IMG/VR virus record: IMGVR_UViG_3300020477_000990
Coordinates: 62,001 to 126,000 of that record
Length of the DNA stretch: 64,000 bases
Strand: one strand, 5' to 3'
Shown here one piece after another: positions 1 to 64,000 of the stretch. Numbering within the stretch: the first letter of the stretch is position 1; every line of letters starts with the position of its first letter. The position numbers and the translations under genes are program-made. Under the pieces are notes generated by a model that worked only from the letters and a program-made list of their open reading frames with translations, made no database searches and had not been told where the DNA came from.

Positions 1-22
1 GACAGCAATTGCAATTCCTTTA

Positions 23-418
23 ATGGCGATGTTTATTGCAGATTTAGTTATAGGGTTTCATCCATATATGTTATGGGTCTATGGTGCAATAGGTTTATCA
101 ACTTTAATTAGTAAATGGTCAATGCAATTTAATAAAAAGTATATTCAATTAGGAGCAATGACAATAGTATCTTCTGTATTATTTTTTATAATAACAAATT
201 TTGCAGTATGGACTATGTGGGATTACTATCCAAAAACATTAGATGGTTTAATAATGTGTTATACAATGGCAATACCATTTTTTCAAAATACATTATTAGG
301 AACTATAATATATACAGCTCTAATGGCATCTTTAACTGTAGCATTAACTCGACCTTTTGAAAATACCTATGTACTGGTAATAAGCAAAGGAAGAGATTAT
401 GTTAACAAACATTTTTAA
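23..418 (+). CDS. DUF6580-like membrane protein (putative cobalamin-uptake component), probably 5'-truncated by the window edge
   Basis: Hydrophobic; SSVLFFIITNFAVW...YPKTLDGLIMCYTMAIPFF motif as I recall it for DUF6580; reading frame stays open to position 2; directly upstream of the TonB-dependent receptor. Confidence 0.65.
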   Translation: MAMFIADLVIGFHPYMLWVYGAIGLSTLISKWSMQFNKKYIQLGAMTIVSSVLFFIITNFAVWTMWDYYPKTLDGLIMCYTMAIPFFQNTLLGTIIYTALMASLTVALTRPFENTYVLVISKGRDYVNKHF

Positions 419-2213
419 GTTAATAATAATATTTTTTATTTTTTTAGGAACAGCAAAAGCAAACGAATGCTATTGGGAAGAAATGAAAGACGAAACAATC
501 GTTTGTGATTCGTTAGTTATTAATATACCAATATTTTTTACACAAACACCTTCACATAGAAGTAATGAAATACATAATAACGAATACATATTTCCAGACA
601 ACGAAAGTATTCTAACAGATGCATTAAATGATGTAGCAAATTTTAATGCAGTACGTTCTGGATCAAAAGGACAACAAACATCGTTGTTTACTAGAGGAAC
701 AAATTCAAATCATACATTAGTAACAATAAACGGATCAGCAATTACAGATCACTCAACAACTAATGGAGCAACAGATCTTAACAATGTAAATATAAATTTT
801 GCAGATGGTATACATTTGTATACAGGTCCTATGAGTACTATATATGGACCTAATGCAATAGGTGGTGTAGTTGATATTAAAACAAGTGATGTTAAAGAAA
901 ATGAAGTAGTAGTTACTTATGGATCTAACAATACCAAACAAACACATATTACAATTAGTGAAGGACTTACAAACTTTGGAATAAATTTTGAAGAATCAGA
1001 TGGTATATCAGTTTATCCAAAAGGTGATGAAAAAGATGGATACAACATACTTGGATTTAACTTTGGGCATTTAACAAAAATTGATAATACAGAAATTAAA
1101 ATAACAGGAATAACAAATAATACAGAATCAGATTTAGATGCCTCGGGTGCAGATGATTTAGACTATACAGCAGATACTAAATTCCATTTTGGACAAATAC
1201 AAACGTCTACAGAATTTGATGATGGAATTCTTAAATCAGTTTTAGATGCTACCTATTGGGATAGAGAATATGTAAATGGAACTGAACTTGATGAATATGA
1301 TTCTTCAGCTATACATTCAGCAACTGATTGGATAACACACACAGACAAAGTATCAACTAAAACTGGAATAGATACTGTTTGGTATAGTGCAGAATTTAAC
1401 AACAGAGGATCTTATAATTCTTCTGTAGATAAAGAAGCAAATACAACTGGAATATATCATAACTTTGATTATGTAACTGATTTAGATATAGTAGTGTCAG
1501 GTGGTTTACGTTATGATTATAATTCAATAGTAGAAGGGCAATCAACATACAGGGTTGGTACAGCATACAAAGGACTTTACTTTAGTAGGTCAACAGGGTA
1601 TAGAGCACCAACACTATATGAATTATATGGTGCAGACAATTACGGGTATAGTGGTAATGAAAATTTAAAAGCAGAAACTTCTGTAACAAATGAAGTAGGA
1701 TATAAATTTGGTAACCAAACGGTAAATGGTAATATTAGTGTTTACTCTACAAAAATAGAAGATATGATTACATACGGAAATTCTACTTATAGTAATGACA
1801 GTAATGGTACGTCAACAATGAAAGGTGGAGATATAAAACTTAACTACTACAAAGGAAATTATGGTTTTCATAATAGTATAGCATTTACGTCAGCACAAGA
1901 CTCAACTGATAATTGGTTAAAAAGAAGACCACATACGATTATCAATTCATCAGTTAGTTATTATAAAGATGATTTTTATATTTCTCCAAGTATAAATTAT
2001 TTTGGAAAACACAAAGATACACATTCGGTTGATTATTCAACGATAACTGTTGGGTCTGAAATTACAGCAGATATTAAAACTGGGTATCATTTAAATGACA
2101 ATTCTAAATTGGAATTAAGCATTAATAATATATTAGATAATGATTATGAAAGGCCACATGGTTATAATCAGGACGGAAGATCAATAAATCTTACAGTAAA
2201 ATGGAAATTTTAG
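399..2213 (+). CDS. btuB: TonB-dependent outer-membrane receptor, BtuB-like
   Basis: Signal peptide; plug motif QQTSLFTRGTNSNHTLVTINGS; GPMSTIYGPNAIGGVV; NILDNDYE...GYNQDGRS; C-terminal aromatic residue (..VKWKF). Confidence 0.8.
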   Translation: MLTNIFKLIIIFFIFLGTAKANECYWEEMKDETIVCDSLVINIPIFFTQTPSHRSNEIHNNEYIFPDNESILTDALNDVANFNAVRSGSKGQQTSLFTRGTNSNHTLVTINGSAITDHSTTNGATDLNNVNINFADGIHLYTGPMSTIYGPNAIGGVVDIKTSDVKENEVVVTYGSNNTKQTHITISEGLTNFGINFEESDGISVYPKGDEKDGYNILGFNFGHLTKIDNTEIKITGITNNTESDLDASGADDLDYTADTKFHFGQIQTSTEFDDGILKSVLDATYWDREYVNGTELDEYDSSAIHSATDWITHTDKVSTKTGIDTVWYSAEFNNRGSYNSSVDKEANTTGIYHNFDYVTDLDIVVSGGLRYDYNSIVEGQSTYRVGTAYKGLYFSRSTGYRAPTLYELYGADNYGYSGNENLKAETSVTNEVGYKFGNQTVNGNISVYSTKIEDMITYGNSTYSNDSNGTSTMKGGDIKLNYYKGNYGFHNSIAFTSAQDSTDNWLKRRPHTIINSSVSYYKDDFYISPSINYFGKHKDTHSVDYSTITVGSEITADIKTGYHLNDNSKLELSINNILDNDYERPHGYNQDGRSINLTVKWKF

Positions 2214-2227
2214 GAGTTGCTATGTCC

Positions 2228-2245
2228 GATAAATACTGCTATAAT
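2228..2245 (+). promoter_or_regulatory. Promoter: ATAAATA box followed by extended -10 TGCTATAAT
   Basis: TGCTATAAT at 2237-2245 in the short gap before the desaturase-sufB operon. Confidence 0.45.
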
Positions 2246-2275
2246 AAGCTAAAGTAATTTAATAAAGTGGAAAAG

Positions 2276-3022
2276 ATGGCAAAAAAAACATTACATCCTT
2301 GGTACTTATTTTTCGCACAGGTAATAGCTCACTTGTCTATTATACCTATGATTCTATATGGCTCATGGTATCATTGGCTATTAGGTTTTGGAGTTTATTT
2401 CATAACAGGTTGTTTTGGAATGACAATGACATATCATAGATTGCTATCACATAATAGTTGGAATGCACCAAAGTGGTATGAGTATTTTGGATCATTATGT
2501 GGAACTTATGGACTAACAGGATCAACAATTGGATGGGTAGCAATACATAAAGAACATCATCATTTTACTGATCAAGAAAAAGATCCGCACTCTCCGGAAC
2601 ATCAAGGATTTTTTAGAGTGCAATGGTTAAGTATGTTTGAAGACCCTAATCCTCGATATGTTGTAAGACTAATTAGAGATCCAATTCATTTCTTTTTACA
2701 TAAATGGTATTTTGCTATTCATATTGTAATTGCAATAATTTGGTATCTTATTGATCCAATGTTATTAGTTGCCGCATATCTATTTCCAGCAATGATATTA
2801 TGGAATGCAGGATCGTTTATTAATACATTAACACATATGACAGGATATAGAAATTGGGAAACTAAAGACAATTCAACTAACATACCATTATTAGGAATTT
2901 TAATGTGGGGTGAAGGTTGGCATAATAATCATCATCATGATCCACAAAATAAATCATTCCAACATCATTGGTGGGAATTTGATATTGGTGGATATTTTAT
3001 TAGATTACTGGAACGCAAATGA
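2276..3022 (+). CDS. Membrane fatty-acid desaturase (delta-9/DesC-like)
   Basis: Three His boxes HRLLSH, HKEHH, HNNHH; GEGWHNNHH motif; ATG at 2276 preferred over GTG at 2267. Confidence 0.9.
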
Positions 3023-4485
3023 CAGATGTAAAAGATTCAATATCAAAAGAAACTATTAGTACAGTTAACAAATTGTCCGAGTATAAGCATGGCTGGGCAA
3101 CTGATATAGATAGTGATAAAATTCCAAAAGGTTTAAATGAAGATACTATTAAGTTAATATCATTTAAAAAGAAAGAGCCACAATGGATGTTACAATGGAG
3201 GCTTGATGCATACAAAGTTTGGAAAACATTAAAAGAACCTAAATGGGCAAAAGTAGATTTACCAAAAATAGATTATCAAGATTTATATTATTATTCAGCA
3301 CCAAAAGGTTTTGAAAATAAACCTAAGTCTTTAGATGAGCTAGATCCAAAACTTTTAGAAACATATGAAAAGTTAGGGATACCATTGTCAGAACAAAAAG
3401 CATTAAATGGCATAGCCGTAGATGCCGTATTTGATAGTGTATCTGTTGCTACTACATTTAAAGAAGAATTAAAAAAAGCTGGAGTAATATTTTGTCCTAT
3501 ATCAGAAGCAATAAAAGAACATCCTGAGTTAGTTAGAAAATATTTAGGTACAGTAATACCAATATCAGATCATTTTTATTCAGCATTAAATTCAGCAGTA
3601 TTTACAGATGGGTCTTTTGTTTATATTCCACCAGGAGTTAAATGTCCAATGGAGTTATCCACATATTTTAGAATTAATGAAGCAAAGACTGGGCAGTTTG
3701 AACGTACTTTAATTATAGCTGACAAAGGTAGCTATGTAAGTTATTTAGAAGGATGTACAGCACCAATGCGTGATGAAAACCAATTACACGCCGCTAACGT
3801 AGAACTTATTGCTTTAGATGATGCAGAAATAAAATATTCCACAGTACAAAATTGGTATCCAGGAGATGAAAATGGAAAAGGTGGAATTTATAATTTAGTA
3901 ACTAAACGTGGTAAGTGTAAAGGAAAGAATTCAAAAATATCTTGGACGCAAGTAGAGACAGGGTCAGCAGTAACTTGGAAGTATCCAAGCTGTATATTAC
4001 AAGGAGATAATTCTAAAGGAGAGTTTTATTCTGTAGCAGTAACTAATAATTATCAACAAGCAGATACAGGAACTAAAATGATTCACATAGGTAAGAATAC
4101 AACAAGTAGAATTATTTCAAAAGGTATATCATTAGGTAAATCACAAAATACATATAGAGGACTAGTAAATGTATTAAAAAATTCTCGTAAGTCAAGAAAC
4201 TATACGCAATGTGATTCATTGTTAATAGGAGATGAATGTGGGGCTCATACTGTTCCATTTATTAGAAATAGAAATAAAACTTCTGTAGTTGAGCATGAAG
4301 CATCAACATCTAAGATTAGTGATGATCAATTATTTTATTTAATGCAACGAGGAATAAGTCAAGAAGAAGCAGTAAGTTTAATTGTCAATGGTTTCTGTAA
4401 AGAAGTTTTACAACAACTGCCAATGGAATTTGCAGTTGAGGCACAAAAGTTAGTTAGCATTAGTTTAGAAGGTAGTGTAGGGTAA
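3019..4485 (+). CDS. sufB: Fe-S cluster assembly scaffold SufB
   Basis: [72 protein letters not shown]. Confidence 0.97.
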
Positions 4486-5087
4486 TGAAAATTGCAATCA
4501 CAGGGCATACGTCAGGAGTTGGAAAGTCTTTGTATGATAAGTTAGTAGGGCTTGGACATACGGTATTTGGATATAGTAGATCAAATGGATTTGATTTATC
4601 TAATAAAGATCAAGTTGCAAAGATAGTAAAGAAGATAGTTTATCGTGAGAATATAAATTACACTAAAGGTGGAATTAAATTTCAAGATGATGATGTAGAT
4701 GTTTTTATAAACAATGCTTATTACAATTGGTCACAAGTGGATTTATTATATAAAGTATATGAACCTTGGAAAGATAAAGATAAAATAATTATTAATATAG
4801 GTTCAGTTACAGGTGATAGTTCTAAAAAATATATGCATGAATACCAAGTGCATAAAGTTGCATTAGACAATGCCTGTAAACAATTACAACCTTTAGGTAT
4901 ATGTAAAGTAATAAATGTTCGTCCCGGGTGGGTTGATACTAATTTTAATCCTAAAAAAACTATTCCTAAAGATATTGAAATTTTAAAACCAGATCAAGTT
5001 GCAGATATTGTATTATACATTTTAAATCAACCTAAAGAAATATGTATAAAAACTATTTCTGTGGAACCATGGTATAAGGATGAGTAA
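4485..5087 (+). CDS. Short-chain dehydrogenase/reductase (SDR)
   Basis: TGHTSGVG Rossmann motif, FINNA, IINIGS, YxxxK (YQVHK). Confidence 0.85.
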   Translation: MKIAITGHTSGVGKSLYDKLVGLGHTVFGYSRSNGFDLSNKDQVAKIVKKIVYRENINYTKGGIKFQDDDVDVFINNAYYNWSQVDLLYKVYEPWKDKDKIIINIGSVTGDSSKKYMHEYQVHKVALDNACKQLQPLGICKVINVRPGWVDTNFNPKKTIPKDIEILKPDQVADIVLYILNQPKEICIKTISVEPWYKDE

Positions 5088-5692
5088 TGAAAAAACGTGT
5101 AGCAATTACTGGGCATACAGATGGTATTGGTAAAAATATATATAATACATTAAAAAAAAGTAAACAATATCTTGTTTCTGGATATTCATTAGATAATGAT
5201 TATAATATAGAAGATAGCCAAAAAATAATTAATGCTTGTATTGATGATGACATTTTTATAAACAATGCATTTGATGGATGGTCACAAGTTGACCTTCTTT
5301 ATAAATTATATACTAAATGGCAAGATCAAAATAAAACTATTATTAATATAGGTTCAGTTACTAGTGATACAAAAAATCCTGTAATAGAAAGATATCAAAT
5401 TCAAAAGAAGGCACTTGAAAATGCTTGTAAGCAATTACAGCCGTTAGGTAAATGTAAAGTAACTAATATTAAATTAGGATGGGTTGATTCTCCAATGATG
5501 GATCCATGGCTTAAAAAAGCAGACTTACCAAAAGATTTTAAAATTTTAAAGCCAAAGAATGTATCAGAAATAATATTATATATTTTAAATCAACCAAAGA
5601 ATATCTGTATAAAAGAAATTGCAATAGAACCTTGGCCATCAAGAGTATTGTTTAATCAATATAATCCAACAGCAAAAGGATGGCTAGAATAA
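5087..5692 (+). CDS. SDR, tandem paralog of 4485..5087
   Basis: TGHTDGIG, FINNA, IINIGS, YQIQK; shared NACKQLQPLG and ILNQPK.ICIK segments. Confidence 0.85.
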   Translation: MKKRVAITGHTDGIGKNIYNTLKKSKQYLVSGYSLDNDYNIEDSQKIINACIDDDIFINNAFDGWSQVDLLYKLYTKWQDQNKTIINIGSVTSDTKNPVIERYQIQKKALENACKQLQPLGKCKVTNIKLGWVDSPMMDPWLKKADLPKDFKILKPKNVSEIILYILNQPKNICIKEIAIEPWPSRVLFNQYNPTAKGWLE

Positions 5693-6297
5693 TGTCTGAA
5701 AAAATTATACAGTATAACTCATCATATAGAGTTCTTGTTGAAGAATTTTTAGAAAAAGCAAAAGAAGAAGGTAGTGCTGGAACATATACTCAAGATAAAT
5801 TTAATATAGATAATTTAGATGAGCATAGTAGTTTATGGATAGCATTAGTTGATAATAAAGTTGCTAGTATTAGCTATGCTGAAAGAAGTTTTATAACAGG
5901 TACACCTGAGTCAATTAGAAAATGTAGATACCATATACTTAAAAAACATAGGCACGGTAGATATGGATTTAAAATGATGAAACATCAAATTGCTTGGGCA
6001 AAAGAAAACGGGTTTAAACATTATTATTGGACACACGATGTCAATGATAAAGCAATTAATAAATTGTTTCAACACAAAAGAACTTACATTGTAGGTGACA
6101 ATAGTTGGTTTGAAGATGAAGATTATAAAAAACTTACTTTAGAAACTGATTTAGTATTCCACGATTCGCCAAAGTCAGATATGATACAATTTGTTTATAG
6201 TTATTATATAGATCCTAATTATAAGTGGGAACCAATTAGAGCTGTTATATGGCATAAACATAATGGAATTATAGATAATGTTGCAGAGGTATTATGA
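5692..6297 (+). CDS. Putative GNAT-like acetyltransferase
   Basis: YHILKKHRHGRYGFKMM resembles GNAT motif A (RxxGxG); ATG overlaps the upstream TAA. Confidence 0.45.
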   Translation: MSEKIIQYNSSYRVLVEEFLEKAKEEGSAGTYTQDKFNIDNLDEHSSLWIALVDNKVASISYAERSFITGTPESIRKCRYHILKKHRHGRYGFKMMKHQIAWAKENGFKHYYWTHDVNDKAINKLFQHKRTYIVGDNSWFEDEDYKKLTLETDLVFHDSPKSDMIQFVYSYYIDPNYKWEPIRAVIWHKHNGIIDNVAEVL

Positions 6298-8075
6298 AAA
6301 CAGTTCAGTTAGGTACAGTATCAGTAATTCATGAAACATGGTTGCCATATGCCGCGGCCTGTTTAATAAGTTATTGTAATAAAATACCAGAAATTAAATC
6401 AAATTATAAATTTAATAATCCAATATACAAATATAAACCTGTAGAAGAATATACAGAACAGTTTAAAAACATTGATGTATTTGGGCTAACTTGTTATGTT
6501 TGGAATCAAGCATACAACGATCAATTAATGAGTCATTATAAAGATGTTAACCCAAACGGTATCACAATGTATGGTGGTCCTAATGTGCCTGAAGATCCTA
6601 AACTTGCAGAGCAGTTTGCAAAAGAACATCCTTATATAGATATATTTTGGGTAGGTCCAGGAGAAAAATTAGTTAGTAAGTTTTTATTAAATATTGACGC
6701 TCCTATGAGTACACATGATGGAAGTTTTGGATTAACGTGGAATAATGTAGAAGTAGGACGTAAGTTATATCAAATTGGAACAGATGAAATGCCTACACCT
6801 TATATTGACGGAGTATTTGATTCAATATTAAAAGAAGAAAAAAGAGTTAAAGCATCATTTGAAACTAATCGTGGTTGTCCTTTTAAATGTGCGTTTTGTG
6901 ATTGGGGCGGACAAGCAAGATCAAAAGTTACAAAGTTTGATATGGATCCTGTGTATGAGCAGTTAGACTTTTTATATAAACATACAAACATAGCAGAAGT
7001 AGAAATACTTGATGCTAACTTTGGTATGCTACCTAGAGATTTAGATGTTGTTAAACAAATGAAAGCAAACAAAGAAGCAACAGGTAATAATCCAAAAATA
7101 TCTTATAGTGGACTTGCAAAAAATGGAAGTAAGTGGTTGCCAGAGATTATAGACATTATACATAATAATTTAGATGCAGATCAACGTAACCTTAAAGTAA
7201 GTTTTCAAACACACGCCAAAGAAACATTAAAAGTAATTAATAGAGCAAATATTAACAATGATAAACTTACACCACTTGTAAATAGTTTTAAAGCAAAAGG
7301 ATTGCCTGTTACAAGTGAAATGATTATTGCATTACCAGGTGAAACAGCAGACAGTTGGTTATATAGTTTAAACAGAGATTATGAAATTGGTATTGACTTT
7401 ATGCGAACTTACTTTTTAAATTTAGTACCTAATACAGAGTTATATACAGAAAAGTTTCAAAAAGAACATAAAGTTAAATCTAAAATACTTGCGTTTCCAT
7501 ATTCATTTTCAGGATTAGGATATAAACAATTACATAATCATCCTGAGTATAGAGATGAACGTAGTACATATGAGTTTGAAGAAATAGAAATTATGCACAG
7601 ATGTTTTTCATATAATGAAGATGAAATTGTTCGTATGTTTGACTATTGGTGGTTCTATCATAACTTTCATAATTCAAGAGCATTAAGTTATACTATGAAA
7701 GATTTATATGATACAGGTCATGACATACAATTTCAAGCTAAATGGTTTTACAAACATTTATATCAAATGCCTTTTATAGAATCATTAGTAGAAAAGAATA
7801 GACAAATTATTAGAAACATATTTAAAGATGAACCAAGAACAGAAGTTAAAGATTTAGCAACGTATTTGTATTTTTCAAGATGTTTACGTGCAGATGAGAT
7901 TTATCAATTTTGGCATAATAAAGATAAATTCCAAGAAGACTTATCAAAAGTGTATCCAGAAAAATTGGTTAAATACGATATAGCACAATGGAAAAAAGAA
8001 TTTGATATGAGTATGTATGGTACAGATGCTCGTATAAAACCAACAGATATAATTGCAGTAGGGAGCGAAAGATAA
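6294..8075 (+). CDS. Cobalamin-binding radical SAM protein (class B methyltransferase-like)
   Basis: N-terminal LPYAAACL..GLTCYVWN..YGGPNV B12-binding-type domain; ETNRGCPFKCAFC; ILDANFG; IIALPGET. Confidence 0.85.
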   Translation: MKTVQLGTVSVIHETWLPYAAACLISYCNKIPEIKSNYKFNNPIYKYKPVEEYTEQFKNIDVFGLTCYVWNQAYNDQLMSHYKDVNPNGITMYGGPNVPEDPKLAEQFAKEHPYIDIFWVGPGEKLVSKFLLNIDAPMSTHDGSFGLTWNNVEVGRKLYQIGTDEMPTPYIDGVFDSILKEEKRVKASFETNRGCPFKCAFCDWGGQARSKVTKFDMDPVYEQLDFLYKHTNIAEVEILDANFGMLPRDLDVVKQMKANKEATGNNPKISYSGLAKNGSKWLPEIIDIIHNNLDADQRNLKVSFQTHAKETLKVINRANINNDKLTPLVNSFKAKGLPVTSEMIIALPGETADSWLYSLNRDYEIGIDFMRTYFLNLVPNTELYTEKFQKEHKVKSKILAFPYSFSGLGYKQLHNHPEYRDERSTYEFEEIEIMHRCFSYNEDEIVRMFDYWWFYHNFHNSRALSYTMKDLYDTGHDIQFQAKWFYKHLYQMPFIESLVEKNRQIIRNIFKDEPRTEVKDLATYLYFSRCLRADEIYQFWHNKDKFQEDLSKVYPEKLVKYDIAQWKKEFDMSMYGTDARIKPTDIIAVGSER

Positions 8076-8839
8076 TGTGGAAAGAAATAGTTAAAAATGA
8101 AATATGGGAATATGATAACTTTCTTGATGATGCAACAATAAAAGAAATTAAAGATGATATGACTATGGCTGGTAAAACAGAACTTCAGCCTGGTGAAGCA
8201 ATATTACCTAATTTTAGAAACTCAGGAGTAAATGCTACTACTTACAATTATACAGTTCATAGAACTGATATGCATAAAAATCAAAAGTATATTGACATTT
8301 ATATGAATAAAGTAAATGAATTATTAGAGCCATTAACAAATACAAAAGTACCAACAACTAATTTAGAAGGATTGCAATTGTTTACAAAAAGTTTTAGTAA
8401 GCGAGGTTGGTATGATTTACACGTAGAGCCAATTAACAAATACGGATTGTATGCATTTCAACATTTTTTATCTACAGAAGATGGTGGCGAATTAATTTTT
8501 CCTAATAAGCAAAGTATTGAAAAATTTTTAGAAGAACACTCAGGACAAAAGGATCGTTGGCCAGAAAATGTTAGTTTAGTGGAGTCAAAGGGGTATCCGG
8601 TAAGATATTTGGATGACATTTCCATAAAACCCGTGTATAATAAGTGTGTGGTGTTTGCTATAGGTTCTGCCCATTACGTTACACCATTAAAAGGGGAAGT
8701 GTCAGAAGTATCAAGGCAAGTTGTTACAGGTTGGCCATATGCTACTAAAGATTTAATAGATAGCTTAGATAAAAATTGCAACTTTAATCACTACTTTGAT
8801 TCTGAAGAATATAAAAAACCAGTAGAACAATGTCACTAG
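8075..8839 (+). CDS. Fe(II)/2OG oxygenase (prolyl-hydroxylase-like)
   Basis: H-V-E triad start, DGGELIFP, distal H (SAHYV), RQVVTGWP. Confidence 0.7.
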   Translation: MWKEIVKNEIWEYDNFLDDATIKEIKDDMTMAGKTELQPGEAILPNFRNSGVNATTYNYTVHRTDMHKNQKYIDIYMNKVNELLEPLTNTKVPTTNLEGLQLFTKSFSKRGWYDLHVEPINKYGLYAFQHFLSTEDGGELIFPNKQSIEKFLEEHSGQKDRWPENVSLVESKGYPVRYLDDISIKPVYNKCVVFAIGSAHYVTPLKGEVSEVSRQVVTGWPYATKDLIDSLDKNCNFNHYFDSEEYKKPVEQCH

Positions 8840-8846
8840 TGAAAAA

Positions 8847-9530
8847 ATGTTAGAGATAAAAAACTTAGAAGTTACAGTACAAGATACTAAAATCATTAAT
8901 GGTCTTAGCCTTACAGTTAATAAGGGTGAGGTTCATGCGATTATAGGTCCTAATGGTTGTGGCAAAAGTACTTTAGCAAATGCAATAGTTGGTAAAAATG
9001 ATTATGAAGCAAATGGTATAGTAAAGATAAATGGAGATGATGTTTTTAAAATGGATGTTACTGAAAGGGCAAAAGCAGGATTGTTTATGAGTTTTCAATC
9101 TCCACCAAGTATTTCTGGGCTTACAAATTACAAAATAGTGCAACATCGTACATCTGATGTAAAAAAATATAAGCAAGATATTAAAAGTTTAAATTTATTA
9201 GACGATTGGGCAACTAGAGAGTTTAATGAAGGAGCTTCTGGTGGTGAACGTAAAAAAAATGAGTTATTACAATTATTACAATCTAATCCACAAATAGTTA
9301 TACTTGATGAAGTTGATACAGGACTAGATGTTGATGCATTAAAATTAGTTACAAAAATAGTAAATGAATATAAAAACAAATATGGTTGGATAGTTATTAG
9401 CCATAATACAAAAGTATTAAAAGATTTAAATCCAACGTATGTGCATATAGTAAACAATGGTACTATAGTTGAAACTGGTAGTGTTGCTGTGTTGGATAAA
9501 GTAGATAAACAAGGATTTGCAAATGAATAA
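8847..9530 (+). CDS. sufC: Fe-S assembly ATPase SufC (shortened)
   Basis: GEVHAIIGPNGCGKST, GLFMSFQSP, SGGERKKNE, LDEVDTGLDVDAL. Confidence 0.93.
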   Translation: MLEIKNLEVTVQDTKIINGLSLTVNKGEVHAIIGPNGCGKSTLANAIVGKNDYEANGIVKINGDDVFKMDVTERAKAGLFMSFQSPPSISGLTNYKIVQHRTSDVKKYKQDIKSLNLLDDWATREFNEGASGGERKKNELLQLLQSNPQIVILDEVDTGLDVDALKLVTKIVNEYKNKYGWIVISHNTKVLKDLNPTYVHIVNNGTIVETGSVAVLDKVDKQGFANE

Positions 9531-10095
9531 TCATTATGTTGTAAGTGATAAGTTAGATTGTAAAATCAATCTTAATGAAAAAGATGCAGTAACTATAAAC
9601 GTAAAAGAAAATGCCAAAGCCTGTTTATTTTTTAAAAATTCAAAAGGAACAAAATCTACAATTGATGTTACATTACAAGAAAATGCAATATGTGAAATGT
9701 TTGGATTTTTTAAAAATAAAAGTTTCGATACAGACATTAAAACAACTGTAGTTCATAAAGGTAAAAAGTCAAAATGTAATCAAGATTTTAGATTTGTCAA
9801 TAAAAAAAGCAATACATCTTTTGAAGGAAAGATAGTAATACCAAAACATATAAGTGGTTGCGAAAGTCATATGCTAAACAAAAATATTTTATTAGATAAT
9901 CAATCAGATGCATTTTCAAAACCAGAATTAGAAATACTTAATGATGATACAATTTGTACTCATGGTTGTACTATTGGAGCATTGGATGAGGAACAGTTAT
10001 TTTATTTACAACATAGAGGATTAACATATGATGAAGCTGTTGAAGTATTAGTTGAAAGTTTTACTCATGGCAGAGTAAGGAGGTTTTACGTATAA
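9523..10095 (+). CDS. sufD: Reduced SufD-like protein (about 190 aa)
   Basis: FEGKIVI, NILLDNQSDAFSKPELEILNDDTICTHGCTIG..EEQLFYLQHRGL; lacks much of the N-terminal beta-helix. Confidence 0.85.
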   Translation: MNNHYVVSDKLDCKINLNEKDAVTINVKENAKACLFFKNSKGTKSTIDVTLQENAICEMFGFFKNKSFDTDIKTTVVHKGKKSKCNQDFRFVNKKSNTSFEGKIVIPKHISGCESHMLNKNILLDNQSDAFSKPELEILNDDTICTHGCTIGALDEEQLFYLQHRGLTYDEAVEVLVESFTHGRVRRFYV

Positions 10096-10805
10096 TGTGG
10101 AAAGAAGTAGTTCAAGATCAAGTATGGTATACAGAAAACTTTATAGATGAAAGTTTAGTTGATCAAACATTAGAAAAAATACGTAGTGCAGAAACTAAAG
10201 TGTTAGATGCAGATGAACAGCCACATATTATAAGTAAATCACATTATAATTATAATCATGTAAAATATAACATACGTGAAGATAAAATAGTATTAGCTGA
10301 AACTATTTTAAAATTAAACGAATTGTTTGATAAAATCCATAGACCTATTCTTATACAAGATATAGATAATAAAAATGTATTACAATTTACTACTAAAACA
10401 TTTAGTAAGAAAAGTACCTACCATGTACATACTGAAAGGCGTGATATGTATGGTGACTTTGTTTTTATACATTATCTAACTACTGAAAAAGGTGGAGAGT
10501 TAATATTACCAGATCAAGATATATTGTCCGAACATTTTAGATTAAATCCAGATGGGCAAGCCAATTGGGAACGATTTAGACATGATTTAAAAATGGCAGG
10601 ACAACGAGTATACCTAGCTGGTCCATTAACTATTAAACCAATAAGAAATACCTGTGTTGTAATGAGAGTTGGTATAGCACATTTTGTTAATCCAGTTATT
10701 AATGCTACAGAAAATTGTCGTGCTGTTATTACAGGATGGCCATTTGCTAATAATGAATGGCGTGAAGCTCAACGAAAAAATTTAAAACAAGAAATAGTAA
10801 ATTAG
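10095..10805 (+). CDS. Fe(II)/2OG oxygenase, paralog of 8075..8839
   Basis: Shared MWKE start, H-T-E, KGGELILP, IAHFV, RAVITGWP. Confidence 0.7.
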   Translation: MWKEVVQDQVWYTENFIDESLVDQTLEKIRSAETKVLDADEQPHIISKSHYNYNHVKYNIREDKIVLAETILKLNELFDKIHRPILIQDIDNKNVLQFTTKTFSKKSTYHVHTERRDMYGDFVFIHYLTTEKGGELILPDQDILSEHFRLNPDGQANWERFRHDLKMAGQRVYLAGPLTIKPIRNTCVVMRVGIAHFVNPVINATENCRAVITGWPFANNEWREAQRKNLKQEIVN

Positions 10806-10892
10806 AAATAATATTACTAGTATTGCTGGTACTTGTTGAATTAGCAACCATTCGATCCATTTTTTTATTTTATAGCTTAAAGGATCTTTCAT
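10782..10892 (-). CDS. 36-aa membrane peptide not in the ORF track (MKDPLSYKIKKWIEWLLIQQVPAILVILFLIYYFLF)
   Basis: ATG overlaps the SET-gene stop (TAATG coupling); hydrophobic C-terminus. Confidence 0.45.
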   Translation of the reverse strand: MKDPLSYKIKKWIEWLLIQQVPAILVILFLIYYFLF

Positions 10893-11239
10893 TAGAATAA
10901 AAACTTTTGCCCTCTCGCAAATTCTTCATAGTTCATTGTAAGTTCCACACCTTTTTTAATCTTCTTTGTAGACACAAATGTTTTTTCAACAGTTATAGTA
11001 ACCTTGGTACCTATTAATTTAAGATTAGCATCTTCACTATGATTTATATACGTATCTTCGCAATTCATGTTGTGAGTGTCATTAACTGGCATTTTTCTTG
11101 GTGCTTGTTCTTTTGGTAAAGCAGGACCTTCTAATGTTACAACAGTTTTGCCTTTAGGAATATCTTCCATAGCAAACCTACCATGTCCGTGTATATCTGA
11201 ATCTTTTATTTCTGTTTTAAACAGCCACTGGTTGGGCAT
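10892..11239 (-). CDS. SET-domain protein (lysine methyltransferase-like)
   Basis: IHGHGRFA..DIPKG, YINHS.DAN, IKKGVELTMNY. Confidence 0.85.
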   Translation of the reverse strand: MPNQWLFKTEIKDSDIHGHGRFAMEDIPKGKTVVTLEGPALPKEQAPRKMPVNDTHNMNCEDTYINHSEDANLKLIGTKVTITVEKTFVSTKKIKKGVELTMNYEEFARGQKFLF

Positions 11240-12032
11240 CTGCTATAGCCTTATGTTCTTTATAATCATTGTTAATACGCAATGAACCCATATTGTTAGT
11301 TTCGTTCCAATCAGAATCATTAATTTCTTGTAAGTCTGATTGATCTTTTAAACTAAACATTAAGCTGATTCTAGGTGTTTTACCTGAATTAACTACAGTA
11401 TGTCTAAAGCCAATATTTAAAAAGTATGCTGATCCATCTGGTTCTAAATGATATGATTCTTCTTTACCTTTACGCCAAAAATAGTTTGTAGCTTCTTGTT
11501 CTGCAAATATAGGAACAATAACTCTTACGGCATACGTTGGATCGTAATCAATATGTGGAGTAAGTGTTTTGCCTGGATCAAGTCTAACAAGTCTTACTCT
11601 AATAGCATCTGCATTAAACGATTCAACTACTTCTTGAAAATAAGAACCTATGTATTTTTCTGTTGGAGTATTGTAATTGTGTTCATTAAGTCCAGGAGCA
11701 AGTCCTTTACCTAATCTAGATTTTAATTTATACTTTGCAATTTTACTAATTGCTTCATCACCAGTACCTGCTGTTTTACCCATTACTTCACAGCTTTCAA
11801 CTGTTGGTGCTTCTGCATTAGGATCAAATTCAGTAAGATTGATTTGCTTAAAATGTTTATATACACTCATAACTAATTCGTGATTGTTTGAACACAATGC
11901 CTTATTAGTTTCCATTACGTCACCATAATCATTGGCCAACTTTAAAGCTTCTTCACGAAGTCTTTCAATATCAAATTTTTTATTTTGAAACTTCCACATT
12001 GTTGGAAGTTGATACTTTTTACGAATTAACAT
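11217..12032 (-). CDS. Asp/Asn beta-hydroxylase-like Fe/2OG oxygenase
   Basis: RVRLVRLDPG..LTPHID, LNIGFRHTVVNSG..PRISL. Confidence 0.8.
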   Translation of the reverse strand: MLIRKKYQLPTMWKFQNKKFDIERLREEALKLANDYGDVMETNKALCSNNHELVMSVYKHFKQINLTEFDPNAEAPTVESCEVMGKTAGTGDEAISKIAKYKLKSRLGKGLAPGLNEHNYNTPTEKYIGSYFQEVVESFNADAIRVRLVRLDPGKTLTPHIDYDPTYAVRVIVPIFAEQEATNYFWRKGKEESYHLEPDGSAYFLNIGFRHTVVNSGKTPRISLMFSLKDQSDLQEINDSDWNETNNMGSLRINNDYKEHKAIADAQPVAV

Positions 12033-12125
12033 AGATTTCTTTCCTTATAACTTTACTACTTGTATTTATTATAAATTATCATGAGGTCAAAATCAACCAA
12101 TAAATATGTAATATAAGCATATAAC

Positions 12126-12154
12126 TTGTGATTTATAGAAAGCTAGTGTATAAT
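12126..12154 (+). promoter_or_regulatory. Sigma70-type promoter TTGTGA-N17-TATAAT
   Basis: Boxes at 12126-31 and 12149-54, at the head of the radical SAM operon. Confidence 0.55.
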
Positions 12155-12158
12155 AGTA

Positions 12159-13502
12159 ATGATAGACCCAGAAAAAAATAAAGCAATTTGTCCATATCTT
12201 TTTAAAGGGGCATTGTTGGAGCATAGTCAAGGAAACATAAGACCATGCTGTAGATGGGAAACAGATGATGTTAGAGGCGACAATGTTTGGCCAAAGAAAA
12301 ATTTTTTAATTAATAAAGATGAAAAATATAATTCATATTTTACAGAAGCTAGGCAACAGATGATAGATGGTAAACCAGTTTATGAGTGTAGAGGATGTAT
12401 TACACAAGAAAAGCATGGAATTGAAAGTATGCGTACAAATGCGTTGAAAAATTTTGTAAACGACAATGAGAGCTTAATTAAAATAGAAGATTTATATAGA
12501 AAGCCTACAGGGTTGTTAAAAGAAATAACTGTACCAAAGTTAGAATATTTAGAAATAGAAAGTGGAAGATATTGTAATTTAAAATGTAGATCATGCGGTC
12601 CTGAATTATCCACAAGTTGGGATGAGGATTTAAAATTAAGTAAAGATCTTCAAAATCATTTTTTTGGTAATGAGCCAATAAAATGGAAGAACTTATTAGA
12701 TGAAAAGTCAATAAATCAATATCTTGAAAGTATTGAATATGATACTATTAAAGATCTTAAAACAGTTAAAATAACTGGTGGTGAACCTTTTTTAAGTGAT
12801 TCAGTTTTAAAATTTTTAAATAATTTAGTTGATTTTGATATTGCTAAAAACATTATTCTGGAAGTGTTTACAAATTGTAGTTTCTTTCCAAAAGAAAAGT
12901 ACAGAGAAATTCTTCCAAAATTTAAGAGAGTTCATATTATTTTAAGTTTAGATGGTGTAGGTGAACACATGGAATTTCTTAGAAAAAAATCAAAATGGAA
13001 AGTAGTAGAAAAAGTATCTAAGTATTGGGAAGGGTTATCATTAAGCAACAAAAATATATATTTAGAAATAAATCATACAATAACTCTTTACAATGTTTTA
13101 TATATTGGAGAATTTTTGTTTTGGATATTTAAGCATTTTAGTAGAGAATTATTAGAAAAGCATAGACCAGAATTAGGAGGATTTATTAAATCAACAGAAG
13201 TATGGAATCCTAGTTACCTATGTGTGAATAATACAAGTGATATTATAAAAGAAAAAATGCTATCATCTATAAAGTCTGATCAAATCTTGCTAGAAGAAAA
13301 GCTATTAAAATTAGGATACGATGAAGAATTTTTACTACGGTTTCATATAAAAACGGTGTTCATTGAATTGTATGATTTTATTAACGGTGCAGGAAAAGAT
13401 AAAGTTAAAACGTTTATTGAGAAAGCTAATATGTTTGATTCAGTAAGAAAAGAAAATTGGAAAGAAACATTTCCAAAATTAGTAAAGATATTAAATGATT
13501 GA
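12159..13502 (+). CDS. Radical SAM protein with N-terminal twitch domain
   Basis: CPY...RPCC...CRGC N-terminal cysteines; CNLKCRSC; ITGGEPF. Confidence 0.85.
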   Translation: MIDPEKNKAICPYLFKGALLEHSQGNIRPCCRWETDDVRGDNVWPKKNFLINKDEKYNSYFTEARQQMIDGKPVYECRGCITQEKHGIESMRTNALKNFVNDNESLIKIEDLYRKPTGLLKEITVPKLEYLEIESGRYCNLKCRSCGPELSTSWDEDLKLSKDLQNHFFGNEPIKWKNLLDEKSINQYLESIEYDTIKDLKTVKITGGEPFLSDSVLKFLNNLVDFDIAKNIILEVFTNCSFFPKEKYREILPKFKRVHIILSLDGVGEHMEFLRKKSKWKVVEKVSKYWEGLSLSNKNIYLEINHTITLYNVLYIGEFLFWIFKHFSRELLEKHRPELGGFIKSTEVWNPSYLCVNNTSDIIKEKMLSSIKSDQILLEEKLLKLGYDEEFLLRFHIKTVFIELYDFINGAGKDKVKTFIEKANMFDSVRKENWKETFPKLVKILND

Positions 13503-14757
13503 TTATAAAAAACATAAAACATTTTGTCCATACCCTATAAAAGGAGCTGTGATTGAAGGATCAAATTCTATGATTAAACCTTGTTGTAGATGGGATACTA
13601 AAAATCATAAACTAGATACTGGTGTTCCTTTTAGTTATAATAATATTTGGAAAGATATTCGTACAAAAATGTTAAAAGGAGAATATGTTTCTGGTTGTGT
13701 TAAATGCTATAAGGAAGAAGCAGATGGAAATAGAAGTATGCGTACAAATGCCTTAAAGAATTTTGTTGATGATATTAAAGATGTTAATCATTCTATAAGA
13801 GGGCCATTTGGATATAAAGAAACTATTTTGAAAACAGAATTAGAATATTTAGAAATTGAATCAGGAAGATACTGTAATTTAAAATGTAGGTCATGTAGTC
13901 CTAATTTATCTACAAGTTGGGATGAAGATTTAAAAAATAACAAAGATGCTGAACAAAATTTTTATGGAGGGAATAAAGATATTCATCCAGAAATGTTAAG
14001 TAGGCCTAGCATTAATGAATCAATAGCAGAATTAACATATAATGATTGTAAACATTTAAAAGAAATAAAAGTTACTGGTGGTGAACCATTTTTAAGTGAT
14101 GCGTTTCTTAAATTTTTAGAAAATTTAGTTGAATGGGATATATCAAAAAATATTACATTAGATATATTTACAAATTGTAGTTTCTTTCCAAAAGAAAAGT
14201 ATAGAGTATTATTGCCAAAGTTTAAATGCTCGTATATAAATTTAAGTTTAGATGCAATTGGAAAACGTGCTGAATTTATAAGAAAGAAATGTAATTGGAG
14301 TATAGTAGAAAAAGTATCCCAATATTGGGAGCAAGAATCTTTAGAGCATGATAATATTAAATTACAAATTAATCATACTGTTAGTCTATTTAATGTTTTA
14401 TACCTTAATGAGTTTATAATGTGGTGTGTAACAAACTTTAATCAAGACACATTTAATGATATTTCTTTTCTAGATCTTACAATTGTATACGGACCTGATT
14501 ATTTGTGCCTAAATAATGTTAGTGAGGTATCTAAAAATAGAATAATAAGATCATTAGAATTACAAATAATAGAACTAAAACAAAAAGTAAATTTACAAAA
14601 TGCTAGTAAATTATATGATCAAGTATTAAATACTATAAAGGGAAAAGGAACAAACTTACAAAGTATTTTTATTCAAAAAACAGAAATGTTCGATACTATT
14701 AGAAAAGAAAATTGGAAAGAAACATTTCCTGAGTTAGCAGAGGTATTAAATGTCTAA
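13495..14757 (+). CDS. N-terminal-twitch radical SAM, close tandem paralog of 12159..13502
   Basis: Identical LEYLEIESGRYCNLKCRSC, FTNCSFFPKEKYR and RKENWKETFP segments. Confidence 0.85.
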   Translation: MIDYKKHKTFCPYPIKGAVIEGSNSMIKPCCRWDTKNHKLDTGVPFSYNNIWKDIRTKMLKGEYVSGCVKCYKEEADGNRSMRTNALKNFVDDIKDVNHSIRGPFGYKETILKTELEYLEIESGRYCNLKCRSCSPNLSTSWDEDLKNNKDAEQNFYGGNKDIHPEMLSRPSINESIAELTYNDCKHLKEIKVTGGEPFLSDAFLKFLENLVEWDISKNITLDIFTNCSFFPKEKYRVLLPKFKCSYINLSLDAIGKRAEFIRKKCNWSIVEKVSQYWEQESLEHDNIKLQINHTVSLFNVLYLNEFIMWCVTNFNQDTFNDISFLDLTIVYGPDYLCLNNVSEVSKNRIIRSLELQIIELKQKVNLQNASKLYDQVLNTIKGKGTNLQSIFIQKTEMFDTIRKENWKETFPELAEVLNV

Positions 14758-15970
14758 AACATTTTGCATAATGCCATTTATACATATGAACTTAAAGCCA
14801 AAAGGCTTTGTAAGTGCTTGTTGGCGTAATCATGATTCGTTAGGACATTATGGTGATAAAAAACTTAAAGAAATATGGAACAATGACAATTATAAAAATA
14901 TACGTAAAAATTTATTAAATGGAGTGCAACATGAAGGTTGTAAAAGTTGTTGGGATATGGAGAAAGCAAATATAACATCAACAAGGCAACAATGTAATGA
15001 AGATTATAAAAAATATATTCCTAAGGTAATGGAAGAAGTTGTTGATGGTGAATTGCCAATGAATGTAAAATCAATTGAATTGCGTTTTGGTAATGTGTGT
15101 GATTTAAGATGTAGACATTGCTCATCGATATATAGTTCAACTTGGGCAGTAGCAGTAAACAAACATGACGATGTCAAACGATTATTTGACAAATATCAAT
15201 TAACAGAAACAAGTACGTGGCGTGGAATTTCTAAATTACCAGTTGAAACATTTAATCAAGTAGTAAATGATATAGGACCAAGAGTAGAAGAAATAGTTAT
15301 AGCAGGTGGTGAACCTTTAATACAGCCACAGCATTATGATGCTTTAGAAAGGCTTTTACCATATGCATATCATATTACATTAGAGTATAACACTAACTTG
15401 AACAATATCATATTACAAGGTAGACACGTGAGTGATCTTTGGGTGCATTTTAAAAATGTAAATTGTCGTGTTAGTATAGATGGAGATAAAAAGATACATA
15501 GTTACTTAAGAACAGGAAGTGATTTAGAAGCAATTGAAAATAATATTAAAACATTAAAATCTGAATTGCCGGCCAATCAGTTTAATTTAACAACTACCTG
15601 TACGGTTTCTTTATATAACATTTCTAGATTTGATGATATAATTGATTATTATGTATCTTTAGATTGTCCGTTCCATTGTAGTTTAGTTCAATATCCAGAG
15701 GCCTTAAATATTCAATATATTCCAAAGAAAATGAAAGACATTATAACAAAAAGAGTTTATAATAAAATAGATAAGTTAGGAAACATTAAGGAGAATCGTT
15801 TGGCCAAGATAATTAAATGGTCAAACTATGTATTAGATTACATGAATAATACTAACATTAATAATAATATGTTGCCATCTTCAGCAAAAGAATATGTTGA
15901 AACTATGGATAGATTAAATGGAACAAACTTTTTAGAAGTGTATCCAGAGTTTAAGGAGTTTTGGCAATGA
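14750..15970 (+). CDS. N-terminal-twitch radical SAM protein
   Basis: CIMPF..SACW..CKSC; FGNVCDLRCRHC; AGGEP. Confidence 0.85.
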   Translation: MSKTFCIMPFIHMNLKPKGFVSACWRNHDSLGHYGDKKLKEIWNNDNYKNIRKNLLNGVQHEGCKSCWDMEKANITSTRQQCNEDYKKYIPKVMEEVVDGELPMNVKSIELRFGNVCDLRCRHCSSIYSSTWAVAVNKHDDVKRLFDKYQLTETSTWRGISKLPVETFNQVVNDIGPRVEEIVIAGGEPLIQPQHYDALERLLPYAYHITLEYNTNLNNIILQGRHVSDLWVHFKNVNCRVSIDGDKKIHSYLRTGSDLEAIENNIKTLKSELPANQFNLTTTCTVSLYNISRFDDIIDYYVSLDCPFHCSLVQYPEALNIQYIPKKMKDIITKRVYNKIDKLGNIKENRLAKIIKWSNYVLDYMNNTNINNNMLPSSAKEYVETMDRLNGTNFLEVYPEFKEFWQ

Positions 15971-17127
15971 ACGATTTAAAATGGAGTGAATATGATTTTA
16001 CAAAAATTCCGTACGATGATCTCGTTCGTGTGGGACAACGTACTATGCTGTATCGGGATCTTTTTACAGTCAGTTGGCTTCTTGGTAGGTTTTGTAACTA
16101 TAGGTGTAGCTACTGTTGGCCGTATGCTAGGAGTGACAGAAAAGATCATAGGCCTACTGAGTTATGTCTTGCCACCATTGATGAGATCAAAAGACAAGCG
16201 AGAGATAGAGGATTTAATTCTTTCCACTTCTCACTTTCTGGCGGCGAGCCTACATTTCATCCTGGTTATATTGATATTCTACAGCATCTCGCTGATGATA
16301 CGCCAAATACTAATTATACTTCTGTCCATATGACAAGTAATTGTTCTAGAAATATGAAATGGTTTGAAAAATATGTACAAGCAGTCGCACCGTTCCATAG
16401 AGCCAGTATCACGGCTTCTTACCACAGGGAACACGTTAACACACAAGAAAAAAGATCAGAGTTCGCAGACAAATTATGTTATGCACAAGAACACGATGTC
16501 CAAGTTACAATCAACCAAGTTATGGTACCAGAATGGTTTGATGAACTATATGAGGAATCATTATACTTCCACGATAGAGGTATTAACGTTACGCTCAAAC
16601 CTCAATCGGATCCAACAGCGTCAACGGTTGTTGAAGGCTACACGGATGAAATGCTTCAAAAGTTATACAATGGTATGCCACAACGAGGATTTACAGAGGA
16701 AAAAAATAAACACGTAGAAAGACCAAAACCTACATTTAAAATAGATGATGATAGAACATTGCAAAAGCAAACATATTCAGAAGGTGTGCCACAGCATTTT
16801 CAAGTAGAGTTTAAAGACAAAGATAACAAAGCATGGTTTATGGATCAAGCAGAAAGATTTAATGCGTTTAATTTTAATAAGTTTAGCGGATGGGAATGCT
16901 CATCTGGATATAGATCAATTATTATTAGAGAACCAGATGGCAGTATAAAAAGGAGTTATAGTTGCCATGATGAACCACTTGGAAATATTGAAACAGGATT
17001 TAAATTATTTGACAAGCCAGAAAAATGTATATCACCAAGTTGCGTATCAAGTGCTGATTCAAAGATACCAAAAAGAGCTAAAGGAACTAAATTACCTTTA
17101 TGGCCAGGAGATAAATCATACGCATGA
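15961..17127 (+). CDS. Radical SAM protein with C-terminal twitch-like cysteines
   Basis: CNYRCSYC; LSGGEPT; C-terminal CSSG...SC...CISPSCVSSAD. Confidence 0.85.
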   Translation: MAMNDLKWSEYDFTKIPYDDLVRVGQRTMLYRDLFTVSWLLGRFCNYRCSYCWPYARSDRKDHRPTELCLATIDEIKRQARDRGFNSFHFSLSGGEPTFHPGYIDILQHLADDTPNTNYTSVHMTSNCSRNMKWFEKYVQAVAPFHRASITASYHREHVNTQEKRSEFADKLCYAQEHDVQVTINQVMVPEWFDELYEESLYFHDRGINVTLKPQSDPTASTVVEGYTDEMLQKLYNGMPQRGFTEEKNKHVERPKPTFKIDDDRTLQKQTYSEGVPQHFQVEFKDKDNKAWFMDQAERFNAFNFNKFSGWECSSGYRSIIIREPDGSIKRSYSCHDEPLGNIETGFKLFDKPEKCISPSCVSSADSKIPKRAKGTKLPLWPGDKSYA

Positions 17128-17657
17128 GCGAATTAATAAAAAAGTTTGAAACAAATTTTGATTTGTATAAGATGATTGACTGTTTAGAAACTGTTGTATC
17201 TAAAACACCATGGCACTCTAAAGAAAATCAAATTGCCATTCAAGTTAGAAATGGTAGTACAGATTGGCATGATGGTTTAGGTAAAGCCGCAGTACAAACA
17301 GATAAAGGTTGGGAAGAATCTGTAAATGAGCAAGAGTATACACATATTCATCCTGAGCTTAAAGGATCATACTTTGAAGAAGTATTAAACAATTTACCTT
17401 TTAAACCTGTTAGAGCTAGGCTTATGCGTTTAATACCAAAACGTTGTTATTCAACACATTATGATTTTACTGGAAGATATCATTTAGCATTAATAACAAC
17501 TCATCATGCACATTTTGTTTTTGTAAAAGATCAGAAAGTAATTCATATACCATCAGATGGATGTTTATATTATGTAGATACAACTAAAATGCATACAGCA
17601 TTAAACGGTGCTACAGAAGATAGAATACATTTAGTAATAGGAGAAGCTAATGAGTAA
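17124..17657 (+). CDS. Asp/Asn beta-hydroxylase-like Fe/2OG oxygenase
   Basis: RARLMRL..YSTHYD..RYHL, HTALNG..DRIHL. Confidence 0.8.
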   Translation: MSELIKKFETNFDLYKMIDCLETVVSKTPWHSKENQIAIQVRNGSTDWHDGLGKAAVQTDKGWEESVNEQEYTHIHPELKGSYFEEVLNNLPFKPVRARLMRLIPKRCYSTHYDFTGRYHLALITTHHAHFVFVKDQKVIHIPSDGCLYYVDTTKMHTALNGATEDRIHLVIGEANE

Positions 17658-18555
17658 TATTGTTGAAAAAGAAAAACTTAATATTACCAATGAAATGTTT
17701 GGAGAAAGTAAAGCAATTCATTCTCCAGTTGATTATAAAATTAAAAATAATTTAAAAACATCAGTTGGTACTTATGTTGAAAGCACAAATGAAAACGACA
17801 AAACGCCTTCTGTTAAAAGAAGAAAACGTTGGGAAAATTGTCAAGAACAAATTCGTACGTTTTTAAATCCAATAGTAGATTTAAGCAGTTTAAAATATGC
17901 TTATCCAACAAATGGTATACATGAAAGTATTGATTGGATGTGTAATAAAATTGGAGCATATCAAGTTTTTGAAGGTGAATATAGGTATTCAACGTTTATG
18001 AAAAAGCCAATTCGTGTAGCAAAAACAGTAGATGATATTATACCTGGAGTACCTTTGTATATGAGTAATCCTTTTAGTGCAACAGGAAATTTTGATAAAA
18101 GGTATGATGAAGTTTGTGAAACTTATAAAGATGTTCCTGTTTACTTAGACATGGCTTTTATTGGAACAACAGGTCCACATATAGTTAAAATATATCCAAA
18201 TGTTGAACAAGTATTTTGGAGTGTTTCTAAACCATGGGGGCTTGGGTTGTTAAGAGCAGGAGTAAGGTTTTCACGTGAGGTGGAAGTAATACAAAGAGAG
18301 TTACAAGGTGTTGGGTATTTTAACCATGCTAACATTGATGTATTTAGAGAAGTTATATTATCAAGTTCTGTATTTGCTAAAAAAGAACAATATGGAAATT
18401 TACAAAAGCAAATATGTGAACAATTTAATTTAATTCCTAGTGATAGTTATTTACTGGGAACTACAAAAGATGAAGAATGGAGTAGATTTAAAAGAGAGGA
18501 CGGAACTAATAGAGTTTGTTTAACACCAGCATATGAAAAGGTAATGAATGATTAA
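17650..18555 (+). CDS. PLP-dependent enzyme (fold type I-like)
   Basis: MSNP, YLDMAF, SVSKPWGLGLLRAG (candidate Schiff-base Lys). Confidence 0.55.
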   Translation: MSNIVEKEKLNITNEMFGESKAIHSPVDYKIKNNLKTSVGTYVESTNENDKTPSVKRRKRWENCQEQIRTFLNPIVDLSSLKYAYPTNGIHESIDWMCNKIGAYQVFEGEYRYSTFMKKPIRVAKTVDDIIPGVPLYMSNPFSATGNFDKRYDEVCETYKDVPVYLDMAFIGTTGPHIVKIYPNVEQVFWSVSKPWGLGLLRAGVRFSREVEVIQRELQGVGYFNHANIDVFREVILSSSVFAKKEQYGNLQKQICEQFNLIPSDSYLLGTTKDEEWSRFKREDGTNRVCLTPAYEKVMND

Positions 18556-18823
18556 AGTTTTCTTTATAGCAAAAATAAAAAATTTTGATGAAGAATATTA
18601 TGATTATAGTAAAAGAGTTAGAGAAAAAGCAGAGACTATGCCCGGGTTCATAAATATTATATCAGAAGAAAAAGATGATGTTGAAATTACAATTAGCTCA
18701 TGGAAAACAAAAGAAGATGTAGAAGCTTGGAGGAAAGATCCATTGCACATGGAAGCAAAAGCAAAAGCAAAAGAATGGTATCATTGGGTTAAAGGAATTC
18801 ACGTAGAGGCAGTAGATGAGTAA
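18548..18823 (+). CDS. Antibiotic-biosynthesis monooxygenase (ABM) family protein
   Basis: MPGF..ITISSWK...VEAWRKDPLHMEA...WY. Confidence 0.75.
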   Translation: MIKVFFIAKIKNFDEEYYDYSKRVREKAETMPGFINIISEEKDDVEITISSWKTKEDVEAWRKDPLHMEAKAKAKEWYHWVKGIHVEAVDE

Positions 18824-19343
18824 ACGTATAGCAATAACAGGAAATACTAAAAGAATAGGTAAAGCAATATACGAAGCATTTCCAAATTCAGTTGGATGTG
18901 GCAGAGGCGATGGCGGTGATATTACAACTATAGAAGGAAGAACAATGATACTTCATCAAGCAATGAGGTGTGATGTGTTTATTAATAATGCTCATGATGG
19001 TTTTAGTCAAGTTGAAATGTTGAATATGATGTTTACTGCTTGGAAAGATAAAGAAGATAAACATATTATTAATATTGGTACTGATGCTGTACCTTATACA
19101 GATTGGCAAGTTGTTCATAGGCAATATCCTATTGAAAAAATGGCTCTTCATGCTCAAGCTGAAATGTTACAAAGTCAAGAACGTAAATGTAAGATAACAA
19201 CTTTAGCATTAGGTCATGTAGATACAGAATTTAATAAAGAATATAATGGTCCTAAATTGTCGTACAATAGTATTGTAGATACAATTAAATGGGTTATAGA
19301 TCAGCCAACAGAAATAAAATTTATAGTAGTGAGTGCAAAATGA
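18816..19343 (+). CDS. Short SDR-like oxidoreductase
   Basis: TGNTKRIG, FINNA, IINIG, YPIEK. Confidence 0.75.
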   Translation: MSKRIAITGNTKRIGKAIYEAFPNSVGCGRGDGGDITTIEGRTMILHQAMRCDVFINNAHDGFSQVEMLNMMFTAWKDKEDKHIINIGTDAVPYTDWQVVHRQYPIEKMALHAQAEMLQSQERKCKITTLALGHVDTEFNKEYNGPKLSYNSIVDTIKWVIDQPTEIKFIVVSAK

Positions 19344-20185
19344 TAAATTGGCTAATTAAAAAACCAAGTTATACAATATTGTGTAATGAGATATTTTATA
19401 ATAAAGATAAATCAATCTCTTGTGAAATAATAATTCCTGAGGTAGTTAATAATGCTAAAGTTAAAACTATAGGGATTTGGCATTCAGGAGGAATAGATTC
19501 AACAATGTTGTTGTATTTGTTAGCTAAAATAATAAAAGATAATAAGTTAGATATAAACATTCAACCAGCAACTGTCGGAATAGATTCAAGTAATAAATCT
19601 AATCTTTTAAAATATTTAAAACAATGGCATACAGCTCTTATAGAAAATCAAGATGTATCTAAAATAATAGCAAATCTTGAAGGACATAATTTATCAAATT
19701 ATATAACAGGTCCAATGCATTCAAAAGCTACAATTGATAAGATTAGTAAGTTATTAGATATTGATTTTATATTACCACAAATAGTATCGTTTGCAGACCT
19801 AACACTTAAAAGTGTTTGGAATGGTTATTTTGATACAGAAAAAGAAAATATAAAAAACGGAGTATGGAATATTTTGTATACAGGAAGAAATGCAGTTCCA
19901 CCAGATGAATTATTTGATAGAAGTCCATTTCATGAGATGATTCCATTTTGGGAATCTAGAGAGCCTGGAGTTGTACACGAAACAATTTCAGATGATGGAT
20001 CAGAATCAAAACCTTTTAGCAATGTAGATAAAAAATTTATAGCTGAATTATACGAGCAGTATAATTTATTAGATGAATTGTTTCCATTAACAAAATCGTG
20101 TTTTGATCCTTATGTTAATGGAACAAAAGGTTGTGGTAAATGTTTTCATTGTTTTGAAAAGCAATATGGATTTGGAGAATATTAA
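19340..20185 (+). CDS. QueC-like PP-loop ATPase with C-terminal Cys4 site
   Basis: HSGGIDS; SC-x10-CGKCFHC; PFSNVDK..IA. Confidence 0.75.
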   Translation: MINWLIKKPSYTILCNEIFYNKDKSISCEIIIPEVVNNAKVKTIGIWHSGGIDSTMLLYLLAKIIKDNKLDINIQPATVGIDSSNKSNLLKYLKQWHTALIENQDVSKIIANLEGHNLSNYITGPMHSKATIDKISKLLDIDFILPQIVSFADLTLKSVWNGYFDTEKENIKNGVWNILYTGRNAVPPDELFDRSPFHEMIPFWESREPGVVHETISDDGSESKPFSNVDKKFIAELYEQYNLLDELFPLTKSCFDPYVNGTKGCGKCFHCFEKQYGFGEY

Positions 20186-21666
20186 TGAGTAAAACATATT
20201 GGGGTATATGTGGGTTAGGACATGATGGTGCTCTGTCTGTTGTTAAAGATGGTGAAATACTTTTTGCTGGGCATACTGAAAGATATACAAGGCAAAAGAA
20301 TGATCCAGATTTATGTCCAGAAATTATTAATGAAGCATTAGAATATGGTGAACCAGATAAAGTTATTTGGCATGAAAGACCATGGCAAAAAAAACGTAGA
20401 CAATTATATTCAGGACAATTTAATGAAGCATTTAGTCTAAGTAACTTGCCATCACAATATATGAAAACAGTTTTTAAAACTAAATTAAGTTATGTTGGCC
20501 ATCATAAATCACACGCGGCGGCAGGAGCATTTACATCTCCATATGAATCTGCCTGTGTTATAGTAGCAGATGCAATAGGTGAGTTTGATACAATTTCAAT
20601 ATGGGATTATGTTGCTCCAGGTAAATTAACAAAATTAAAAACGTATCAATATCCAAATAGTTTAGGATTATTATATTCAGCATTTACACAAAGAGTCGGG
20701 CTAACACCAAATGAAGAAGAATATATTCTAATGGGTATGGCGGCGTATGGTGAGCCAAAGTATGCTGAAGATATTGAAAGAACATATTTTAGTAAACAAG
20801 ATCCATTTAAATTAATGCAAAATGTTCATGCAGGAGTGCAAGATTGGATGCCTCATATACCAATGATCGATGATCAATTTAAGTATGATACTGCCGCATC
20901 AATACAAATGGTAATTGAAAAGAAAGTATTAGAATTATTTAATATGGCAAAAACATTAAGTTCAAAAAAGAATTTAGTATGGATGGGAGGTGTTGCATTA
21001 AATTGTGTAGCAAACTCTTTATTGTTGAGGAAGAATCAAAATATATGGGTTATGCCTAATCCAGGTGATGCTGGTAATTCATTAGGCGCCGCGGCACTAG
21101 GGTATGGTGGTAAAGTAAATTGGCAAGGACCTTTCTTAGGTACAAACATTGAAGGAGACTATCCTGTTGATTCTGCCTGTGAAGCATTAATGAAAGGAAA
21201 TATTATTGGTGTAGCAAGTGGTAGAGCAGAGTTTGGTCCTAGAGCATTAGGTAATAGATCATTACTTGCTGATCCACGTGGTAGTAAAATTAAAGATAGA
21301 GTAAATGAAATTAAGAAGAGACAAAAGTTTAGACCGTTTGCCCCTGCTATACTTGAAGAACACGTACATGATTATTTTACAATGCCTGGTGGTATTACGT
21401 CATCACCATATATGCAGGCAGTTGCAATATGTAGAAAACCACAAGAGTTTCCAGCAATTATTCATGCTGACGGAACTTCTCGTGTACAAACAGTTACACA
21501 AAAAGAAGCTCCAGGATTTTATAATTTAATTAAAAAGTTTTACGATCAAACTGGCTGTCCAATGCTTTTGAATACATCTTTAAACATTAAAGGTGAACCT
21601 TTGGTAAATACTAGAGCACACGCAGATGCGTTTGAAACAGAACATAATGTGAGGGTTTATTCATGA
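20185..21666 (+). CDS. Carbamoyltransferase (NodU/CmcH/TobZ family)
   Basis: HDGA, ERYTRQK, HHKSHAA, LMGMAAYG, GGVALNCVAN, EFGPRALGNRS, RVQTV, LNTSLNIKGEP. Confidence 0.95.
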   Translation: MSKTYWGICGLGHDGALSVVKDGEILFAGHTERYTRQKNDPDLCPEIINEALEYGEPDKVIWHERPWQKKRRQLYSGQFNEAFSLSNLPSQYMKTVFKTKLSYVGHHKSHAAAGAFTSPYESACVIVADAIGEFDTISIWDYVAPGKLTKLKTYQYPNSLGLLYSAFTQRVGLTPNEEEYILMGMAAYGEPKYAEDIERTYFSKQDPFKLMQNVHAGVQDWMPHIPMIDDQFKYDTAASIQMVIEKKVLELFNMAKTLSSKKNLVWMGGVALNCVANSLLLRKNQNIWVMPNPGDAGNSLGAAALGYGGKVNWQGPFLGTNIEGDYPVDSACEALMKGNIIGVASGRAEFGPRALGNRSLLADPRGSKIKDRVNEIKKRQKFRPFAPAILEEHVHDYFTMPGGITSSPYMQAVAICRKPQEFPAIIHADGTSRVQTVTQKEAPGFYNLIKKFYDQTGCPMLLNTSLNIKGEPLVNTRAHADAFETEHNVRVYS

Positions 21667-22877
21667 AAAATACAAAAATAAAAGTAGCAATGATTGGTTG
21701 CGGTAAGCTAGGTCAAGATTGTGCAGAAGTTATGGCTGAGAATTATTTTGTTGAAGGGTTTGATATTGAGCCAAGACAACCAGAAAATTTTAAAATGCAA
21801 TCAACTATTAAAGAAGCAGTTAAAGAAAAAGATATAGTTTTTATTGCGGCACCAACACCACATGATCCAAGGTATGATGGTTCAACACCAACTGCACATT
21901 TGGAACCAAAAGATTTTGATTATACAATTGTAAAAAATATTTTAAGTGAAGTAAATCAATTTGTTAATAAAAAGCAATTAGTAGTTTTAATATCAACAGT
22001 ATTACCTGGCACTACAAGACGTGAACTTGAACCTTTAATTACAAATGCAAGATTTGTTTATAATCCTTATTTAATAGCAATGGGATCTGTTAAATGGGAT
22101 ATGGTTAATCCAGAAATGGTTATGATTGGTACAGAAGATGGATCTAAAACAGGTGATGCAAAAGAATTAATAGATTTTTATAAACCAATGATGCAAAATA
22201 AACCAAGGTACATAGTAGGAACTTGGGATGAATGTGAATCAATAAAAATATTTTATAACACATTTATATCAGCAAAGATTGGGTTAGTTAATATGATTCA
22301 AGACGTAGCAGAAAAGCAAGGTAATATTAATGTTGATGTAGTAACATCTGCACTTGCATATTCTGATATGCGTATTATGGGTCCTAGATATATGACAGCA
22401 GGTATGGGCGATGGAGGTGCTTGTCACCCTAGAGATAACATTGCTTTACGTTGGATGGCAGATAATTTAGGATTAGGATATGATTTATTTGATGCTATAA
22501 TGGGAGCAAGAGAAGTTCAAGCAGAAAATTTAGCAAAGAAATGTATGGAATATAATTTACCAATTGTTATAGTTGGTAAAGCATATAAGCCACAGGTTCC
22601 ATATACAAATGGATCATATAGTTTATTAATTGGACATTACATTGAAAAAGCAGGGAGAACTTTGTACTACCAAGATGAGCATACAGGTGATAAGCCACCA
22701 AAAGATTTAGGAAGGGCAGTTTATCTATTAGCACATAATCCAAAAGTTACATACGGAACAGATGATACAGCAAAGTATGATTTTCCAAAAGGTTCTATAA
22801 TACTTGATCCATGGAGACAATGTCCACAGATAGAAGGATGTCGAGTTGTCGAGTATGGAAACACAAGAAACATATAA
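21663..22877 (+). CDS. UDP-glucose/GDP-mannose 6-dehydrogenase family protein
   Basis: IGCGKLG, AAPTP, STVLPGT, YNPYL, GGACHPRD. Confidence 0.9.
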   Translation: MKNTKIKVAMIGCGKLGQDCAEVMAENYFVEGFDIEPRQPENFKMQSTIKEAVKEKDIVFIAAPTPHDPRYDGSTPTAHLEPKDFDYTIVKNILSEVNQFVNKKQLVVLISTVLPGTTRRELEPLITNARFVYNPYLIAMGSVKWDMVNPEMVMIGTEDGSKTGDAKELIDFYKPMMQNKPRYIVGTWDECESIKIFYNTFISAKIGLVNMIQDVAEKQGNINVDVVTSALAYSDMRIMGPRYMTAGMGDGGACHPRDNIALRWMADNLGLGYDLFDAIMGAREVQAENLAKKCMEYNLPIVIVGKAYKPQVPYTNGSYSLLIGHYIEKAGRTLYYQDEHTGDKPPKDLGRAVYLLAHNPKVTYGTDDTAKYDFPKGSIILDPWRQCPQIEGCRVVEYGNTRNI

Positions 22878-24228
22878 TAAATTTTTAGAAATTGCTAAAA
22901 AATATAAACATTTTTGTCCTTTGGTATATAATCATGTACATATAGGAACAACGAATGCTAAATCATATTGTTGTGTAGCCAAGGGTAATGAGATAACTAG
23001 GAACAAAAAACTTACAGACTATTGGAACTCAGAAATTGTTAATAAAGATAGAGCCGATATGTTATCTAATAGTCCTAAAGGTAAATTAAAAGAATGCACG
23101 ATTTGTTGGGACGAAGAGGAGATAGGTGCAAAGTCATATAGACATTTAGCTATTGAGAGATATGATCTTAATGAAAACGATAGCACAAAAGACGAAGTAT
23201 TAAAATTGATAGAAAACGTAGAGGCAGTTGAACAAGGCAATGAAGTACCTCATATGCCAACTAGTTATGATATAAAGTTTGGTAACTTATGCAATTTAAA
23301 ATGTCCCTCTTGCAATCCAGATAATAGTTCACAGATATATAAAGAAATAAAAGAAAATAAAAAAATATTTAATGAAATTGATAATGAACATTATTATTTA
23401 ACAACTGAAAATGATTTCAAATGGATAGAAAATAAAGAATGGTGGAAAGTTTTTGAAGAAGCAACAGCAACGCCAACGAAATTGTACAGATTTAAATCAA
23501 CAGGTGGAGAACCATTACTTAATAAATCACTTATAACTTATTTAAAAAAATTAATAACTGATGGAAAAGCAAAAGATATAAAATTAAATCTTGTAACAAA
23601 TGGAATTAAAATCTCAAAAGACCTTCTTGTAAATGTTTTAAATAAATTCAAGAGATGTAGTTTAACAATTAGTATTGATGGAACTAATAAGGAATATGAA
23701 TATTTGAGATTTCCAGGTAAATGGAAAGTATTAGATGGTAATGTAAAACAAGGTTATAAACTTGATATTAAAAATGTAAAATTTATGATTCATCCTACAT
23801 TATCAGCTATGAATATTTTATCTATTCTTCAAGTTTATGAGTATGCTTTAGGTGTTGGTACTTTGAAAGATCCGAATGTTGGCAATAGAGAATTTTCTAA
23901 GATAAGTTCATTTGCTATGGCATGGGATCCAGAGCATATTTGTATAACTAATTTATTAAATGATAATATGAAAACAAAAGTAATAGATTATTATAATAAT
24001 TATATCGATAGGTTTGAAAAATCTTATCCTTTTGCTAAAAAACGTGTTAAGGAAGAGTATATTTCACAATTTAAAGATATAATTAAATTAGTTAAACGTG
24101 CAAAAGCAGATCCAGTTTATATTCAAAAATTTGTAAAGTATATTAAAATAATCGATAGTATAAGAAATATTAGTTTTGAAAAAAGCTGTCCTAAAGAGTA
24201 TCACTTATTTAAAGAATATTTTGAGTGA
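22846..24228 (+). CDS. N-terminal-twitch radical SAM protein
   Basis: CPLV..SYCC..CTIC; KFGNLCNLKCPSC; TGGEP; SIDG. Confidence 0.85.
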   Translation: MSSMETQETYNKFLEIAKKYKHFCPLVYNHVHIGTTNAKSYCCVAKGNEITRNKKLTDYWNSEIVNKDRADMLSNSPKGKLKECTICWDEEEIGAKSYRHLAIERYDLNENDSTKDEVLKLIENVEAVEQGNEVPHMPTSYDIKFGNLCNLKCPSCNPDNSSQIYKEIKENKKIFNEIDNEHYYLTTENDFKWIENKEWWKVFEEATATPTKLYRFKSTGGEPLLNKSLITYLKKLITDGKAKDIKLNLVTNGIKISKDLLVNVLNKFKRCSLTISIDGTNKEYEYLRFPGKWKVLDGNVKQGYKLDIKNVKFMIHPTLSAMNILSILQVYEYALGVGTLKDPNVGNREFSKISSFAMAWDPEHICITNLLNDNMKTKVIDYYNNYIDRFEKSYPFAKKRVKEEYISQFKDIIKLVKRAKADPVYIQKFVKYIKIIDSIRNISFEKSCPKEYHLFKEYFE

Positions 24229-24253
24229 CATTCGTTATTAAATAGTATATAAT
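24225..24253 (+). promoter_or_regulatory. Sigma70-type promoter GTGACA-N17-TATAAT
   Basis: Boxes at 24225-30 and 24248-53, upstream of fpr. Confidence 0.5.
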
Positions 24254-24275
24254 ATGCAGTAATAAAGAGGAATTA

Positions 24276-25034
24276 ATGATTAATAAAGAAAAAGTAACAC
24301 ATATAAAGCATTGGAATGATAAAACATTTTCATTTAAAACTACAAGGAATTTTCCAAATAAGTTTAATAATGGAGAATTTGCTATGATAGGCATAGAGCA
24401 TGAAGGTAAAAAATTATTTAGGGCTTATTCATTTGCTTCAGCTAATCATGAAGACTATTTAGAATTTTTATCGATTAAGATACAAGATGGTCCGCTAACA
24501 TCAAAGTTACAGCATATTAAAGAAGGTGATGAAATATTAATTAATAGTAAAGCAACAGGCACACTTGTAATTGATTATTTGCTACCTGGACGTAATTTAT
24601 ATTTAATTGCAACTGGTACAGGACTTGCACCTTTCTTAGGAATAATAAAAGACCCAGAAACATATAATAGGTTTGAAAAAGTTATACTTACACATACAGT
24701 TCAGTATGAAAATGAATTAGCATATCATGAACCACTTAATTGGTTTAATGAAGAATGGAAAACACTTACACAAGGAAACTTTAAATACTTTAATACATTA
24801 ACTCAACAAGAATGGCCACGTAAAGGACGAATTACAAAATGGATTAAGAATAATGCGTTATATACACAAACAACTGGTGAAGCATTAGATGTAGAAAAAG
24901 ATAGATTTATGATATGTGGCTCGCAAGGTCTTAATAAAGATTTAATAGAGCATTTTGAATCATTAGGTATGCAGGAAGGTAATACATCTACACCTGCACA
25001 ATTTGTAGTAGAGAAGGCATTTGTACAAAGATGA
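24276..25034 (+). CDS. fpr: Ferredoxin/flavodoxin-NADP+ reductase
   Basis: RAYSFAS, DGPLTSKL, TGTLVID.L.PGRNLYL..TGTGLAPF, ICGS, FVVEKAF. Confidence 0.95.
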   Translation: MINKEKVTHIKHWNDKTFSFKTTRNFPNKFNNGEFAMIGIEHEGKKLFRAYSFASANHEDYLEFLSIKIQDGPLTSKLQHIKEGDEILINSKATGTLVIDYLLPGRNLYLIATGTGLAPFLGIIKDPETYNRFEKVILTHTVQYENELAYHEPLNWFNEEWKTLTQGNFKYFNTLTQQEWPRKGRITKWIKNNALYTQTTGEALDVEKDRFMICGSQGLNKDLIEHFESLGMQEGNTSTPAQFVVEKAFVQR

Positions 25035-25696
25035 TAGTATTCACACCATTAGATATACCACCAATTCCAAACAAACAATCAATACTAGATAATTTTATCG
25101 GTAATGAAAAATTTGCATGGTGGAAAGAAGAAACATTATTAGGAATTAAAGATTTATCAAAACCTTTTGGTGAACCTAAAGAATGGACAAGTAATGCAAA
25201 AGAAAAATATCCACAGTTAGTAGAATGGATAGATACATATTTTCCTTTTGAGTATAAATTTTATGTAAGGATAGCAAGGTCAACAGGAAACGTTGATCCA
25301 CACGTAGATGGAAATTATGTTAAAGCACCACACCCACATCACATGACAATTACTCAAGAAATGTTTGATCATCAAAGAGCAAATGAGCCAATAGGTTATA
25401 GATTTGTTGTAAGTGGGTCTAGAAATACTTTGTATATGTGCAATGATTATAATTACAGTAAGGATATGAGTAATCAACCTAAGCATTTTTGTACAATACC
25501 AAATGAAACAGATGCATTTTTAATTAATAATTGTACACAACCACATGGAGTTGACGTTAAACCAAATATAGATGATGATCGCATAGTAGGATTTATACTT
25601 GGTAAAGTAGTGCCAGAAGCACACCAAAAACTTATTGAAAGAAGCCAAAATAAATATAGTAAACAGGTTGTAAAAAAAGATGAGTTACGAATATAA
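25031..25696 (+). CDS. Fe/2OG oxygenase (cupin fold)
   Basis: PHVD..., distal PHGV, DRIV. Confidence 0.6.
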   Translation: MIVFTPLDIPPIPNKQSILDNFIGNEKFAWWKEETLLGIKDLSKPFGEPKEWTSNAKEKYPQLVEWIDTYFPFEYKFYVRIARSTGNVDPHVDGNYVKAPHPHHMTITQEMFDHQRANEPIGYRFVVSGSRNTLYMCNDYNYSKDMSNQPKHFCTIPNETDAFLINNCTQPHGVDVKPNIDDDRIVGFILGKVVPEAHQKLIERSQNKYSKQVVKKDELRI

Positions 25697-26411
25697 ATTA
25701 AAATTAATATTATTAGCAAATCATATATTATTAGCAATAGGCTTGATCTATGCTGATTTAAGTTGGTTATGGTTATCTCTAGTAGGGTGGATTATGTTTG
25801 GTAAAGTTGGTGGAGAAATTGCTTTACATAGATACCTATCACATAGAAGTTTTGAAACTTCCTATTGGAAGTCAAGAATGCTAATAGTATTGAGTATGTT
25901 TAATTGCTTTGGGTCACCTATTGCTTGGTGTGGAATACATAGAAAGCATCATGCAGTTCCAGAAACAAAAGAAGATCCACATGGTGGTCAAGCAATGTGG
26001 AAAGTATGGACAACTTTCTGGGAACCATTTACTATTGAAAGAAAGTTCGTAGTTGATTTAATTAAAGATAAATGGATTACATTTATACATAAACATTATC
26101 TTAAGTTATTAATAGGAATATATGGTGCTATCGCTTTAATAGACTGGCGTATAGCAGTATTTTTAATATCTATACCAGCAGTAGTAACGTTTCATAGTGC
26201 AGGAATGGTTAATACAATATGTCATAAATGGGGGTATAGATTGTTTAATACACCCGATAAAAGTACAAATAATACTTGGGTTAACTTATTAACACTAGGT
26301 AGTGGATTGCATAATACACATCATGAAAAACCAGCAAGTTGGAATAATAAAGAAAAATGGTGGGAAATAGATTTTCCTGCTTGGGTTATTAAAACCTTTT
26401 TAAAGGCATAA
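25680..26411 (+). CDS. Second membrane fatty-acid desaturase
   Basis: HRYLSH, HRKHH, HNTHH His boxes. Confidence 0.88.
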   Translation: MSYEYKLKLILLANHILLAIGLIYADLSWLWLSLVGWIMFGKVGGEIALHRYLSHRSFETSYWKSRMLIVLSMFNCFGSPIAWCGIHRKHHAVPETKEDPHGGQAMWKVWTTFWEPFTIERKFVVDLIKDKWITFIHKHYLKLLIGIYGAIALIDWRIAVFLISIPAVVTFHSAGMVNTICHKWGYRLFNTPDKSTNNTWVNLLTLGSGLHNTHHEKPASWNNKEKWWEIDFPAWVIKTFLKA

Positions 26412-26414
26412 GTT

Positions 26415-27032
26415 ATGGAAGAACAAATAAAAAATGGGTATTTAGAAATACCAAATTTTAAATTTGATCAAAATGAATTAATTGATATTGTTAAGGATAT
26501 AGATGAAAACGATGCATGGATTTATAGTGGGCTAGTTGGTGACTATGTACAAGAAAAAATACCTAGCAGTATAAGAGAAAACTTTCAGTCATTAATACAT
26601 ACATGGATGGGGTTTGTTAAATGTAAAAAAGGAAGTTCAGTTTTGCCACATAAAGATTCTCAATATAAAAAGTATTCAAAGTTTTTTGGTGACTATGCTC
26701 TTGAAGAATCATATAGTAGATTAGATAACCGTTTACATGAATTAAAAATACAAAGGAACGGATTTCGTGAATGTGCTTTATTTTTTCCTGTGTATGGAGA
26801 TTATAATGAATCACCAACAATATTGTATAGAGAAAAAGATCTTAAAGAAATTGCTAGACTGTCATTACAGTATCCTACATTAGTTGAGTTATCTGGTGGA
26901 ACTACTCTACATGGAGTTGCAGAAGTTTTTAAAGACAGAGTTACATTTCAAATGAGTTTTTATACTCCATTAAGTTTTAAAGTTGTATCTAATTTATTAT
27001 TAACAGGAAAAATATTAAATGAAGCATATTAA
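26415..27032 (+). CDS. Fe/2OG oxygenase, first of a tandem triplet
   Basis: PHKD, RECALFFPVYGD, LHGV, RVTFQ. Confidence 0.65.
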   Translation: MEEQIKNGYLEIPNFKFDQNELIDIVKDIDENDAWIYSGLVGDYVQEKIPSSIRENFQSLIHTWMGFVKCKKGSSVLPHKDSQYKKYSKFFGDYALEESYSRLDNRLHELKIQRNGFRECALFFPVYGDYNESPTILYREKDLKEIARLSLQYPTLVELSGGTTLHGVAEVFKDRVTFQMSFYTPLSFKVVSNLLLTGKILNEAY

Positions 27033-27831
27033 TATTAGTTTAGATACAGTAGTTTCAAAAATTACAAATGTATTAGATCTTAGAAGTAATAATAATTTAA
27101 CAGAAGAAAAAGATATAGTAGCATTAGAAGAGTATATGAGTATTGATACAATTAAACTTGAAGAAGATTTAAAATTTTATAAGCAATTACAACAAGGCTA
27201 TTTAGAGCTACCTCAATTAAAATGGAATAAACAAGAACTGTTAGATATAGTTGTACAGCTCGACTACGAAAATAAATGGGAAATTCATAAACCTTATCCA
27301 CACACGTTTCATAGAGGAAATAATTTTGCTACAGCGACAGTTAATTCTGTTCCAGAGGCAATTAAAAATCAATTTGCTATGCAAGTTTTTGATTCATCAG
27401 GGTTTGCAAACATTTATCCAAAGAGTGAAACACCACCACATATTGATGAAGGTTATGATAAGTCACTTAATAAAACTAAATCATTTATTGAAGATGGTAG
27501 GGAATGTGCTATATTTTTTCCTGTATATGGAGATTTTAAATTAGCACCAACAGAGCTATATAAAGTTATGGAAGATGATAAGAAAGAAATTGGAATTGAT
27601 GGTTTGAAACCTAGAGATTGGAGTGATGTACATTTATCAAATTTTTCAAAATATAAAATATCTACAATTACATTTGAACATCCAACATTAATAAGAACAA
27701 AAGGTAACATATGGCATGGAGTAAATAATGTAAGTGATTCAATGCGTATAACATATCAGATAAGTTTTAAATCTCCATATACTTTTGAGTCCATAGCACA
27801 GATGATTAGAATGGGATTAATAAATGGATAA
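27019..27831 (+). CDS. Fe/2OG oxygenase, second of the triplet
   Basis: PHID, RECAIFFPVYGD, WHGV, RITYQ. Confidence 0.65.
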   Translation: MKHINISLDTVVSKITNVLDLRSNNNLTEEKDIVALEEYMSIDTIKLEEDLKFYKQLQQGYLELPQLKWNKQELLDIVVQLDYENKWEIHKPYPHTFHRGNNFATATVNSVPEAIKNQFAMQVFDSSGFANIYPKSETPPHIDEGYDKSLNKTKSFIEDGRECAIFFPVYGDFKLAPTELYKVMEDDKKEIGIDGLKPRDWSDVHLSNFSKYKISTITFEHPTLIRTKGNIWHGVNNVSDSMRITYQISFKSPYTFESIAQMIRMGLING

Positions 27832-28333
27832 TTTATTATATAAAAAATTAAATAACTTTAAATTTGATGTAGCTCAAATTGAAGAAGCATATAATAATGC
27901 AGAGTTTGAATCAACAGGTGAAAATGAATATAGAGAAGTACAAGGTTATGCTAAAGTACCTTGCCCAAATTTTGTAAAGGAACAGTTAAAATTGCCTATT
28001 TGGAAGTCAACTGGTTTCTTAAGAGCCATGCCAAACAAAACAGTTCCAGCTCATGCAGATATGGGTAGAGTATGTGCAATTTTAATTCCATTTAAAGGAG
28101 AGCAACAAAAAAATCCATTACGTTTTTGGAAATATGATGACGAATTAGATAAAGATATTTTGATAGCCGAAACATATATTAATGAACCAACTTTAATTGA
28201 TACAACAGTTTTGCATTCAGTTGATGATAGTTCCGATGTAGAAAGAACTAACTTTACTATTTGTTTTGATTATCCATTTAGTTTTGAAGTTATGTCTGAT
28301 CTGTTATCAGAGAAAGGATTATTGTATGCATAG
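27824..28333 (+). CDS. Fe/2OG oxygenase, third of the triplet
   Basis: AHAD, RVCAILIP, LHSV, RTNF. Confidence 0.65.
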   Translation: MDNLLYKKLNNFKFDVAQIEEAYNNAEFESTGENEYREVQGYAKVPCPNFVKEQLKLPIWKSTGFLRAMPNKTVPAHADMGRVCAILIPFKGEQQKNPLRFWKYDDELDKDILIAETYINEPTLIDTTVLHSVDDSSDVERTNFTICFDYPFSFEVMSDLLSEKGLLYA

Positions 28334-29144
28334 TATTTTATATAAGAGTAAGTATACAAATCAAGATGTTGTATGGATTAAAGATGTATTAACTAAAGAA
28401 GAAATACAAGCAATGAGTGAGTATTTTGATAGTAAGTTAGATTTAATGCATGATGCATATGGTACAAAAGATTTACATAAAATATTGCCAATAGGCCCAA
28501 ATTTAAATTTAGATCGTGATATAAAATTAATATGTGATAGAGTTCATTTACCAATAGAAAATTTAATTGGCGACAATTGGTTTTTAACTGGACACCCATA
28601 TGGACCTCATGCTGATGCACCTGAAGGTGATATTGCACAATACTTGCATTGCGTAGTTCCAATTAGAAAAAGTTTTGCAGAAGAATGTTCTATGATTGTT
28701 TTTGATCAAGTATCAAAAGTAGGAACACTTACAATAAGTGGAGATTCAACGGTTGACTATGAAGAAGCAAATGAATATGCTGGTCAAGATATTGATGTAG
28801 ACCATCCTAGATTTTCTGATTGTAAAACTATTGGTTTGGGTAGTTCCAAATACTTGCATTATCTTACAGATCAAAATATAGGTGATGACTTATATAATGA
28901 ATTAGATAATACTGCGAGTCATCATACACGTGAAAGATTTTTTGGATTTACTGGAAAATCTTATAATTGGGTGCCTGGTGACATTATATTTTTTAATAGT
29001 TCACAAATGCATTGCTCAGGGAAAATGCCAAAAGATACAAATAAACTAGGAATAACAATGCTATTTAAATTTGATACTGTAGAAGAATGTCAAAGTTATA
29101 AAACAAATTCAAAGTTAAATTTTAAGGAAACTTACGATGTATAA
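28326..29144 (+). CDS. Fe/2OG oxygenase
   Basis: PHAD, WVPGDIIFFNSSQMHCS, K; ATG at 28326 preferred. Confidence 0.6.
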   Translation: MHSILYKSKYTNQDVVWIKDVLTKEEIQAMSEYFDSKLDLMHDAYGTKDLHKILPIGPNLNLDRDIKLICDRVHLPIENLIGDNWFLTGHPYGPHADAPEGDIAQYLHCVVPIRKSFAEECSMIVFDQVSKVGTLTISGDSTVDYEEANEYAGQDIDVDHPRFSDCKTIGLGSSKYLHYLTDQNIGDDLYNELDNTASHHTRERFFGFTGKSYNWVPGDIIFFNSSQMHCSGKMPKDTNKLGITMLFKFDTVEECQSYKTNSKLNFKETYDV

Positions 29145-30138
29145 AATAGAAGGTACAAATATAACGTTTGAAGATGTTGGAGCATTAAAATTAAAAGGTC
29201 TTAATGCATATGGTATAGAAGTAACCAATTTATCTTATCCATTTGAAGAAAGAGAAATAGAATTAATTAAATATTTAATTGCAGATCAATTATTAGTTGT
29301 TTTGCCAAAGTGCAATTTATCTGTAGATCAATTTTATAACTTATGTGATCAATTAGGAGTAGTTAGTACGTATGGACAATATCGTAGTCGTAAACTTCTT
29401 GATAATACAAAATTTTATTCCTATTTAGATAAAGATGATTGTCCAATATATCCTGGATTAGTAAGAGTTACAGGTGAAAAAGATAGTAAAGGAAATTTTT
29501 TAGGAATAGCACCTGGGCATAGTACGTTATTAAATTGGCATAATGATCAAGCTGGACGTGATGCTGTAAAAGTTAAAAGAAATGATAAAATAAAAGGTAT
29601 ATGGTCATACGAAAGACCACTTCCAGAAGTTATTGCTTTACAAGGAGTAAAAGGAACTAAAGGTAGTATTACTGAAATATGTCAACTAGTTGATTCTTAT
29701 AATGCTGAAGATTTAAGCATTAAAAACTGGTTTAAAAATGTTCGATTAGAATGGGGATATGTAGATGGAGAAGATAAAATATATGATTCTGATGTAGTAC
29801 ATAAGGAAGATAAAATAAAAAGAATACTTCCAATTGTAACTAAAGCAATAAATGGTAAAGAAGGGTTACATTTTTCTCCAAGCCAAACAGTAGCTATCGA
29901 TGGTAAATCAGAAAAAGAATATAATGAATTAAAAGAATATATAATGAAAAATTATGTAAATCAAAATTACATATATAGACACTATTGGAATGATGGTGAT
30001 ATTATTTTTACTGATCAAAAAACGTCAATTCATAGACGTGTTGGAACTCATAAAGAAACAATTCCTATGCAAAAATTAAGTAAAAGATTATTGCACCATG
30101 TTGAAATACATATTCATAATTTGAATAATGCCTCCTAA
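29137..30138 (+). CDS. TauD/TfdA-like dioxygenase (canonical HxD)
   Basis: WHND, HYWNDGDIIFTDQ..SIHRR. Confidence 0.8.
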   Translation: MYKIEGTNITFEDVGALKLKGLNAYGIEVTNLSYPFEEREIELIKYLIADQLLVVLPKCNLSVDQFYNLCDQLGVVSTYGQYRSRKLLDNTKFYSYLDKDDCPIYPGLVRVTGEKDSKGNFLGIAPGHSTLLNWHNDQAGRDAVKVKRNDKIKGIWSYERPLPEVIALQGVKGTKGSITEICQLVDSYNAEDLSIKNWFKNVRLEWGYVDGEDKIYDSDVVHKEDKIKRILPIVTKAINGKEGLHFSPSQTVAIDGKSEKEYNELKEYIMKNYVNQNYIYRHYWNDGDIIFTDQKTSIHRRVGTHKETIPMQKLSKRLLHHVEIHIHNLNNAS

Positions 30139-30148
30139 GAGGCATTAT
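30125..30148. terminator. Hairpin between convergent genes
   Basis: ATAATGCCTC-CTAA-GAGGCATTAT, perfect 10-bp stem. Confidence 0.75.
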
Positions 30149-30168
30149 CCTACTATTTAAAATTTTAA

Positions 30169-30447
30169 TTAGAATGATAAGTGATCAGAAGTCTCTACTA
30201 ATGGTAAAGTTTGTCCATCATATTGAGCTTTGTCACAAGGTGTAATATCTAGAGCATCGTATGCCGCTCTGTCAATGTTCCATTCTTCTGTGATAACTAG
30301 ATCAGCGCCAACCATTTCATATTTAAAGTTAACTCTTCCGTTGTTTGTAGCAAAAGTTCCATAATCAGCATCGCTGTAACCAACTAACCAATTTTGAACT
30401 GTATCTACTGCACCATCTCCGCCATTTGTTTTCCAAGATATAAACAT
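30169..30447 (-). CDS. 92-aa protein of unknown function, likely highly expressed
   Basis: Good RBS (AGGAGA); upstream ATAAATA box; C-ending codons (TTC/AAC/TAC) like the structural genes. Confidence 0.75.
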   Translation of the reverse strand: MFISWKTNGGDGAVDTVQNWLVGYSDADYGTFATNNGRVNFKYEMVGADLVITEEWNIDRAAYDALDITPCDKAQYDGQTLPLVETSDHLSF

Positions 30448-30491
30448 ATTGAGATCTCCTATAATATAGTGTATACAACTATATTTATTGA

Positions 30492-30537
30492 AAACTGGCC
30501 AGAATATAGTAGTATTTTTATTAAACTGGCCAGAATA
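30492..30537. repeat. Two copies of AAACTGGCCAGAATA, 31 bp apart
   Basis: Exact 15-bp direct repeat (30492-506, 30523-537) containing the palindrome CTGGCCAG. Confidence 0.85.
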
Positions 30538-30565
30538 ATAGTGGTATAGATAGGCATCTTTTCGC

Positions 30566-30593
30566 TTGACAGATATCTATAATATGCTATACT
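30566..30593 (+). promoter_or_regulatory. Sigma70 early-type promoter TTGACA-N16-TATACT with extended TG
   Basis: Heads the cluster of small ORFs. Confidence 0.7.
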
Positions 30594-30632
30594 ATAGAAT
30601 AATATGTTTAAATTAAAGGTGAAATAAAAAAT

Positions 30633-30905
30633 ATGAATAAAAATATAGATAATAAAATGCCTAGTCAAAACACTATTCAAATTGGAAAAAGAATATTTAA
30701 AGTTGAATTAGTGCAAGACCCTAAGACTAAACAGGCAACTTATATATTAGAAGGCAATAGGCAATCAAAATACGGATTGATTAGGAACACACATCAACCT
30801 GATTTATTGTTTGCTTATAATTTAAAAGGGTTAGATAAACAAGCCAAGGTGGCAGGATATACTTGGTTTACAGATAAAAATGGCAAATTAGAACCTGTGG
30901 GGTAG
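30633..30905 (+). CDS. Hypothetical phage early protein
   Basis: ORF with RBS-like AAGGTG after a strong promoter. Confidence 0.6.
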   Translation: MNKNIDNKMPSQNTIQIGKRIFKVELVQDPKTKQATYILEGNRQSKYGLIRNTHQPDLLFAYNLKGLDKQAKVAGYTWFTDKNGKLEPVG

Positions 30906-30908
30906 TAA

Positions 30909-31166
30909 ATGACTGAACTTACACGAGGAATATTTCAAGTAGGTAAGGGCTTTTATGAAAGTAATAAAGGTTCAATTCTTAGAACAATAGTATATACAAT
31001 AGGCCACTTTGCAATAGCAATAATATGTTTAATGCTAATTGCAGATGTATCTTTTGGAATTGCATTAACTGATGCAATTGTTGAACCACTTGCTAATTCA
31101 GTTTGGTATTTTGTATTAGATAAATGGTGGGCGTCAAAAGTAACAAAGGAGGACAATGATAGATAG
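30909..31166 (+). CDS. Small membrane protein, DUF2061-like
   Basis: SILRTIVYTIGH, ALTDAIVEP, WYFVLDKWW. Confidence 0.55.
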   Translation: MTELTRGIFQVGKGFYESNKGSILRTIVYTIGHFAIAIICLMLIADVSFGIALTDAIVEPLANSVWYFVLDKWWASKVTKEDNDR

Positions 31167-31353
31167 TCACGAACAAGACAAGACATATGAAAATGAAGGT
31201 AGTACAGTTACTATTCCTTTAAAAGAATATGATAAACTCAGAGAAAAGCAAAAGTATATTACCGATAGTGATTTAATTAATTGTATAGATAAGATTGAAG
31301 AACTAGTACGAGCATTAAGAAAGCATATAGTAAGGAGCAATTTTAATGAGTAG
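31156..31353 (+). CDS. Hypothetical protein
   Basis: AGGAGG RBS; coupled ORF chain. Confidence 0.65.
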   Translation: MIDSHEQDKTYENEGSTVTIPLKEYDKLREKQKYITDSDLINCIDKIEELVRALRKHIVRSNFNE

Positions 31354-31531
31354 GAAAAGTAAAAAAACTTTGTGGAACAAAATTTATGCAAAAGCAGATA
31401 GAATAGATAAACTATCTAAAGATATAATGCATCTATCAGATGAGATTAAAGATTTAGTTTATGAAAGCGAAGAAGCAAAAGATGATGATAGTTTTGGTAG
31501 GCATTATGGTTCATGGAAAGGCAATTTGTAA
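31346..31531 (+). CDS. Hypothetical coiled-coil protein
   Basis: AGGAG RBS; overlapping start/stop. Confidence 0.6.
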   Translation: MSRKSKKTLWNKIYAKADRIDKLSKDIMHLSDEIKDLVYESEEAKDDDSFGRHYGSWKGNL

Positions 31532-31626
31532 TGTGGTATTGGATTAAAGAATTAATAGTTGATATGGCACCATGGTTGATATCTATAGTGCTTATATTAA
31601 TTATAATAGGGATGGTATTTGCTTAA
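31531..31626 (+). CDS. 31-aa membrane peptide not in the track (MWYWIKELIVDMAPWLISIVLILIIIGMVFA)
   Basis: TAATG coupling at both ends. Confidence 0.55.
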   Translation: MWYWIKELIVDMAPWLISIVLILIIIGMVFA

Positions 31627-31898
31627 TGAAAAATATTAAAAAAAATCATTATGTTCAAAAGTTAATAAAAACATTGTGGGCATCAGATAAGAAAAAAGCA
31701 AAACATAAGGTTATTAATATAAACAACTATGAAAGATATTGGGAAGATTCTACACCAACAGGACATCAAATTAGAATTGCTTGTCAAGATGGTTCAACAC
31801 TACATTTGAATTTAAATTGGCCTAAAGGATATAACCCAAGAAATCAAAATGTTGATGCAAAGAGATGGAGGATACACAATGAAAACCAAAGTAGATAA
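31626..31898 (+). CDS. Hypothetical protein
   Basis: ATG at 31626 coupled to the upstream stop. Confidence 0.55.
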   Translation: MKNIKKNHYVQKLIKTLWASDKKKAKHKVININNYERYWEDSTPTGHQIRIACQDGSTLHLNLNWPKGYNPRNQNVDAKRWRIHNENQSR

Positions 31899-32034
31899 TA
31901 ACATATCAGTATATAGTGATTTAGCATACGAGCAAGGCAAGTTAAATGCAGTAATGCAGGCTATAATAGATTTAATGAAAAAGCAAAAAGCATTAGAAGT
32001 TAAAATTGAAAAACTAAAGAAAAAATTAAAATGA
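31879..32034 (+). CDS. Small coiled-coil hypothetical protein
   Basis: GGAGG RBS before ATG 31879. Confidence 0.55.
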   Translation: MKTKVDNNISVYSDLAYEQGKLNAVMQAIIDLMKKQKALEVKIEKLKKKLK

Positions 32035-32237
32035 CAGAATATAGTTCACACGATTGGAGAAAAAATACAGACGATGCAATAGTCGTAGATACTCAATCAA
32101 AAAATGAAATGAAAGTTAATGAAAGTAAAGTTATTTTTAAGCATCCAAAGAGTCTTCAAATAGAAGAAGTTGATGTTTCAAGATTAATTAGAGTATTTGT
32201 AAACAATCAAGAAAGTCATAAGCGGAGTGTCAAGTAA
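32031..32237 (+). CDS. Hypothetical protein
   Basis: ATGA overlap with the previous gene. Confidence 0.6.
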   Translation: MTEYSSHDWRKNTDDAIVVDTQSKNEMKVNESKVIFKHPKSLQIEEVDVSRLIRVFVNNQESHKRSVK

Positions 32238-32368
32238 TGGCAAGGCATAAAAGAAATTGGTTAGAAAGAAAACTAGATGAGTATAACCATACTATGGAAT
32301 TAGTTAGAACAATATTACCATTAATAATTTTGGTAATACAAGTGATAATATTATTAAAGGTATTGTAA
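32237..32368 (+). CDS. 43-aa membrane peptide not in the track (MARHKRNWLERK...ILLKVL)
   Basis: TAATG coupling at both ends; GGAG RBS. Confidence 0.55.
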   Translation: MARHKRNWLERKLDEYNHTMELVRTILPLIILVIQVIILLKVL

Positions 32369-32658
32369 TGCATAAAAAACAAAACTATAAAAAAATTAAA
32401 TTAGATCCACCAGTAGTTAAACACTCTGTGGCATCAGAACATGATCCTAAAGTTTGGCATCTAGAAGAACTTGAAGGAGAAATCCTTGAGTTTGCCAAAT
32501 ACATAAAAAATCATTACAACATAAAGTTTAATGATACAGCAATGGCACACCTAAATAGAATAGGTAAGTCAACAGGTAATCTAAGAATTACATCTGCTTT
32601 AGCAATGGGCAATCTTGAAGACCTTCACAAGTACGATAAAAAGTACGACAATTACTAA
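32368..32658 (+). CDS. Hypothetical protein
   Basis: Coupled ORF. Confidence 0.55.
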   Translation: MHKKQNYKKIKLDPPVVKHSVASEHDPKVWHLEELEGEILEFAKYIKNHYNIKFNDTAMAHLNRIGKSTGNLRITSALAMGNLEDLHKYDKKYDNY

Positions 32659-32659
32659 A

Positions 32660-32956
32660 ATGATAGGCGATAACTATAACAAGGTATTAGCTAATCATAT
32701 CTTCAATAGATTAGAAGAAATACAAACAGATGAGCATAGGATTCTAAATCAACCTAAATTATGGGCATCAGGCTTTCTTTTTACGGTAAATGACATTGAA
32801 AATATCATACAAGAAGTAAATAGTGCTAGTTTTGACGAAAGGGCATTATGGCACGACAAAATAAAACCCACAGAGGGCGACGTAAAGTCGGAAGTAAAAA
32901 AAGAAGAAACAGACGTAGACAAAGAAAGAAAAGAAGATAGTTCATATCTTGACTAA
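32660..32956 (+). CDS. Hypothetical protein
   Basis: ATG 32660 right after the upstream stop. Confidence 0.55.
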   Translation: MIGDNYNKVLANHIFNRLEEIQTDEHRILNQPKLWASGFLFTVNDIENIIQEVNSASFDERALWHDKIKPTEGDVKSEVKKEETDVDKERKEDSSYLD

Positions 32957-32977
32957 TCATATATTTTAAAGTATAAT
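32949..32977 (+). promoter_or_regulatory. Sigma70 promoter of the tmRNA gene, TTGACT-N17-TATAAT
   Basis: Near-consensus boxes. Confidence 0.8.
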
Positions 32978-32983
32978 TACTAT

Positions 32984-33228
32984 TGTAACGTTGAAGTTAT
33001 TGGAATAGATTATACGGACGTCGGGGCAGTACCGACCACCTCCACCAAAATTATACAAGTTTCGGGGGTGAACTAGGATCGACGGTAATTCGAAAGAATA
33101 ATGGAGTTGCCCGGATGTAAGCTCGGTTAACGCGAACACATTTACAAATGCAGATGAAAATCTAGCACTTGCGGCCTAGTTAATAGGCTAACGGGGTTGG
33201 CAAGTACCTGGCAACAGAAACTTGCCGT
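32984..33228 (+). ncRNA. ssrA: Circularly permuted two-piece tmRNA (alphaproteobacterial type), tag ADENLALAA
   Basis: Acceptor piece with T-arm GTCGG-GGCAGTA-CCGAC and CACCTCC-A-CCA (ends 33047); 16-nt intervening segment; coding piece starts GGGGGTGAACTAGGATCGAC (33064); G3.U70 pair; tag ORF 33150-33179; outer ends approximate. Confidence 0.92.
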
Positions 33229-33231
33229 TTA

Positions 33232-34584
33232 ATGTCAAATAAATATATGTATATGGAAACTAAAATAAAAAATAGTAATGTCAGCAGTTTGACTCATTTA
33301 AAAGATATTAGTAAAATTTCAAAAACTTTTTGCGTATATCCATTTACCGTAATGTTTGTTGGATCAGGTGGAACACCTGTTCCTTGTTGTATTAGTGAAC
33401 ATCATAAACATCCAGTAAAAGGAGAAGGATCTACTGAAAAAGGTGAGTTTATTCTTCCTCATAATTCATTAAAAGACTATTGGAATTCAGAAGCAATAAA
33501 CAGATTAAGACAACGATTACTTGAAGGTAAAAAAGATCCAGGGTGTAAACGTTGTTGGGTTGATGAAGCACAAGGGCAATCATCAAAACGTATTAAAGAT
33601 GCAACAAAGATACCTGGAGCAAATTTAGATGAGTTAACTTTAGAGCAATTTAAAGAGCAAGTAATTAAAAGGCCAAAAGTATTATGGATTGATTTACAAA
33701 TGGCAAACTTATGTAATATGGCCTGCCGTATGTGTAATCCATGGAACAGTTCTGAAATTGAAAGAGAATCAGAAAAGCATAAAGAATTAATATCACAAAA
33801 TAAAACATTTAAAGAACTTTGGGTAGAACCTTTACCAGAAGTAAAAAAAACAAAAGATTATTGGAGAGATCCTAAATTTACAAAAGAATTAGAAGAGTTA
33901 ATTCCTACTTTAGAATGTTTAACTGTAAGTGGTGGTGAACCAACAGTCAACAAATACTTTAATGATATTATTGATTTTTGTATTAGAGAAGGCCATGCTA
34001 AAAATTTAATACTTAAATTTAATACTAACGGACAACAAATTAATAGAAAGTATATGGATAAACTAGAGCCATTTAAGTATATTGAAATGAAAGTTAGTAT
34101 TGATGGAACTGGAACAGTTTTTGATTATATACGTCATCTAGGCAAATGGGAAACAGTATCTAAGAATAGAATTATGTTTGAAGAATATAGATCAGAACGA
34201 TTCGATGTTAATAGTGATCCAACATATCAAGTTTTAAATATATTAAATTTACCAGAACTATTACAATGGCATTTAGATAATGATTTAAAAGTTACAAATT
34301 TAAATCCAGTTCATGTTCCAGAATTTTATAATATATCTTGCTTACCAAATCAAATTCGTGAAGTTGCTTATAATAAATTGCATAAATTTCTTACAGACGA
34401 TTTGCATACTACTTTAAAAGAAAGTATTGAAAATGTTTTATTGCATTTACAGGCAGAGGATATTACTTTTCAAAATAGATGGTACCCTAAATTTTTCCAA
34501 CATACTGAAATGCTGGATAAAATGAGAGGCCAATCATTTGAAAAAATGGTTCCAGAATTATATAATTTAACCAAGAATAAATAA
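33232..34584 (+). CDS. N-terminal-twitch radical SAM protein
   Basis: FCVYPF..PCC..CKRC; ANLCNMACRMC; SGGEP; SIDG. Confidence 0.85.
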   Translation: MSNKYMYMETKIKNSNVSSLTHLKDISKISKTFCVYPFTVMFVGSGGTPVPCCISEHHKHPVKGEGSTEKGEFILPHNSLKDYWNSEAINRLRQRLLEGKKDPGCKRCWVDEAQGQSSKRIKDATKIPGANLDELTLEQFKEQVIKRPKVLWIDLQMANLCNMACRMCNPWNSSEIERESEKHKELISQNKTFKELWVEPLPEVKKTKDYWRDPKFTKELEELIPTLECLTVSGGEPTVNKYFNDIIDFCIREGHAKNLILKFNTNGQQINRKYMDKLEPFKYIEMKVSIDGTGTVFDYIRHLGKWETVSKNRIMFEEYRSERFDVNSDPTYQVLNILNLPELLQWHLDNDLKVTNLNPVHVPEFYNISCLPNQIREVAYNKLHKFLTDDLHTTLKESIENVLLHLQAEDITFQNRWYPKFFQHTEMLDKMRGQSFEKMVPELYNLTKNK

Positions 34585-34595
34585 CATTAACCCAA

Positions 34596-34624
34596 TTGAC
34601 AAAAACAGAATAATATGGTACAAT
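34596..34624 (+). promoter_or_regulatory. Sigma70 promoter TTGACA-N17-TACAAT with extended TG
   Basis: Upstream of the lipoprotein gene. Confidence 0.65.
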
Positions 34625-34650
34625 AATAGCATAAAGAAGGATAAAAACAA

Positions 34651-34854
34651 ATGAAAACATTATTAGTTACATTAGCATTGATATTTGCTTTAACTGGTTG
34701 TTCAAGTATTCCTGAAAACCCAAAAATGGCGTTTGGAAAAAAATGTGAAGTTACTCCAGATGGTACAGTAGTTACAAGCCATGTTTGGATATACAATAAA
34801 GAAACAGGACTTACAGCAAATAAAGATGATTGCGAACAATTAGAAAAGAAATAA
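34651..34854 (+). CDS. Small lipoprotein
   Basis: Lipobox LTGC; AAGGA RBS. Confidence 0.75.
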   Translation: MKTLLVTLALIFALTGCSSIPENPKMAFGKKCEVTPDGTVVTSHVWIYNKETGLTANKDDCEQLEKK

Positions 34855-34855
34855 A

Positions 34856-35071
34856 ATGTCGTATGAGTTTGAAGACTATCGCCCTCAAAAGCCAAAACCA
34901 ACTTGGTTACAATGGACACCAAATAGTCCTAGGCGATATCTTCTTATTCAACTTGCATTAAATTTCTTTATTCCTGGGTTTATGGGGGTATCATTAACAA
35001 CACTTGGCCTACTATGTAATGTAATATTAATAGATTGGTTATTATTTGTTCGTGATACAAGTAGAGCTTGA
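34856..35071 (+). CDS. Small membrane protein
   Basis: Two hydrophobic segments. Confidence 0.55.
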   Translation: MSYEFEDYRPQKPKPTWLQWTPNSPRRYLLIQLALNFFIPGFMGVSLTTLGLLCNVILIDWLLFVRDTSRA

Positions 35072-35096
35072 CTCATAATAGGATATATATTATAAT
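35068..35096 (+). promoter_or_regulatory. Sigma70 promoter TTGACT-N17-TATAAT
   Basis: Directly upstream of the DsbA/GapR-like gene. Confidence 0.7.
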
Positions 35097-35114
35097 AAAG
35101 AAAAAGGAGTAAAA

Positions 35115-35372
35115 ATGGCATTAACAATTGGACCAGAAGAAAAGGCAAAGTTAGTGAAGTTGCTCGATGAAGGTACGCAAGTACTACAAGAAGCAGACGA
35201 TTTAAGAGCTGGCTTAAGAGATACAGTAAAACATATTGCACAAGAGCTTGACGTTAAACCAAATGTTTTGAGCAAAGCAATTAAAATAGCACATAAAAGA
35301 AGCTTATCTGAAGAACGTGATATGTTTGAAGATATAGAAGCGATTTTAGATACAGTTAAAAGAGGAAGTTAG
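35115..35372 (+). CDS. dsDNA-binding protein, T4 DsbA/GapR-like
   Basis: Helical pattern LRDTVKHIAQELDVKPNVLSKAIKIAHK..EEERDMFEDIEAI typical of this family; AGGAG RBS. Confidence 0.65.
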   Translation: MALTIGPEEKAKLVKLLDEGTQVLQEADDLRAGLRDTVKHIAQELDVKPNVLSKAIKIAHKRSLSEERDMFEDIEAILDTVKRGS

Positions 35373-35373
35373 T

Positions 35374-35526
35374 ATGTGGAGTCCTTGGCAAGTCCCAACA
35401 GAGCTATCTGAAGAAGAAAGAAAAAAATGGGAAGCTATACCAGTTAAGAAGTTTTGGACTATTATGGCAATCATAATAGTTACTATGGCTTTACTTGGTA
35501 TAGTACTAGGATTTTTTATTGCATGA
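35374..35526 (+). CDS. 50-aa membrane peptide not in the track (MWSPWQVPTELSEEERKKWEAIPVKKFWTIMAIIIV...)
   Basis: Fills the gap; ATGA overlap with the next gene. Confidence 0.55.
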   Translation: MWSPWQVPTELSEEERKKWEAIPVKKFWTIMAIIIVTMALLGIVLGFFIA

Positions 35527-35834
35527 TATACATAATTGACATTGATGGAACTATTTGTAAAGAAGTATTTTTACCAAATGGTAAAAAGGATTATAAAAAT
35601 CATGAACCTATGAAAGACAGAATAGAAAAAGTAAATAAAATGTTTGACGAAGGCCATGAAATACATTATTGGACAGCACGTGGTGCCGTTAGTGGTGTAG
35701 ACTATACAGAGTTAACTACAAAACAATTAGACAGTTGGGGATGTAAATATACAAGTGTAAGAGTTGGCGGCAAACCACACTATGATATATGGGTAGATGA
35801 TAAAGCTCATAACTCAGAGGAGTTTTTTAAGTAA
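35523..35834 (+). CDS. Small HAD-family phosphatase
   Basis: DIDGTIC, YWTARG, GGKPHYDIWVDDK; ATG 35523 preferred. Confidence 0.8.
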   Translation: MIYIIDIDGTICKEVFLPNGKKDYKNHEPMKDRIEKVNKMFDEGHEIHYWTARGAVSGVDYTELTTKQLDSWGCKYTSVRVGGKPHYDIWVDDKAHNSEEFFK

Positions 35835-36412
35835 TGGATACAAATTTTTATAAAGACCCTGATATTAAATTTGATATTGCTAAATTACAATCAGCATTGA
35901 AAGAAGTTGACTCAAGAGTAGCAAGACAATCTCCACTGGGTGAAAGAGATATTAATGCAATTTGCTTAACACAAATACCAGGAGATCCTAATTCAATAAC
36001 AGGTGGTAATGTTAGAGGATTATTTTGGACTAAACCAGATAGTACTTATGAAGAAGTTCAAAGAGAAGCCCCAATCGATGAATCACAATATTCAGAATTT
36101 GTAAAACTATTTGAAGATACTTATTTTAAAGATGTGTATGATGCATTAACAAAAAAATATACATTAGGAAGAATTAGATTGCTTTGGAAATTGCCACGTA
36201 CTACATTAAGTTGGCATAGAGATCCAGAGCCAAGACTACACATACCTATAATTACAAACTATGGTGCTCGTATGTGTATTGATACAGAAGTACGTCATAT
36301 GCCAGCAGATGGATCTGTTTGGATAACTGACAATACAAAATACCATAATGCATTCAATGGTGGAGAAGAAGATAGAGTTCATTTAGTAGCAACGGTAATT
36401 AATCAACAATAG
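35834..36412 (+). CDS. Asp/Asn beta-hydroxylase-like Fe/2OG oxygenase
   Basis: LSWHRDPEPRLHIPI, HNAFNGG..DRVHLV. Confidence 0.8.
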   Translation: MDTNFYKDPDIKFDIAKLQSALKEVDSRVARQSPLGERDINAICLTQIPGDPNSITGGNVRGLFWTKPDSTYEEVQREAPIDESQYSEFVKLFEDTYFKDVYDALTKKYTLGRIRLLWKLPRTTLSWHRDPEPRLHIPIITNYGARMCIDTEVRHMPADGSVWITDNTKYHNAFNGGEEDRVHLVATVINQQ

Positions 36413-36422
36413 GAAATTTTTT

Positions 36423-36911
36423 ATGAAAGATTGGTTGTTAAGGCAATTTGAATGGCTGAAGAAAGTTGAACTTATCGAACTAGATCATATAGATCCTTCT
36501 GAAGATCCAGTTAGACCAGAATTAGATAATTGGTTTAGACAGCAATACGGTAGAAAAATTTATGGCCTTAAAGATGGCGATGAAATAGTAGCCGTAATGT
36601 GCTTTGCATTTACAAATGAAGTACCAGCAGATATAAAAGAATTAGACGACTTTAGTAAAGATGCTTTTACCCAAGCTATACACAGAGCAGGGCAACAAGG
36701 ATCTATAGCTATTGCTTATACCGTTTGGTCTAAGAAAAAAGGCGGTGGCAAAAAAATTGTACATGAAGTTTATAAAATGATTAAAAAATCTAATCACTTA
36801 CATCGACTAGTTACCTTATCACCTATGACTGATATGGCTAGGAAGTTCCATTTAAAAAATGGAGCAAAAGAATTAAGAGTCAATAAAACGACTATTAATT
36901 ACGAGTACTAA
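36423..36911 (+). CDS. GNAT-like hypothetical protein
   Basis: AYTVWSKKKGGGKK..., VTLSPMT..A..FH.KNG. Confidence 0.45.
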   Translation: MKDWLLRQFEWLKKVELIELDHIDPSEDPVRPELDNWFRQQYGRKIYGLKDGDEIVAVMCFAFTNEVPADIKELDDFSKDAFTQAIHRAGQQGSIAIAYTVWSKKKGGGKKIVHEVYKMIKKSNHLHRLVTLSPMTDMARKFHLKNGAKELRVNKTTINYEY

Positions 36912-36914
36912 TAT

Positions 36915-36991
36915 GGCAGAGTAGCTCAGTTGGTTAGAGCGCCGGACTCATAAGCCGGAGGTCGCTGGTTCGATCCCAGCCTCTGCTACCA
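36915..36991 (+). tRNA. tRNA-Met(CAT), probably elongator
   Basis: Full cloverleaf, loop CTCATAA, encoded CCA; G1 paired, so not fMet; Ile2 not excluded. Confidence 0.9.
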
Positions 36992-37006
36992 AAAATAAAT
37001 AACAGT

Positions 37007-38062
37007 ATGATACATATTATCGGTGGCGGTATTATCGGTTTAAGTACGGCTTATCAATTAAGTAAGCATTGTGACGTCACGGTTTACGAAAAGGATAATA
37101 GTTTCAGTTTAAGTAGTTTTGCTAGAAGTTGTGGCGGCTTTAGAAGTCAGTTTTATACACCTACAAATATTGATATGAGTAGATATAGTATAGATTTTAT
37201 AAAGAATCATACTGACGTAGAGTTTACAAGCAATGGTTATTTAATGTTGTTTGGTAATAATCAAAAAGAAGATCATGATGCTAGTATTGAAACACAAAAG
37301 GCACACGGTGCTACGACTATAAGTTTAACGCCTAGTCAAATTAAAGATAAGTTTCCACAAATATATGTAGATGATTTATACAGAGGTTGTATTACTACTG
37401 ATGATTCTGAAGGATGGCTTGACCCTGTAACTTTACACAAATGGTTTAAAGATCAAGCACAGGCAAATGGTGTTAAAATTATATACAAAGATGGATTAGA
37501 AGTTGATCATAGTTCAGCAGATAAAATTATTATAACCTGTGGGTGTTGGACTAATGATGTAGCTAAACATTTTAATATAAATGTTCCTGTTAAAGGACAT
37601 AAGCATACAGTCTTTAATGTATCTACACAAATAGAGCAAATAAAACATTTACCATTAGTTGCAGATTTAATAACCGGAATTTATATACGTCCAGAAGGTA
37701 ATGATTATATTGTTGGGTATGATGGTAATGCAGAATGGGATAGTGATAATTTAGATCCTAATTATAATAGTTGGGACAAAGTATGGGAGTACTTATATCA
37801 TAGATTTCCAACTGTATTTGATGCCGCGAAAATGGAAGGTGCGTGGGCTGGATATTATGATACATCAACTATTGATAATAATGCAATTATAGATAATGTG
37901 GATAACATTTATTTTGCTACAGGATTTACAGGTAGAGGCCTTATGCATAGTCCAGCAGTTGGATTAACTCTAACAGAAATGATACTTGATAAGCAATTGA
38001 CTTTTGACGTAGAATCTTATAAACTACAACGTAACCCAAACATTGAAAAATATGTTATTTAA
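37007..38062 (+). CDS. FAD-dependent oxidoreductase (DAO/sarcosine-oxidase-beta-like)
   Basis: IIGGGIIGLS, WAGYYD, ATGFTGRGLMHSPAVG. Confidence 0.88.
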   Translation: MIHIIGGGIIGLSTAYQLSKHCDVTVYEKDNSFSLSSFARSCGGFRSQFYTPTNIDMSRYSIDFIKNHTDVEFTSNGYLMLFGNNQKEDHDASIETQKAHGATTISLTPSQIKDKFPQIYVDDLYRGCITTDDSEGWLDPVTLHKWFKDQAQANGVKIIYKDGLEVDHSSADKIIITCGCWTNDVAKHFNINVPVKGHKHTVFNVSTQIEQIKHLPLVADLITGIYIRPEGNDYIVGYDGNAEWDSDNLDPNYNSWDKVWEYLYHRFPTVFDAAKMEGAWAGYYDTSTIDNNAIIDNVDNIYFATGFTGRGLMHSPAVGLTLTEMILDKQLTFDVESYKLQRNPNIEKYVI

Positions 38063-38064
38063 TT

Positions 38065-38141
38065 CTGCCCGTAGCTCAGTTGGATAGAGCGTCAGTTTGC
38101 GGAACTGAAGGTCGGAAGTTCGACTCTTCCCGGGCAGGCCA
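38065..38141 (+). tRNA. tRNA-Arg(GCG)
   Basis: CTGCCCG/CGGGCAG acceptor; TCAGT-TTGCGGA-ACTGA anticodon arm; A20; encoded CCA. Confidence 0.88.
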
Positions 38142-38142
38142 T

Positions 38143-38216
38143 TGGAGCATAGCCAAGCGGTAAGGCATCGGTTTTTGGTACCGACATCCTAGGTTCGAAT
38201 CCTAGTGCTCCAGCCA
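38143..38216 (+). tRNA. tRNA-Gln(TTG)
   Basis: TGGAGCA/TGCTCCA acceptor; loop TTTTGGT; AGCCAAGCGGTAAGGC D-arm; CCA. Confidence 0.92.
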
Positions 38217-38321
38217 ATATCATAAGTTGTAAAAATTTAATATTTCTGTAACATTTCTTCTTGATTTTTTTCATAAGTATCTATATAATAAAAACTTAAC
38301 TAACACAGAGAGTGAATTAAT

Positions 38322-39290
38322 ATGTTTGAAACTTTTACGTTATGGATGTTCTTAGGTTTCATGTTTGCGGCGTATTCAGTTGTTGCAAATGATAGTGTGC
38401 AAACCCTCGGCACATGGATGGCATCTAATCAAAATAAATTTAAATGGTATTACCTATGGGCGGCCGCAACAATTGTGTTATGGTTTACTATATGGTGGGG
38501 GTGGAATATTAATGATGGCGATATTACTTATGGACGATTAAATAAAATCCCATTTCAAGAAATACAATGGTATCATGCCTGTGCTCCATTAATATTATTG
38601 TTATTAACTAGAGTAGGTATTCCTGTATCTACAAGTTTTTTAGTTTTATCAGCATTCGCTAGTACGTTTGTATTAGAAAAGATGCTTGTTAAATCTATTA
38701 TAGGTTATGCACTTGCGGCAATAGTTGCTTATGCGGCATGGAATATAATAGAAAGAATAATAGACGAAAAGAAAAATAAAATATCAGACCAAAGAGTTGC
38801 AAGACGTTGGCGAATAGCTCAATGGTGTAGTACTGCCTTCTTATGGTATACTTGGCTATCACATGATATGGCAAACATCGCAGTCTTCTTACCAAGAAGT
38901 GTTCCTATGGAATGGATGTTTATTATATCAATTGTGTTTGCCTCTTTCTTAGGATATACATTTTATGAACGAGGTGGTAAGATACAAAAGATTGTAATAG
39001 AGAAAACAGGTACAAGGTTTGTTAGATCTGCTACACTAATTGATTTGGTTTATGCTTTTATACTATTGTTCTTTAAACAATACAATGATATACCAATGAG
39101 TACAACGTGGGTGTTTGTAGGATTGTTATGTGGTAGAGAACTTGCAATATCAACACTAATGAAAGATTATAAATTTAAGTATGTCTTTCCGATTATTGCT
39201 AAAGACTTCTTAAAGATGTTATTAGGATTAACTGTATCAGTAGGTATTGTACTAGCTATTCATTATGTAATAGTACCAAACGGGTTTTAG
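38322..39290 (+). CDS. Multi-pass membrane protein, distantly PiT-permease-like
   Basis: ANDSVQTLGT, GIPVSTS, HDMANIA, IPMSTTWVFVG resemble the two PiT signature repeats. Confidence 0.55.
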   Translation: MFETFTLWMFLGFMFAAYSVVANDSVQTLGTWMASNQNKFKWYYLWAAATIVLWFTIWWGWNINDGDITYGRLNKIPFQEIQWYHACAPLILLLLTRVGIPVSTSFLVLSAFASTFVLEKMLVKSIIGYALAAIVAYAAWNIIERIIDEKKNKISDQRVARRWRIAQWCSTAFLWYTWLSHDMANIAVFLPRSVPMEWMFIISIVFASFLGYTFYERGGKIQKIVIEKTGTRFVRSATLIDLVYAFILLFFKQYNDIPMSTTWVFVGLLCGRELAISTLMKDYKFKYVFPIIAKDFLKMLLGLTVSVGIVLAIHYVIVPNGF

Positions 39291-39294
39291 TTGG

Positions 39295-39332
39295 TTGACA
39301 AATAACTAAAATATGCTATAATTGTATAAATA
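39295..39332 (+). promoter_or_regulatory. Composite promoter: TTGACA-N16-TATAAT (extended TG) plus TATAAATA late box
   Basis: Boxes at 39295-300, 39317-22 and 39325-32. Confidence 0.65.
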
Positions 39333-39340
39333 AAAGAAAG

Positions 39341-39369
39341 TTTTGCTCTTAGGTGAGCAAAATTTTTTT
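39341..39369 (+). terminator. Intrinsic-terminator-like hairpin in a gene leader
   Basis: TTTTGCTC-TTAGGT-GAGCAAAA followed by T7. Confidence 0.6.
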
Positions 39370-39400
39370 GACTGATGGAAAAAAGAAAAGAGGATATAAT

Positions 39401-40225
39401 ATGACACAATTAATAAATCCAAGTAAATTTACAGATGTTTCGGGCCGTTTACGGTCCTTTTTTTTGGCTAAAGGTTTTCAAGAAGTTCATACACAGAATA
39501 GATTAAGTATATTGGCGGCTTGTGAAGACCCTGGTACGGTATCAACCTATAACTATGCCGGGCAAGTCTGGCCCTTACCACAAACGGGCCAAATGTGGCT
39601 CGAATATGAATTACTTACAAAGCCAGCTACGCCTGGCTTTTTTTGTGTCTCCACTTCCTATAGGCAAGAACCAAATCCTATAGATGGTAGACATGATTTA
39701 ATATTTCCAATGTTTGAGTTTGAGTTCCCTGGAACAATTAAAGACTTAGAAGTAATGGAAAAGGAATTAGTAGAATATATGGGGTATTGTAAACAAGAAG
39801 ATGTAGTTGCTAAAGATTACATTGATTGGGCTAAAGAGTTTAATACAAATGAATTAGGACATGATCACGAAGAACAAATGTGTGAAGGCAATAAAATATG
39901 TATGATACAAAACTTTCCAAATTATACATCACCGTTTTGGAATATGAAACAAAATGGAGATGGAACAGCGGCTAAAATAGATGTTATTATAGCAGGTCAA
40001 GAAACAATAGGTTCAGCTGAAAGATCAACTGATAAAGCAGAGATGAGAGATATGTTTAATACAATTAGTGAAGGAATGTATGCTGATTTATTGTTTGGTA
40101 AGTTTGGTAAAGATAGAGTAAACAAAGAACTAGATGAATTTTTAAGTTATGACTTTATGCCTAGAGTAGGTGGCGGAATAGGATTAACTAGATTAATTCG
40201 TGCTGATAGTATAATTAATGGTTGA
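39401..40225 (+). CDS. Class II (Asp/Asn/Lys) aminoacyl-tRNA-synthetase catalytic-domain paralog
   Basis: SYRQE..RH..FPMFEFE (motif 2), ETIGSAER, GGGIGLTRL (motif 3); no anticodon-binding domain. Confidence 0.8.
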   Translation: MTQLINPSKFTDVSGRLRSFFLAKGFQEVHTQNRLSILAACEDPGTVSTYNYAGQVWPLPQTGQMWLEYELLTKPATPGFFCVSTSYRQEPNPIDGRHDLIFPMFEFEFPGTIKDLEVMEKELVEYMGYCKQEDVVAKDYIDWAKEFNTNELGHDHEEQMCEGNKICMIQNFPNYTSPFWNMKQNGDGTAAKIDVIIAGQETIGSAERSTDKAEMRDMFNTISEGMYADLLFGKFGKDRVNKELDEFLSYDFMPRVGGGIGLTRLIRADSIING

Positions 40226-40257
40226 CAGGAAAGTTGACCTATATTATTATAATAGGT

Positions 40258-40344
40258 GCGGTCTTGGTGGAATTGGTAGACACGTTAGATTTAAAATTTA
40301 ATGTCCATTAGGACTTGGGGGTTCAAGTCCCTCAGACCGTACCA
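40258..40344 (+). tRNA. tRNA-Leu(TAA)
   Basis: GGTGGAATTGGTAGACAC D-arm, loop TTTAAAA, long variable arm, A73, CCA; TTGACA-N17-TATTAT upstream. Confidence 0.9.
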
Positions 40345-40408
40345 TAAGGGGTTAATTTAGGAAGGGTGGTGCCTAAACACCGCCCGCCCCTACATCATAA
40401 ATACTTGT

Positions 40409-41131
40409 ATGAAACCAACAGCAAGTGATATAGAAACTCATAAAAAATTAATAGAAGATACTTACGATACTAAAGTAACGTTTATTGAAACTCAACAATT
40501 GAATACAGGTTGGATAGTATATTCTGATAATGATTATGTCTATAAAACTTGGTATTATGAGAATACTATTGGGCATTCCTTAAACGAAGTTCATAAAGAA
40601 TTTTATGCATATCATAAAAGTAAAATGTTAGTAGACTATAGAACATTTAAACCTTATGGTTGTATTATGAAGCTAATTAAAATACCAGGAGTTCCATTAA
40701 GATATGTAGATTATAAAACTCGTATTAAAATAAATTTAGATAATTTTATAGAGTGGTGGGTAAAAGAAACAGTTCATATACATGAAGTTGGCTTAAAATT
40801 ATCTAGTGTAAGTGAAAGGTTTCAAATTCCAAAGTATTCAACTACAAAATCATTAATGTTTACTAATTGGCCCGAACACATCGGGTATGTTTTTTGCTTT
40901 GCTGATTTAAATGATGAAAATATAATGTATGATGAAAAGTCTGATACATTTAATTTTATTGACTTTGAACCAATTGGATGGATGCCACGCGATATGTATT
41001 GGTGTCTTAATGATGCATATTTAATACTTTTGCTTGAAAATACTTTTGACTGTAAGACTCAGGGAGTTAAAGCTTCAAAATATTTAGACACCGTATCATC
41101 AGAATTAAAAAGAAGATTAGAACTAGTCTAG
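40409..41131 (+). CDS. Protein-kinase-like/phosphotransferase-fold protein
   Basis: VYK, ADLNDENIM catalytic-loop-like segment, FIDFE. Confidence 0.5.
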   Translation: MKPTASDIETHKKLIEDTYDTKVTFIETQQLNTGWIVYSDNDYVYKTWYYENTIGHSLNEVHKEFYAYHKSKMLVDYRTFKPYGCIMKLIKIPGVPLRYVDYKTRIKINLDNFIEWWVKETVHIHEVGLKLSSVSERFQIPKYSTTKSLMFTNWPEHIGYVFCFADLNDENIMYDEKSDTFNFIDFEPIGWMPRDMYWCLNDAYLILLLENTFDCKTQGVKASKYLDTVSSELKRRLELV

Positions 41132-41143
41132 TTCGCTAGTCAT

Positions 41144-41179
41144 AAAAAAAGGAAGGAGTGTTTTTAGTACACCCCTTCC
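41144..41179 (-). terminator. Intrinsic terminator of the acidic-protein gene
   Basis: GGAAGG...CCTTCC stem with A7 on the + strand (U-tract on -). Confidence 0.7.
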
Positions 41180-41203
41180 ATCCATTCACGTGGGTATTTA
41201 AAT

Positions 41204-41569
41204 CTATTTTTTGTCGTCCTCGTCTTCGTAATCACCATCAATAACATCGTCATCATCTTCTTCAAAGTCATCATCTTCGTCATCATAACGATAATCTTCG
41301 TCATCATCAAAGTCATCATCTTCGTCATCTGAATCATCTTCGTCATCATCAAAGTCATTATCACAAGCACAAGGTGCCTCATAACAATCGTCACAAACTT
41401 CATCAGCATCATAGTCATCATCTGAATCATCTTCGTGATCGTCATCATAGTCATAGTCATCATCATAATCATGTACTGAATCTAAATTTAAATGATCAAA
41501 AAGCTCTTCTAATTTGTTTTTGATAACATCTAATTCGTTTTCAATTTGTTCAATTCTGTCTTTGTCCAT
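41204..41569 (-). CDS. Asp-rich polyanionic protein with a CxxC-x4-CxC motif
   Basis: N-terminal coiled coil, long D/E tract, CDDCYEAPCAC; AGGAG RBS; own terminator. Confidence 0.8.
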   Translation of the reverse strand: MDKDRIEQIENELDVIKNKLEELFDHLNLDSVHDYDDDYDYDDDHEDDSDDDYDADEVCDDCYEAPCACDNDFDDDEDDSDDEDDDFDDDEDYRYDDEDDDFEEDDDDVIDGDYEDEDDKK

Positions 41570-41710
41570 GTCTACACTCCTACCAGTATCAATTTATTAC
41601 TAATGTATTTAGGTATCTTTACTGTATGATTAAGTATTTGTATAACGCAATAACTTATGTTATAATGTAAAATAAATATAGTAATAGCTATAGATAAAGA
41701 AGGTAAAACA

Positions 41711-42361
41711 ATGCCATATTTTTTAAAAACATACAACAAAACTTTAGTGTATCATTTATGTCCAAAGAATGCTTGTACAACAATTGCTCATATGTTAATT
41801 CAAGCTGATGGTAATGGATATGTTAATGACACACATAAAGATTATTATATAGTGCATAGTTTATCTAATCCAAATAATAATTATGAGTATTGGACTAATT
41901 GTGATGCAGAAATTAAGTTAGCAGTTAAACGTGATCCAGTTAAACGTTTTGTTAGTGCATATAAAAATAGAATTGTGTATCATGATGATTTAAGTAAAGA
42001 TGAATATTTTGATAAAGCATTAGAAAAAGATTTTAAACCTTGGCCAATTTATAATAGATCATCAGATAAAACTATAAATGAGTTTATACAAAATTTTGAC
42101 AAGTATTGGGAAAATCCGTGGGTGCAAGGGCATTTTAAATCACAAACAACTTTCTTAGGAAAGCAAGATTATTATACACATATATTTGATATGTCTGAGT
42201 TAGATAAAGTACGAGACTTAATTGCTGAAGTATCTGGTAAAGAAATAGTATTACCTTGCTTACAAACAGGTGGAAATGATATTAGTGTAGACTTATCAGA
42301 AGATAGTATAAAATGGATTAATGATAGGTATGCTGAAGATTATGAAAACGGATGGTATTAA
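41711..42361 (+). CDS. Sulfotransferase family 2-like protein
   Basis: PKNACTT, RDPVKRFVSAY, HFKSQT. Confidence 0.8.
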   Translation: MPYFLKTYNKTLVYHLCPKNACTTIAHMLIQADGNGYVNDTHKDYYIVHSLSNPNNNYEYWTNCDAEIKLAVKRDPVKRFVSAYKNRIVYHDDLSKDEYFDKALEKDFKPWPIYNRSSDKTINEFIQNFDKYWENPWVQGHFKSQTTFLGKQDYYTHIFDMSELDKVRDLIAEVSGKEIVLPCLQTGGNDISVDLSEDSIKWINDRYAEDYENGWY

Positions 42362-43746
42362 ATACAAGTATGGAAAACATTAAAATAAATTTAGTTTGGG
42401 ATAACTGGTCTGATAAAGGACCTTTACCAAATGGGCTACATCCAAAATATATAAATGAATGGGAAACTAAATGGAAGGACAGATATGATATTAATGTTCT
42501 TACACGTTTTATTCCGTTAGATAGATATAATTTAGGATTTTTTCCTTTGCTATGCGATCAAGCTGGAATAGATATAACACATATAAAGCCAGAAGAAATA
42601 GGAGCAAATATTTCTAGTACACCTGATTGGTATGTAATGGAACCAAATCATATGGATCTATCATTGCTAACAGAAAATATGTTTGGTAATATAAATGAGC
42701 ATACTTTAAAAATGTTACGTGAAGGACAAACAAAACTAATATTGTATTATGCATATGAAGCCTTTCCAGTAAATCAAGTGAACTGGATTAATGTTATTGA
42801 AAGAAGTTTAGGCTGGCTTAAAATACCAAAAGAAAACTTTATATTAATATTTGGTGATCAAAAGTTTGATGAAAATTATCAAAAATATCTAGCATCTGGG
42901 CAAGGTCCTTTTTATGCTTATTACTTACAAAATGTTTTTGTGTATGATCATTTTGCTTGGGAGTTTTCAGATTATATTAAAAGTATGGTAATAGGAACTG
43001 AAAGAGAATCAAAAGAACTTGTTCCTATTGATGGTGATACAATGTATAAGCCAAGACCTAAAAAATTTTTATGTTTAAATGGTGGAGGTCGTCCACATAG
43101 AAAATGGCTAATGACAGAGTTAAAAAGAAATAATCTATTAGATCATGGAATAGTTAGTTATCTAAATAAATTTGATATACCATATGATCCAGCTGACTTT
43201 GTTTTTGTTCCAAGTGAAAAAGGTACTGGTGATACAGCATTGTTAGAAGCAGTTCGGTATCATCATGAGCATGGAAATGATATAAAAGAAATACAATTAG
43301 ATGTTGATCCTGTGCATGATGCTTGGCATAATAGAGGAATGACAGTACAACATTATAAAGATACATACTTTAATGTTACAACAGAAACATGGCCAGCTGA
43401 ACCTAGTTTCTTTGTTACTGAAAAATTATTTAAACCAATTATTAATATGCAACCTTTTATACTAGTAGGGCACCCTGGCTTATTAAAATATTTACATGAA
43501 GAAGGTTATGAAACATTTGATCAAATTTGGTTTGATGAGCATTATGATTCTATTCCTAACCATAAAGAACGTTTTTATCATGTAATGGAAAATATTAAAA
43601 ATGTTTGTGCATTAGATCAATCAGAGTTACAAAATATGTATGTTAAAGTATGGGATAAATTAAGACACAATCGAGAATTATTTTTAAAGAAAAATCATAC
43701 TAACTATTGGATTGAACTTATAAAAACAATGATAGAGATAAAATGA
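42352..43746 (+). CDS. Putative glycosyltransferase (C-terminus resembles GT10/GT-B)
   Basis: YFNVTTET...FVTEKLFKPI..QPFILVG motif. Confidence 0.45.
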   Translation: MVLNTSMENIKINLVWDNWSDKGPLPNGLHPKYINEWETKWKDRYDINVLTRFIPLDRYNLGFFPLLCDQAGIDITHIKPEEIGANISSTPDWYVMEPNHMDLSLLTENMFGNINEHTLKMLREGQTKLILYYAYEAFPVNQVNWINVIERSLGWLKIPKENFILIFGDQKFDENYQKYLASGQGPFYAYYLQNVFVYDHFAWEFSDYIKSMVIGTERESKELVPIDGDTMYKPRPKKFLCLNGGGRPHRKWLMTELKRNNLLDHGIVSYLNKFDIPYDPADFVFVPSEKGTGDTALLEAVRYHHEHGNDIKEIQLDVDPVHDAWHNRGMTVQHYKDTYFNVTTETWPAEPSFFVTEKLFKPIINMQPFILVGHPGLLKYLHEEGYETFDQIWFDEHYDSIPNHKERFYHVMENIKNVCALDQSELQNMYVKVWDKLRHNRELFLKKNHTNYWIELIKTMIEIK

Positions 43747-45014
43747 GTAACTATAAAGAAACTATAGATAAACTTGATAAAGATTTTGGTAAAACTTTTT
43801 GTATAAAACCTTTTACTGAAATATCAACGTCATCAGTTGGGCATATGAAATTATGTTGCTTTTCACAAAGCATTGGTAGTAATAATATGGCATATTATCA
43901 AGATAAATTTGAAAATGTTTTTCAAAATAATAATGATTTAATAACAATTAGAAAAGCAATGCTTGAAGGAAAAGCAATTAAAGAATGTCGTAATTGTTAT
44001 GTTGAAGAAAAAAATGGAAAAATATCTCAACGACAAGAAGAAAACTTTATAATGTATAATGAAAACAAAGAATTATTTAATAATATAATAAACAAAGGAA
44101 CAGCAATAGTAAAAAGTATTGATTTAAAGTTTGGTAACAAATGTAATTATGCCTGTATAATGTGTGATACAGGATCAAGCTCTTTACATTCAAAAGAAAT
44201 AGAAGCTAATCCACATCCTGATGATGTTAGAAAAGTAATAAATTTTGAACCATACTATTTTAATTTTCCTGATGAAAAAATGGATGATCTTTTATCAATA
44301 TCATCTAACTTGGGACGTGTTAAAAGTACAGGTGGAGAGCCATTTCTTTTAGATGGCTTTAAAGATTATATTAAAAAATTAGTTGACAACGGCTATGCTA
44401 AAAATATTGATTTTACAACGGTGTCAAATGGCACAGTTGATTGTACTGATCTTTTACCATATATGAATCAATTTAAATCATTTAGATTAAGATGGTCAAT
44501 TGATGGAACTGATAAAGTTTATAATTTTATTAGATACCCTGGTAGTTTTGATAGAATGAGTAGAGTACATAAAAAAATATCTGAAAGCATTATTAGTAAT
44601 AACTATACTAATGTTGAAGTTCAATTAGATCCTACAATACAATTGTTTAATGTGCATAACATAGTTGAGTTATTAAAATATGCAGAGTCTTTAAAAATAA
44701 TTAGTAGAGTAGAAATGGGGTACATTTATAAAGAACCTAGGTATTTAGATACATCATTAATGCCTATAGACATTTTACGCAATATATTTGATAGTGCTGA
44801 CAACGAAATTAAAAATATTAATGTAGTAAGCAATTATAATGATATTAAAGAACTTGCTTTTAAAAAGCATAATGAATATACAGAAAGTCAAAAGAAAGAT
44901 ATTTTTAATTTAACAAAAAGTATGGTTGCTTATTGGAAAAGAGTAAGAAAGTTAGAAGCTAAAGAGCATATTTCAACTTATGATAAACTAATAGAACATT
45001 ATTCTAAGATGTAA
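43743..45014 (+). CDS. N-terminal-twitch radical SAM protein
   Basis: FCIKPF..KLCC..CRNC; KFGNKCNYACIMC; TGGEPF; WSIDG. Confidence 0.85.
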   Translation: MSNYKETIDKLDKDFGKTFCIKPFTEISTSSVGHMKLCCFSQSIGSNNMAYYQDKFENVFQNNNDLITIRKAMLEGKAIKECRNCYVEEKNGKISQRQEENFIMYNENKELFNNIINKGTAIVKSIDLKFGNKCNYACIMCDTGSSSLHSKEIEANPHPDDVRKVINFEPYYFNFPDEKMDDLLSISSNLGRVKSTGGEPFLLDGFKDYIKKLVDNGYAKNIDFTTVSNGTVDCTDLLPYMNQFKSFRLRWSIDGTDKVYNFIRYPGSFDRMSRVHKKISESIISNNYTNVEVQLDPTIQLFNVHNIVELLKYAESLKIISRVEMGYIYKEPRYLDTSLMPIDILRNIFDSADNEIKNINVVSNYNDIKELAFKKHNEYTESQKKDIFNLTKSMVAYWKRVRKLEAKEHISTYDKLIEHYSKM

Positions 45015-45222
45015 TAAATCTTTTTGGTATTTTTTTATATTTCTTTTTAAATGCTTCTTCAAATCCTACTTCAGATTCTTCCGTTTCGTTATTGCCCCAT
45101 AATCTACCAAAGCATCTATCAGCCATAGACTCTATTTCTTCGTCAGTCCAATGTAATGGAATTAAATGTCCTTTGTCAATCCAAAGTAGCCTATTAGCTT
45201 CTTTAAATTGTTTCCAAGTCAT
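45004..45222 (-). CDS. Hypothetical protein
   Basis: 72-aa ORF, ATGA-coupled to the upstream peptide. Confidence 0.55.
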   Translation of the reverse strand: MTWKQFKEANRLLWIDKGHLIPLHWTDEEIESMADRCFGRLWGNNETEESEVGFEEAFKKKYKKIPKRFITS

Positions 45223-45353
45223 GATAATGGAGGCCAGTTATTGTATTCTGGATATTTTGATTTTCTTTTGTTAATTGCTTTAGTAGGTTTTGCTTTTTTA
45301 TTTCGTCCACCTGCCGTACGGTCAATTCTTCTAGGAGTCCTATTAGTAGACAT
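45219..45353 (-). CDS. 44-aa Lys/Arg-rich peptide not in the track (MSTNRTPRRIDRTAGGRNKKAKPTKAINKRKSKYPEYNNWPPLS)
   Basis: Upstream CTAAATA box on the - strand; ATGA overlap with the next gene. Confidence 0.55.
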   Translation of the reverse strand: MSTNRTPRRIDRTAGGRNKKAKPTKAINKRKSKYPEYNNWPPLS

Positions 45354-45419
45354 ATTCTTTTTAGAAGTCATATATTGTATTTAGTTTGGCCGGGAAAAAC
45401 CCCTGTATATTGTATTTTA

Positions 45420-45900
45420 TTTGTATGTGCGGTCAAATTTTTAGGAAGTCCTATTTTAATGTAAAACTCACTATCAAATCACTTCGTGATTTTCATATTC
45501 GTTTTCCCATTACAGTATGCCACCGTTCTTGACGCTGTTTCAGATAGCAAGTGGGGGTGCAAGAACAGATTCTCACTGGCTCTACTGCGACTTATCTTGT
45601 AGAGATATGATAGATGGCGAGTGGATGGATGTTGGGGCCTAATAGAACATATCTAAAGAGTAGAGACGTACTTGAGAATATTCTGACTCGATGGATGTAA
45701 TAAACTAATCTGAATTAAGCGGTTCTGACGGTAGTTTATGAAGTCCTAGAGTTGAATTGATGTGTCCCCTATAAAAATGAATATGAGTTAGAGCTGTTCT
45801 ATACGATCTTATATTGAAATACGATACGTCTACTACTTCTAGATAGCCGCCGAGGGGTAAAAATACCCCTGCGTTATGCGTAACTGGCGTTCCGCATACT
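45420..45900 (+). ncRNA. Candidate large structured RNA of unknown class
   Basis: ORF-free; about 41% GC over 45511-45900 by hand count; many nested and long-range complementarities; G.U pairs favour the + strand; boundaries uncertain. Confidence 0.5.
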
Positions 45901-46698
45901 TTATATGTATCTGTTAAATCCCCAGAATCGTTCGCGACACCACCAACACTCTTTGCAATGGAATTCCATGTTAGGGTCTTTCATGTATTCGACATCTCCA
46001 CCATTTTCACAACTTCTAGTAATAGGAAATAGCTCGTCTAGTATACCTTGACTTTTATATAATTCTGCTATAGATCTTTTATTAAAGTTTCTAAATGGTT
46101 GTTGCCAACACCAACCTTCTGCTTCTTCTAATTCTTCTGTAGTAGATCCTGTTTCGTATGTAACATCTGGATCTCTTTCATATAGATATGCCGCTTGATC
46201 CATTCTCATGTGTTTAATGCCATCATGATAATCTTCATATAATTCTCTTAGATCTTTAGGAGGATTAGCTGTCATACCATTAAAGAATATAACTCCGCGG
46301 CCTTCTGGATTGTTTTCTTGTGCTAAAATATTAGCTTCGTTTTCTTTTTGAGCTTTGTCATAGTTACTTAATCTAACTTGTTCATCTGAATCACTACCTA
46401 AATATGTTACTTCGTCAACTTTCATTTGGTTTTGACGTCTATCAGACATATCAATACCTGTAAGTTCTTGTATTTTATCACAGACTTTATTAGTATATCT
46501 AATGTGCCAATCTTTTGGAGGATATCCATTTGTTGTTGCTATAATTATTTTAAGATCTGGTCTTTCTTCTTTTTTATACTTTGCAATACAATATGCCATC
46601 ATAGCACTATCGGCACCACCTGACATTTTAAGTATGGCTGTATGATGATTGCTAGGTATATCTAAATTCCAATTTCCTTGTGGGGTAGTAAAAATCAT
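45901..46698 (-). CDS. QueC-like PP-loop ATPase (second paralog)
   Basis: MSGGADS; SC...CKECWWC; PFRNFNK..IA. Confidence 0.75.
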   Translation of the reverse strand: MIFTTPQGNWNLDIPSNHHTAILKMSGGADSAMMAYCIAKYKKEERPDLKIIIATTNGYPPKDWHIRYTNKVCDKIQELTGIDMSDRRQNQMKVDEVTYLGSDSDEQVRLSNYDKAQKENEANILAQENNPEGRGVIFFNGMTANPPKDLRELYEDYHDGIKHMRMDQAAYLYERDPDVTYETGSTTEELEEAEGWCWQQPFRNFNKRSIAELYKSQGILDELFPITRSCENGGDVEYMKDPNMEFHCKECWWCRERFWGFNRYI

Positions 46699-46701
46699 TT
46701 A

Positions 46702-47721
46702 TTATCCTAATATTTTCTTTACTCTTAATTCGTCTTGATCAGTAACTACATGAAATTCTATTCTATGTAGTAATCTTCTTTCTAATTTTTTCATTGTAAG
46801 TCCTGCAACGTCACCTTTAACATCAGTACGTCTATGGATACAGTTAACTTGGTCCATATATAATATATCGCCATCGTCCCATATATGATCATATATGTAA
46901 TCTTCTTGTACATAATTGTCCATAAAGTAATTTTTAAAATCAATGAACTCACTAGTAGACGCACCTATAATTTCTGTTACTTGTGATGGAGAAAAGTGTA
47001 CACCTTCTTTACCATTAGTACAAATTGCTACTAAAGGTTTAACTTTATTCATAAGGTGGTCTCCACCATGACCAAATTCTATATTTCTATAACTTTCATC
47101 TACGTCTGGGATAATACCTTCTTCACCATCAACAAAGCCCCAACGTACTTGAGTGTTACGCATCCAAAATTTATGTTCAGCACTTTCTTTTTCAAACCTA
47201 TCAATAGTTTGACATACTTGAGTAACTGAACCTGTAGTTCCTTCTACACCTTGTAAGCCAACAAACTCTGGTAATGGTCTTTCAATGTAACCTTTAATTG
47301 ATTTATTACCTGGTAAGTAAAAAGGAATTTTATCACGTAATGATTCTGCATTGTGCCAATTTAATCTTTTACTAAAGCCTGCGGCAACACCTTCATATGA
47401 TGTACCTTTTTTATTAGACCATTTTTTCTTTGCTGTTACTTTGTCAAGTCCAGGATATATCGGACAACCGTCTTCATCATAGTAACCAGTAAGGTGTTTA
47501 GTTGGAACATCTTTCTTTTGTCCATGAGTTGCTACTGTACCTAATAAACCTGATAGTTCATAAAATTGTTCTACATTAAAATTAACTTTTTTAAGAGCTA
47601 CAACTAATTCTTGTTTTAGTAAGTGTGCAAGGTCATGTACGTCTTGATAGTTGAAAGGATATTTTAATCCTGTAACTTTAACACCATATTTTCCAAATAG
47701 TTTTTTCTTTTGTACTTTCAT
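46702..47721 (-). CDS. TauD-like Fe/2OG enzyme with HxA motif
   Basis: WHNAES in place of WHND; HIWDDGDILYMDQVNCIHRR. Confidence 0.78.
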   Translation of the reverse strand: MKVQKKKLFGKYGVKVTGLKYPFNYQDVHDLAHLLKQELVVALKKVNFNVEQFYELSGLLGTVATHGQKKDVPTKHLTGYYDEDGCPIYPGLDKVTAKKKWSNKKGTSYEGVAAGFSKRLNWHNAESLRDKIPFYLPGNKSIKGYIERPLPEFVGLQGVEGTTGSVTQVCQTIDRFEKESAEHKFWMRNTQVRWGFVDGEEGIIPDVDESYRNIEFGHGGDHLMNKVKPLVAICTNGKEGVHFSPSQVTEIIGASTSEFIDFKNYFMDNYVQEDYIYDHIWDDGDILYMDQVNCIHRRTDVKGDVAGLTMKKLERRLLHRIEFHVVTDQDELRVKKILG

Positions 47722-48755
47722 TAAACCATAACCTCTAATCTATTTAATAAACGTTCTTCTAACGCAGTCATATCTAAACCATCAACAGCATAATTCATAT
47801 CTGTTCTTCTATGCATACAAGTAATTTGATCCATATAAAATATATCACCATCTTGCCATACATGATCATAGATATATTCTGGAGTAACATACTCATCCAT
47901 AATTCTTTGTTTAAGTTCTTTCCATTGATTTGATGCTACATAATCTTCAGCTAATATTTTTTTATGTTCATCATCGTATAATATTTTAGTAGTACCATCA
48001 GCAATTTCATTTGATATATCAACAACTTGACTAGGAGTAAATCTTAAACCTTCTTTACCATTTGGAGCAACTTGTACTAATGGTTGTTGTTTAATGTTTA
48101 ATTTAATAGCATCTTTATATTTGTCCATATCTTCTTTAGTTGACATTTCATCAGTACCATGAATATCATCATAACCTTCTTCACCTGGTTTAGGTAAGTC
48201 TGGCATAATACCTTCATCACCTGGAACTACACCCCAAAGTACATTTAATTTTTTTAATAGTTCTTTGTTTTCTTGAGGTTCTTTTTCAAATCTATCTATC
48301 ATTTGGCATACTTGAGTAATACTACCTGTTGTTCCTTTAACTCCTTGTAGTCCTACAAAGTTTGCCGCAGGATTAGTACTATCAGTTTCATTGTTATGCC
48401 AATTTAATCTTTTAGAAATACCAGTAGGCATTCCAGCATATCTTCCTTCTTTTGTTTTCTTTGCTGTTACTTTCCACATACCAGGAAGTATAGTTTTACC
48501 TTCATCATCTAAATAGCCAGTCCAACCAGTTGGTTCTGGGATACCTGCTTGTAATCCAAATGTGCTAATTTTACCTAGGCGTCCTGTAAGCTCATAATAC
48601 TGCTTTGCTGTATAGTTAATTTTAGGTAACACTACAACTAGTTCGTTAGTTAGCAATTTTTTAAGCTCAGCTATTTCGCCCCATTTAAATGGATATGAAA
48701 GCTCTGTTACAGATGCCCCCATATTTCCAAATCCTTTGAGTGGTGATACTTTCAT
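47721..48755 (-). CDS. TauD-like Fe/2OG enzyme with HxN motif
   Basis: WHNNETD; HVWQDGDIFYMDQITCMHRR. Confidence 0.78.
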   Translation of the reverse strand: MKVSPLKGFGNMGASVTELSYPFKWGEIAELKKLLTNELVVVLPKINYTAKQYYELTGRLGKISTFGLQAGIPEPTGWTGYLDDEGKTILPGMWKVTAKKTKEGRYAGMPTGISKRLNWHNNETDSTNPAANFVGLQGVKGTTGSITQVCQMIDRFEKEPQENKELLKKLNVLWGVVPGDEGIMPDLPKPGEEGYDDIHGTDEMSTKEDMDKYKDAIKLNIKQQPLVQVAPNGKEGLRFTPSQVVDISNEIADGTTKILYDDEHKKILAEDYVASNQWKELKQRIMDEYVTPEYIYDHVWQDGDIFYMDQITCMHRRTDMNYAVDGLDMTALEERLLNRLEVMV

Positions 48756-48931
48756 GGCTATTTTCTCCTGCTTTTATTTTATTTATCGAGAAATATATAA
48801 TTATATAATCACTTATTTTTAGCTTAAAATGGTTAAATATAACTGAGCAGGGAGACGCGACTCGGCTCGGAATCTATAATAACATATAAACAAAGTATAT
48901 GTATAATATATCGATATAGGAGCAAATTAAA

Positions 48932-50284
48932 ATGGCAAGTTATGCAATTCAAAGACGTAGAGGAACAGCAGTAGAACACGGTTCTTTTACAGGTTTAGCA
49001 GGCGAGTTGACAGTTAACACTACGAGAAATTCAGTTCACGTACATGACGGTTCAGCGGCAGGCGGTCACGAATTAGCGAAAATCGACTTATCGAACGTAG
49101 CTTCAACTTCAATCGGTGCTCACTTACTTCCTTCAGCAAACGTAACTTACAACTTAGGTTCATCTTCAAAAATGTGGGGTGATATCTACGTAGGTCCTTC
49201 AACACTTTATATTAATGGTGTTGCGGCAATGGGTGTTGACTCAGGTGACGTTACTTTATCTGGTGATACAGATGAAAACGTTGTTGTAAAAGCACTTGGT
49301 TCAGGTGATGTTGAATTAACTCCAGCAACTGGTTCAGTTCAGTTAAAAGGTAACATTCAAGTTGCAGATGGAAAAGCATTTTCATCAGCAGGTTCGGAAA
49401 TCGACTTCAATTCTGACATTCAATTAAATTCAAACGATATCTTAGGCGTTGGTACAGGTAACATAGGCGCAAGTTCGGCTATGCCTAGATCATATGCTGA
49501 TACTAGATATGCAATGTTAACTGGCGCACAAAACATCGCTGGTAACAAAACATTCGATAATAACGTAATTGTTTCTGGAGACTTAACAGTTTCTGGTACA
49601 ACTACAACAGTTAATACAGAAACTATCAAATTAGCTGACAACTTAATTGAGTTAAACTCAAACGAAACTGGTGCACCATCAGACAACGCAGGTATTGAAA
49701 TTAACAGAGGTACTTCTGCAAACGTTCAATTCAGATGGAATGAAACTTCAGATATTTGGGAATTAACTTTAGACGGTACTACATTCTACCAAACGTATTC
49801 TACTAATGATGCGGCTACGGCTAATACAGCTAGTAAACTAGTTCTTAGAGATGGTTCAGGTAACTTTGCGGCAGGTACTATAACTGCTACAGCAACTTCG
49901 GCGCAATACGCGGATTTGGCTGAGAGATATGGTTCTGATGCACAATACGATGCAGGTACAGTTGTTGTATTTGGCGGCGATAAAGAAATTACTATGTCTT
50001 CAGCGGCATATGATCATAAAGTAGCAGGTGTTATTTCTTCAGCACCAGCGTACATGATGAACGCAGAAGCAGGTGATGACGCTACTCACCCATTTGTTGC
50101 ACTTACAGGAAGAGTTCCTTGTAAAGTAACAGGTACAGTTAGAAAAGGTGATTTACTTTGCACTTCAGACGTGGCAGGTCATGCTATGGCTGGCGAAGCA
50201 AAATGTGGTCACATGATTGGTAAAGCATTGGAAGATTTCGATGGCGAAACAGGTGTTATCGAAGTATTAATTAACTTAATGTAA
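48932..50284 (+). CDS. Tail fibre/structural protein with Mtd-like N-terminus and C-terminal chaperone-like domain
   Basis: IQRRRGT..FTGLAGELTV..VHDG; IKLADNLIELN..AGIEINRG; YADLAERY...IGKALE. Confidence 0.8.
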   Translation: MASYAIQRRRGTAVEHGSFTGLAGELTVNTTRNSVHVHDGSAAGGHELAKIDLSNVASTSIGAHLLPSANVTYNLGSSSKMWGDIYVGPSTLYINGVAAMGVDSGDVTLSGDTDENVVVKALGSGDVELTPATGSVQLKGNIQVADGKAFSSAGSEIDFNSDIQLNSNDILGVGTGNIGASSAMPRSYADTRYAMLTGAQNIAGNKTFDNNVIVSGDLTVSGTTTTVNTETIKLADNLIELNSNETGAPSDNAGIEINRGTSANVQFRWNETSDIWELTLDGTTFYQTYSTNDAATANTASKLVLRDGSGNFAAGTITATATSAQYADLAERYGSDAQYDAGTVVVFGGDKEITMSSAAYDHKVAGVISSAPAYMMNAEAGDDATHPFVALTGRVPCKVTGTVRKGDLLCTSDVAGHAMAGEAKCGHMIGKALEDFDGETGVIEVLINLM

Positions 50285-50306
50285 TTTAAAGGATAGGAGA
50301 TTCAAA

Positions 50307-50564
50307 ATGGCAAACATTAGATATTTTAACCTTAAAGCATTTAACAATGTTAGAGTTAAGAACTTGGAAATTAAAACTAACGTAAGAAAAGTTTTTGATC
50401 CAGGTAACGGCTTCACTAACTATGGTGATTTAAATGCGGCTACTAGTTTACCACACCGTTATAAAGGTGCTGGTGTACAAGGTACTCCATTATCAACTGG
50501 TTTTGATATGGGAAGCATTGCAAAATCTTCAGTTGACACAATCGACTGGGGTTCGATCGCTTAA
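50307..50564 (+). CDS. Small probable virion protein
   Basis: AGGAG RBS; C-terminal DMGSI/DWGSI repeats; structural-gene codon usage. Confidence 0.55.
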   Translation: MANIRYFNLKAFNNVRVKNLEIKTNVRKVFDPGNGFTNYGDLNAATSLPHRYKGAGVQGTPLSTGFDMGSIAKSSVDTIDWGSIA

Positions 50565-50578
50565 TAATTAAAATATTT

Positions 50579-50611
50579 GAGAAGGGCTTACAGAAATGTA
50601 GGCCCTTTCTC
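50579..50611 (+). terminator. Intrinsic terminator
   Basis: GAGAAGGGCTTAC-AGAAAT-GTAGGCCCTTTCTC. Confidence 0.75.
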
Positions 50612-50663
50612 TTGGTATATAAACTTATACGTTAATATACAATGATAATCATAGCTAATATGC

Positions 50664-50671
50664 TATAAATA
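50664..50671 (+). promoter_or_regulatory. T4-type late promoter TATAAATA
   Basis: Exact box in the gap upstream of the 1028-aa fibre gene; short motif in an AT-rich genome. Confidence 0.6.
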
Positions 50672-50794
50672 ACTTTACAACCACCCCGAACGAAGGTGGA
50701 TAATAGAATAACAACGAGGCAGACCCTCCCGAAACTTTAATTTAATTTAATCGAGGAATAAACAAAATGTTTATTCACAAGGGAGAAATATACT

Positions 50795-53700
50795 ATGGCT
50801 AATGTTAAAAACTTTGGGCTATCAGGTATCGGTTCTGACGTACAATTTGGTAAAAGTGGCGGTCGTTTAATTTACGATTCAGCTTCTTCTTTCTTCAAAT
50901 TTACTACAGACGGTTCAACACTTGCACAGATTAGAGTTGCTACGACTCCATCTAACGCAAATGATGTTGCTTCTAAATCGTATGTTGATGCTACTAAATC
51001 AGGTCTTGATGTAAAAGATTCTGTTAGAGTGGCTACAACTGCGGCTGGTACTTTAGCTTCTAGCTTTGAAAACGGCGATGCTATCGACGGCATAACACTT
51101 GCGACTGACGATAGAATCTTAATTAAAAACCAGGCTGACGGTTCTGAAAATGGTGTTTACACAGTAAACGCATCAGGGGCTCCAACTAGAGCAACTGACT
51201 ACGACGCGAACTCTGAAGTTTCTGGTGGTGCTTTCTGTTTTGTAGAAGAAGGTACAACTAACGCAGATACTGGTTGGGTATTATCAAATGATGGTGCTAT
51301 CACAGTTGGTACAACTGCATTGACTTACACTCAGTTCTCTGGTGCAGGCTTAATTACAGCTGGCGCTGGTATGACTAAATCAGGTAACACTTTATCAGTT
51401 AACGTTGATGATACTACATTAGAAGTTAACGGTTCAGACAACCTGCAAATTAAATCAGACTGGACAGGTCAAAATACAATTACTACACTAGGTTCAATTG
51501 CTACTGGAACTTGGGCGGCAACTGATGTTGCTGTAGCACACGGTGGTACAGGTGCTTCTACGGCTTCTGGTGCAAGAACTAATTTAGGTGTTGCAATCGG
51601 ATCAGACGTACAGGCATACGATGCTCAATTGGCAGATGTTGCCGGTTTAGCGGTAACTGACGGTGGTATCATCGTTGGTGACGGTTCTAACTTCGTGTTA
51701 GAAACTGGTAATACAGCAAGAACATCACTAGGCTTAGGTACTGGTGATACTCCGACTTTCAACGGTGCGGCAATGGGTTCAGCGGCTATTACAGGCGTTG
51801 CAGATCCTTCAAACGCACAAGATGCCGCTACTAAGGCATACGTTGACGCGGCTACGGCTGGTCAAGATACACTTGCTGAAATGTCTGACACTAACATCAC
51901 AACTCCAGCTGATGGTTCTATGTTATTATATGACACAGGAAACTCAAAATGGATTGACAATGTAATGTCAGGTGATGCTACTATGACTGATGGTGGTGTT
52001 ATTACTTTAACAGACGGAAACTCTACAAGAACTAATTTAGGTCTTGCTATTGGTTCTGATGTACAGGCATATGACGCTCAATTGGCTGACGTGGCTGGCT
52101 TGGCTGTTACTGATGGTGGTTTCATTGTTGGTAATGGTTCTAACTTCGTATTAGAAACAGGCGCAACTGTTAGAACATCTTTAGGTTTAGGTTCAATTGC
52201 AACTCAAGCCGCTGATGCAGTAGCAGTAACAGGTGGTTCAATTACTGGAATCACTACATTTACTACAGGTACTTTAGGTTCTACAGCTACTTTCACTGGC
52301 GACGGTGAATTTACTGGTAACTTAACAGTTGGTGGTAACTTAACAGTTTCAGGTTCTAAAATTACTTTAGACGTTGGAACTGTGTCTTCAGAAGACAAAT
52401 ACATCCAAGTTAACTCTGGTGCAACTTCGCAAGAAACAGGTTTAGCAGGTGGTTTAGAAGTTAAAAGATCTTCTACTGCTGACACTAACCAATTTGCTTT
52501 CATTTCATTTGATGATTCAATTGACACATGGGCATTTAAAACTGGTTCGGCTAACCAAGCATCTACATCAGACGCAACTGTACGTTTTGGTACAGTTTCA
52601 GCTGGTACTTGGAATGGTACTGCAATTAGCAGAACATACGGTGGATTCGGCGCTTCAACTGCCGGTCACGGTAACAACTCACTTGTTGAAGCAGACGGTG
52701 GCGAGATCACTGTAGGCTCTTCAGGTCAATACTTAAGATCAGACGGTACTAACTATGCGGCATCTGCCTTACAGGCAAGTGACTTAAACGGTACTGTAGC
52801 TGTTAACCAAGGTGGTACTGGTATTACTGCTTTAGGATCAGCGAACAAATTCTTAGGTTCAACTGGTTCAGCTAACCAATATGACTACATCGGCGCTATC
52901 AGAGATACATCTGGTGTTGTTGGTTTAGAAATTAATGGTGCTTTAACAGATAATATCAAATTAAGATTGTCAAATACTTCATCTAACGTAACACTTCAAG
53001 CTATCGACCCTGATAACGGTTCAGCTGACATCGACCTAGTTCTTAAAGGACAAGGCGACGGTGTTGTTGTAATTTCTGAATCAGCTGGTGGTAACTCACT
53101 TGTTATGGCGGACGACAATATGGACTTAACTATCTCAGGTGGTGCGGCGAGCGGTGCTCATGCTGGTGACTCTGTTATCAAAGGTGGTAACGGTACTGGT
53201 GCGTACAATTCAGGTGACGTTAAAATCCAAGGTGGTACTGGTGGTGCGGCTGAAGGTAAAGTTAAAATTTTAGACTCATCTTCAAACGAAGTTGCATTGT
53301 TCGAAAGAACTGCTTCTGCTGTTAATGAATTATCATTCACTAACGCGGCGGCTTCAGGTGCTCCAACTATTTCATCAACTGGTGATGACACTCATATTAA
53401 CATCGCATTATCTCCAAAAGGTAATGGTGTTGTTACAGTTCCAGCGAACTATGAGTCATTAACTATTACTGATGACACTCTTGTTACTAAAGCATGGGTG
53501 AATGCTAACGTAGTTACTTCAACTGATGACCTGACTCTTAGAGCGGCTATCACTACAGGTGCAACTACAGGTGCAATTGGTACAATGCCAAATGCAGGTT
53601 CAACAACTTATTACGTATCTAAAGTAATCGTATACGTTTCAACTGCTTTCTCAGGAAACTCAGTTGATCACGTTACTTTATCAGATGGTACTACAACTTG

Positions 53701-53881
53701 GGTAGCTGATGCTGACGCTGATGTTTCTACAGCTGGTACTTACGTAATTGATGTTCCTTTTGCTACAGCAACGGCTGGCGGCGCTACTTTCACTTTATCT
53801 TACAGAGATGCAAGTGCAAATTTAGTTGCTCCAACAGGTGGTGCTGGTATTGTTACTGTTGAATACAAAGCATTAACTTAA
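50795..53881 (+). CDS. Long tail-fibre/virion structural protein (1028 aa)
   Basis: Gly/Ala/Thr/Ser-rich; DVASKSYVD and DAATKAYVD knob repeats; LDVKDSVRVATT..DRILIKNQ..ENGVY fibre module; internal duplication. Confidence 0.85.
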   Translation: MANVKNFGLSGIGSDVQFGKSGGRLIYDSASSFFKFTTDGSTLAQIRVATTPSNANDVASKSYVDATKSGLDVKDSVRVATTAAGTLASSFENGDAIDGITLATDDRILIKNQADGSENGVYTVNASGAPTRATDYDANSEVSGGAFCFVEEGTTNADTGWVLSNDGAITVGTTALTYTQFSGAGLITAGAGMTKSGNTLSVNVDDTTLEVNGSDNLQIKSDWTGQNTITTLGSIATGTWAATDVAVAHGGTGASTASGARTNLGVAIGSDVQAYDAQLADVAGLAVTDGGIIVGDGSNFVLETGNTARTSLGLGTGDTPTFNGAAMGSAAITGVADPSNAQDAATKAYVDAATAGQDTLAEMSDTNITTPADGSMLLYDTGNSKWIDNVMSGDATMTDGGVITLTDGNSTRTNLGLAIGSDVQAYDAQLADVAGLAVTDGGFIVGNGSNFVLETGATVRTSLGLGSIATQAADAVAVTGGSITGITTFTTGTLGSTATFTGDGEFTGNLTVGGNLTVSGSKITLDVGTVSSEDKYIQVNSGATSQETGLAGGLEVKRSSTADTNQFAFISFDDSIDTWAFKTGSANQASTSDATVRFGTVSAGTWNGTAISRTYGGFGASTAGHGNNSLVEADGGEITVGSSGQYLRSDGTNYAASALQASDLNGTVAVNQGGTGITALGSANKFLGSTGSANQYDYIGAIRDTSGVVGLEINGALTDNIKLRLSNTSSNVTLQAIDPDNGSADIDLVLKGQGDGVVVISESAGGNSLVMADDNMDLTISGGAASGAHAGDSVIKGGNGTGAYNSGDVKIQGGTGGAAEGKVKILDSSSNEVALFERTASAVNELSFTNAAASGAPTISSTGDDTHINIALSPKGNGVVTVPANYESLTITDDTLVTKAWVNANVVTSTDDLTLRAAITTGATTGAIGTMPNAGSTTYYVSKVIVYVSTAFSGNSVDHVTLSDGTTTWVADADADVSTAGTYVIDVPFATATAGGATFTLSYRDASANLVAPTGGAGIVTVEYKALT

Positions 53882-53931
53882 TAGGTTAGTATAGAGCTAA
53901 CTTGTTAAGCTCAAACACTAATTAATAATTG

Positions 53932-53963
53932 AACCCGGGTCTAGAAATAGGCCCGGGTTTTTT
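53932..53963 (+). terminator. Intrinsic terminator
   Basis: AACCCGGGTCT-AGAAAT-AGGCCCGGGTT followed by T-run. Confidence 0.85.
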
Positions 53964-53968
53964 GTTGA

Positions 53969-54196
53969 TTATTTTTTATCTACGAATGAATATAATTCAT
54001 TAGCACAATCAAGTATTTCTTTAGTACTAGGAAATACTGGAGCATCTTTTGTTGAAAGTATAACTCCTGTTTCAGGATGTCGTGTTACAGACATTTCCCA
54101 AGTTTGATATGCTCTATTATATTTTTCTTGAAGTAATCCCTGAGCTTGACCTAAGATGTCAGCACGGATTTCGTATGCGTTTTTATTTGTAGACAT
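53969..54196 (-). CDS. Small hypothetical protein of a type common in T4-like marine phages
   Basis: NAYEIRADIL..A..LL, P...EIL..A.ELY.FV pattern; AGGAGG RBS. Confidence 0.65.
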   Translation of the reverse strand: MSTNKNAYEIRADILGQAQGLLQEKYNRAYQTWEMSVTRHPETGVILSTKDAPVFPSTKEILDCANELYSFVDKK

Positions 54197-54328
54197 AATA
54201 TCCTCCTTTGTGTATGTTTGTGTGTATCTAATCTACAGTTCATTATAGCATTTATAGTTTTAAAAGTCTATATTTAATATAGAATTCTATAGTTTTAACA
54301 TAGGTGCCTATACCTGTAAATAATAGTA

Positions 54329-54402
54329 GGCTCTATAGTTCAATGGTAGAACGCAACTTTCAGGTGGTTGAAATTCGGGTTCAATCCCCGGTAGAGCTAC
54401 CA
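54329..54402 (+). tRNA. tRNA with CAG anticodon (Leu by anticodon) but a short 4-nt variable loop
   Basis: GGCTCTA/TAGAGCT acceptor, A73, CCA; CAACT-TTCAGGT-GGTTG anticodon arm; TCGGG-TTCAATC-CCCGG T-arm. Confidence 0.8.
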
Positions 54403-54528
54403 AACATTCATTTAGTTTTAATGTTTGTATAGAGTTCTATAAATAATGCACACAAGGGAAAACACGACTCGCGTCAGATAGTTTTCCGATTCCAATAAAT
54501 GGTCTAAACATTATTTTACTCATATTGC

Positions 54529-54562
54529 AAAAAGACAAGAGGGGCTTTGCCCCCTTGTCTTT
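54529..54562. terminator. Bidirectional intrinsic terminator
   Basis: AAAGACAAGAGGGG-CTTTG-CCCCCTTGTCTTT. Confidence 0.75.
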
Positions 54563-54645
54563 AGTTTAAATGCGTCTGTAATGGTGTCTTAATCCGCTTT
54601 TAAGCCGTCTGTGTCCGCTTTTTTATCGTTTATAGTGTCAAAGTG

Positions 54646-55881
54646 CTACTGTGAAATTCGCCCTAATATTGAACACATTTTTTCAGCTGAATACCCACGT
54701 GCTTTATCATAATAGGCCAATAAATCTTGGGTGTTTTTGTAGGTGTACGTTGTTTTACGTTTTTTAATTAGTTCTATAAAGTCAGATACAAAACTATATT
54801 TTGTAGCTTCAAAAGGCGATCCTGCTGATCTAATTAATAAAAGAACTTCATTAATAACTTCTTCTTTTATATCATCTGGAAGTATAGCCAAGTCTAATGG
54901 TTTAGGCCACATTACTAATACAGGAATAAATTCATCAAAGTTATTTTCTTCTGTGTATCTAATTAAATCAGGAAGTTGATCTAAATTTAATAATTGTATT
55001 GCTGATGTTAATACTGAACTAATATTATTAAAACCTTTTTCTTTAATTAATCTGTTAAACTTATATTGATTATTAAAAACTTTATTCCAAGTTGCAGGCC
55101 ATCTAATATATTCAAATGTACTACCCATTCCATCTGTAGACCAATGCACTTCAAATTTTTGAAACTTATTCATTATGTCTATCATCTTTGTTAAGTCAGT
55201 TGTACCATTTGTTACCATCATTATAGAAATGTTTCTTGCATATTTTGTTTCAGATAATCTTTTAATAAATTCTCTAAAGCCTTCTAATAATGTAGGCTCA
55301 CCTCCTGTAAATTTTATTTTTTGTATAGTATGAGCTGTACCTAATAATTCATTTAATTGCTTTTCATGGAAGTTAGTATTATGAGCATCATCTGGAATAT
55401 GTTTTTTTAAATGTAAAGGAACTTTATGTTGCTCTTTTTCTTTAACGTGTAAAGATGAACTATGTCCATCACACATAATACAAGCAAGATTACATTTGTT
55501 ACCAAACTTTATATCTAATGTTCTTAATTCTAAATGTTTATCTTTTTTAATTTTATTTAAAAAATCTGGATCAATATCTTCATAACGTTTTGTAATAGAA
55601 TATCTTTTACTCATATTGTATGCACCAGACTGTTCATATTGATAACATCTAGTACAAGACTTAACTGGTTTATTATCTAACATTTTTTGTCTAATGTCAT
55701 TTAATACTTTACTGTTTTTCCAATTATTAATAAATGAATCTTTATATAAATCTGCTTCAACAGTTTCTGAATAACAACATAACATTGAATGGCCTTGTGC
55801 TGAATTGGCTATTTCAGTAAATGGTAAAGCACAAAAATACTTGCCATGATCATTTAAAAACTTTTCATATTCTCTACTCAT
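54646..55881 (-). CDS. N-terminal-twitch radical SAM protein (similar to 43743..45014)
   Basis: FCALPF..LCC..CTRC; KFGNKCNLACIMC; TGGEP. Confidence 0.85.
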   Translation of the reverse strand: MSREYEKFLNDHGKYFCALPFTEIANSAQGHSMLCCYSETVEADLYKDSFINNWKNSKVLNDIRQKMLDNKPVKSCTRCYQYEQSGAYNMSKRYSITKRYEDIDPDFLNKIKKDKHLELRTLDIKFGNKCNLACIMCDGHSSSLHVKEKEQHKVPLHLKKHIPDDAHNTNFHEKQLNELLGTAHTIQKIKFTGGEPTLLEGFREFIKRLSETKYARNISIMMVTNGTTDLTKMIDIMNKFQKFEVHWSTDGMGSTFEYIRWPATWNKVFNNQYKFNRLIKEKGFNNISSVLTSAIQLLNLDQLPDLIRYTEENNFDEFIPVLVMWPKPLDLAILPDDIKEEVINEVLLLIRSAGSPFEATKYSFVSDFIELIKKRKTTYTYKNTQDLLAYYDKARGYSAEKMCSILGRISQ

Positions 55882-57130
55882 TTAGTTCTGCCCCAATGAC
55901 AGGTGTTAATCCTTTTACTGCTTTATTAAACATAGCTTCTGTCATATCGTTATGTTTTGATTTTTGTACACATAATCCACAGCCACATATTTTATTTGGA
56001 CAAGTTATTACAGGCATTTTACCTGTTGCTAATTGTTTTTCTAATCTTAATAATACTTTTTCACTTTCTGATATCTTACCAATAGGCCCACGTTTACCAC
56101 CAAAATTTGCACGACAAGTTTGATGGTGTAGTATATTATCATATTCTTGTTCAATATGTAACCAATTCCAATTAATTAAGCAAGACCAATCTTTGTATTC
56201 TGTTGAACACGCAAACACACTTGGATTCCATTTATCAGTATCAAGTTCTTTATTATTGTTATTATAATGATCATCAGTTAATGTATAAAATGTTCTTTGC
56301 CCACAGCAAGGTCTTCCTAAACTTTTTCTACCTTCATCTTTTTTAGGTTCAACTTTTGCTTTTTGTTTTTGTACTTTTTCTTGATCATCTTTATATTCAT
56401 ATTCAGCATCATTGTTTTCATCTATTTTTTTAGGTTGCTTTTGATTATTTTCTTTTTTATTTCTAATTGCCCAAAACTCTCTAAACCATTTATGTTGTTC
56501 TGGAGTATATCTATGATTGTACTTGTCATTTTCATAGCTCTCTCCAATAATTCTTGGTACAAATTTTACATTATCTCTTGTAAACTTTCCAACTAAATCA
56601 ATACATTCATTAAAGTATTCTTCTTTAGCATGAAACATTAAATTAACTTTGTGTCTAACATTTGAATCTTTTAATTGATAAATTCTATCTATTACTTTAT
56701 TTTTTATTTTTTGATCTGCTTCACAATGATAACTTACTGTTACACTATCAACATTATCAATTAATTTTGTACAATATTTTTCTGACATGGCACCATTAGT
56801 TGTTACATCAACTATTACATCATCATCATTTTGATTGTGTATGTATTCACACATATCTAAAAAGTTTGGATTGTTAGTTGGCTCACCGCCTGTAAAACCA
56901 ATGTTCCACTTACGTTTGTAAGTCATATATGATTGTAAAAGTTTTTTATAATCAAAAACAAACTTACTTGTTTTAATTAATGTTTCTAAACTTGCGTGAG
57001 GTGAAGTATTATTATGTCTATGTGAAGGACAATATGTACAATCAAAATTACATCTTAAACCTAAATCCCAAGTTACTTCAAATGAGTAAGGATTTTTTAT
57101 ATTATTATCTATTGCAATTATCTCTGACAT
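55874..57130 (-). CDS. Radical SAM protein with C-terminal twitch-like cysteines (same type as 15961..17127)
   Basis: WDLGLRCNFDCTYC; FTGGEPT; C-terminal C...CPNKICGCGLC. Confidence 0.85.
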   Translation of the reverse strand: MSEIIAIDNNIKNPYSFEVTWDLGLRCNFDCTYCPSHRHNNTSPHASLETLIKTSKFVFDYKKLLQSYMTYKRKWNIGFTGGEPTNNPNFLDMCEYIHNQNDDDVIVDVTTNGAMSEKYCTKLIDNVDSVTVSYHCEADQKIKNKVIDRIYQLKDSNVRHKVNLMFHAKEEYFNECIDLVGKFTRDNVKFVPRIIGESYENDKYNHRYTPEQHKWFREFWAIRNKKENNQKQPKKIDENNDAEYEYKDDQEKVQKQKAKVEPKKDEGRKSLGRPCCGQRTFYTLTDDHYNNNNKELDTDKWNPSVFACSTEYKDWSCLINWNWLHIEQEYDNILHHQTCRANFGGKRGPIGKISESEKVLLRLEKQLATGKMPVITCPNKICGCGLCVQKSKHNDMTEAMFNKAVKGLTPVIGAELNE

Positions 57131-57846
57131 TAATATCTATTAAACGCCCAATATCTTTCATGACACCACCAACAATCTTCACAAGGTGTAAGGTAACCAT
57201 TTGTTTGTTCAAATGTTCCTTCACATGACCAAGTCAACGGAAATAAATTGCTCATTAAGTTTTCTTGTTTGTAAATGTCAGCAATAAATTTTTTATCTGT
57301 ATTAAAAAAAGGTCTATGAGAAGAACCATCACTAGTAACTAGTTCATGATTAACTTTTGGATCTCGTCTATTTTTTTGATCAGTATCATAAGGCATTTCC
57401 CCTTTCGGTGGGTTAGATGTTATACCATCATATAAGACATCCCACACGCCTGTTTCTTCATTTTGTTTATTTCTATCTTGAAACTCTTTCCATTCAGTTT
57501 GATTTACATCTTTTAAATCTGGATAATAAACTAAATGAGGTAACATATTTCTAAAATTAAGTATTTCAGTAATTTTATTAATAACATGGGTTGCTTTTAT
57601 AGGATTCCATGGACGTTGTCTTCTAACTGACATTGGTTGTATCTTTACATCTAAATTATTTCTTATTACTTCTTTACAAAGTAAGTAAAGTAAAGCACTA
57701 GAGTCTGCTCCACCAGAACACCATATTCCTAGAGTCTTAACCTTGCGTCCATTATTGACAACACTTGGAATTATGATTTCAACTGATTCTGTTTTATCAA
57801 TATTATAATATTTTGCCGATACTTCTGTTAGTATTTCAAATGTCAT
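57130..57846 (-). CDS. QueC-like PP-loop ATPase (third paralog)
   Basis: CSGGADS; SC...CEDCWWC; N-terminus like 19340..20185 (EIIIP.VVNN). Confidence 0.75.
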   Translation of the reverse strand: MTFEILTEVSAKYYNIDKTESVEIIIPSVVNNGRKVKTLGIWCSGGADSSALLYLLCKEVIRNNLDVKIQPMSVRRQRPWNPIKATHVINKITEILNFRNMLPHLVYYPDLKDVNQTEWKEFQDRNKQNEETGVWDVLYDGITSNPPKGEMPYDTDQKNRRDPKVNHELVTSDGSSHRPFFNTDKKFIADIYKQENLMSNLFPLTWSCEGTFEQTNGYLTPCEDCWWCHERYWAFNRY

Positions 57847-57870
57847 ATTATTACCCTGTTATATGTATAT

Positions 57871-58620
57871 TTATTTGTAGTTTTTAATTACATTTTCTGA
57901 GTAGTCATTCAATGCACTTCTATCGTATCCACCGTCAACATTTGTATCAATTAATGAATGCATTATGAAGTCTGCCATTATATTATGTTTTTCTTGTGTG
58001 TTAAAATGATTTTCACATGACTCAATGTCTTCTATAGAGCACCCGTCCATAGTTGCAATGCTCATACAACTTGGTCTTATTTCTAAACCATTTTCCCAAG
58101 TATGCAAATATTTTATATTATCAGGATGATAGTCAGTAACATTATGCCCATAAGACCATAAGTGAATTATTTTTCTGTCGGTTGGAATTTTACTCAAAAC
58201 AGTTTGATCAAACCAAAACAAACAAGATTGATATTCAGCTATTTCTTTTTTATCATCTTGAATATATTTAAAATATTTTTCACTTGCATCTACATATTCA
58301 TCTTTAACTTTACCTTTTTTCCACCATACTTTTTTTGGATCAGGGTTTAAATGAATACCATCTTTGTTATAAATTCTAGCACTAGAAGTCCAGCAAAATA
58401 TTAATATATCTGGAACATTAATAATACCTTCTTCGTTTGGTTTTAATGTAAATTGATTTAATGGAATATCCCAATATGATGTTCCACCTTGCCCAGAATG
58501 AACAATGTCTAGATTAAATTTTTCTGCAACAATGTGAGGCCAAGTTTTGAGATCACCTTTTTTTTCTTTCCAAACTTCTACAAAGCTATCTCCGTATAGG
58601 CCAATTTTAATATGACTCAT
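57871..58620 (-). CDS. SGNH/GDSL-like hydrolase or acyltransferase
   Basis: YGDSF block I, WP..V, GQGG, NHF near the C-terminus. Confidence 0.55.
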   Translation of the reverse strand: MSHIKIGLYGDSFVEVWKEKKGDLKTWPHIVAEKFNLDIVHSGQGGTSYWDIPLNQFTLKPNEEGIINVPDILIFCWTSSARIYNKDGIHLNPDPKKVWWKKGKVKDEYVDASEKYFKYIQDDKKEIAEYQSCLFWFDQTVLSKIPTDRKIIHLWSYGHNVTDYHPDNIKYLHTWENGLEIRPSCMSIATMDGCSIEDIESCENHFNTQEKHNIMADFIMHSLIDTNVDGGYDRSALNDYSENVIKNYK

Positions 58621-58633
58621 ACTTATATTTATT

Positions 58634-59224
58634 TTAAGTTTTGTATACTTCGTGAACGTAATTGTAGATGTCTTCCCAATTGTTAACTTTTTTAACTTTT
58701 GGATTTGAATATTGTACGTTGTACGGATGGTTCATTAATATAGGATGAAGATTTTGCTTTAATGCTGTTTCAATATTAATGATTCTATCATCAATGAAAA
58801 GTAAATTATTATTTTTAAACTCTTCTAATGCTTCAGATTTATCAGCACCTGCTGGTAAACATTTAACATCAATAAAAGTTTCCACATCAAAATAATCTTC
58901 AAGGTTTAAGTAGCGATAGTATTGTGCAATAGGTTTATCACTTAAAGAAGTAATAGCAATAAATTTAAAGCCTTCTTCTTTAAGTTTAGGAATCCATATC
59001 TCTGCTTCACGTAAAGGTTCTAAAATTGAACACGCCATTGACGAATTAAATTCTTCTCTCTTTATCATTCCTTCTTGAAATGCTATTCCAAACTCGTTAT
59101 GTATCTCTGCATCATGATGTATTACACCTGTTGATGAATAGCCTTGAAGTTCCATCCATTTAACAAATGCTGTATGCCAATCAAATACAACGCCGTCAAT
59201 GTCAGTTAAGATAATTTTTTCCAC
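58634..59224 (-). CDS. HAD-family nucleotidase-like phosphatase
   Basis: LTDIDGVV, AITS, FIDDR..N, HPYN; GTG start with AGAGG RBS. Confidence 0.8.
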   Translation of the reverse strand: MEKIILTDIDGVVFDWHTAFVKWMELQGYSSTGVIHHDAEIHNEFGIAFQEGMIKREEFNSSMACSILEPLREAEIWIPKLKEEGFKFIAITSLSDKPIAQYYRYLNLEDYFDVETFIDVKCLPAGADKSEALEEFKNNNLLFIDDRIINIETALKQNLHPILMNHPYNVQYSNPKVKKVNNWEDIYNYVHEVYKT

Positions 59225-59564
59225 GATATAATACCTCTCTCTGTATAATATTTAATGTGAATGAGATGTATATTATCTGCAGGATAATTGAAATTAAAAA
59301 TATCTTTCTTTAAGTATTAAGAAAACCATTTATAACATATTTTTATGGAGGTCTGTGTGGGATAATTACATACACCTACTAGGCAAAAAGAGTTCATTAA
59401 ATTGAAGCTCATATATAGTTAGGTTTATTATTAGTAAGTTAGCTACGATAATCGTTTAAAAATGCTTATAAATTTACTTACATTATAAACAATAATAACC
59501 TATAATGTTAGAGGCTAGACGACTTATAATAGTTTAAAAATGTCTTTTATAATGCCTCATTAGA

Positions 59565-59655
59565 GAGAACCTTAGATGTTCTCATTTTAGGAAGCCACAG
59601 TTTGCTTCCATTTAGGAAGACTTAGATTCTTCCATTTCGTAGACATTTGGTCTAC
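59565..59655. repeat. Array of four 6-bp hairpins at 24-25-nt spacing
   Basis: GAGAAC-CTTAGAT-GTTCTC; GGAAGC-CACAGTTT-GCTTCC; GGAAGA-CTTAGAT-TCTTCC; GTAGAC-ATTTG-GTCTAC; ATTT linkers. Confidence 0.85.
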
Positions 59656-59701
59656 ACCGAAGGTGTACTAAAGTACTTAAAATGGCCTTCTTGCAGTTAT
59701 A

Positions 59702-59735
59702 CCTCGGCCGTCGATGACATAAGCCCGAGGTTTTT
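59702..59735 (+). terminator. Terminator-like hairpin closing the non-coding region
   Basis: CCTCGG...CCGAGG followed by T5. Confidence 0.55.
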
Positions 59736-59795
59736 GCATATAATACGCAACAATTTAACAAATATGGTTAAATAACTTTAAGGAACCTAAATAAT

Positions 59796-60056
59796 ATGGC
59801 TCGTAAAAAGCAAACCTACACTATCGGTGACATTCCTAAAGCAAAAGAAGTGAAGAAAGTAACTCACACTATTCCTTCAACGCCTAAAAAATCATCTAAG
59901 CCAAAGAAAACAACTAAAATTAATAAGAAGATATCTAAAAGAGAAAAATTTCACGATTACCAGCAGGAAGAATCTAAAGGCATTGTAATGAACAATGCGT
60001 TTGCAGAAGCCTTTGCAAAAGCTGGGATAACAAAAGAAAGTTTTAATAAAAAGTAA
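59796..60056 (+). CDS. Lys-rich small basic protein
   Basis: AGGA RBS; TAAATA boxes upstream; PKK/KK-rich tract. Confidence 0.6.
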   Translation: MARKKQTYTIGDIPKAKEVKKVTHTIPSTPKKSSKPKKTTKINKKISKREKFHDYQQEESKGIVMNNAFAEAFAKAGITKESFNKK

Positions 60057-60245
60057 TTACTTTTTAGGTTTAAACTGAGTAAGTTTAGTTACTTTACCTT
60101 TTGCAACATCAACTGATCTACTAACTTTACTACCAACACCTTTAACACCGTCTACTGCTTTAGACGTAATGCCTTTAGCACCGTCAGTAATTTTAGATCC
60201 CGCTTTCTTAATAGGGTCTGTAATTTTTTTAAATAAGTTTTTCAT
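60057..60245 (-). CDS. Basic peptide with 11-residue amphipathic repeats
   Basis: KKAGSKITDGA/KGITSKAVDGV/KGVGSKVSRSV/DVAKGKVTKLT. Confidence 0.6.
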   Translation of the reverse strand: MKNLFKKITDPIKKAGSKITDGAKGITSKAVDGVKGVGSKVSRSVDVAKGKVTKLTQFKPKK

Positions 60246-60251
60246 AATGTA

Positions 60252-60473
60252 CTATTTATCTAGATTTTCTACTATTACAGGTAGTACAGGATAATTATCT
60301 TCTACTGTACGTTCTTCTTCAGTAGTTATTGCCTTAGGCATAACAAATGTCTTTTGAATGCTTATATCTGGCATATCATTGAAGCTATTGCCCGAAATAC
60401 TTACTTTAGTACCACTACAAGCTGTTAATAACAGCAATACTAATATAATTATAACTAACCAAAATACTCTCAT
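60252..60473 (-). CDS. Small lipoprotein
   Basis: Hydrophobic leader and lipobox LTAC. Confidence 0.65.
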   Translation of the reverse strand: MRVFWLVIIILVLLLLTACSGTKVSISGNSFNDMPDISIQKTFVMPKAITTEEERTVEDNYPVLPVIVENLDK

Positions 60474-60658
60474 GTAGAAGTTTTACCGCTAAATCCTTTA
60501 GCTACTTTACCCTTATTAGGACCTTTTTTGATAACATAACTTTGTGTACCATGCCCACCAATTTCAACTTCTTTACGTAAAGTCCTATGAAGTACTTTTT
60601 CTTTATTCTTTTTTTGAAGATTCTTACTATGTGCTTCTAATCCTTTAGTATCTCTCAT
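60470..60658 (-). CDS. Small basic hypothetical protein
   Basis: Coupled ORF in the minus-strand operon. Confidence 0.55.
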   Translation of the reverse strand: MRDTKGLEAHSKNLQKKNKEKVLHRTLRKEVEIGGHGTQSYVIKKGPNKGKVAKGFSGKTST

Positions 60659-60660
60659 AA

Positions 60661-60894
60661 CTAATCCTTTTTAGAAAATATATCGCCGTACTTGGATCTA
60701 AAAGATGCAACACGACCTTTTTCTTTAACACGTTTTGCTTTGCCTGGATTCCATGCTGGATGATCTGTTGGATCGGTTTCTAGTTTCATTACATCACCTT
60801 CTTTACCCCATGTTGATTTTGTTTTAAAGGTAGTACCATCAGTTCGTTGAACGATGATCATATGGTAGTCAGGATGTGTACCGTCTTTTTTCAT
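60661..60894 (-). CDS. rpmE: Ribosomal protein bL31, Cys-free alphaproteobacterial type
   Basis: [34 protein letters not shown]....GRV..F..KY. Confidence 0.9.
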
Positions 60895-60895
60895 A

Positions 60896-61108
60896 TTACT
60901 CCAATATCAATTTATTAATGGACCATGATCCATCAATGTTTTGCTCTAGCTCTGCTTTAGATCTGATACATTTATATTGTATCTGATTTTTGGCTTGTCT
61001 TTCGGCTACTCTCTTGCCTTTTAAACATTCGGACATAGAGTCTTGTATTCTATGTTCCTTAATCTCATGATTAACAAACATTAAAAGAGCTATAACTGTT
61101 TCGATCAT
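60896..61108 (-). CDS. Small hypothetical protein (two Cys, hydrophobic N-terminus)
   Basis: [25 protein letters not shown]; GGAG RBS. Confidence 0.6.
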
Positions 61109-61515
61109 TTATTATCTCCATTAGCAAAATCTCTCTGCTTATCTTTTAACTTCTCAATATCTGTTGCCATCTTTTCAACTTGTTTAGTTAAGAAGTCAAT
61201 GTTAACTTTGTTAGTCATATTTGATTCTAGAATCTTTTCCATTTTTTCCACAGATTTATATAAGTCTTCAACTAACATAAAAAGTTCTGCTTCACCAGAT
61301 GATTTACCTAACTCACCACGTGGATATTTGATTCTAAATTCTGTATTTTGTTCTAAATCTTTTTCAATTAAAGTTAATTTTGTGCTATGCTGATTAAGTT
61401 GTTCAGTAACACCAAAGTAAGCCCAAACTCCAATACATACGGCACCAATTATGGCAATCATATTACGGATTGGCATACTAATAGAAGTGTTATCTGATAC
61501 ATCTAATCGTTTCAT
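61105..61515 (-). CDS. Membrane-anchored coiled-coil protein
   Basis: One TM helix (MIAIIGAVCIGVWAYFGV) then heptads. Confidence 0.65.
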   Translation of the reverse strand: MKRLDVSDNTSISMPIRNMIAIIGAVCIGVWAYFGVTEQLNQHSTKLTLIEKDLEQNTEFRIKYPRGELGKSSGEAELFMLVEDLYKSVEKMEKILESNMTNKVNIDFLTKQVEKMATDIEKLKDKQRDFANGDNK

Positions 61516-61538
61516 AGCGATTAGTATTTATTTGATTG

Positions 61539-61697
61539 CTACATGAATAAAGGTGAGAAGAAAAACAGGTCATACAACCAATATGCTAGTATTCCGTATA
61601 CTAGACCTTTTATGAAAGAAACCCAAGCTAATCCATACCAGCTCATACCAGTTATTTTCATGAATTTCTCACACATCTTTTTATGCCAGTTAATCAT
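61539..61697 (-). CDS. Small membrane protein
   Basis: ATG 61697 (MINWHKK...) preferred over the track start. Confidence 0.5.
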   Translation of the reverse strand: MINWHKKMCEKFMKITGMSWYGLAWVSFIKGLVYGILAYWLYDLFFFSPLFM

Positions 61698-61726
61698 ACT
61701 AATATTTATTTGATAAGTATACGTAT

Positions 61727-62431
61727 ATGTTAGAAGATTATCGTAAATTATGGGAAAGTCAAATAGATGAATTAAATAAATCTGAGTCTCCCATTCCAAG
61801 ATTATTAGCAAATAGATTTACTAGTAAAAGATTTGATACAACACCTGTACCTGAAAAGCATATGAAAGAAATAATGGATTCCATACAATGGACACCATGC
61901 AAAGGGGCTGTTCAAACATTTAAAGTTTGGGCAATAACAGATAGTTCTGAGGGCAAAGATCTTAAGCAAACAATATATAAAGAAGTTGCTACAACGTCAC
62001 CATTAAAAGCAAAAGAACTATTAGGCGAAGTAACTAATCCACAAGTACTTGCTCCGTTAGTATTAGTATTTTGGTCATATAGATATGGTGAAGAAGATGG
62101 TTATACAGGTTATGATATAGAGCAAAAAGAAATAATTGAAGGTCAACTAAACAGCAATTATGATGGACATAATACTGATCCAATTGCAATGGCGGCAATG
62201 AATGCTATACTAACTGCTGAATCATTAGGGCTTAATACTGCTTATTGTAAATGCTTTAATGAGCATGGATCAAAAAAGTTATTAGCTGGTAATAAAGATA
62301 AAAACTATAAACAATTAGAACTAATGGTAGGTATTGGTTACAACAGTATAGAAACTGCACAAAATAGAAAATGTTTTAATATTGGTAATGCTAATGCAAA
62401 AACAAGAACAGATTTATTTACTATAGTGTAA
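61727..62431 (+). CDS. Nitroreductase-family flavoprotein
   Basis: RFTSKRFD..PV, TP, AAMNAILTAESLGLNTAY, VGIGY. Confidence 0.75.
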   Translation: MLEDYRKLWESQIDELNKSESPIPRLLANRFTSKRFDTTPVPEKHMKEIMDSIQWTPCKGAVQTFKVWAITDSSEGKDLKQTIYKEVATTSPLKAKELLGEVTNPQVLAPLVLVFWSYRYGEEDGYTGYDIEQKEIIEGQLNSNYDGHNTDPIAMAAMNAILTAESLGLNTAYCKCFNEHGSKKLLAGNKDKNYKQLELMVGIGYNSIETAQNRKCFNIGNANAKTRTDLFTIV

Positions 62432-62750
62432 CGCCAGGCGCTTCAGCAATATTTTGATAATCAACTAAATCATAAAACTCATCTTTAGTTAATAAAACAC
62501 CCATTTCTTTTAATTCTTCCCAATTGTCATTTAAATGACTTAATAAATGATCACGTTGTTCATGAACACCTTGCTCTACATCTTGATCCCATTCATTTAT
62601 TTCATAGATAGAATCTAGTCGCTCATCTATTTCAAGTATTTTTGCTACAATCAAATGACTTTGGTTAATTAATTCCCGGTATTTTTTATGATCCAGTTTT
62701 AGTTTTATTATTAATTCATCATATTTTCTTTTCATAAAAGTATTTAGCAT
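62421..62750 (-). CDS. Hypothetical helical protein
   Basis: 109-aa ORF with an upstream CTAAATA box. Confidence 0.55.
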   Translation of the reverse strand: MLNTFMKRKYDELIIKLKLDHKKYRELINQSHLIVAKILEIDERLDSIYEINEWDQDVEQGVHEQRDHLLSHLNDNWEELKEMGVLLTKDEFYDLVDYQNIAEAPGVTL

Positions 62751-62771
62751 AGAAAATGACGTATTTTCTCA

Positions 62772-62800
62772 TTGACATCGTCCAATAATTCAGCTATTAT
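62772..62800 (+). promoter_or_regulatory. Sigma70 promoter TTGACA-N17-TATTAT
   Basis: Upstream of 62807..63043. Confidence 0.55.
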
Positions 62801-62806
62801 TTTATT

Positions 62807-63043
62807 ATGTTTATAGATAATGAAAAAGAAAATACTGAATTAATTTATGATGAATACATGACCTTCACATTTAATTTAATTAAAGAAGGAACTGATCCTC
62901 TACAATGTGCTGGAGTAATGATGGCTCAAGCATTAATGCATTATAAATCAGCATTAAGCCATGATGAGTATAATAAAATGGTTGAATTAATGTATGACTC
63001 TAAAGATTCTGTAAAGCAATTTCCAAAGCCAAAGTTGAATTAA
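62807..63043 (+). CDS. Hypothetical protein
   Basis: ORF directly after a promoter. Confidence 0.6.
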   Translation: MFIDNEKENTELIYDEYMTFTFNLIKEGTDPLQCAGVMMAQALMHYKSALSHDEYNKMVELMYDSKDSVKQFPKPKLN

Positions 63044-63900
63044 AAGTTAAATAATTTACGATTAACTGAATTATTGTTAATAATTAAATTATTTTTATTA
63101 TATTTTAGTTCATTATTTTTATCTAAGTTAAATGTTTTAGATATAAGATCCCAATCTTCCCAAAATAATTTTTTATTTTTAATTAATTTTATCTTTTCGT
63201 CAGTTGAATTAAACATTTTTCTTGCAGTACCTTTACCAGGAACAATAGGGTTGTCTCCACCTCCTTGATAATATTGATCCCCTAGTAATATTTTTGCATC
63301 AGATTGACTATAATCTCCTTTTAAATCTTCATAAAATGCAATATGATTTATTGTTAAAGGATAAAAATGTAATAATGAATAATCAATTGTTAATTCTTTA
63401 ATAAAATCAATAGCCATTTTGTGATTATAATCTATTTCACCTGTTTTTAATAAGTCTTTTATTATTTCTTTATTCAAATCACACAAAATACCTCTACTAA
63501 TACTTTTCTTATCTTTTCCTTTTCCTAGTATATCCCAATGCTTTCCACCTTCTGGTAGCAATATTTGAGTATGCACTAAAAAGGATAAAAATACTTCAAA
63601 TATATTCTTTCTAATTAATAATATAGTATGATAATACTCTTTTTTTAATTTTCTATCTAGATATGGTAATGCTTTGTAAAAATCAACAGCCATTTGCGGA
63701 CTACTTATAATAACATTATGCTCATCTTTTATTTTAGCTTTTTCATATAGGTTATAATTCGTCAATTTTGATCTATAATAATTTCTCATATTAATAGGCT
63801 TATATCCTCGCGGTGCTTTATATTCAGCTATTAAATCACTACCGTAGGTACTCCCATTGTGACTTAACCCTATAAAAATGATATCTTTATCTTTGCTCAT
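63040..63900 (-). CDS. Possible sulfotransferase-like (Stf0/P-loop) protein
   Basis: GLSHNGSTY resembles the 5'-PSB loop; LLIRKNIFEVFLS resembles the 3'-PB segment; FYEDL. Confidence 0.4.
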   Translation of the reverse strand: MSKDKDIIFIGLSHNGSTYGSDLIAEYKAPRGYKPINMRNYYRSKLTNYNLYEKAKIKDEHNVIISSPQMAVDFYKALPYLDRKLKKEYYHTILLIRKNIFEVFLSFLVHTQILLPEGGKHWDILGKGKDKKSISRGILCDLNKEIIKDLLKTGEIDYNHKMAIDFIKELTIDYSLLHFYPLTINHIAFYEDLKGDYSQSDAKILLGDQYYQGGGDNPIVPGKGTARKMFNSTDEKIKLIKNKKLFWEDWDLISKTFNLDKNNELKYNKNNLIINNNSVNRKLFNF

Positions 63901-63931
63901 TGTATATGTATTTAACTACCATTGAATTAAC

Positions 63932-63962
63932 TTGACTTTTCCGCAGAAAACTGCTATAAATA
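63932..63962 (+). promoter_or_regulatory. Composite promoter: TTGACT-N17 with TGC-TATAAATA
   Basis: -35 at 63932-37; TATAAATA at 63955-62; ATG at 63969 of a gene running out of the window. Confidence 0.6.
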
Positions 63963-64000
63963 TAGAGTATGGAAAAGAAAATAAAGAAATTATTATCAAA

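What the first reader, a model, noticed from the sequence alone, without database searches (positions are those of the whole stretch)
59240..59735. Second 0.5-kb non-coding region containing a 25-nt-periodic hairpin array
Seen: four 6-bp stems start at 59565, 59590, 59615 and 59639. Stem sequences differ but stay perfectly paired (GAGAAC, GGAAGC, GGAAGA, GTAGAC), the loop CTTAGAT recurs twice, and the linkers are ATTT(T)A/ATTTC. Overlapping inverted repeats follow (TACACC-GAA-GGTGTA, GTAC-TAAA-GTAC), then a CCTCGG/CCGAGG-T5 terminator. More hairpins lie upstream (ATTATC/GATAAT, GAGGC/GCCTC). Stems that vary yet stay paired imply selection on structure. Inference: a multivalent protein-sponge or decoy RNA (by analogy with CsrB or phage mimics of type III antitoxin RNA), or a cruciform/iteron replication or packaging element.
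Basis: partly seen in the sequence, partly recalled or inferred. Interest (0 to 1): 0.65.

Follow-up and report, generated by a model that had tools for sequence, protein, structure and literature searches.

The report
Modular hairpin RNA of marine phage
The four evenly spaced hairpins are real and form part of a previously undescribed, about 360-base structured non-coding RNA gene of a 328-kb uncultivated marine T4-like phage; the RNA is built from repeated stem-loop units whose number varies between relatives, which fits an RNA that binds several copies of a protein, possibly the phage's own Hfq.

Summary
Observation confirmed. Four perfect 6-bp hairpins start at 59565, 59590, 59615 and 59639. 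This is the only place in the 328-kb genome with four such hairpins within 110 nt, and no genome shuffle reached four.

They are not a stand-alone element. They lie in the 3' half of a non-coding RNA gene on the + strand, about 59373-59735. It has a conserved promoter-like pair and ends in an intrinsic terminator.

The same RNA occurs in 22 of 30 related marine metagenome contigs and a few viral contigs. Stems covary (12 of 64 checked pairs), while neutral sites in the neighbouring gene are only 56-61% identical. The region appears in contigs from four marine metatranscriptomes. Rfam has no match.

The family is modular. A stem with an invariant UUAAAAAK bulge occurs 1 to about 7 times, and simple hairpins occur 0 to 5 times. 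The simple hairpins share stem sequences with those modules.

Best reading, at moderate confidence: a trans-acting multivalent protein-binding RNA, a sponge or scaffold. The leading candidate partner is Hfq, which this phage itself encodes. That link is circumstantial.

The replication or packaging reading is not supported, and neither is the type III antitoxin analogy.

The parts
59340..59366 (+). Promoter-like pair: TTTTTA (59340-59345), a 15-nt spacer, then GATAAT (59361-59366). The inferred transcription start is about 59373.
   Evidence: The two hexamers, always 15 nt apart, are found in the close group, the distant group and L038. The spacer sequence varies in the distant group. This is inferred, not mapped. 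The exact pattern is not a common promoter type in this genome.
59354..59374 (+). Possible 5' hairpin P0 (TGTGTG / CATACA). It overlaps the -10-like hexamer, so the 5' end of the RNA is uncertain (about 59345-59375).
   Evidence: There is one compensatory pair plus G-U to A-U changes among 9 relatives. This is weak evidence, because it rests on a single evolutionary event.
59375..59411 (+). Conserved 5' segment CCTACTAGGCAAAAAGAG, followed by a small variable hairpin.
   Evidence: CCTA(CTA)GGGCA is shared by the close and distant groups. The hairpin region carries indels.
59420..59502 (+). Module A, a long hairpin.
- P1: TAGGTT / AACCTA
- P1b
- P2: GTAAGT / ACTTAC
- P3: AGC / GCT
- P4: ACG / CGT
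- Invariant 3' bulges: TTAAAAAT and TATAAATTT

The 3' strand of P1 and P1b carries the tract AAACAATAATAAC (59487-59499), which reads as four AAN triplets.
   Evidence: - P4 covaries: ACG/CGT becomes AGT/ACT.
- P1 is kept through changed sequence in L013 and in the distant group.
- This module is the only part that BLAST detects in distant relatives.
- Substitutions in the AAN tract in L021 and L035 keep the AAN periodicity over most of the tract.
59511..59558 (+). Module B, a paralogue of the upper part of module A.
- GAGGC / GCCTC
- AGAC / GTCT
- ACT / AGT
- Bulge TTAAAAAT
   Evidence: Six of its 12 pairs show compensatory double changes. For example, GAGGC/GCCTC becomes GGTAC/GTACC, GGTGC/GCACC or GAAGC/GCTTC.
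59565..59655 (+). The reported array: four perfect 6-bp hairpins, H1 (59565-59583), H3 (59590-59609), H4 (59615-59633) and H5 (59639-59655), joined by A/U-rich linkers.
   Evidence: - Sequence and folds.
- Unique in the genome.
- Relatives carry 3 to 5 units, drawn from five types (GAGAAC, GAGAAGC, GGAAGC, GGAAGW, GKAGAC).
- Orthologous compensatory changes occur: GGAAGA/TCTTCC becomes GGAAGT/ACTTCC, and GTAGA/TCTAC becomes GGAGA/TCTCC.
- H3 and H4 are a 25-nt tandem duplicate.
59654..59676 (+). Two small overlapping hairpins: ACACC-GAA-GGTGT and GTAC-TAAA-GTAC.
   Evidence: GTAC/GTAC becomes GTGC/GCAC in L009 and L008, a compensatory change.
59677..59695 (+). Segment TTAAAATGGCCTTCTTGCA just before the terminator. 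GGCCTTCTTGCA is invariant in the close group.
   Evidence: Alignment. It is absent from the distant group. No complementary target was found in the phage genome.
59702..59735 (+). Intrinsic terminator: CCTCGG ... CCGAGG followed by TTTTT.
   Evidence: - It is folded.
- It covaries: CCTCGG/CCGAGG becomes CCTTGG/CCAAGG.
- It is homologous to CCCCGG...CCGGGG in the distant group and in G006.
59796..60056 (+). 86-aa lysine-rich ORF directly downstream. It is a possible partner protein, not part of the RNA itself.
   Evidence: - It is conserved downstream of the RNA in seven close-group loci; the script's terminator pattern missed L009 and L008, whose aligned sequence begins with the same start, ATGGCTCGTA.
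- It has no Pfam, PHROG or PADLOC family.
- It is predicted to be disordered.
- In G006 a 29-aa arginine/lysine-rich ORF occupies the same position.

Best explanation
The hairpin array is the 3' portion of an independently transcribed, highly structured non-coding RNA gene on the + strand, roughly 59373-59735 (about 360 nt). The host phage is an uncultivated 328-kb marine T4-like phage whose host is probably an alphaproteobacterium.

**Anatomy.** The RNA is modular:
- Two paralogous modules, each a short stem enclosing a small apical hairpin with an invariant A-rich 3' bulge. The consensus is RRGC-GAC-loop-GU-UUAAAAAK-GCYY.
- Then 3-5 mini-hairpins that reuse the basal stem sequences of those modules (RAAGC/GCUUY and UAGAC/GUCUA), separated by A/U-rich linkers.
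- Then an intrinsic terminator.

Across the family the number of bulged modules ranges from 1 to about 7, and the number of simple hairpins from 0 to 5.

**Proposed mechanism (inferred, not shown).** The RNA acts in trans as a multivalent binding platform, a sponge or scaffold, for an RNA-binding protein. It would work like CrcZ or CsrB. Changing the number of units would change its capacity.

**Candidate partner.** The leading candidate is Hfq, either the 68-aa Hfq that the phage encodes or the host's. It could bind the A-rich bulges and the AAN-repeat tract on its distal face, and the U-rich linkers next to hairpins and the terminator tail on its proximal face or rim. A second candidate is the small basic protein encoded immediately downstream.

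**What is shown:** the structure, its conservation and covariation, the modular copy-number variation, the presence in RNA libraries, and the presence of a phage hfq gene.

**What is inferred:** the promoter and 5' end, action in trans, protein binding, and the identity of the partner.
For: **The array is real and non-random**
- Sequence, folds and uniqueness in the genome.

**It is a conserved RNA gene**
- Nine relatives keep the whole intergenic region at 75-100% nucleotide identity. Four-fold degenerate sites of the adjacent HAD gene are only 56-61% identical in the seven relatives at 75-80%.
- Thirteen more distant loci keep the core and the terminator.
- Covariation: 11 pairs by RNAalifold, and 12 of 64 hand-checked pairs, including the terminator.
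- Inserted or deleted units are 22-26 nt long, not multiples of 3, and the longest ORFs are 42-49 aa.

**It is expressed**
- Contigs from four metatranscriptomic libraries in three studies cover 59392-59722.
- The deepest contig in the 4-kb stretch examined lies on the RNA (24 against 8-14 on neighbouring genes in run X18).

**It is a transcription unit of its own**
- The downstream gene differs between relatives: lysine-rich ORF, nitroreductase-like or radical SAM.

**It is modular and multivalent**
- The UUAAAAAK-bulge module occurs once in the distant group, twice in the window and in L038, and at least five to seven times in G006.

**Candidate partners**
- The phage encodes Hfq (PF17209, 67.5 bits; G000:C1:7144-7350).
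- G006 carries both an RNA of this family and an Hfq-like gene.
- The phage Hfq clade is marine and has a similar spread of identities to the HAD gene's relatives.
- Hfq homologues matched only 5 of 50,697 phage records, all below 46% identity.
- No CsrA, ProQ, Ro60 (TROVE) or RegA gene was found in the phage.
Against: - No binding was tested, so the Hfq link rests on co-occurrence and motif resemblance only.
- Co-occurrence on a single contig is shown only for G000 and G006.
- G002 is 55% complete, has the RNA, and shows no Hfq. G003, G004 and G005 are 11-23% complete, have an Hfq-like gene, and show no RNA.
- The terminator tail has only 5 U in the window and UUUAU in the distant group. Genes for Hfq-binding sRNAs in E. 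coli have 7 or more T (abstract of PMC5558911, seen).
- In the close group the AAN tract is base-paired within P1 and P1b.
- The module is not enriched elsewhere in the phage genome (7 found, 6.65 expected), so no set of mRNA sites that a sponge would mimic was found. The host genome could not be examined.
- Loops of the simple hairpins vary freely, so the hairpins might be only structural.
- Contigs cannot show the strand, the ends or the abundance of an RNA, and DNA carry-over in the RNA libraries cannot be excluded.
Confidence: 0.45

Rival explanations
1. The RNA is a base-pairing regulatory sRNA. Conserved single-stranded segments pair with host or phage mRNAs. Candidates are CCUACUAGGCAAAAAGAG, the AAN tract, and GGCCUUCUUGCA in the close group. 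Under this reading the hairpins only stabilise the RNA or recruit a chaperone.
For: - It is a separate transcription unit with a terminator.
- It has invariant unpaired stretches.
- The phage encodes the RNA chaperones Hfq and two CSD proteins, which assist such pairing.
Against: - No complementary site within 2-4 mismatches was found in the phage genome.
- The most conserved unpaired motif is repeated 1-7 times per RNA. That is typical of protein sites rather than seed sequences.
- GGCCUUCUUGCA is absent from the distant group.
- Host targets could not be searched.
Confidence: 0.18
2. The simple hairpins have no specific ligand. They are tandemly duplicated structural padding. They might shield the functional 5' core from 3' exonucleases, or insulate its folding from the terminator. 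Their number would drift freely.
For: - Copy number varies from 0 to 5 among relatives, while the core is constant.
- Loops are nearly free to vary.
- H3 and H4 are a recent 25-nt duplication.
Against: - Stems and the first linkers are invariant over lineages whose neutral sites are about 57% identical.
- The stems reuse the basal stem sequences of the bulged modules. That points to sequence-specific constraint rather than the need for any stable hairpin.
Confidence: 0.15
3. It is a cis-acting leader, riboswitch-like or protein-dependent. The conserved core closed by P1 senses a ligand or protein, and the terminator attenuates transcription into the downstream gene.
For: - The core has covarying stems around invariant internal-loop nucleotides, is closed by P1 and is followed by a terminator.
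- Two modules in tandem recall tandem aptamers.
- One RNA-library contig (X17, 59528-59930) runs across the terminator into the downstream ORF.
Against: - In the window about 200 nt (59503-59701), including module B and the roughly 100-nt hairpin array, separate the core from the terminator.
- No antiterminator pairing was evident by eye, and no dedicated search was run.
- The downstream genes are unrelated to each other, and a TAAATA late-promoter-like motif of their own lies between the terminator and the start codon.
- No Rfam riboswitch matched.
Confidence: 0.08
4. It is a decoy substrate or inhibitor for a host endoribonuclease or an RNA-targeting defence. Examples would be a type III antitoxin mimic, or an RNase E decoy acting through the hairpin-flanked A/U linkers.
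For: - The layout is promoter, repeated units, terminator, small ORF.
- Unit number varies, as it does for pseudo-ToxI expansion in phage PhiTE (from memory, not checked).
- UUAG appears enriched in linkers and loops (an eye count, not computed).
Against: - The units are not near-identical direct repeats of 34-45 nt.
- The downstream ORF has no match to any model in the defence-system library, PADLOC, or in Pfam.
- Nothing is known about host defences.
Confidence: 0.07
5. It is a DNA-level element, such as a replication origin, a packaging site or a cruciform.
For: The region is AT-rich, lies between divergent genes and has many inverted repeats.
Against: - G-U pairs, the terminator and the promoter-like pair give it a strand.
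- It is present in RNA libraries.
- There are no iterons.
- Cumulative GC skew peaks near 44-46 kb of the window, where gene orientation switches, not near 59.5 kb.
Confidence: 0.04

Closest known systems
CrcZ / CrcY / CrcX of Pseudomonas (Hfq-sequestering RNAs)
   Same: These are RNAs of a few hundred nucleotides, each a transcription unit of its own with a terminator. They carry several A-rich motifs (AAnAAnAA) that bind the distal face of Hfq and titrate it (from memory, not checked). The present RNA has an AAN-repeat tract and 1-7 A-rich bulges, and an hfq gene lies in the same genome.
   Different: - No sequence or structure match to any Rfam family, CrcZ included.
- The repeated A-rich element here is a 7-8-nt bulge in a defined stem, not a free AAnAAnAA stretch.
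- The RNA is encoded by a phage, and that phage brings its own Hfq.
- Binding has not been tested.
CsrB / RsmY / RsmZ (CsrA/RsmA sponges)
   Same: They are multivalent RNAs made of many short hairpins with short linkers. The number of units varies between species, and the RNA ends in an intrinsic terminator.
   Different: - Their defining GGA motifs sit in the hairpin loops. Here GGA lies in the 5' arms of some stems and not in loops.
- No CsrA gene was found in the phage.
Hfq-dependent sRNAs (the Hfq-binding module: a hairpin preceded by a U-rich stretch and followed by a poly-U tail)
   Same: Hairpins flanked by A/U-rich single strands, plus an intrinsic terminator.
   Different: The terminator tail is short: 5 U, or UUUAU in the distant group. 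Genes for E. coli Hfq-binding sRNAs have 7 or more T (PMC5558911). The RNA is also far longer and more repetitive than typical sRNAs.
ToxI and other type III antitoxin RNAs, and phage pseudo-ToxI
   Same: A repeat array, then a terminator, then an ORF. Repeat number can expand.
   Different: - The units here are hairpins with different sequences and a period of about 25 nt. They are not near-identical direct repeats of 34-45 nt.
- There is no ToxN-like protein downstream.

Membership tests
Any Rfam 15 family | A covariance-model match | tested here: not met
   No match at E up to 10 in 58000-61000. At gathering thresholds over the whole window, only tmRNA and tRNAs matched.
CsrB/RsmZ-type CsrA sponge | Multiple GGA motifs presented in hairpin loops or single-stranded linkers | tested here: not met
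   The loops are CUUAGAU, CACAGUUU, AUUUG and so on. GGA occurs only in the 5' arms of stems.
CsrB/RsmZ-type CsrA sponge | A CsrA/RsmA partner is present | tested here: inconclusive
   No CsrA (PF02599) was found in the phage genome. The host genome was not available.
CrcZ-type Hfq sponge | Several AAnAAnAA motifs in one RNA | tested here: inconclusive
   There is one AAN-repeat tract (59487-59499), and it is paired in the predicted fold. There are also two A5 bulges, and up to 7 in G006.
CrcZ-type Hfq sponge | An Hfq partner is present | tested here: met
   The phage encodes a 68-aa Hfq (PF17209, 67.5 bits). G006 has both the RNA and an Hfq-like gene.
CrcZ-type Hfq sponge | The RNA binds and titrates Hfq | not testable with these tools
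   This needs gel-shift, ITC or CLIP experiments.
Hfq-dependent sRNA | An intrinsic terminator followed by 7 or more U | tested here: not met
   The tail is UUUUUG in the window, and UUUAUG in the distant group. The criterion comes from the abstract of PMC5558911.
Type III toxin-antitoxin antitoxin RNA (ToxI-like) | Tandem, near-identical direct repeats of about 34-45 nt | tested here: not met
   TRF finds only 2.1 copies of a 25-nt unit at 82% identity. The other units differ in sequence.
Type III toxin-antitoxin antitoxin RNA (ToxI-like) | A ToxN/AbiQ-type endoribonuclease gene directly downstream | tested here: not met
   The 86-aa lysine-rich ORF has no Pfam, PHROG or PADLOC match and is predicted to be disordered.
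Replication origin with iterons, or a packaging site | Three or more direct repeats (iterons), and a strand-skew switch or a terminus | tested here: not met
   No direct-repeat family has 3 or more copies. Cumulative GC skew peaks near 44-46 kb of the window, where gene orientation switches, not at 59.5 kb.
Riboswitch or cis-acting leader | The same downstream gene class, and an aptamer coupled to the terminator by alternative pairing | tested here: not met
   The downstream genes are unrelated to each other. About 100 nt of autonomous hairpins lie between the core and the terminator. No antiterminator pairing was evident by eye, and no dedicated search was run.

The most novel reading that the evidence does not exclude
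A virus that carries both halves of an Hfq regulatory pair. One half is its own minimal, core-only Hfq. The other is a dedicated modular RNA whose number of binding units evolves quickly. Together they would take over or blunt post-transcriptional control in a streamlined marine alphaproteobacterial host. I found no described example of a phage-encoded Hfq partnered with such an RNA.
Probability: 0.2. Interest if true: 0.8.

Novelty: new variant of a known kind. Interest (0 to 1): 0.6.

Why it matters
**Rarity.** Structured non-coding RNAs of phages are few, and almost none are known from the abundant uncultivated marine T4-like phages. This family:
- is conserved and shows covariation;
- is present in ocean metatranscriptomes;
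- is not in Rfam.

**A natural experiment.** Unit number varies between relatives: 1 to about 7 bulged modules and 0 to 5 simple hairpins. This variation in valency makes a binding model directly testable.

**The Hfq link.** The same phage encodes an Hfq, and Hfq homologues matched only 5 of 50,697 phage records, all weakly. If the two work together, this would show a virus importing a whole RNA-chaperone circuit.

**If they do not work together,** the RNA still defines a new motif, RRGC-GAC-loop-GU-UUAAAAAK-GCYY, whose ligand is unknown.

Tried and rejected
**Searches for homologues**
- Rfam gave no match.
- BLAST against 50,697 phage records gave none, using either the window's RNA or a distant relative's.
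- An exact search for hairpin H4 in viral contigs found only chance hits in coding regions.
- A pattern search in one genome per prokaryote species found one chance hit in a coding region, so no host copy was detected.
- A terminator-pattern search in viral contigs found only the family members already known.

**Decoy and target ideas**
- Anticodon-stem-loop decoy: rejected. The loops do not keep U33, and the stems do not resemble the five tRNAs in the window that were compared.
- Operator or decoy sites elsewhere in the phage genome: none, either for hairpins with the loop motif or for the bulged module.
- Antisense targets in the phage genome: none.
- Other copies of the RNA in the genome: none.

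**Promoter**
- The exact promoter-like pattern is not a recurrent promoter class in this genome.

**Fold artefacts**
- The long-range pair GGAGGU/GCCUUC proposed by RNAalifold is probably spurious, because it lies upstream of the inferred transcription start.
- RNAalifold on the mixed close-plus-distant alignment failed, because MAFFT did not align the stems consistently.

**Co-occurrence with Hfq**
- This could not be settled on large metagenome contigs. Those records are not held for searching, and the contig look-ups collapsed similar places.
- The match in G004 was a chance hit in a coding region.

**Neighbouring protein and literature**
- The 86-aa neighbour gave no lead in the ESM Atlas.
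- Literature searches found no description of this RNA or of a phage Hfq in this lineage.
Full report
**1. Setting**

The window is G000:C1:62001-126000 of a 328,149-bp virus record with direct terminal repeats, estimated complete. It is about 30% G+C.
- The phage has a T4-type major capsid protein (Gp23, E 6e-97).
- It carries 16 tRNA calls, two of which (tRNA-Ala at each end of the record) lie in the terminal repeats.
- It carries an alphaproteobacterial-type permuted tmRNA.
- Its DNA is found in many marine metagenomes.

So it is an uncultivated marine T4-like jumbo phage. Its host is probably an AT-rich alphaproteobacterium. The host assignment is an inference.

**2. The observation**

The finding lies in a 571-nt gap (59225-59795). 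The gap separates a HAD-like gene on the - strand (58634-59224) from an 86-aa ORF on the + strand (59796-60056).

- The array is the only place in the genome with four non-overlapping perfect hairpins in 110 nt. The criteria were at least 6 bp and at least 2 G/C per arm.
- Thirty dinucleotide-preserving shuffles of the whole genome never gave more than three.
- TRF sees the 25-nt period.

**3. Relatives**

A search of metagenome contigs with the HAD protein returned 30 loci.
- *Close group, nine loci.* L006 to L014, at 75-100% nucleotide identity, keep the whole intergenic region in synteny.
- *Distant group, thirteen loci.* HAD is about 70-75% identical (94% over the partial match in L035). 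These loci keep a shorter version 0.7-1.8 kb upstream of HAD.
- *The other eight loci.* They have too little upstream sequence to judge.
- *More divergent members.* Two sit on IMG/VR contigs: L038, and G006 (loci L073 and L086).

Four-fold degenerate sites of HAD are only 56-61% identical between the window and the 75-80% relatives. Yet long blocks of the intergenic region are invariant. The region is therefore under strong purifying selection.

**4. It is an RNA gene**

*Boundaries.* Conservation starts at a promoter-like pair, TTTTTA-N15-GATAAY (59340-59366).
- The 15-nt spacing is fixed in every close, distant and L038 sequence.
- The spacer sequence varies in the distant group.

Conservation ends at a terminator hairpin, which itself covaries: CCTCGG/CCGAGG becomes CCTTGG/CCAAGG. 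That hairpin is homologous to CCCCGG/CCGGGG in distant members.

*Length.* From the -10-like hexamer to the terminator tail the RNA gene spans 338-392 nt in the close group and 248-290 nt in the distant group.

*Covariation.* RNAalifold finds 11 pairs with compensatory double changes. My own count on named helices finds 12 of 64.

*Strand.* The G-U pairs, the terminator and the promoter-like pair all point to the + strand.

*Not coding.* Unit insertions and deletions are 22-26 nt long. No ORF longer than 49 aa exists.

*Expression.* Contigs from four metatranscriptomic libraries (three studies) cover 59392-59722.
- In run X18 the contig on the RNA has depth 24, against 8-14 on neighbouring genes.
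- Most of the HAD operon is not covered.
- Contigs cannot give the strand or the ends of an RNA, and DNA carry-over cannot be excluded. This supports transcription but does not prove it.

*The 5' end is uncertain.* A possible hairpin P0 (59354-59374), with one compensatory event, overlaps the -10-like hexamer.

**5. Anatomy**

After a conserved 5' segment comes module A (59420-59502).
- It is a long hairpin with helices P1, P1b, P2, P3 and P4.
- It has two invariant A/U-rich bulges on the 3' side, UUAAAAAU and UAUAAAUUU.
- The 3' strand of P1 and P1b carries AAACAAUAAUAAC, four AAN triplets. Substitutions in L021 and L035 keep that periodicity over most of the tract.

Module B (59511-59558) is a paralogue of the upper part of module A. 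Six of its 12 pairs covary.

Then comes the reported array. Relatives carry 3-5 units drawn from five types: GAGAAC, GAGAAGC, GGAAGC, GGAAGW and GKAGAC.
- There are orthologous compensatory changes.
- Stems and first linkers are invariant.
- Loops vary freely.

The distant group has no such hairpins. The exception is L029/L003, which has one hairpin at the same position.

The unit repeated throughout the family is RRGC-GAC-loop-GU-UUAAAAAK-GCYY.
- It occurs once in the distant group.
- It occurs twice in the window and in L038.
- It occurs at least five to seven times in G006.

The stems of the simple hairpins (GGAAGC/GCUUCC and GUAGAC/GUCUAC) match the basal stems of these modules. The array therefore looks like a set of mini-modules that arose by duplication and truncation. 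H3 and H4 are still a recognisable 25-nt tandem duplicate.

**6. Mechanism**

Several features together are the signature of multivalent protein-binding RNAs such as CsrB or CrcZ:
- a separate transcription unit;
- a repeated motif of invariant unpaired nucleotides held in covarying stems;
- copy number that changes between relatives.

I therefore favour a trans-acting sponge or scaffold. This is an inference.

*Candidate partner 1: Hfq.* I screened the phage genome for genes of RNA-binding proteins.
- Not found: CsrA, ProQ, Ro60 (TROVE), RegA.
- Found: two tandem cold-shock-domain genes and an Hfq.

The Hfq is 68 aa, scores 67.5 bits, and has Sm1 and Sm2 motifs that resemble canonical Hfq by eye.
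- It belongs to a clade of 68-aa proteins from marine metagenomes, 68-100% identical.
- Its nearest cellular relatives are alphaproteobacterial Hfq at about 50-60% identity.
- Only 5 of 50,697 phage records matched it, all below 46% identity.
- G006, the contig with the most modules, also carries an Hfq-like gene.

The A-rich bulges and the AAN tract would suit the distal face of Hfq. The U-rich linkers next to hairpins would suit its proximal face or rim. This reasoning rests on established knowledge of Hfq, not on a test made here.

*Caveats for Hfq.*
- The U tail is short compared with the 7 or more T reported for Hfq-binding sRNA genes (PMC5558911).
- The AAN tract is paired in the close group.
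- Incomplete contigs do not show strict co-occurrence.
- The module is not enriched elsewhere in the phage genome.

*Candidate partner 2: a small basic protein encoded directly downstream.*
- It is an 80-86-aa lysine-rich ORF, conserved downstream of the RNA in the close-group loci.
- In G006 a 29-aa arginine/lysine-rich ORF holds the same position.

**7. Rivals**

These were considered and weighted lower. Details are in the Rival explanations section.
- A base-pairing sRNA.
- Hairpins as structural padding only.
- A cis-acting leader.
- A nuclease or antitoxin decoy.
- A DNA element. This has the least support: the element has a strand, it appears in RNA libraries, it has no iterons, and cumulative GC skew peaks near 44-46 kb, where gene orientation switches, not near 59.5 kb.

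**8. Novelty**

Nothing like it was found:
- no Rfam family;
- no match in phage records;
- no host copy by pattern search;
- nothing in the literature searches.

I class it as a new variant of a known kind, namely a modular, probably protein-binding small RNA encoded by a phage. The function is unproven.

**9. Confidence**

| Claim | Confidence |
|---|---|
| It is a conserved, structured RNA gene | about 0.9 |
| It is a multivalent protein-binding RNA | about 0.45 |
| Hfq is the partner | about 0.25 |

Noticed in passing
outside the window: G000:C1:7144-7350 (locus L061:1483-1689, + strand): The phage encodes a 68-aa Hfq (PF17209, 67.5 bits). It sits beside an Hc1 histone-like gene, with a gp44-like clamp-loader gene a few kb downstream in relatives. 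It belongs to a marine clade of 28 clusters of 68-aa proteins (28 of 5.8 billion 90%-identity clusters). Only 5 of 50,697 phage records matched it, all below 46% identity.
   Followed up: partly
outside the window: G000:C1:268318-268717: Two tandem cold-shock-domain genes (PF00313, 83 and 75 bits). This is a second kind of RNA chaperone carried by the phage.
   Followed up: no
window 59796-60056; L086:5727-5816 (- strand): A small, very basic ORF follows the RNA's terminator in two separate lineages. In the window's clade it is an 80-86-aa lysine-rich protein with conserved ends (MAKKKQTYTIGE... and ...NNAFAEAFAKAG). In G006 it is a 29-aa arginine/lysine-rich peptide. Both are preceded by a TAAATA late-promoter-like motif.
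   Followed up: partly
window 32937-33270: A permuted, alphaproteobacterial-type tmRNA gene (Rfam alpha_tmRNA, 131.6 bits; ARAGORN tag peptide ADENLALAA). It hints at the host's class.
   Followed up: no
window 48932-50284, and the G+C-rich stretch 48000-54000: An ORF with a major-tropism-determinant N-terminal domain (Mtd_N, E 1.7e-13) lies in a region of 37-41% G+C, against about 30% elsewhere. It may be the target gene of a diversity-generating retroelement. The reverse transcriptase and template repeat were not looked for.
   Followed up: no
window 399-8075, 12159-13502, 33232-34584, 54646-57846: The window holds unusual auxiliary genes for a phage: a TonB-dependent receptor, SufBD, a carbamoyltransferase, at least five radical-SAM proteins, and weak QueC- and QueE-like hits next to the RNA locus.
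   Followed up: no
window 59290-59310 (+) and 44892-44912 (-): A 21-nt stretch, GAAATTAAAAATATCTTTCTT, recurs with 20-21 identical bases inside the coding region 43743-45014. This may be chance in AT-rich DNA, or a shared regulatory site.
   Followed up: no
window 59243-59257 (- strand) and 59766-59774 (+ strand): Invariant TTAAATA-type motifs lie just upstream of the HAD gene and of the lysine-rich ORF. The distant relatives have CATAAATA at the corresponding place. These resemble the T4 late promoter TATAAATA.
   Followed up: no
L093:2108-2323 (a relative's contig, near its hfq): A ribosomal protein L33 gene (PF00471) and a ferredoxin gene are called on a related phage contig a few kb from hfq.
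   Followed up: no
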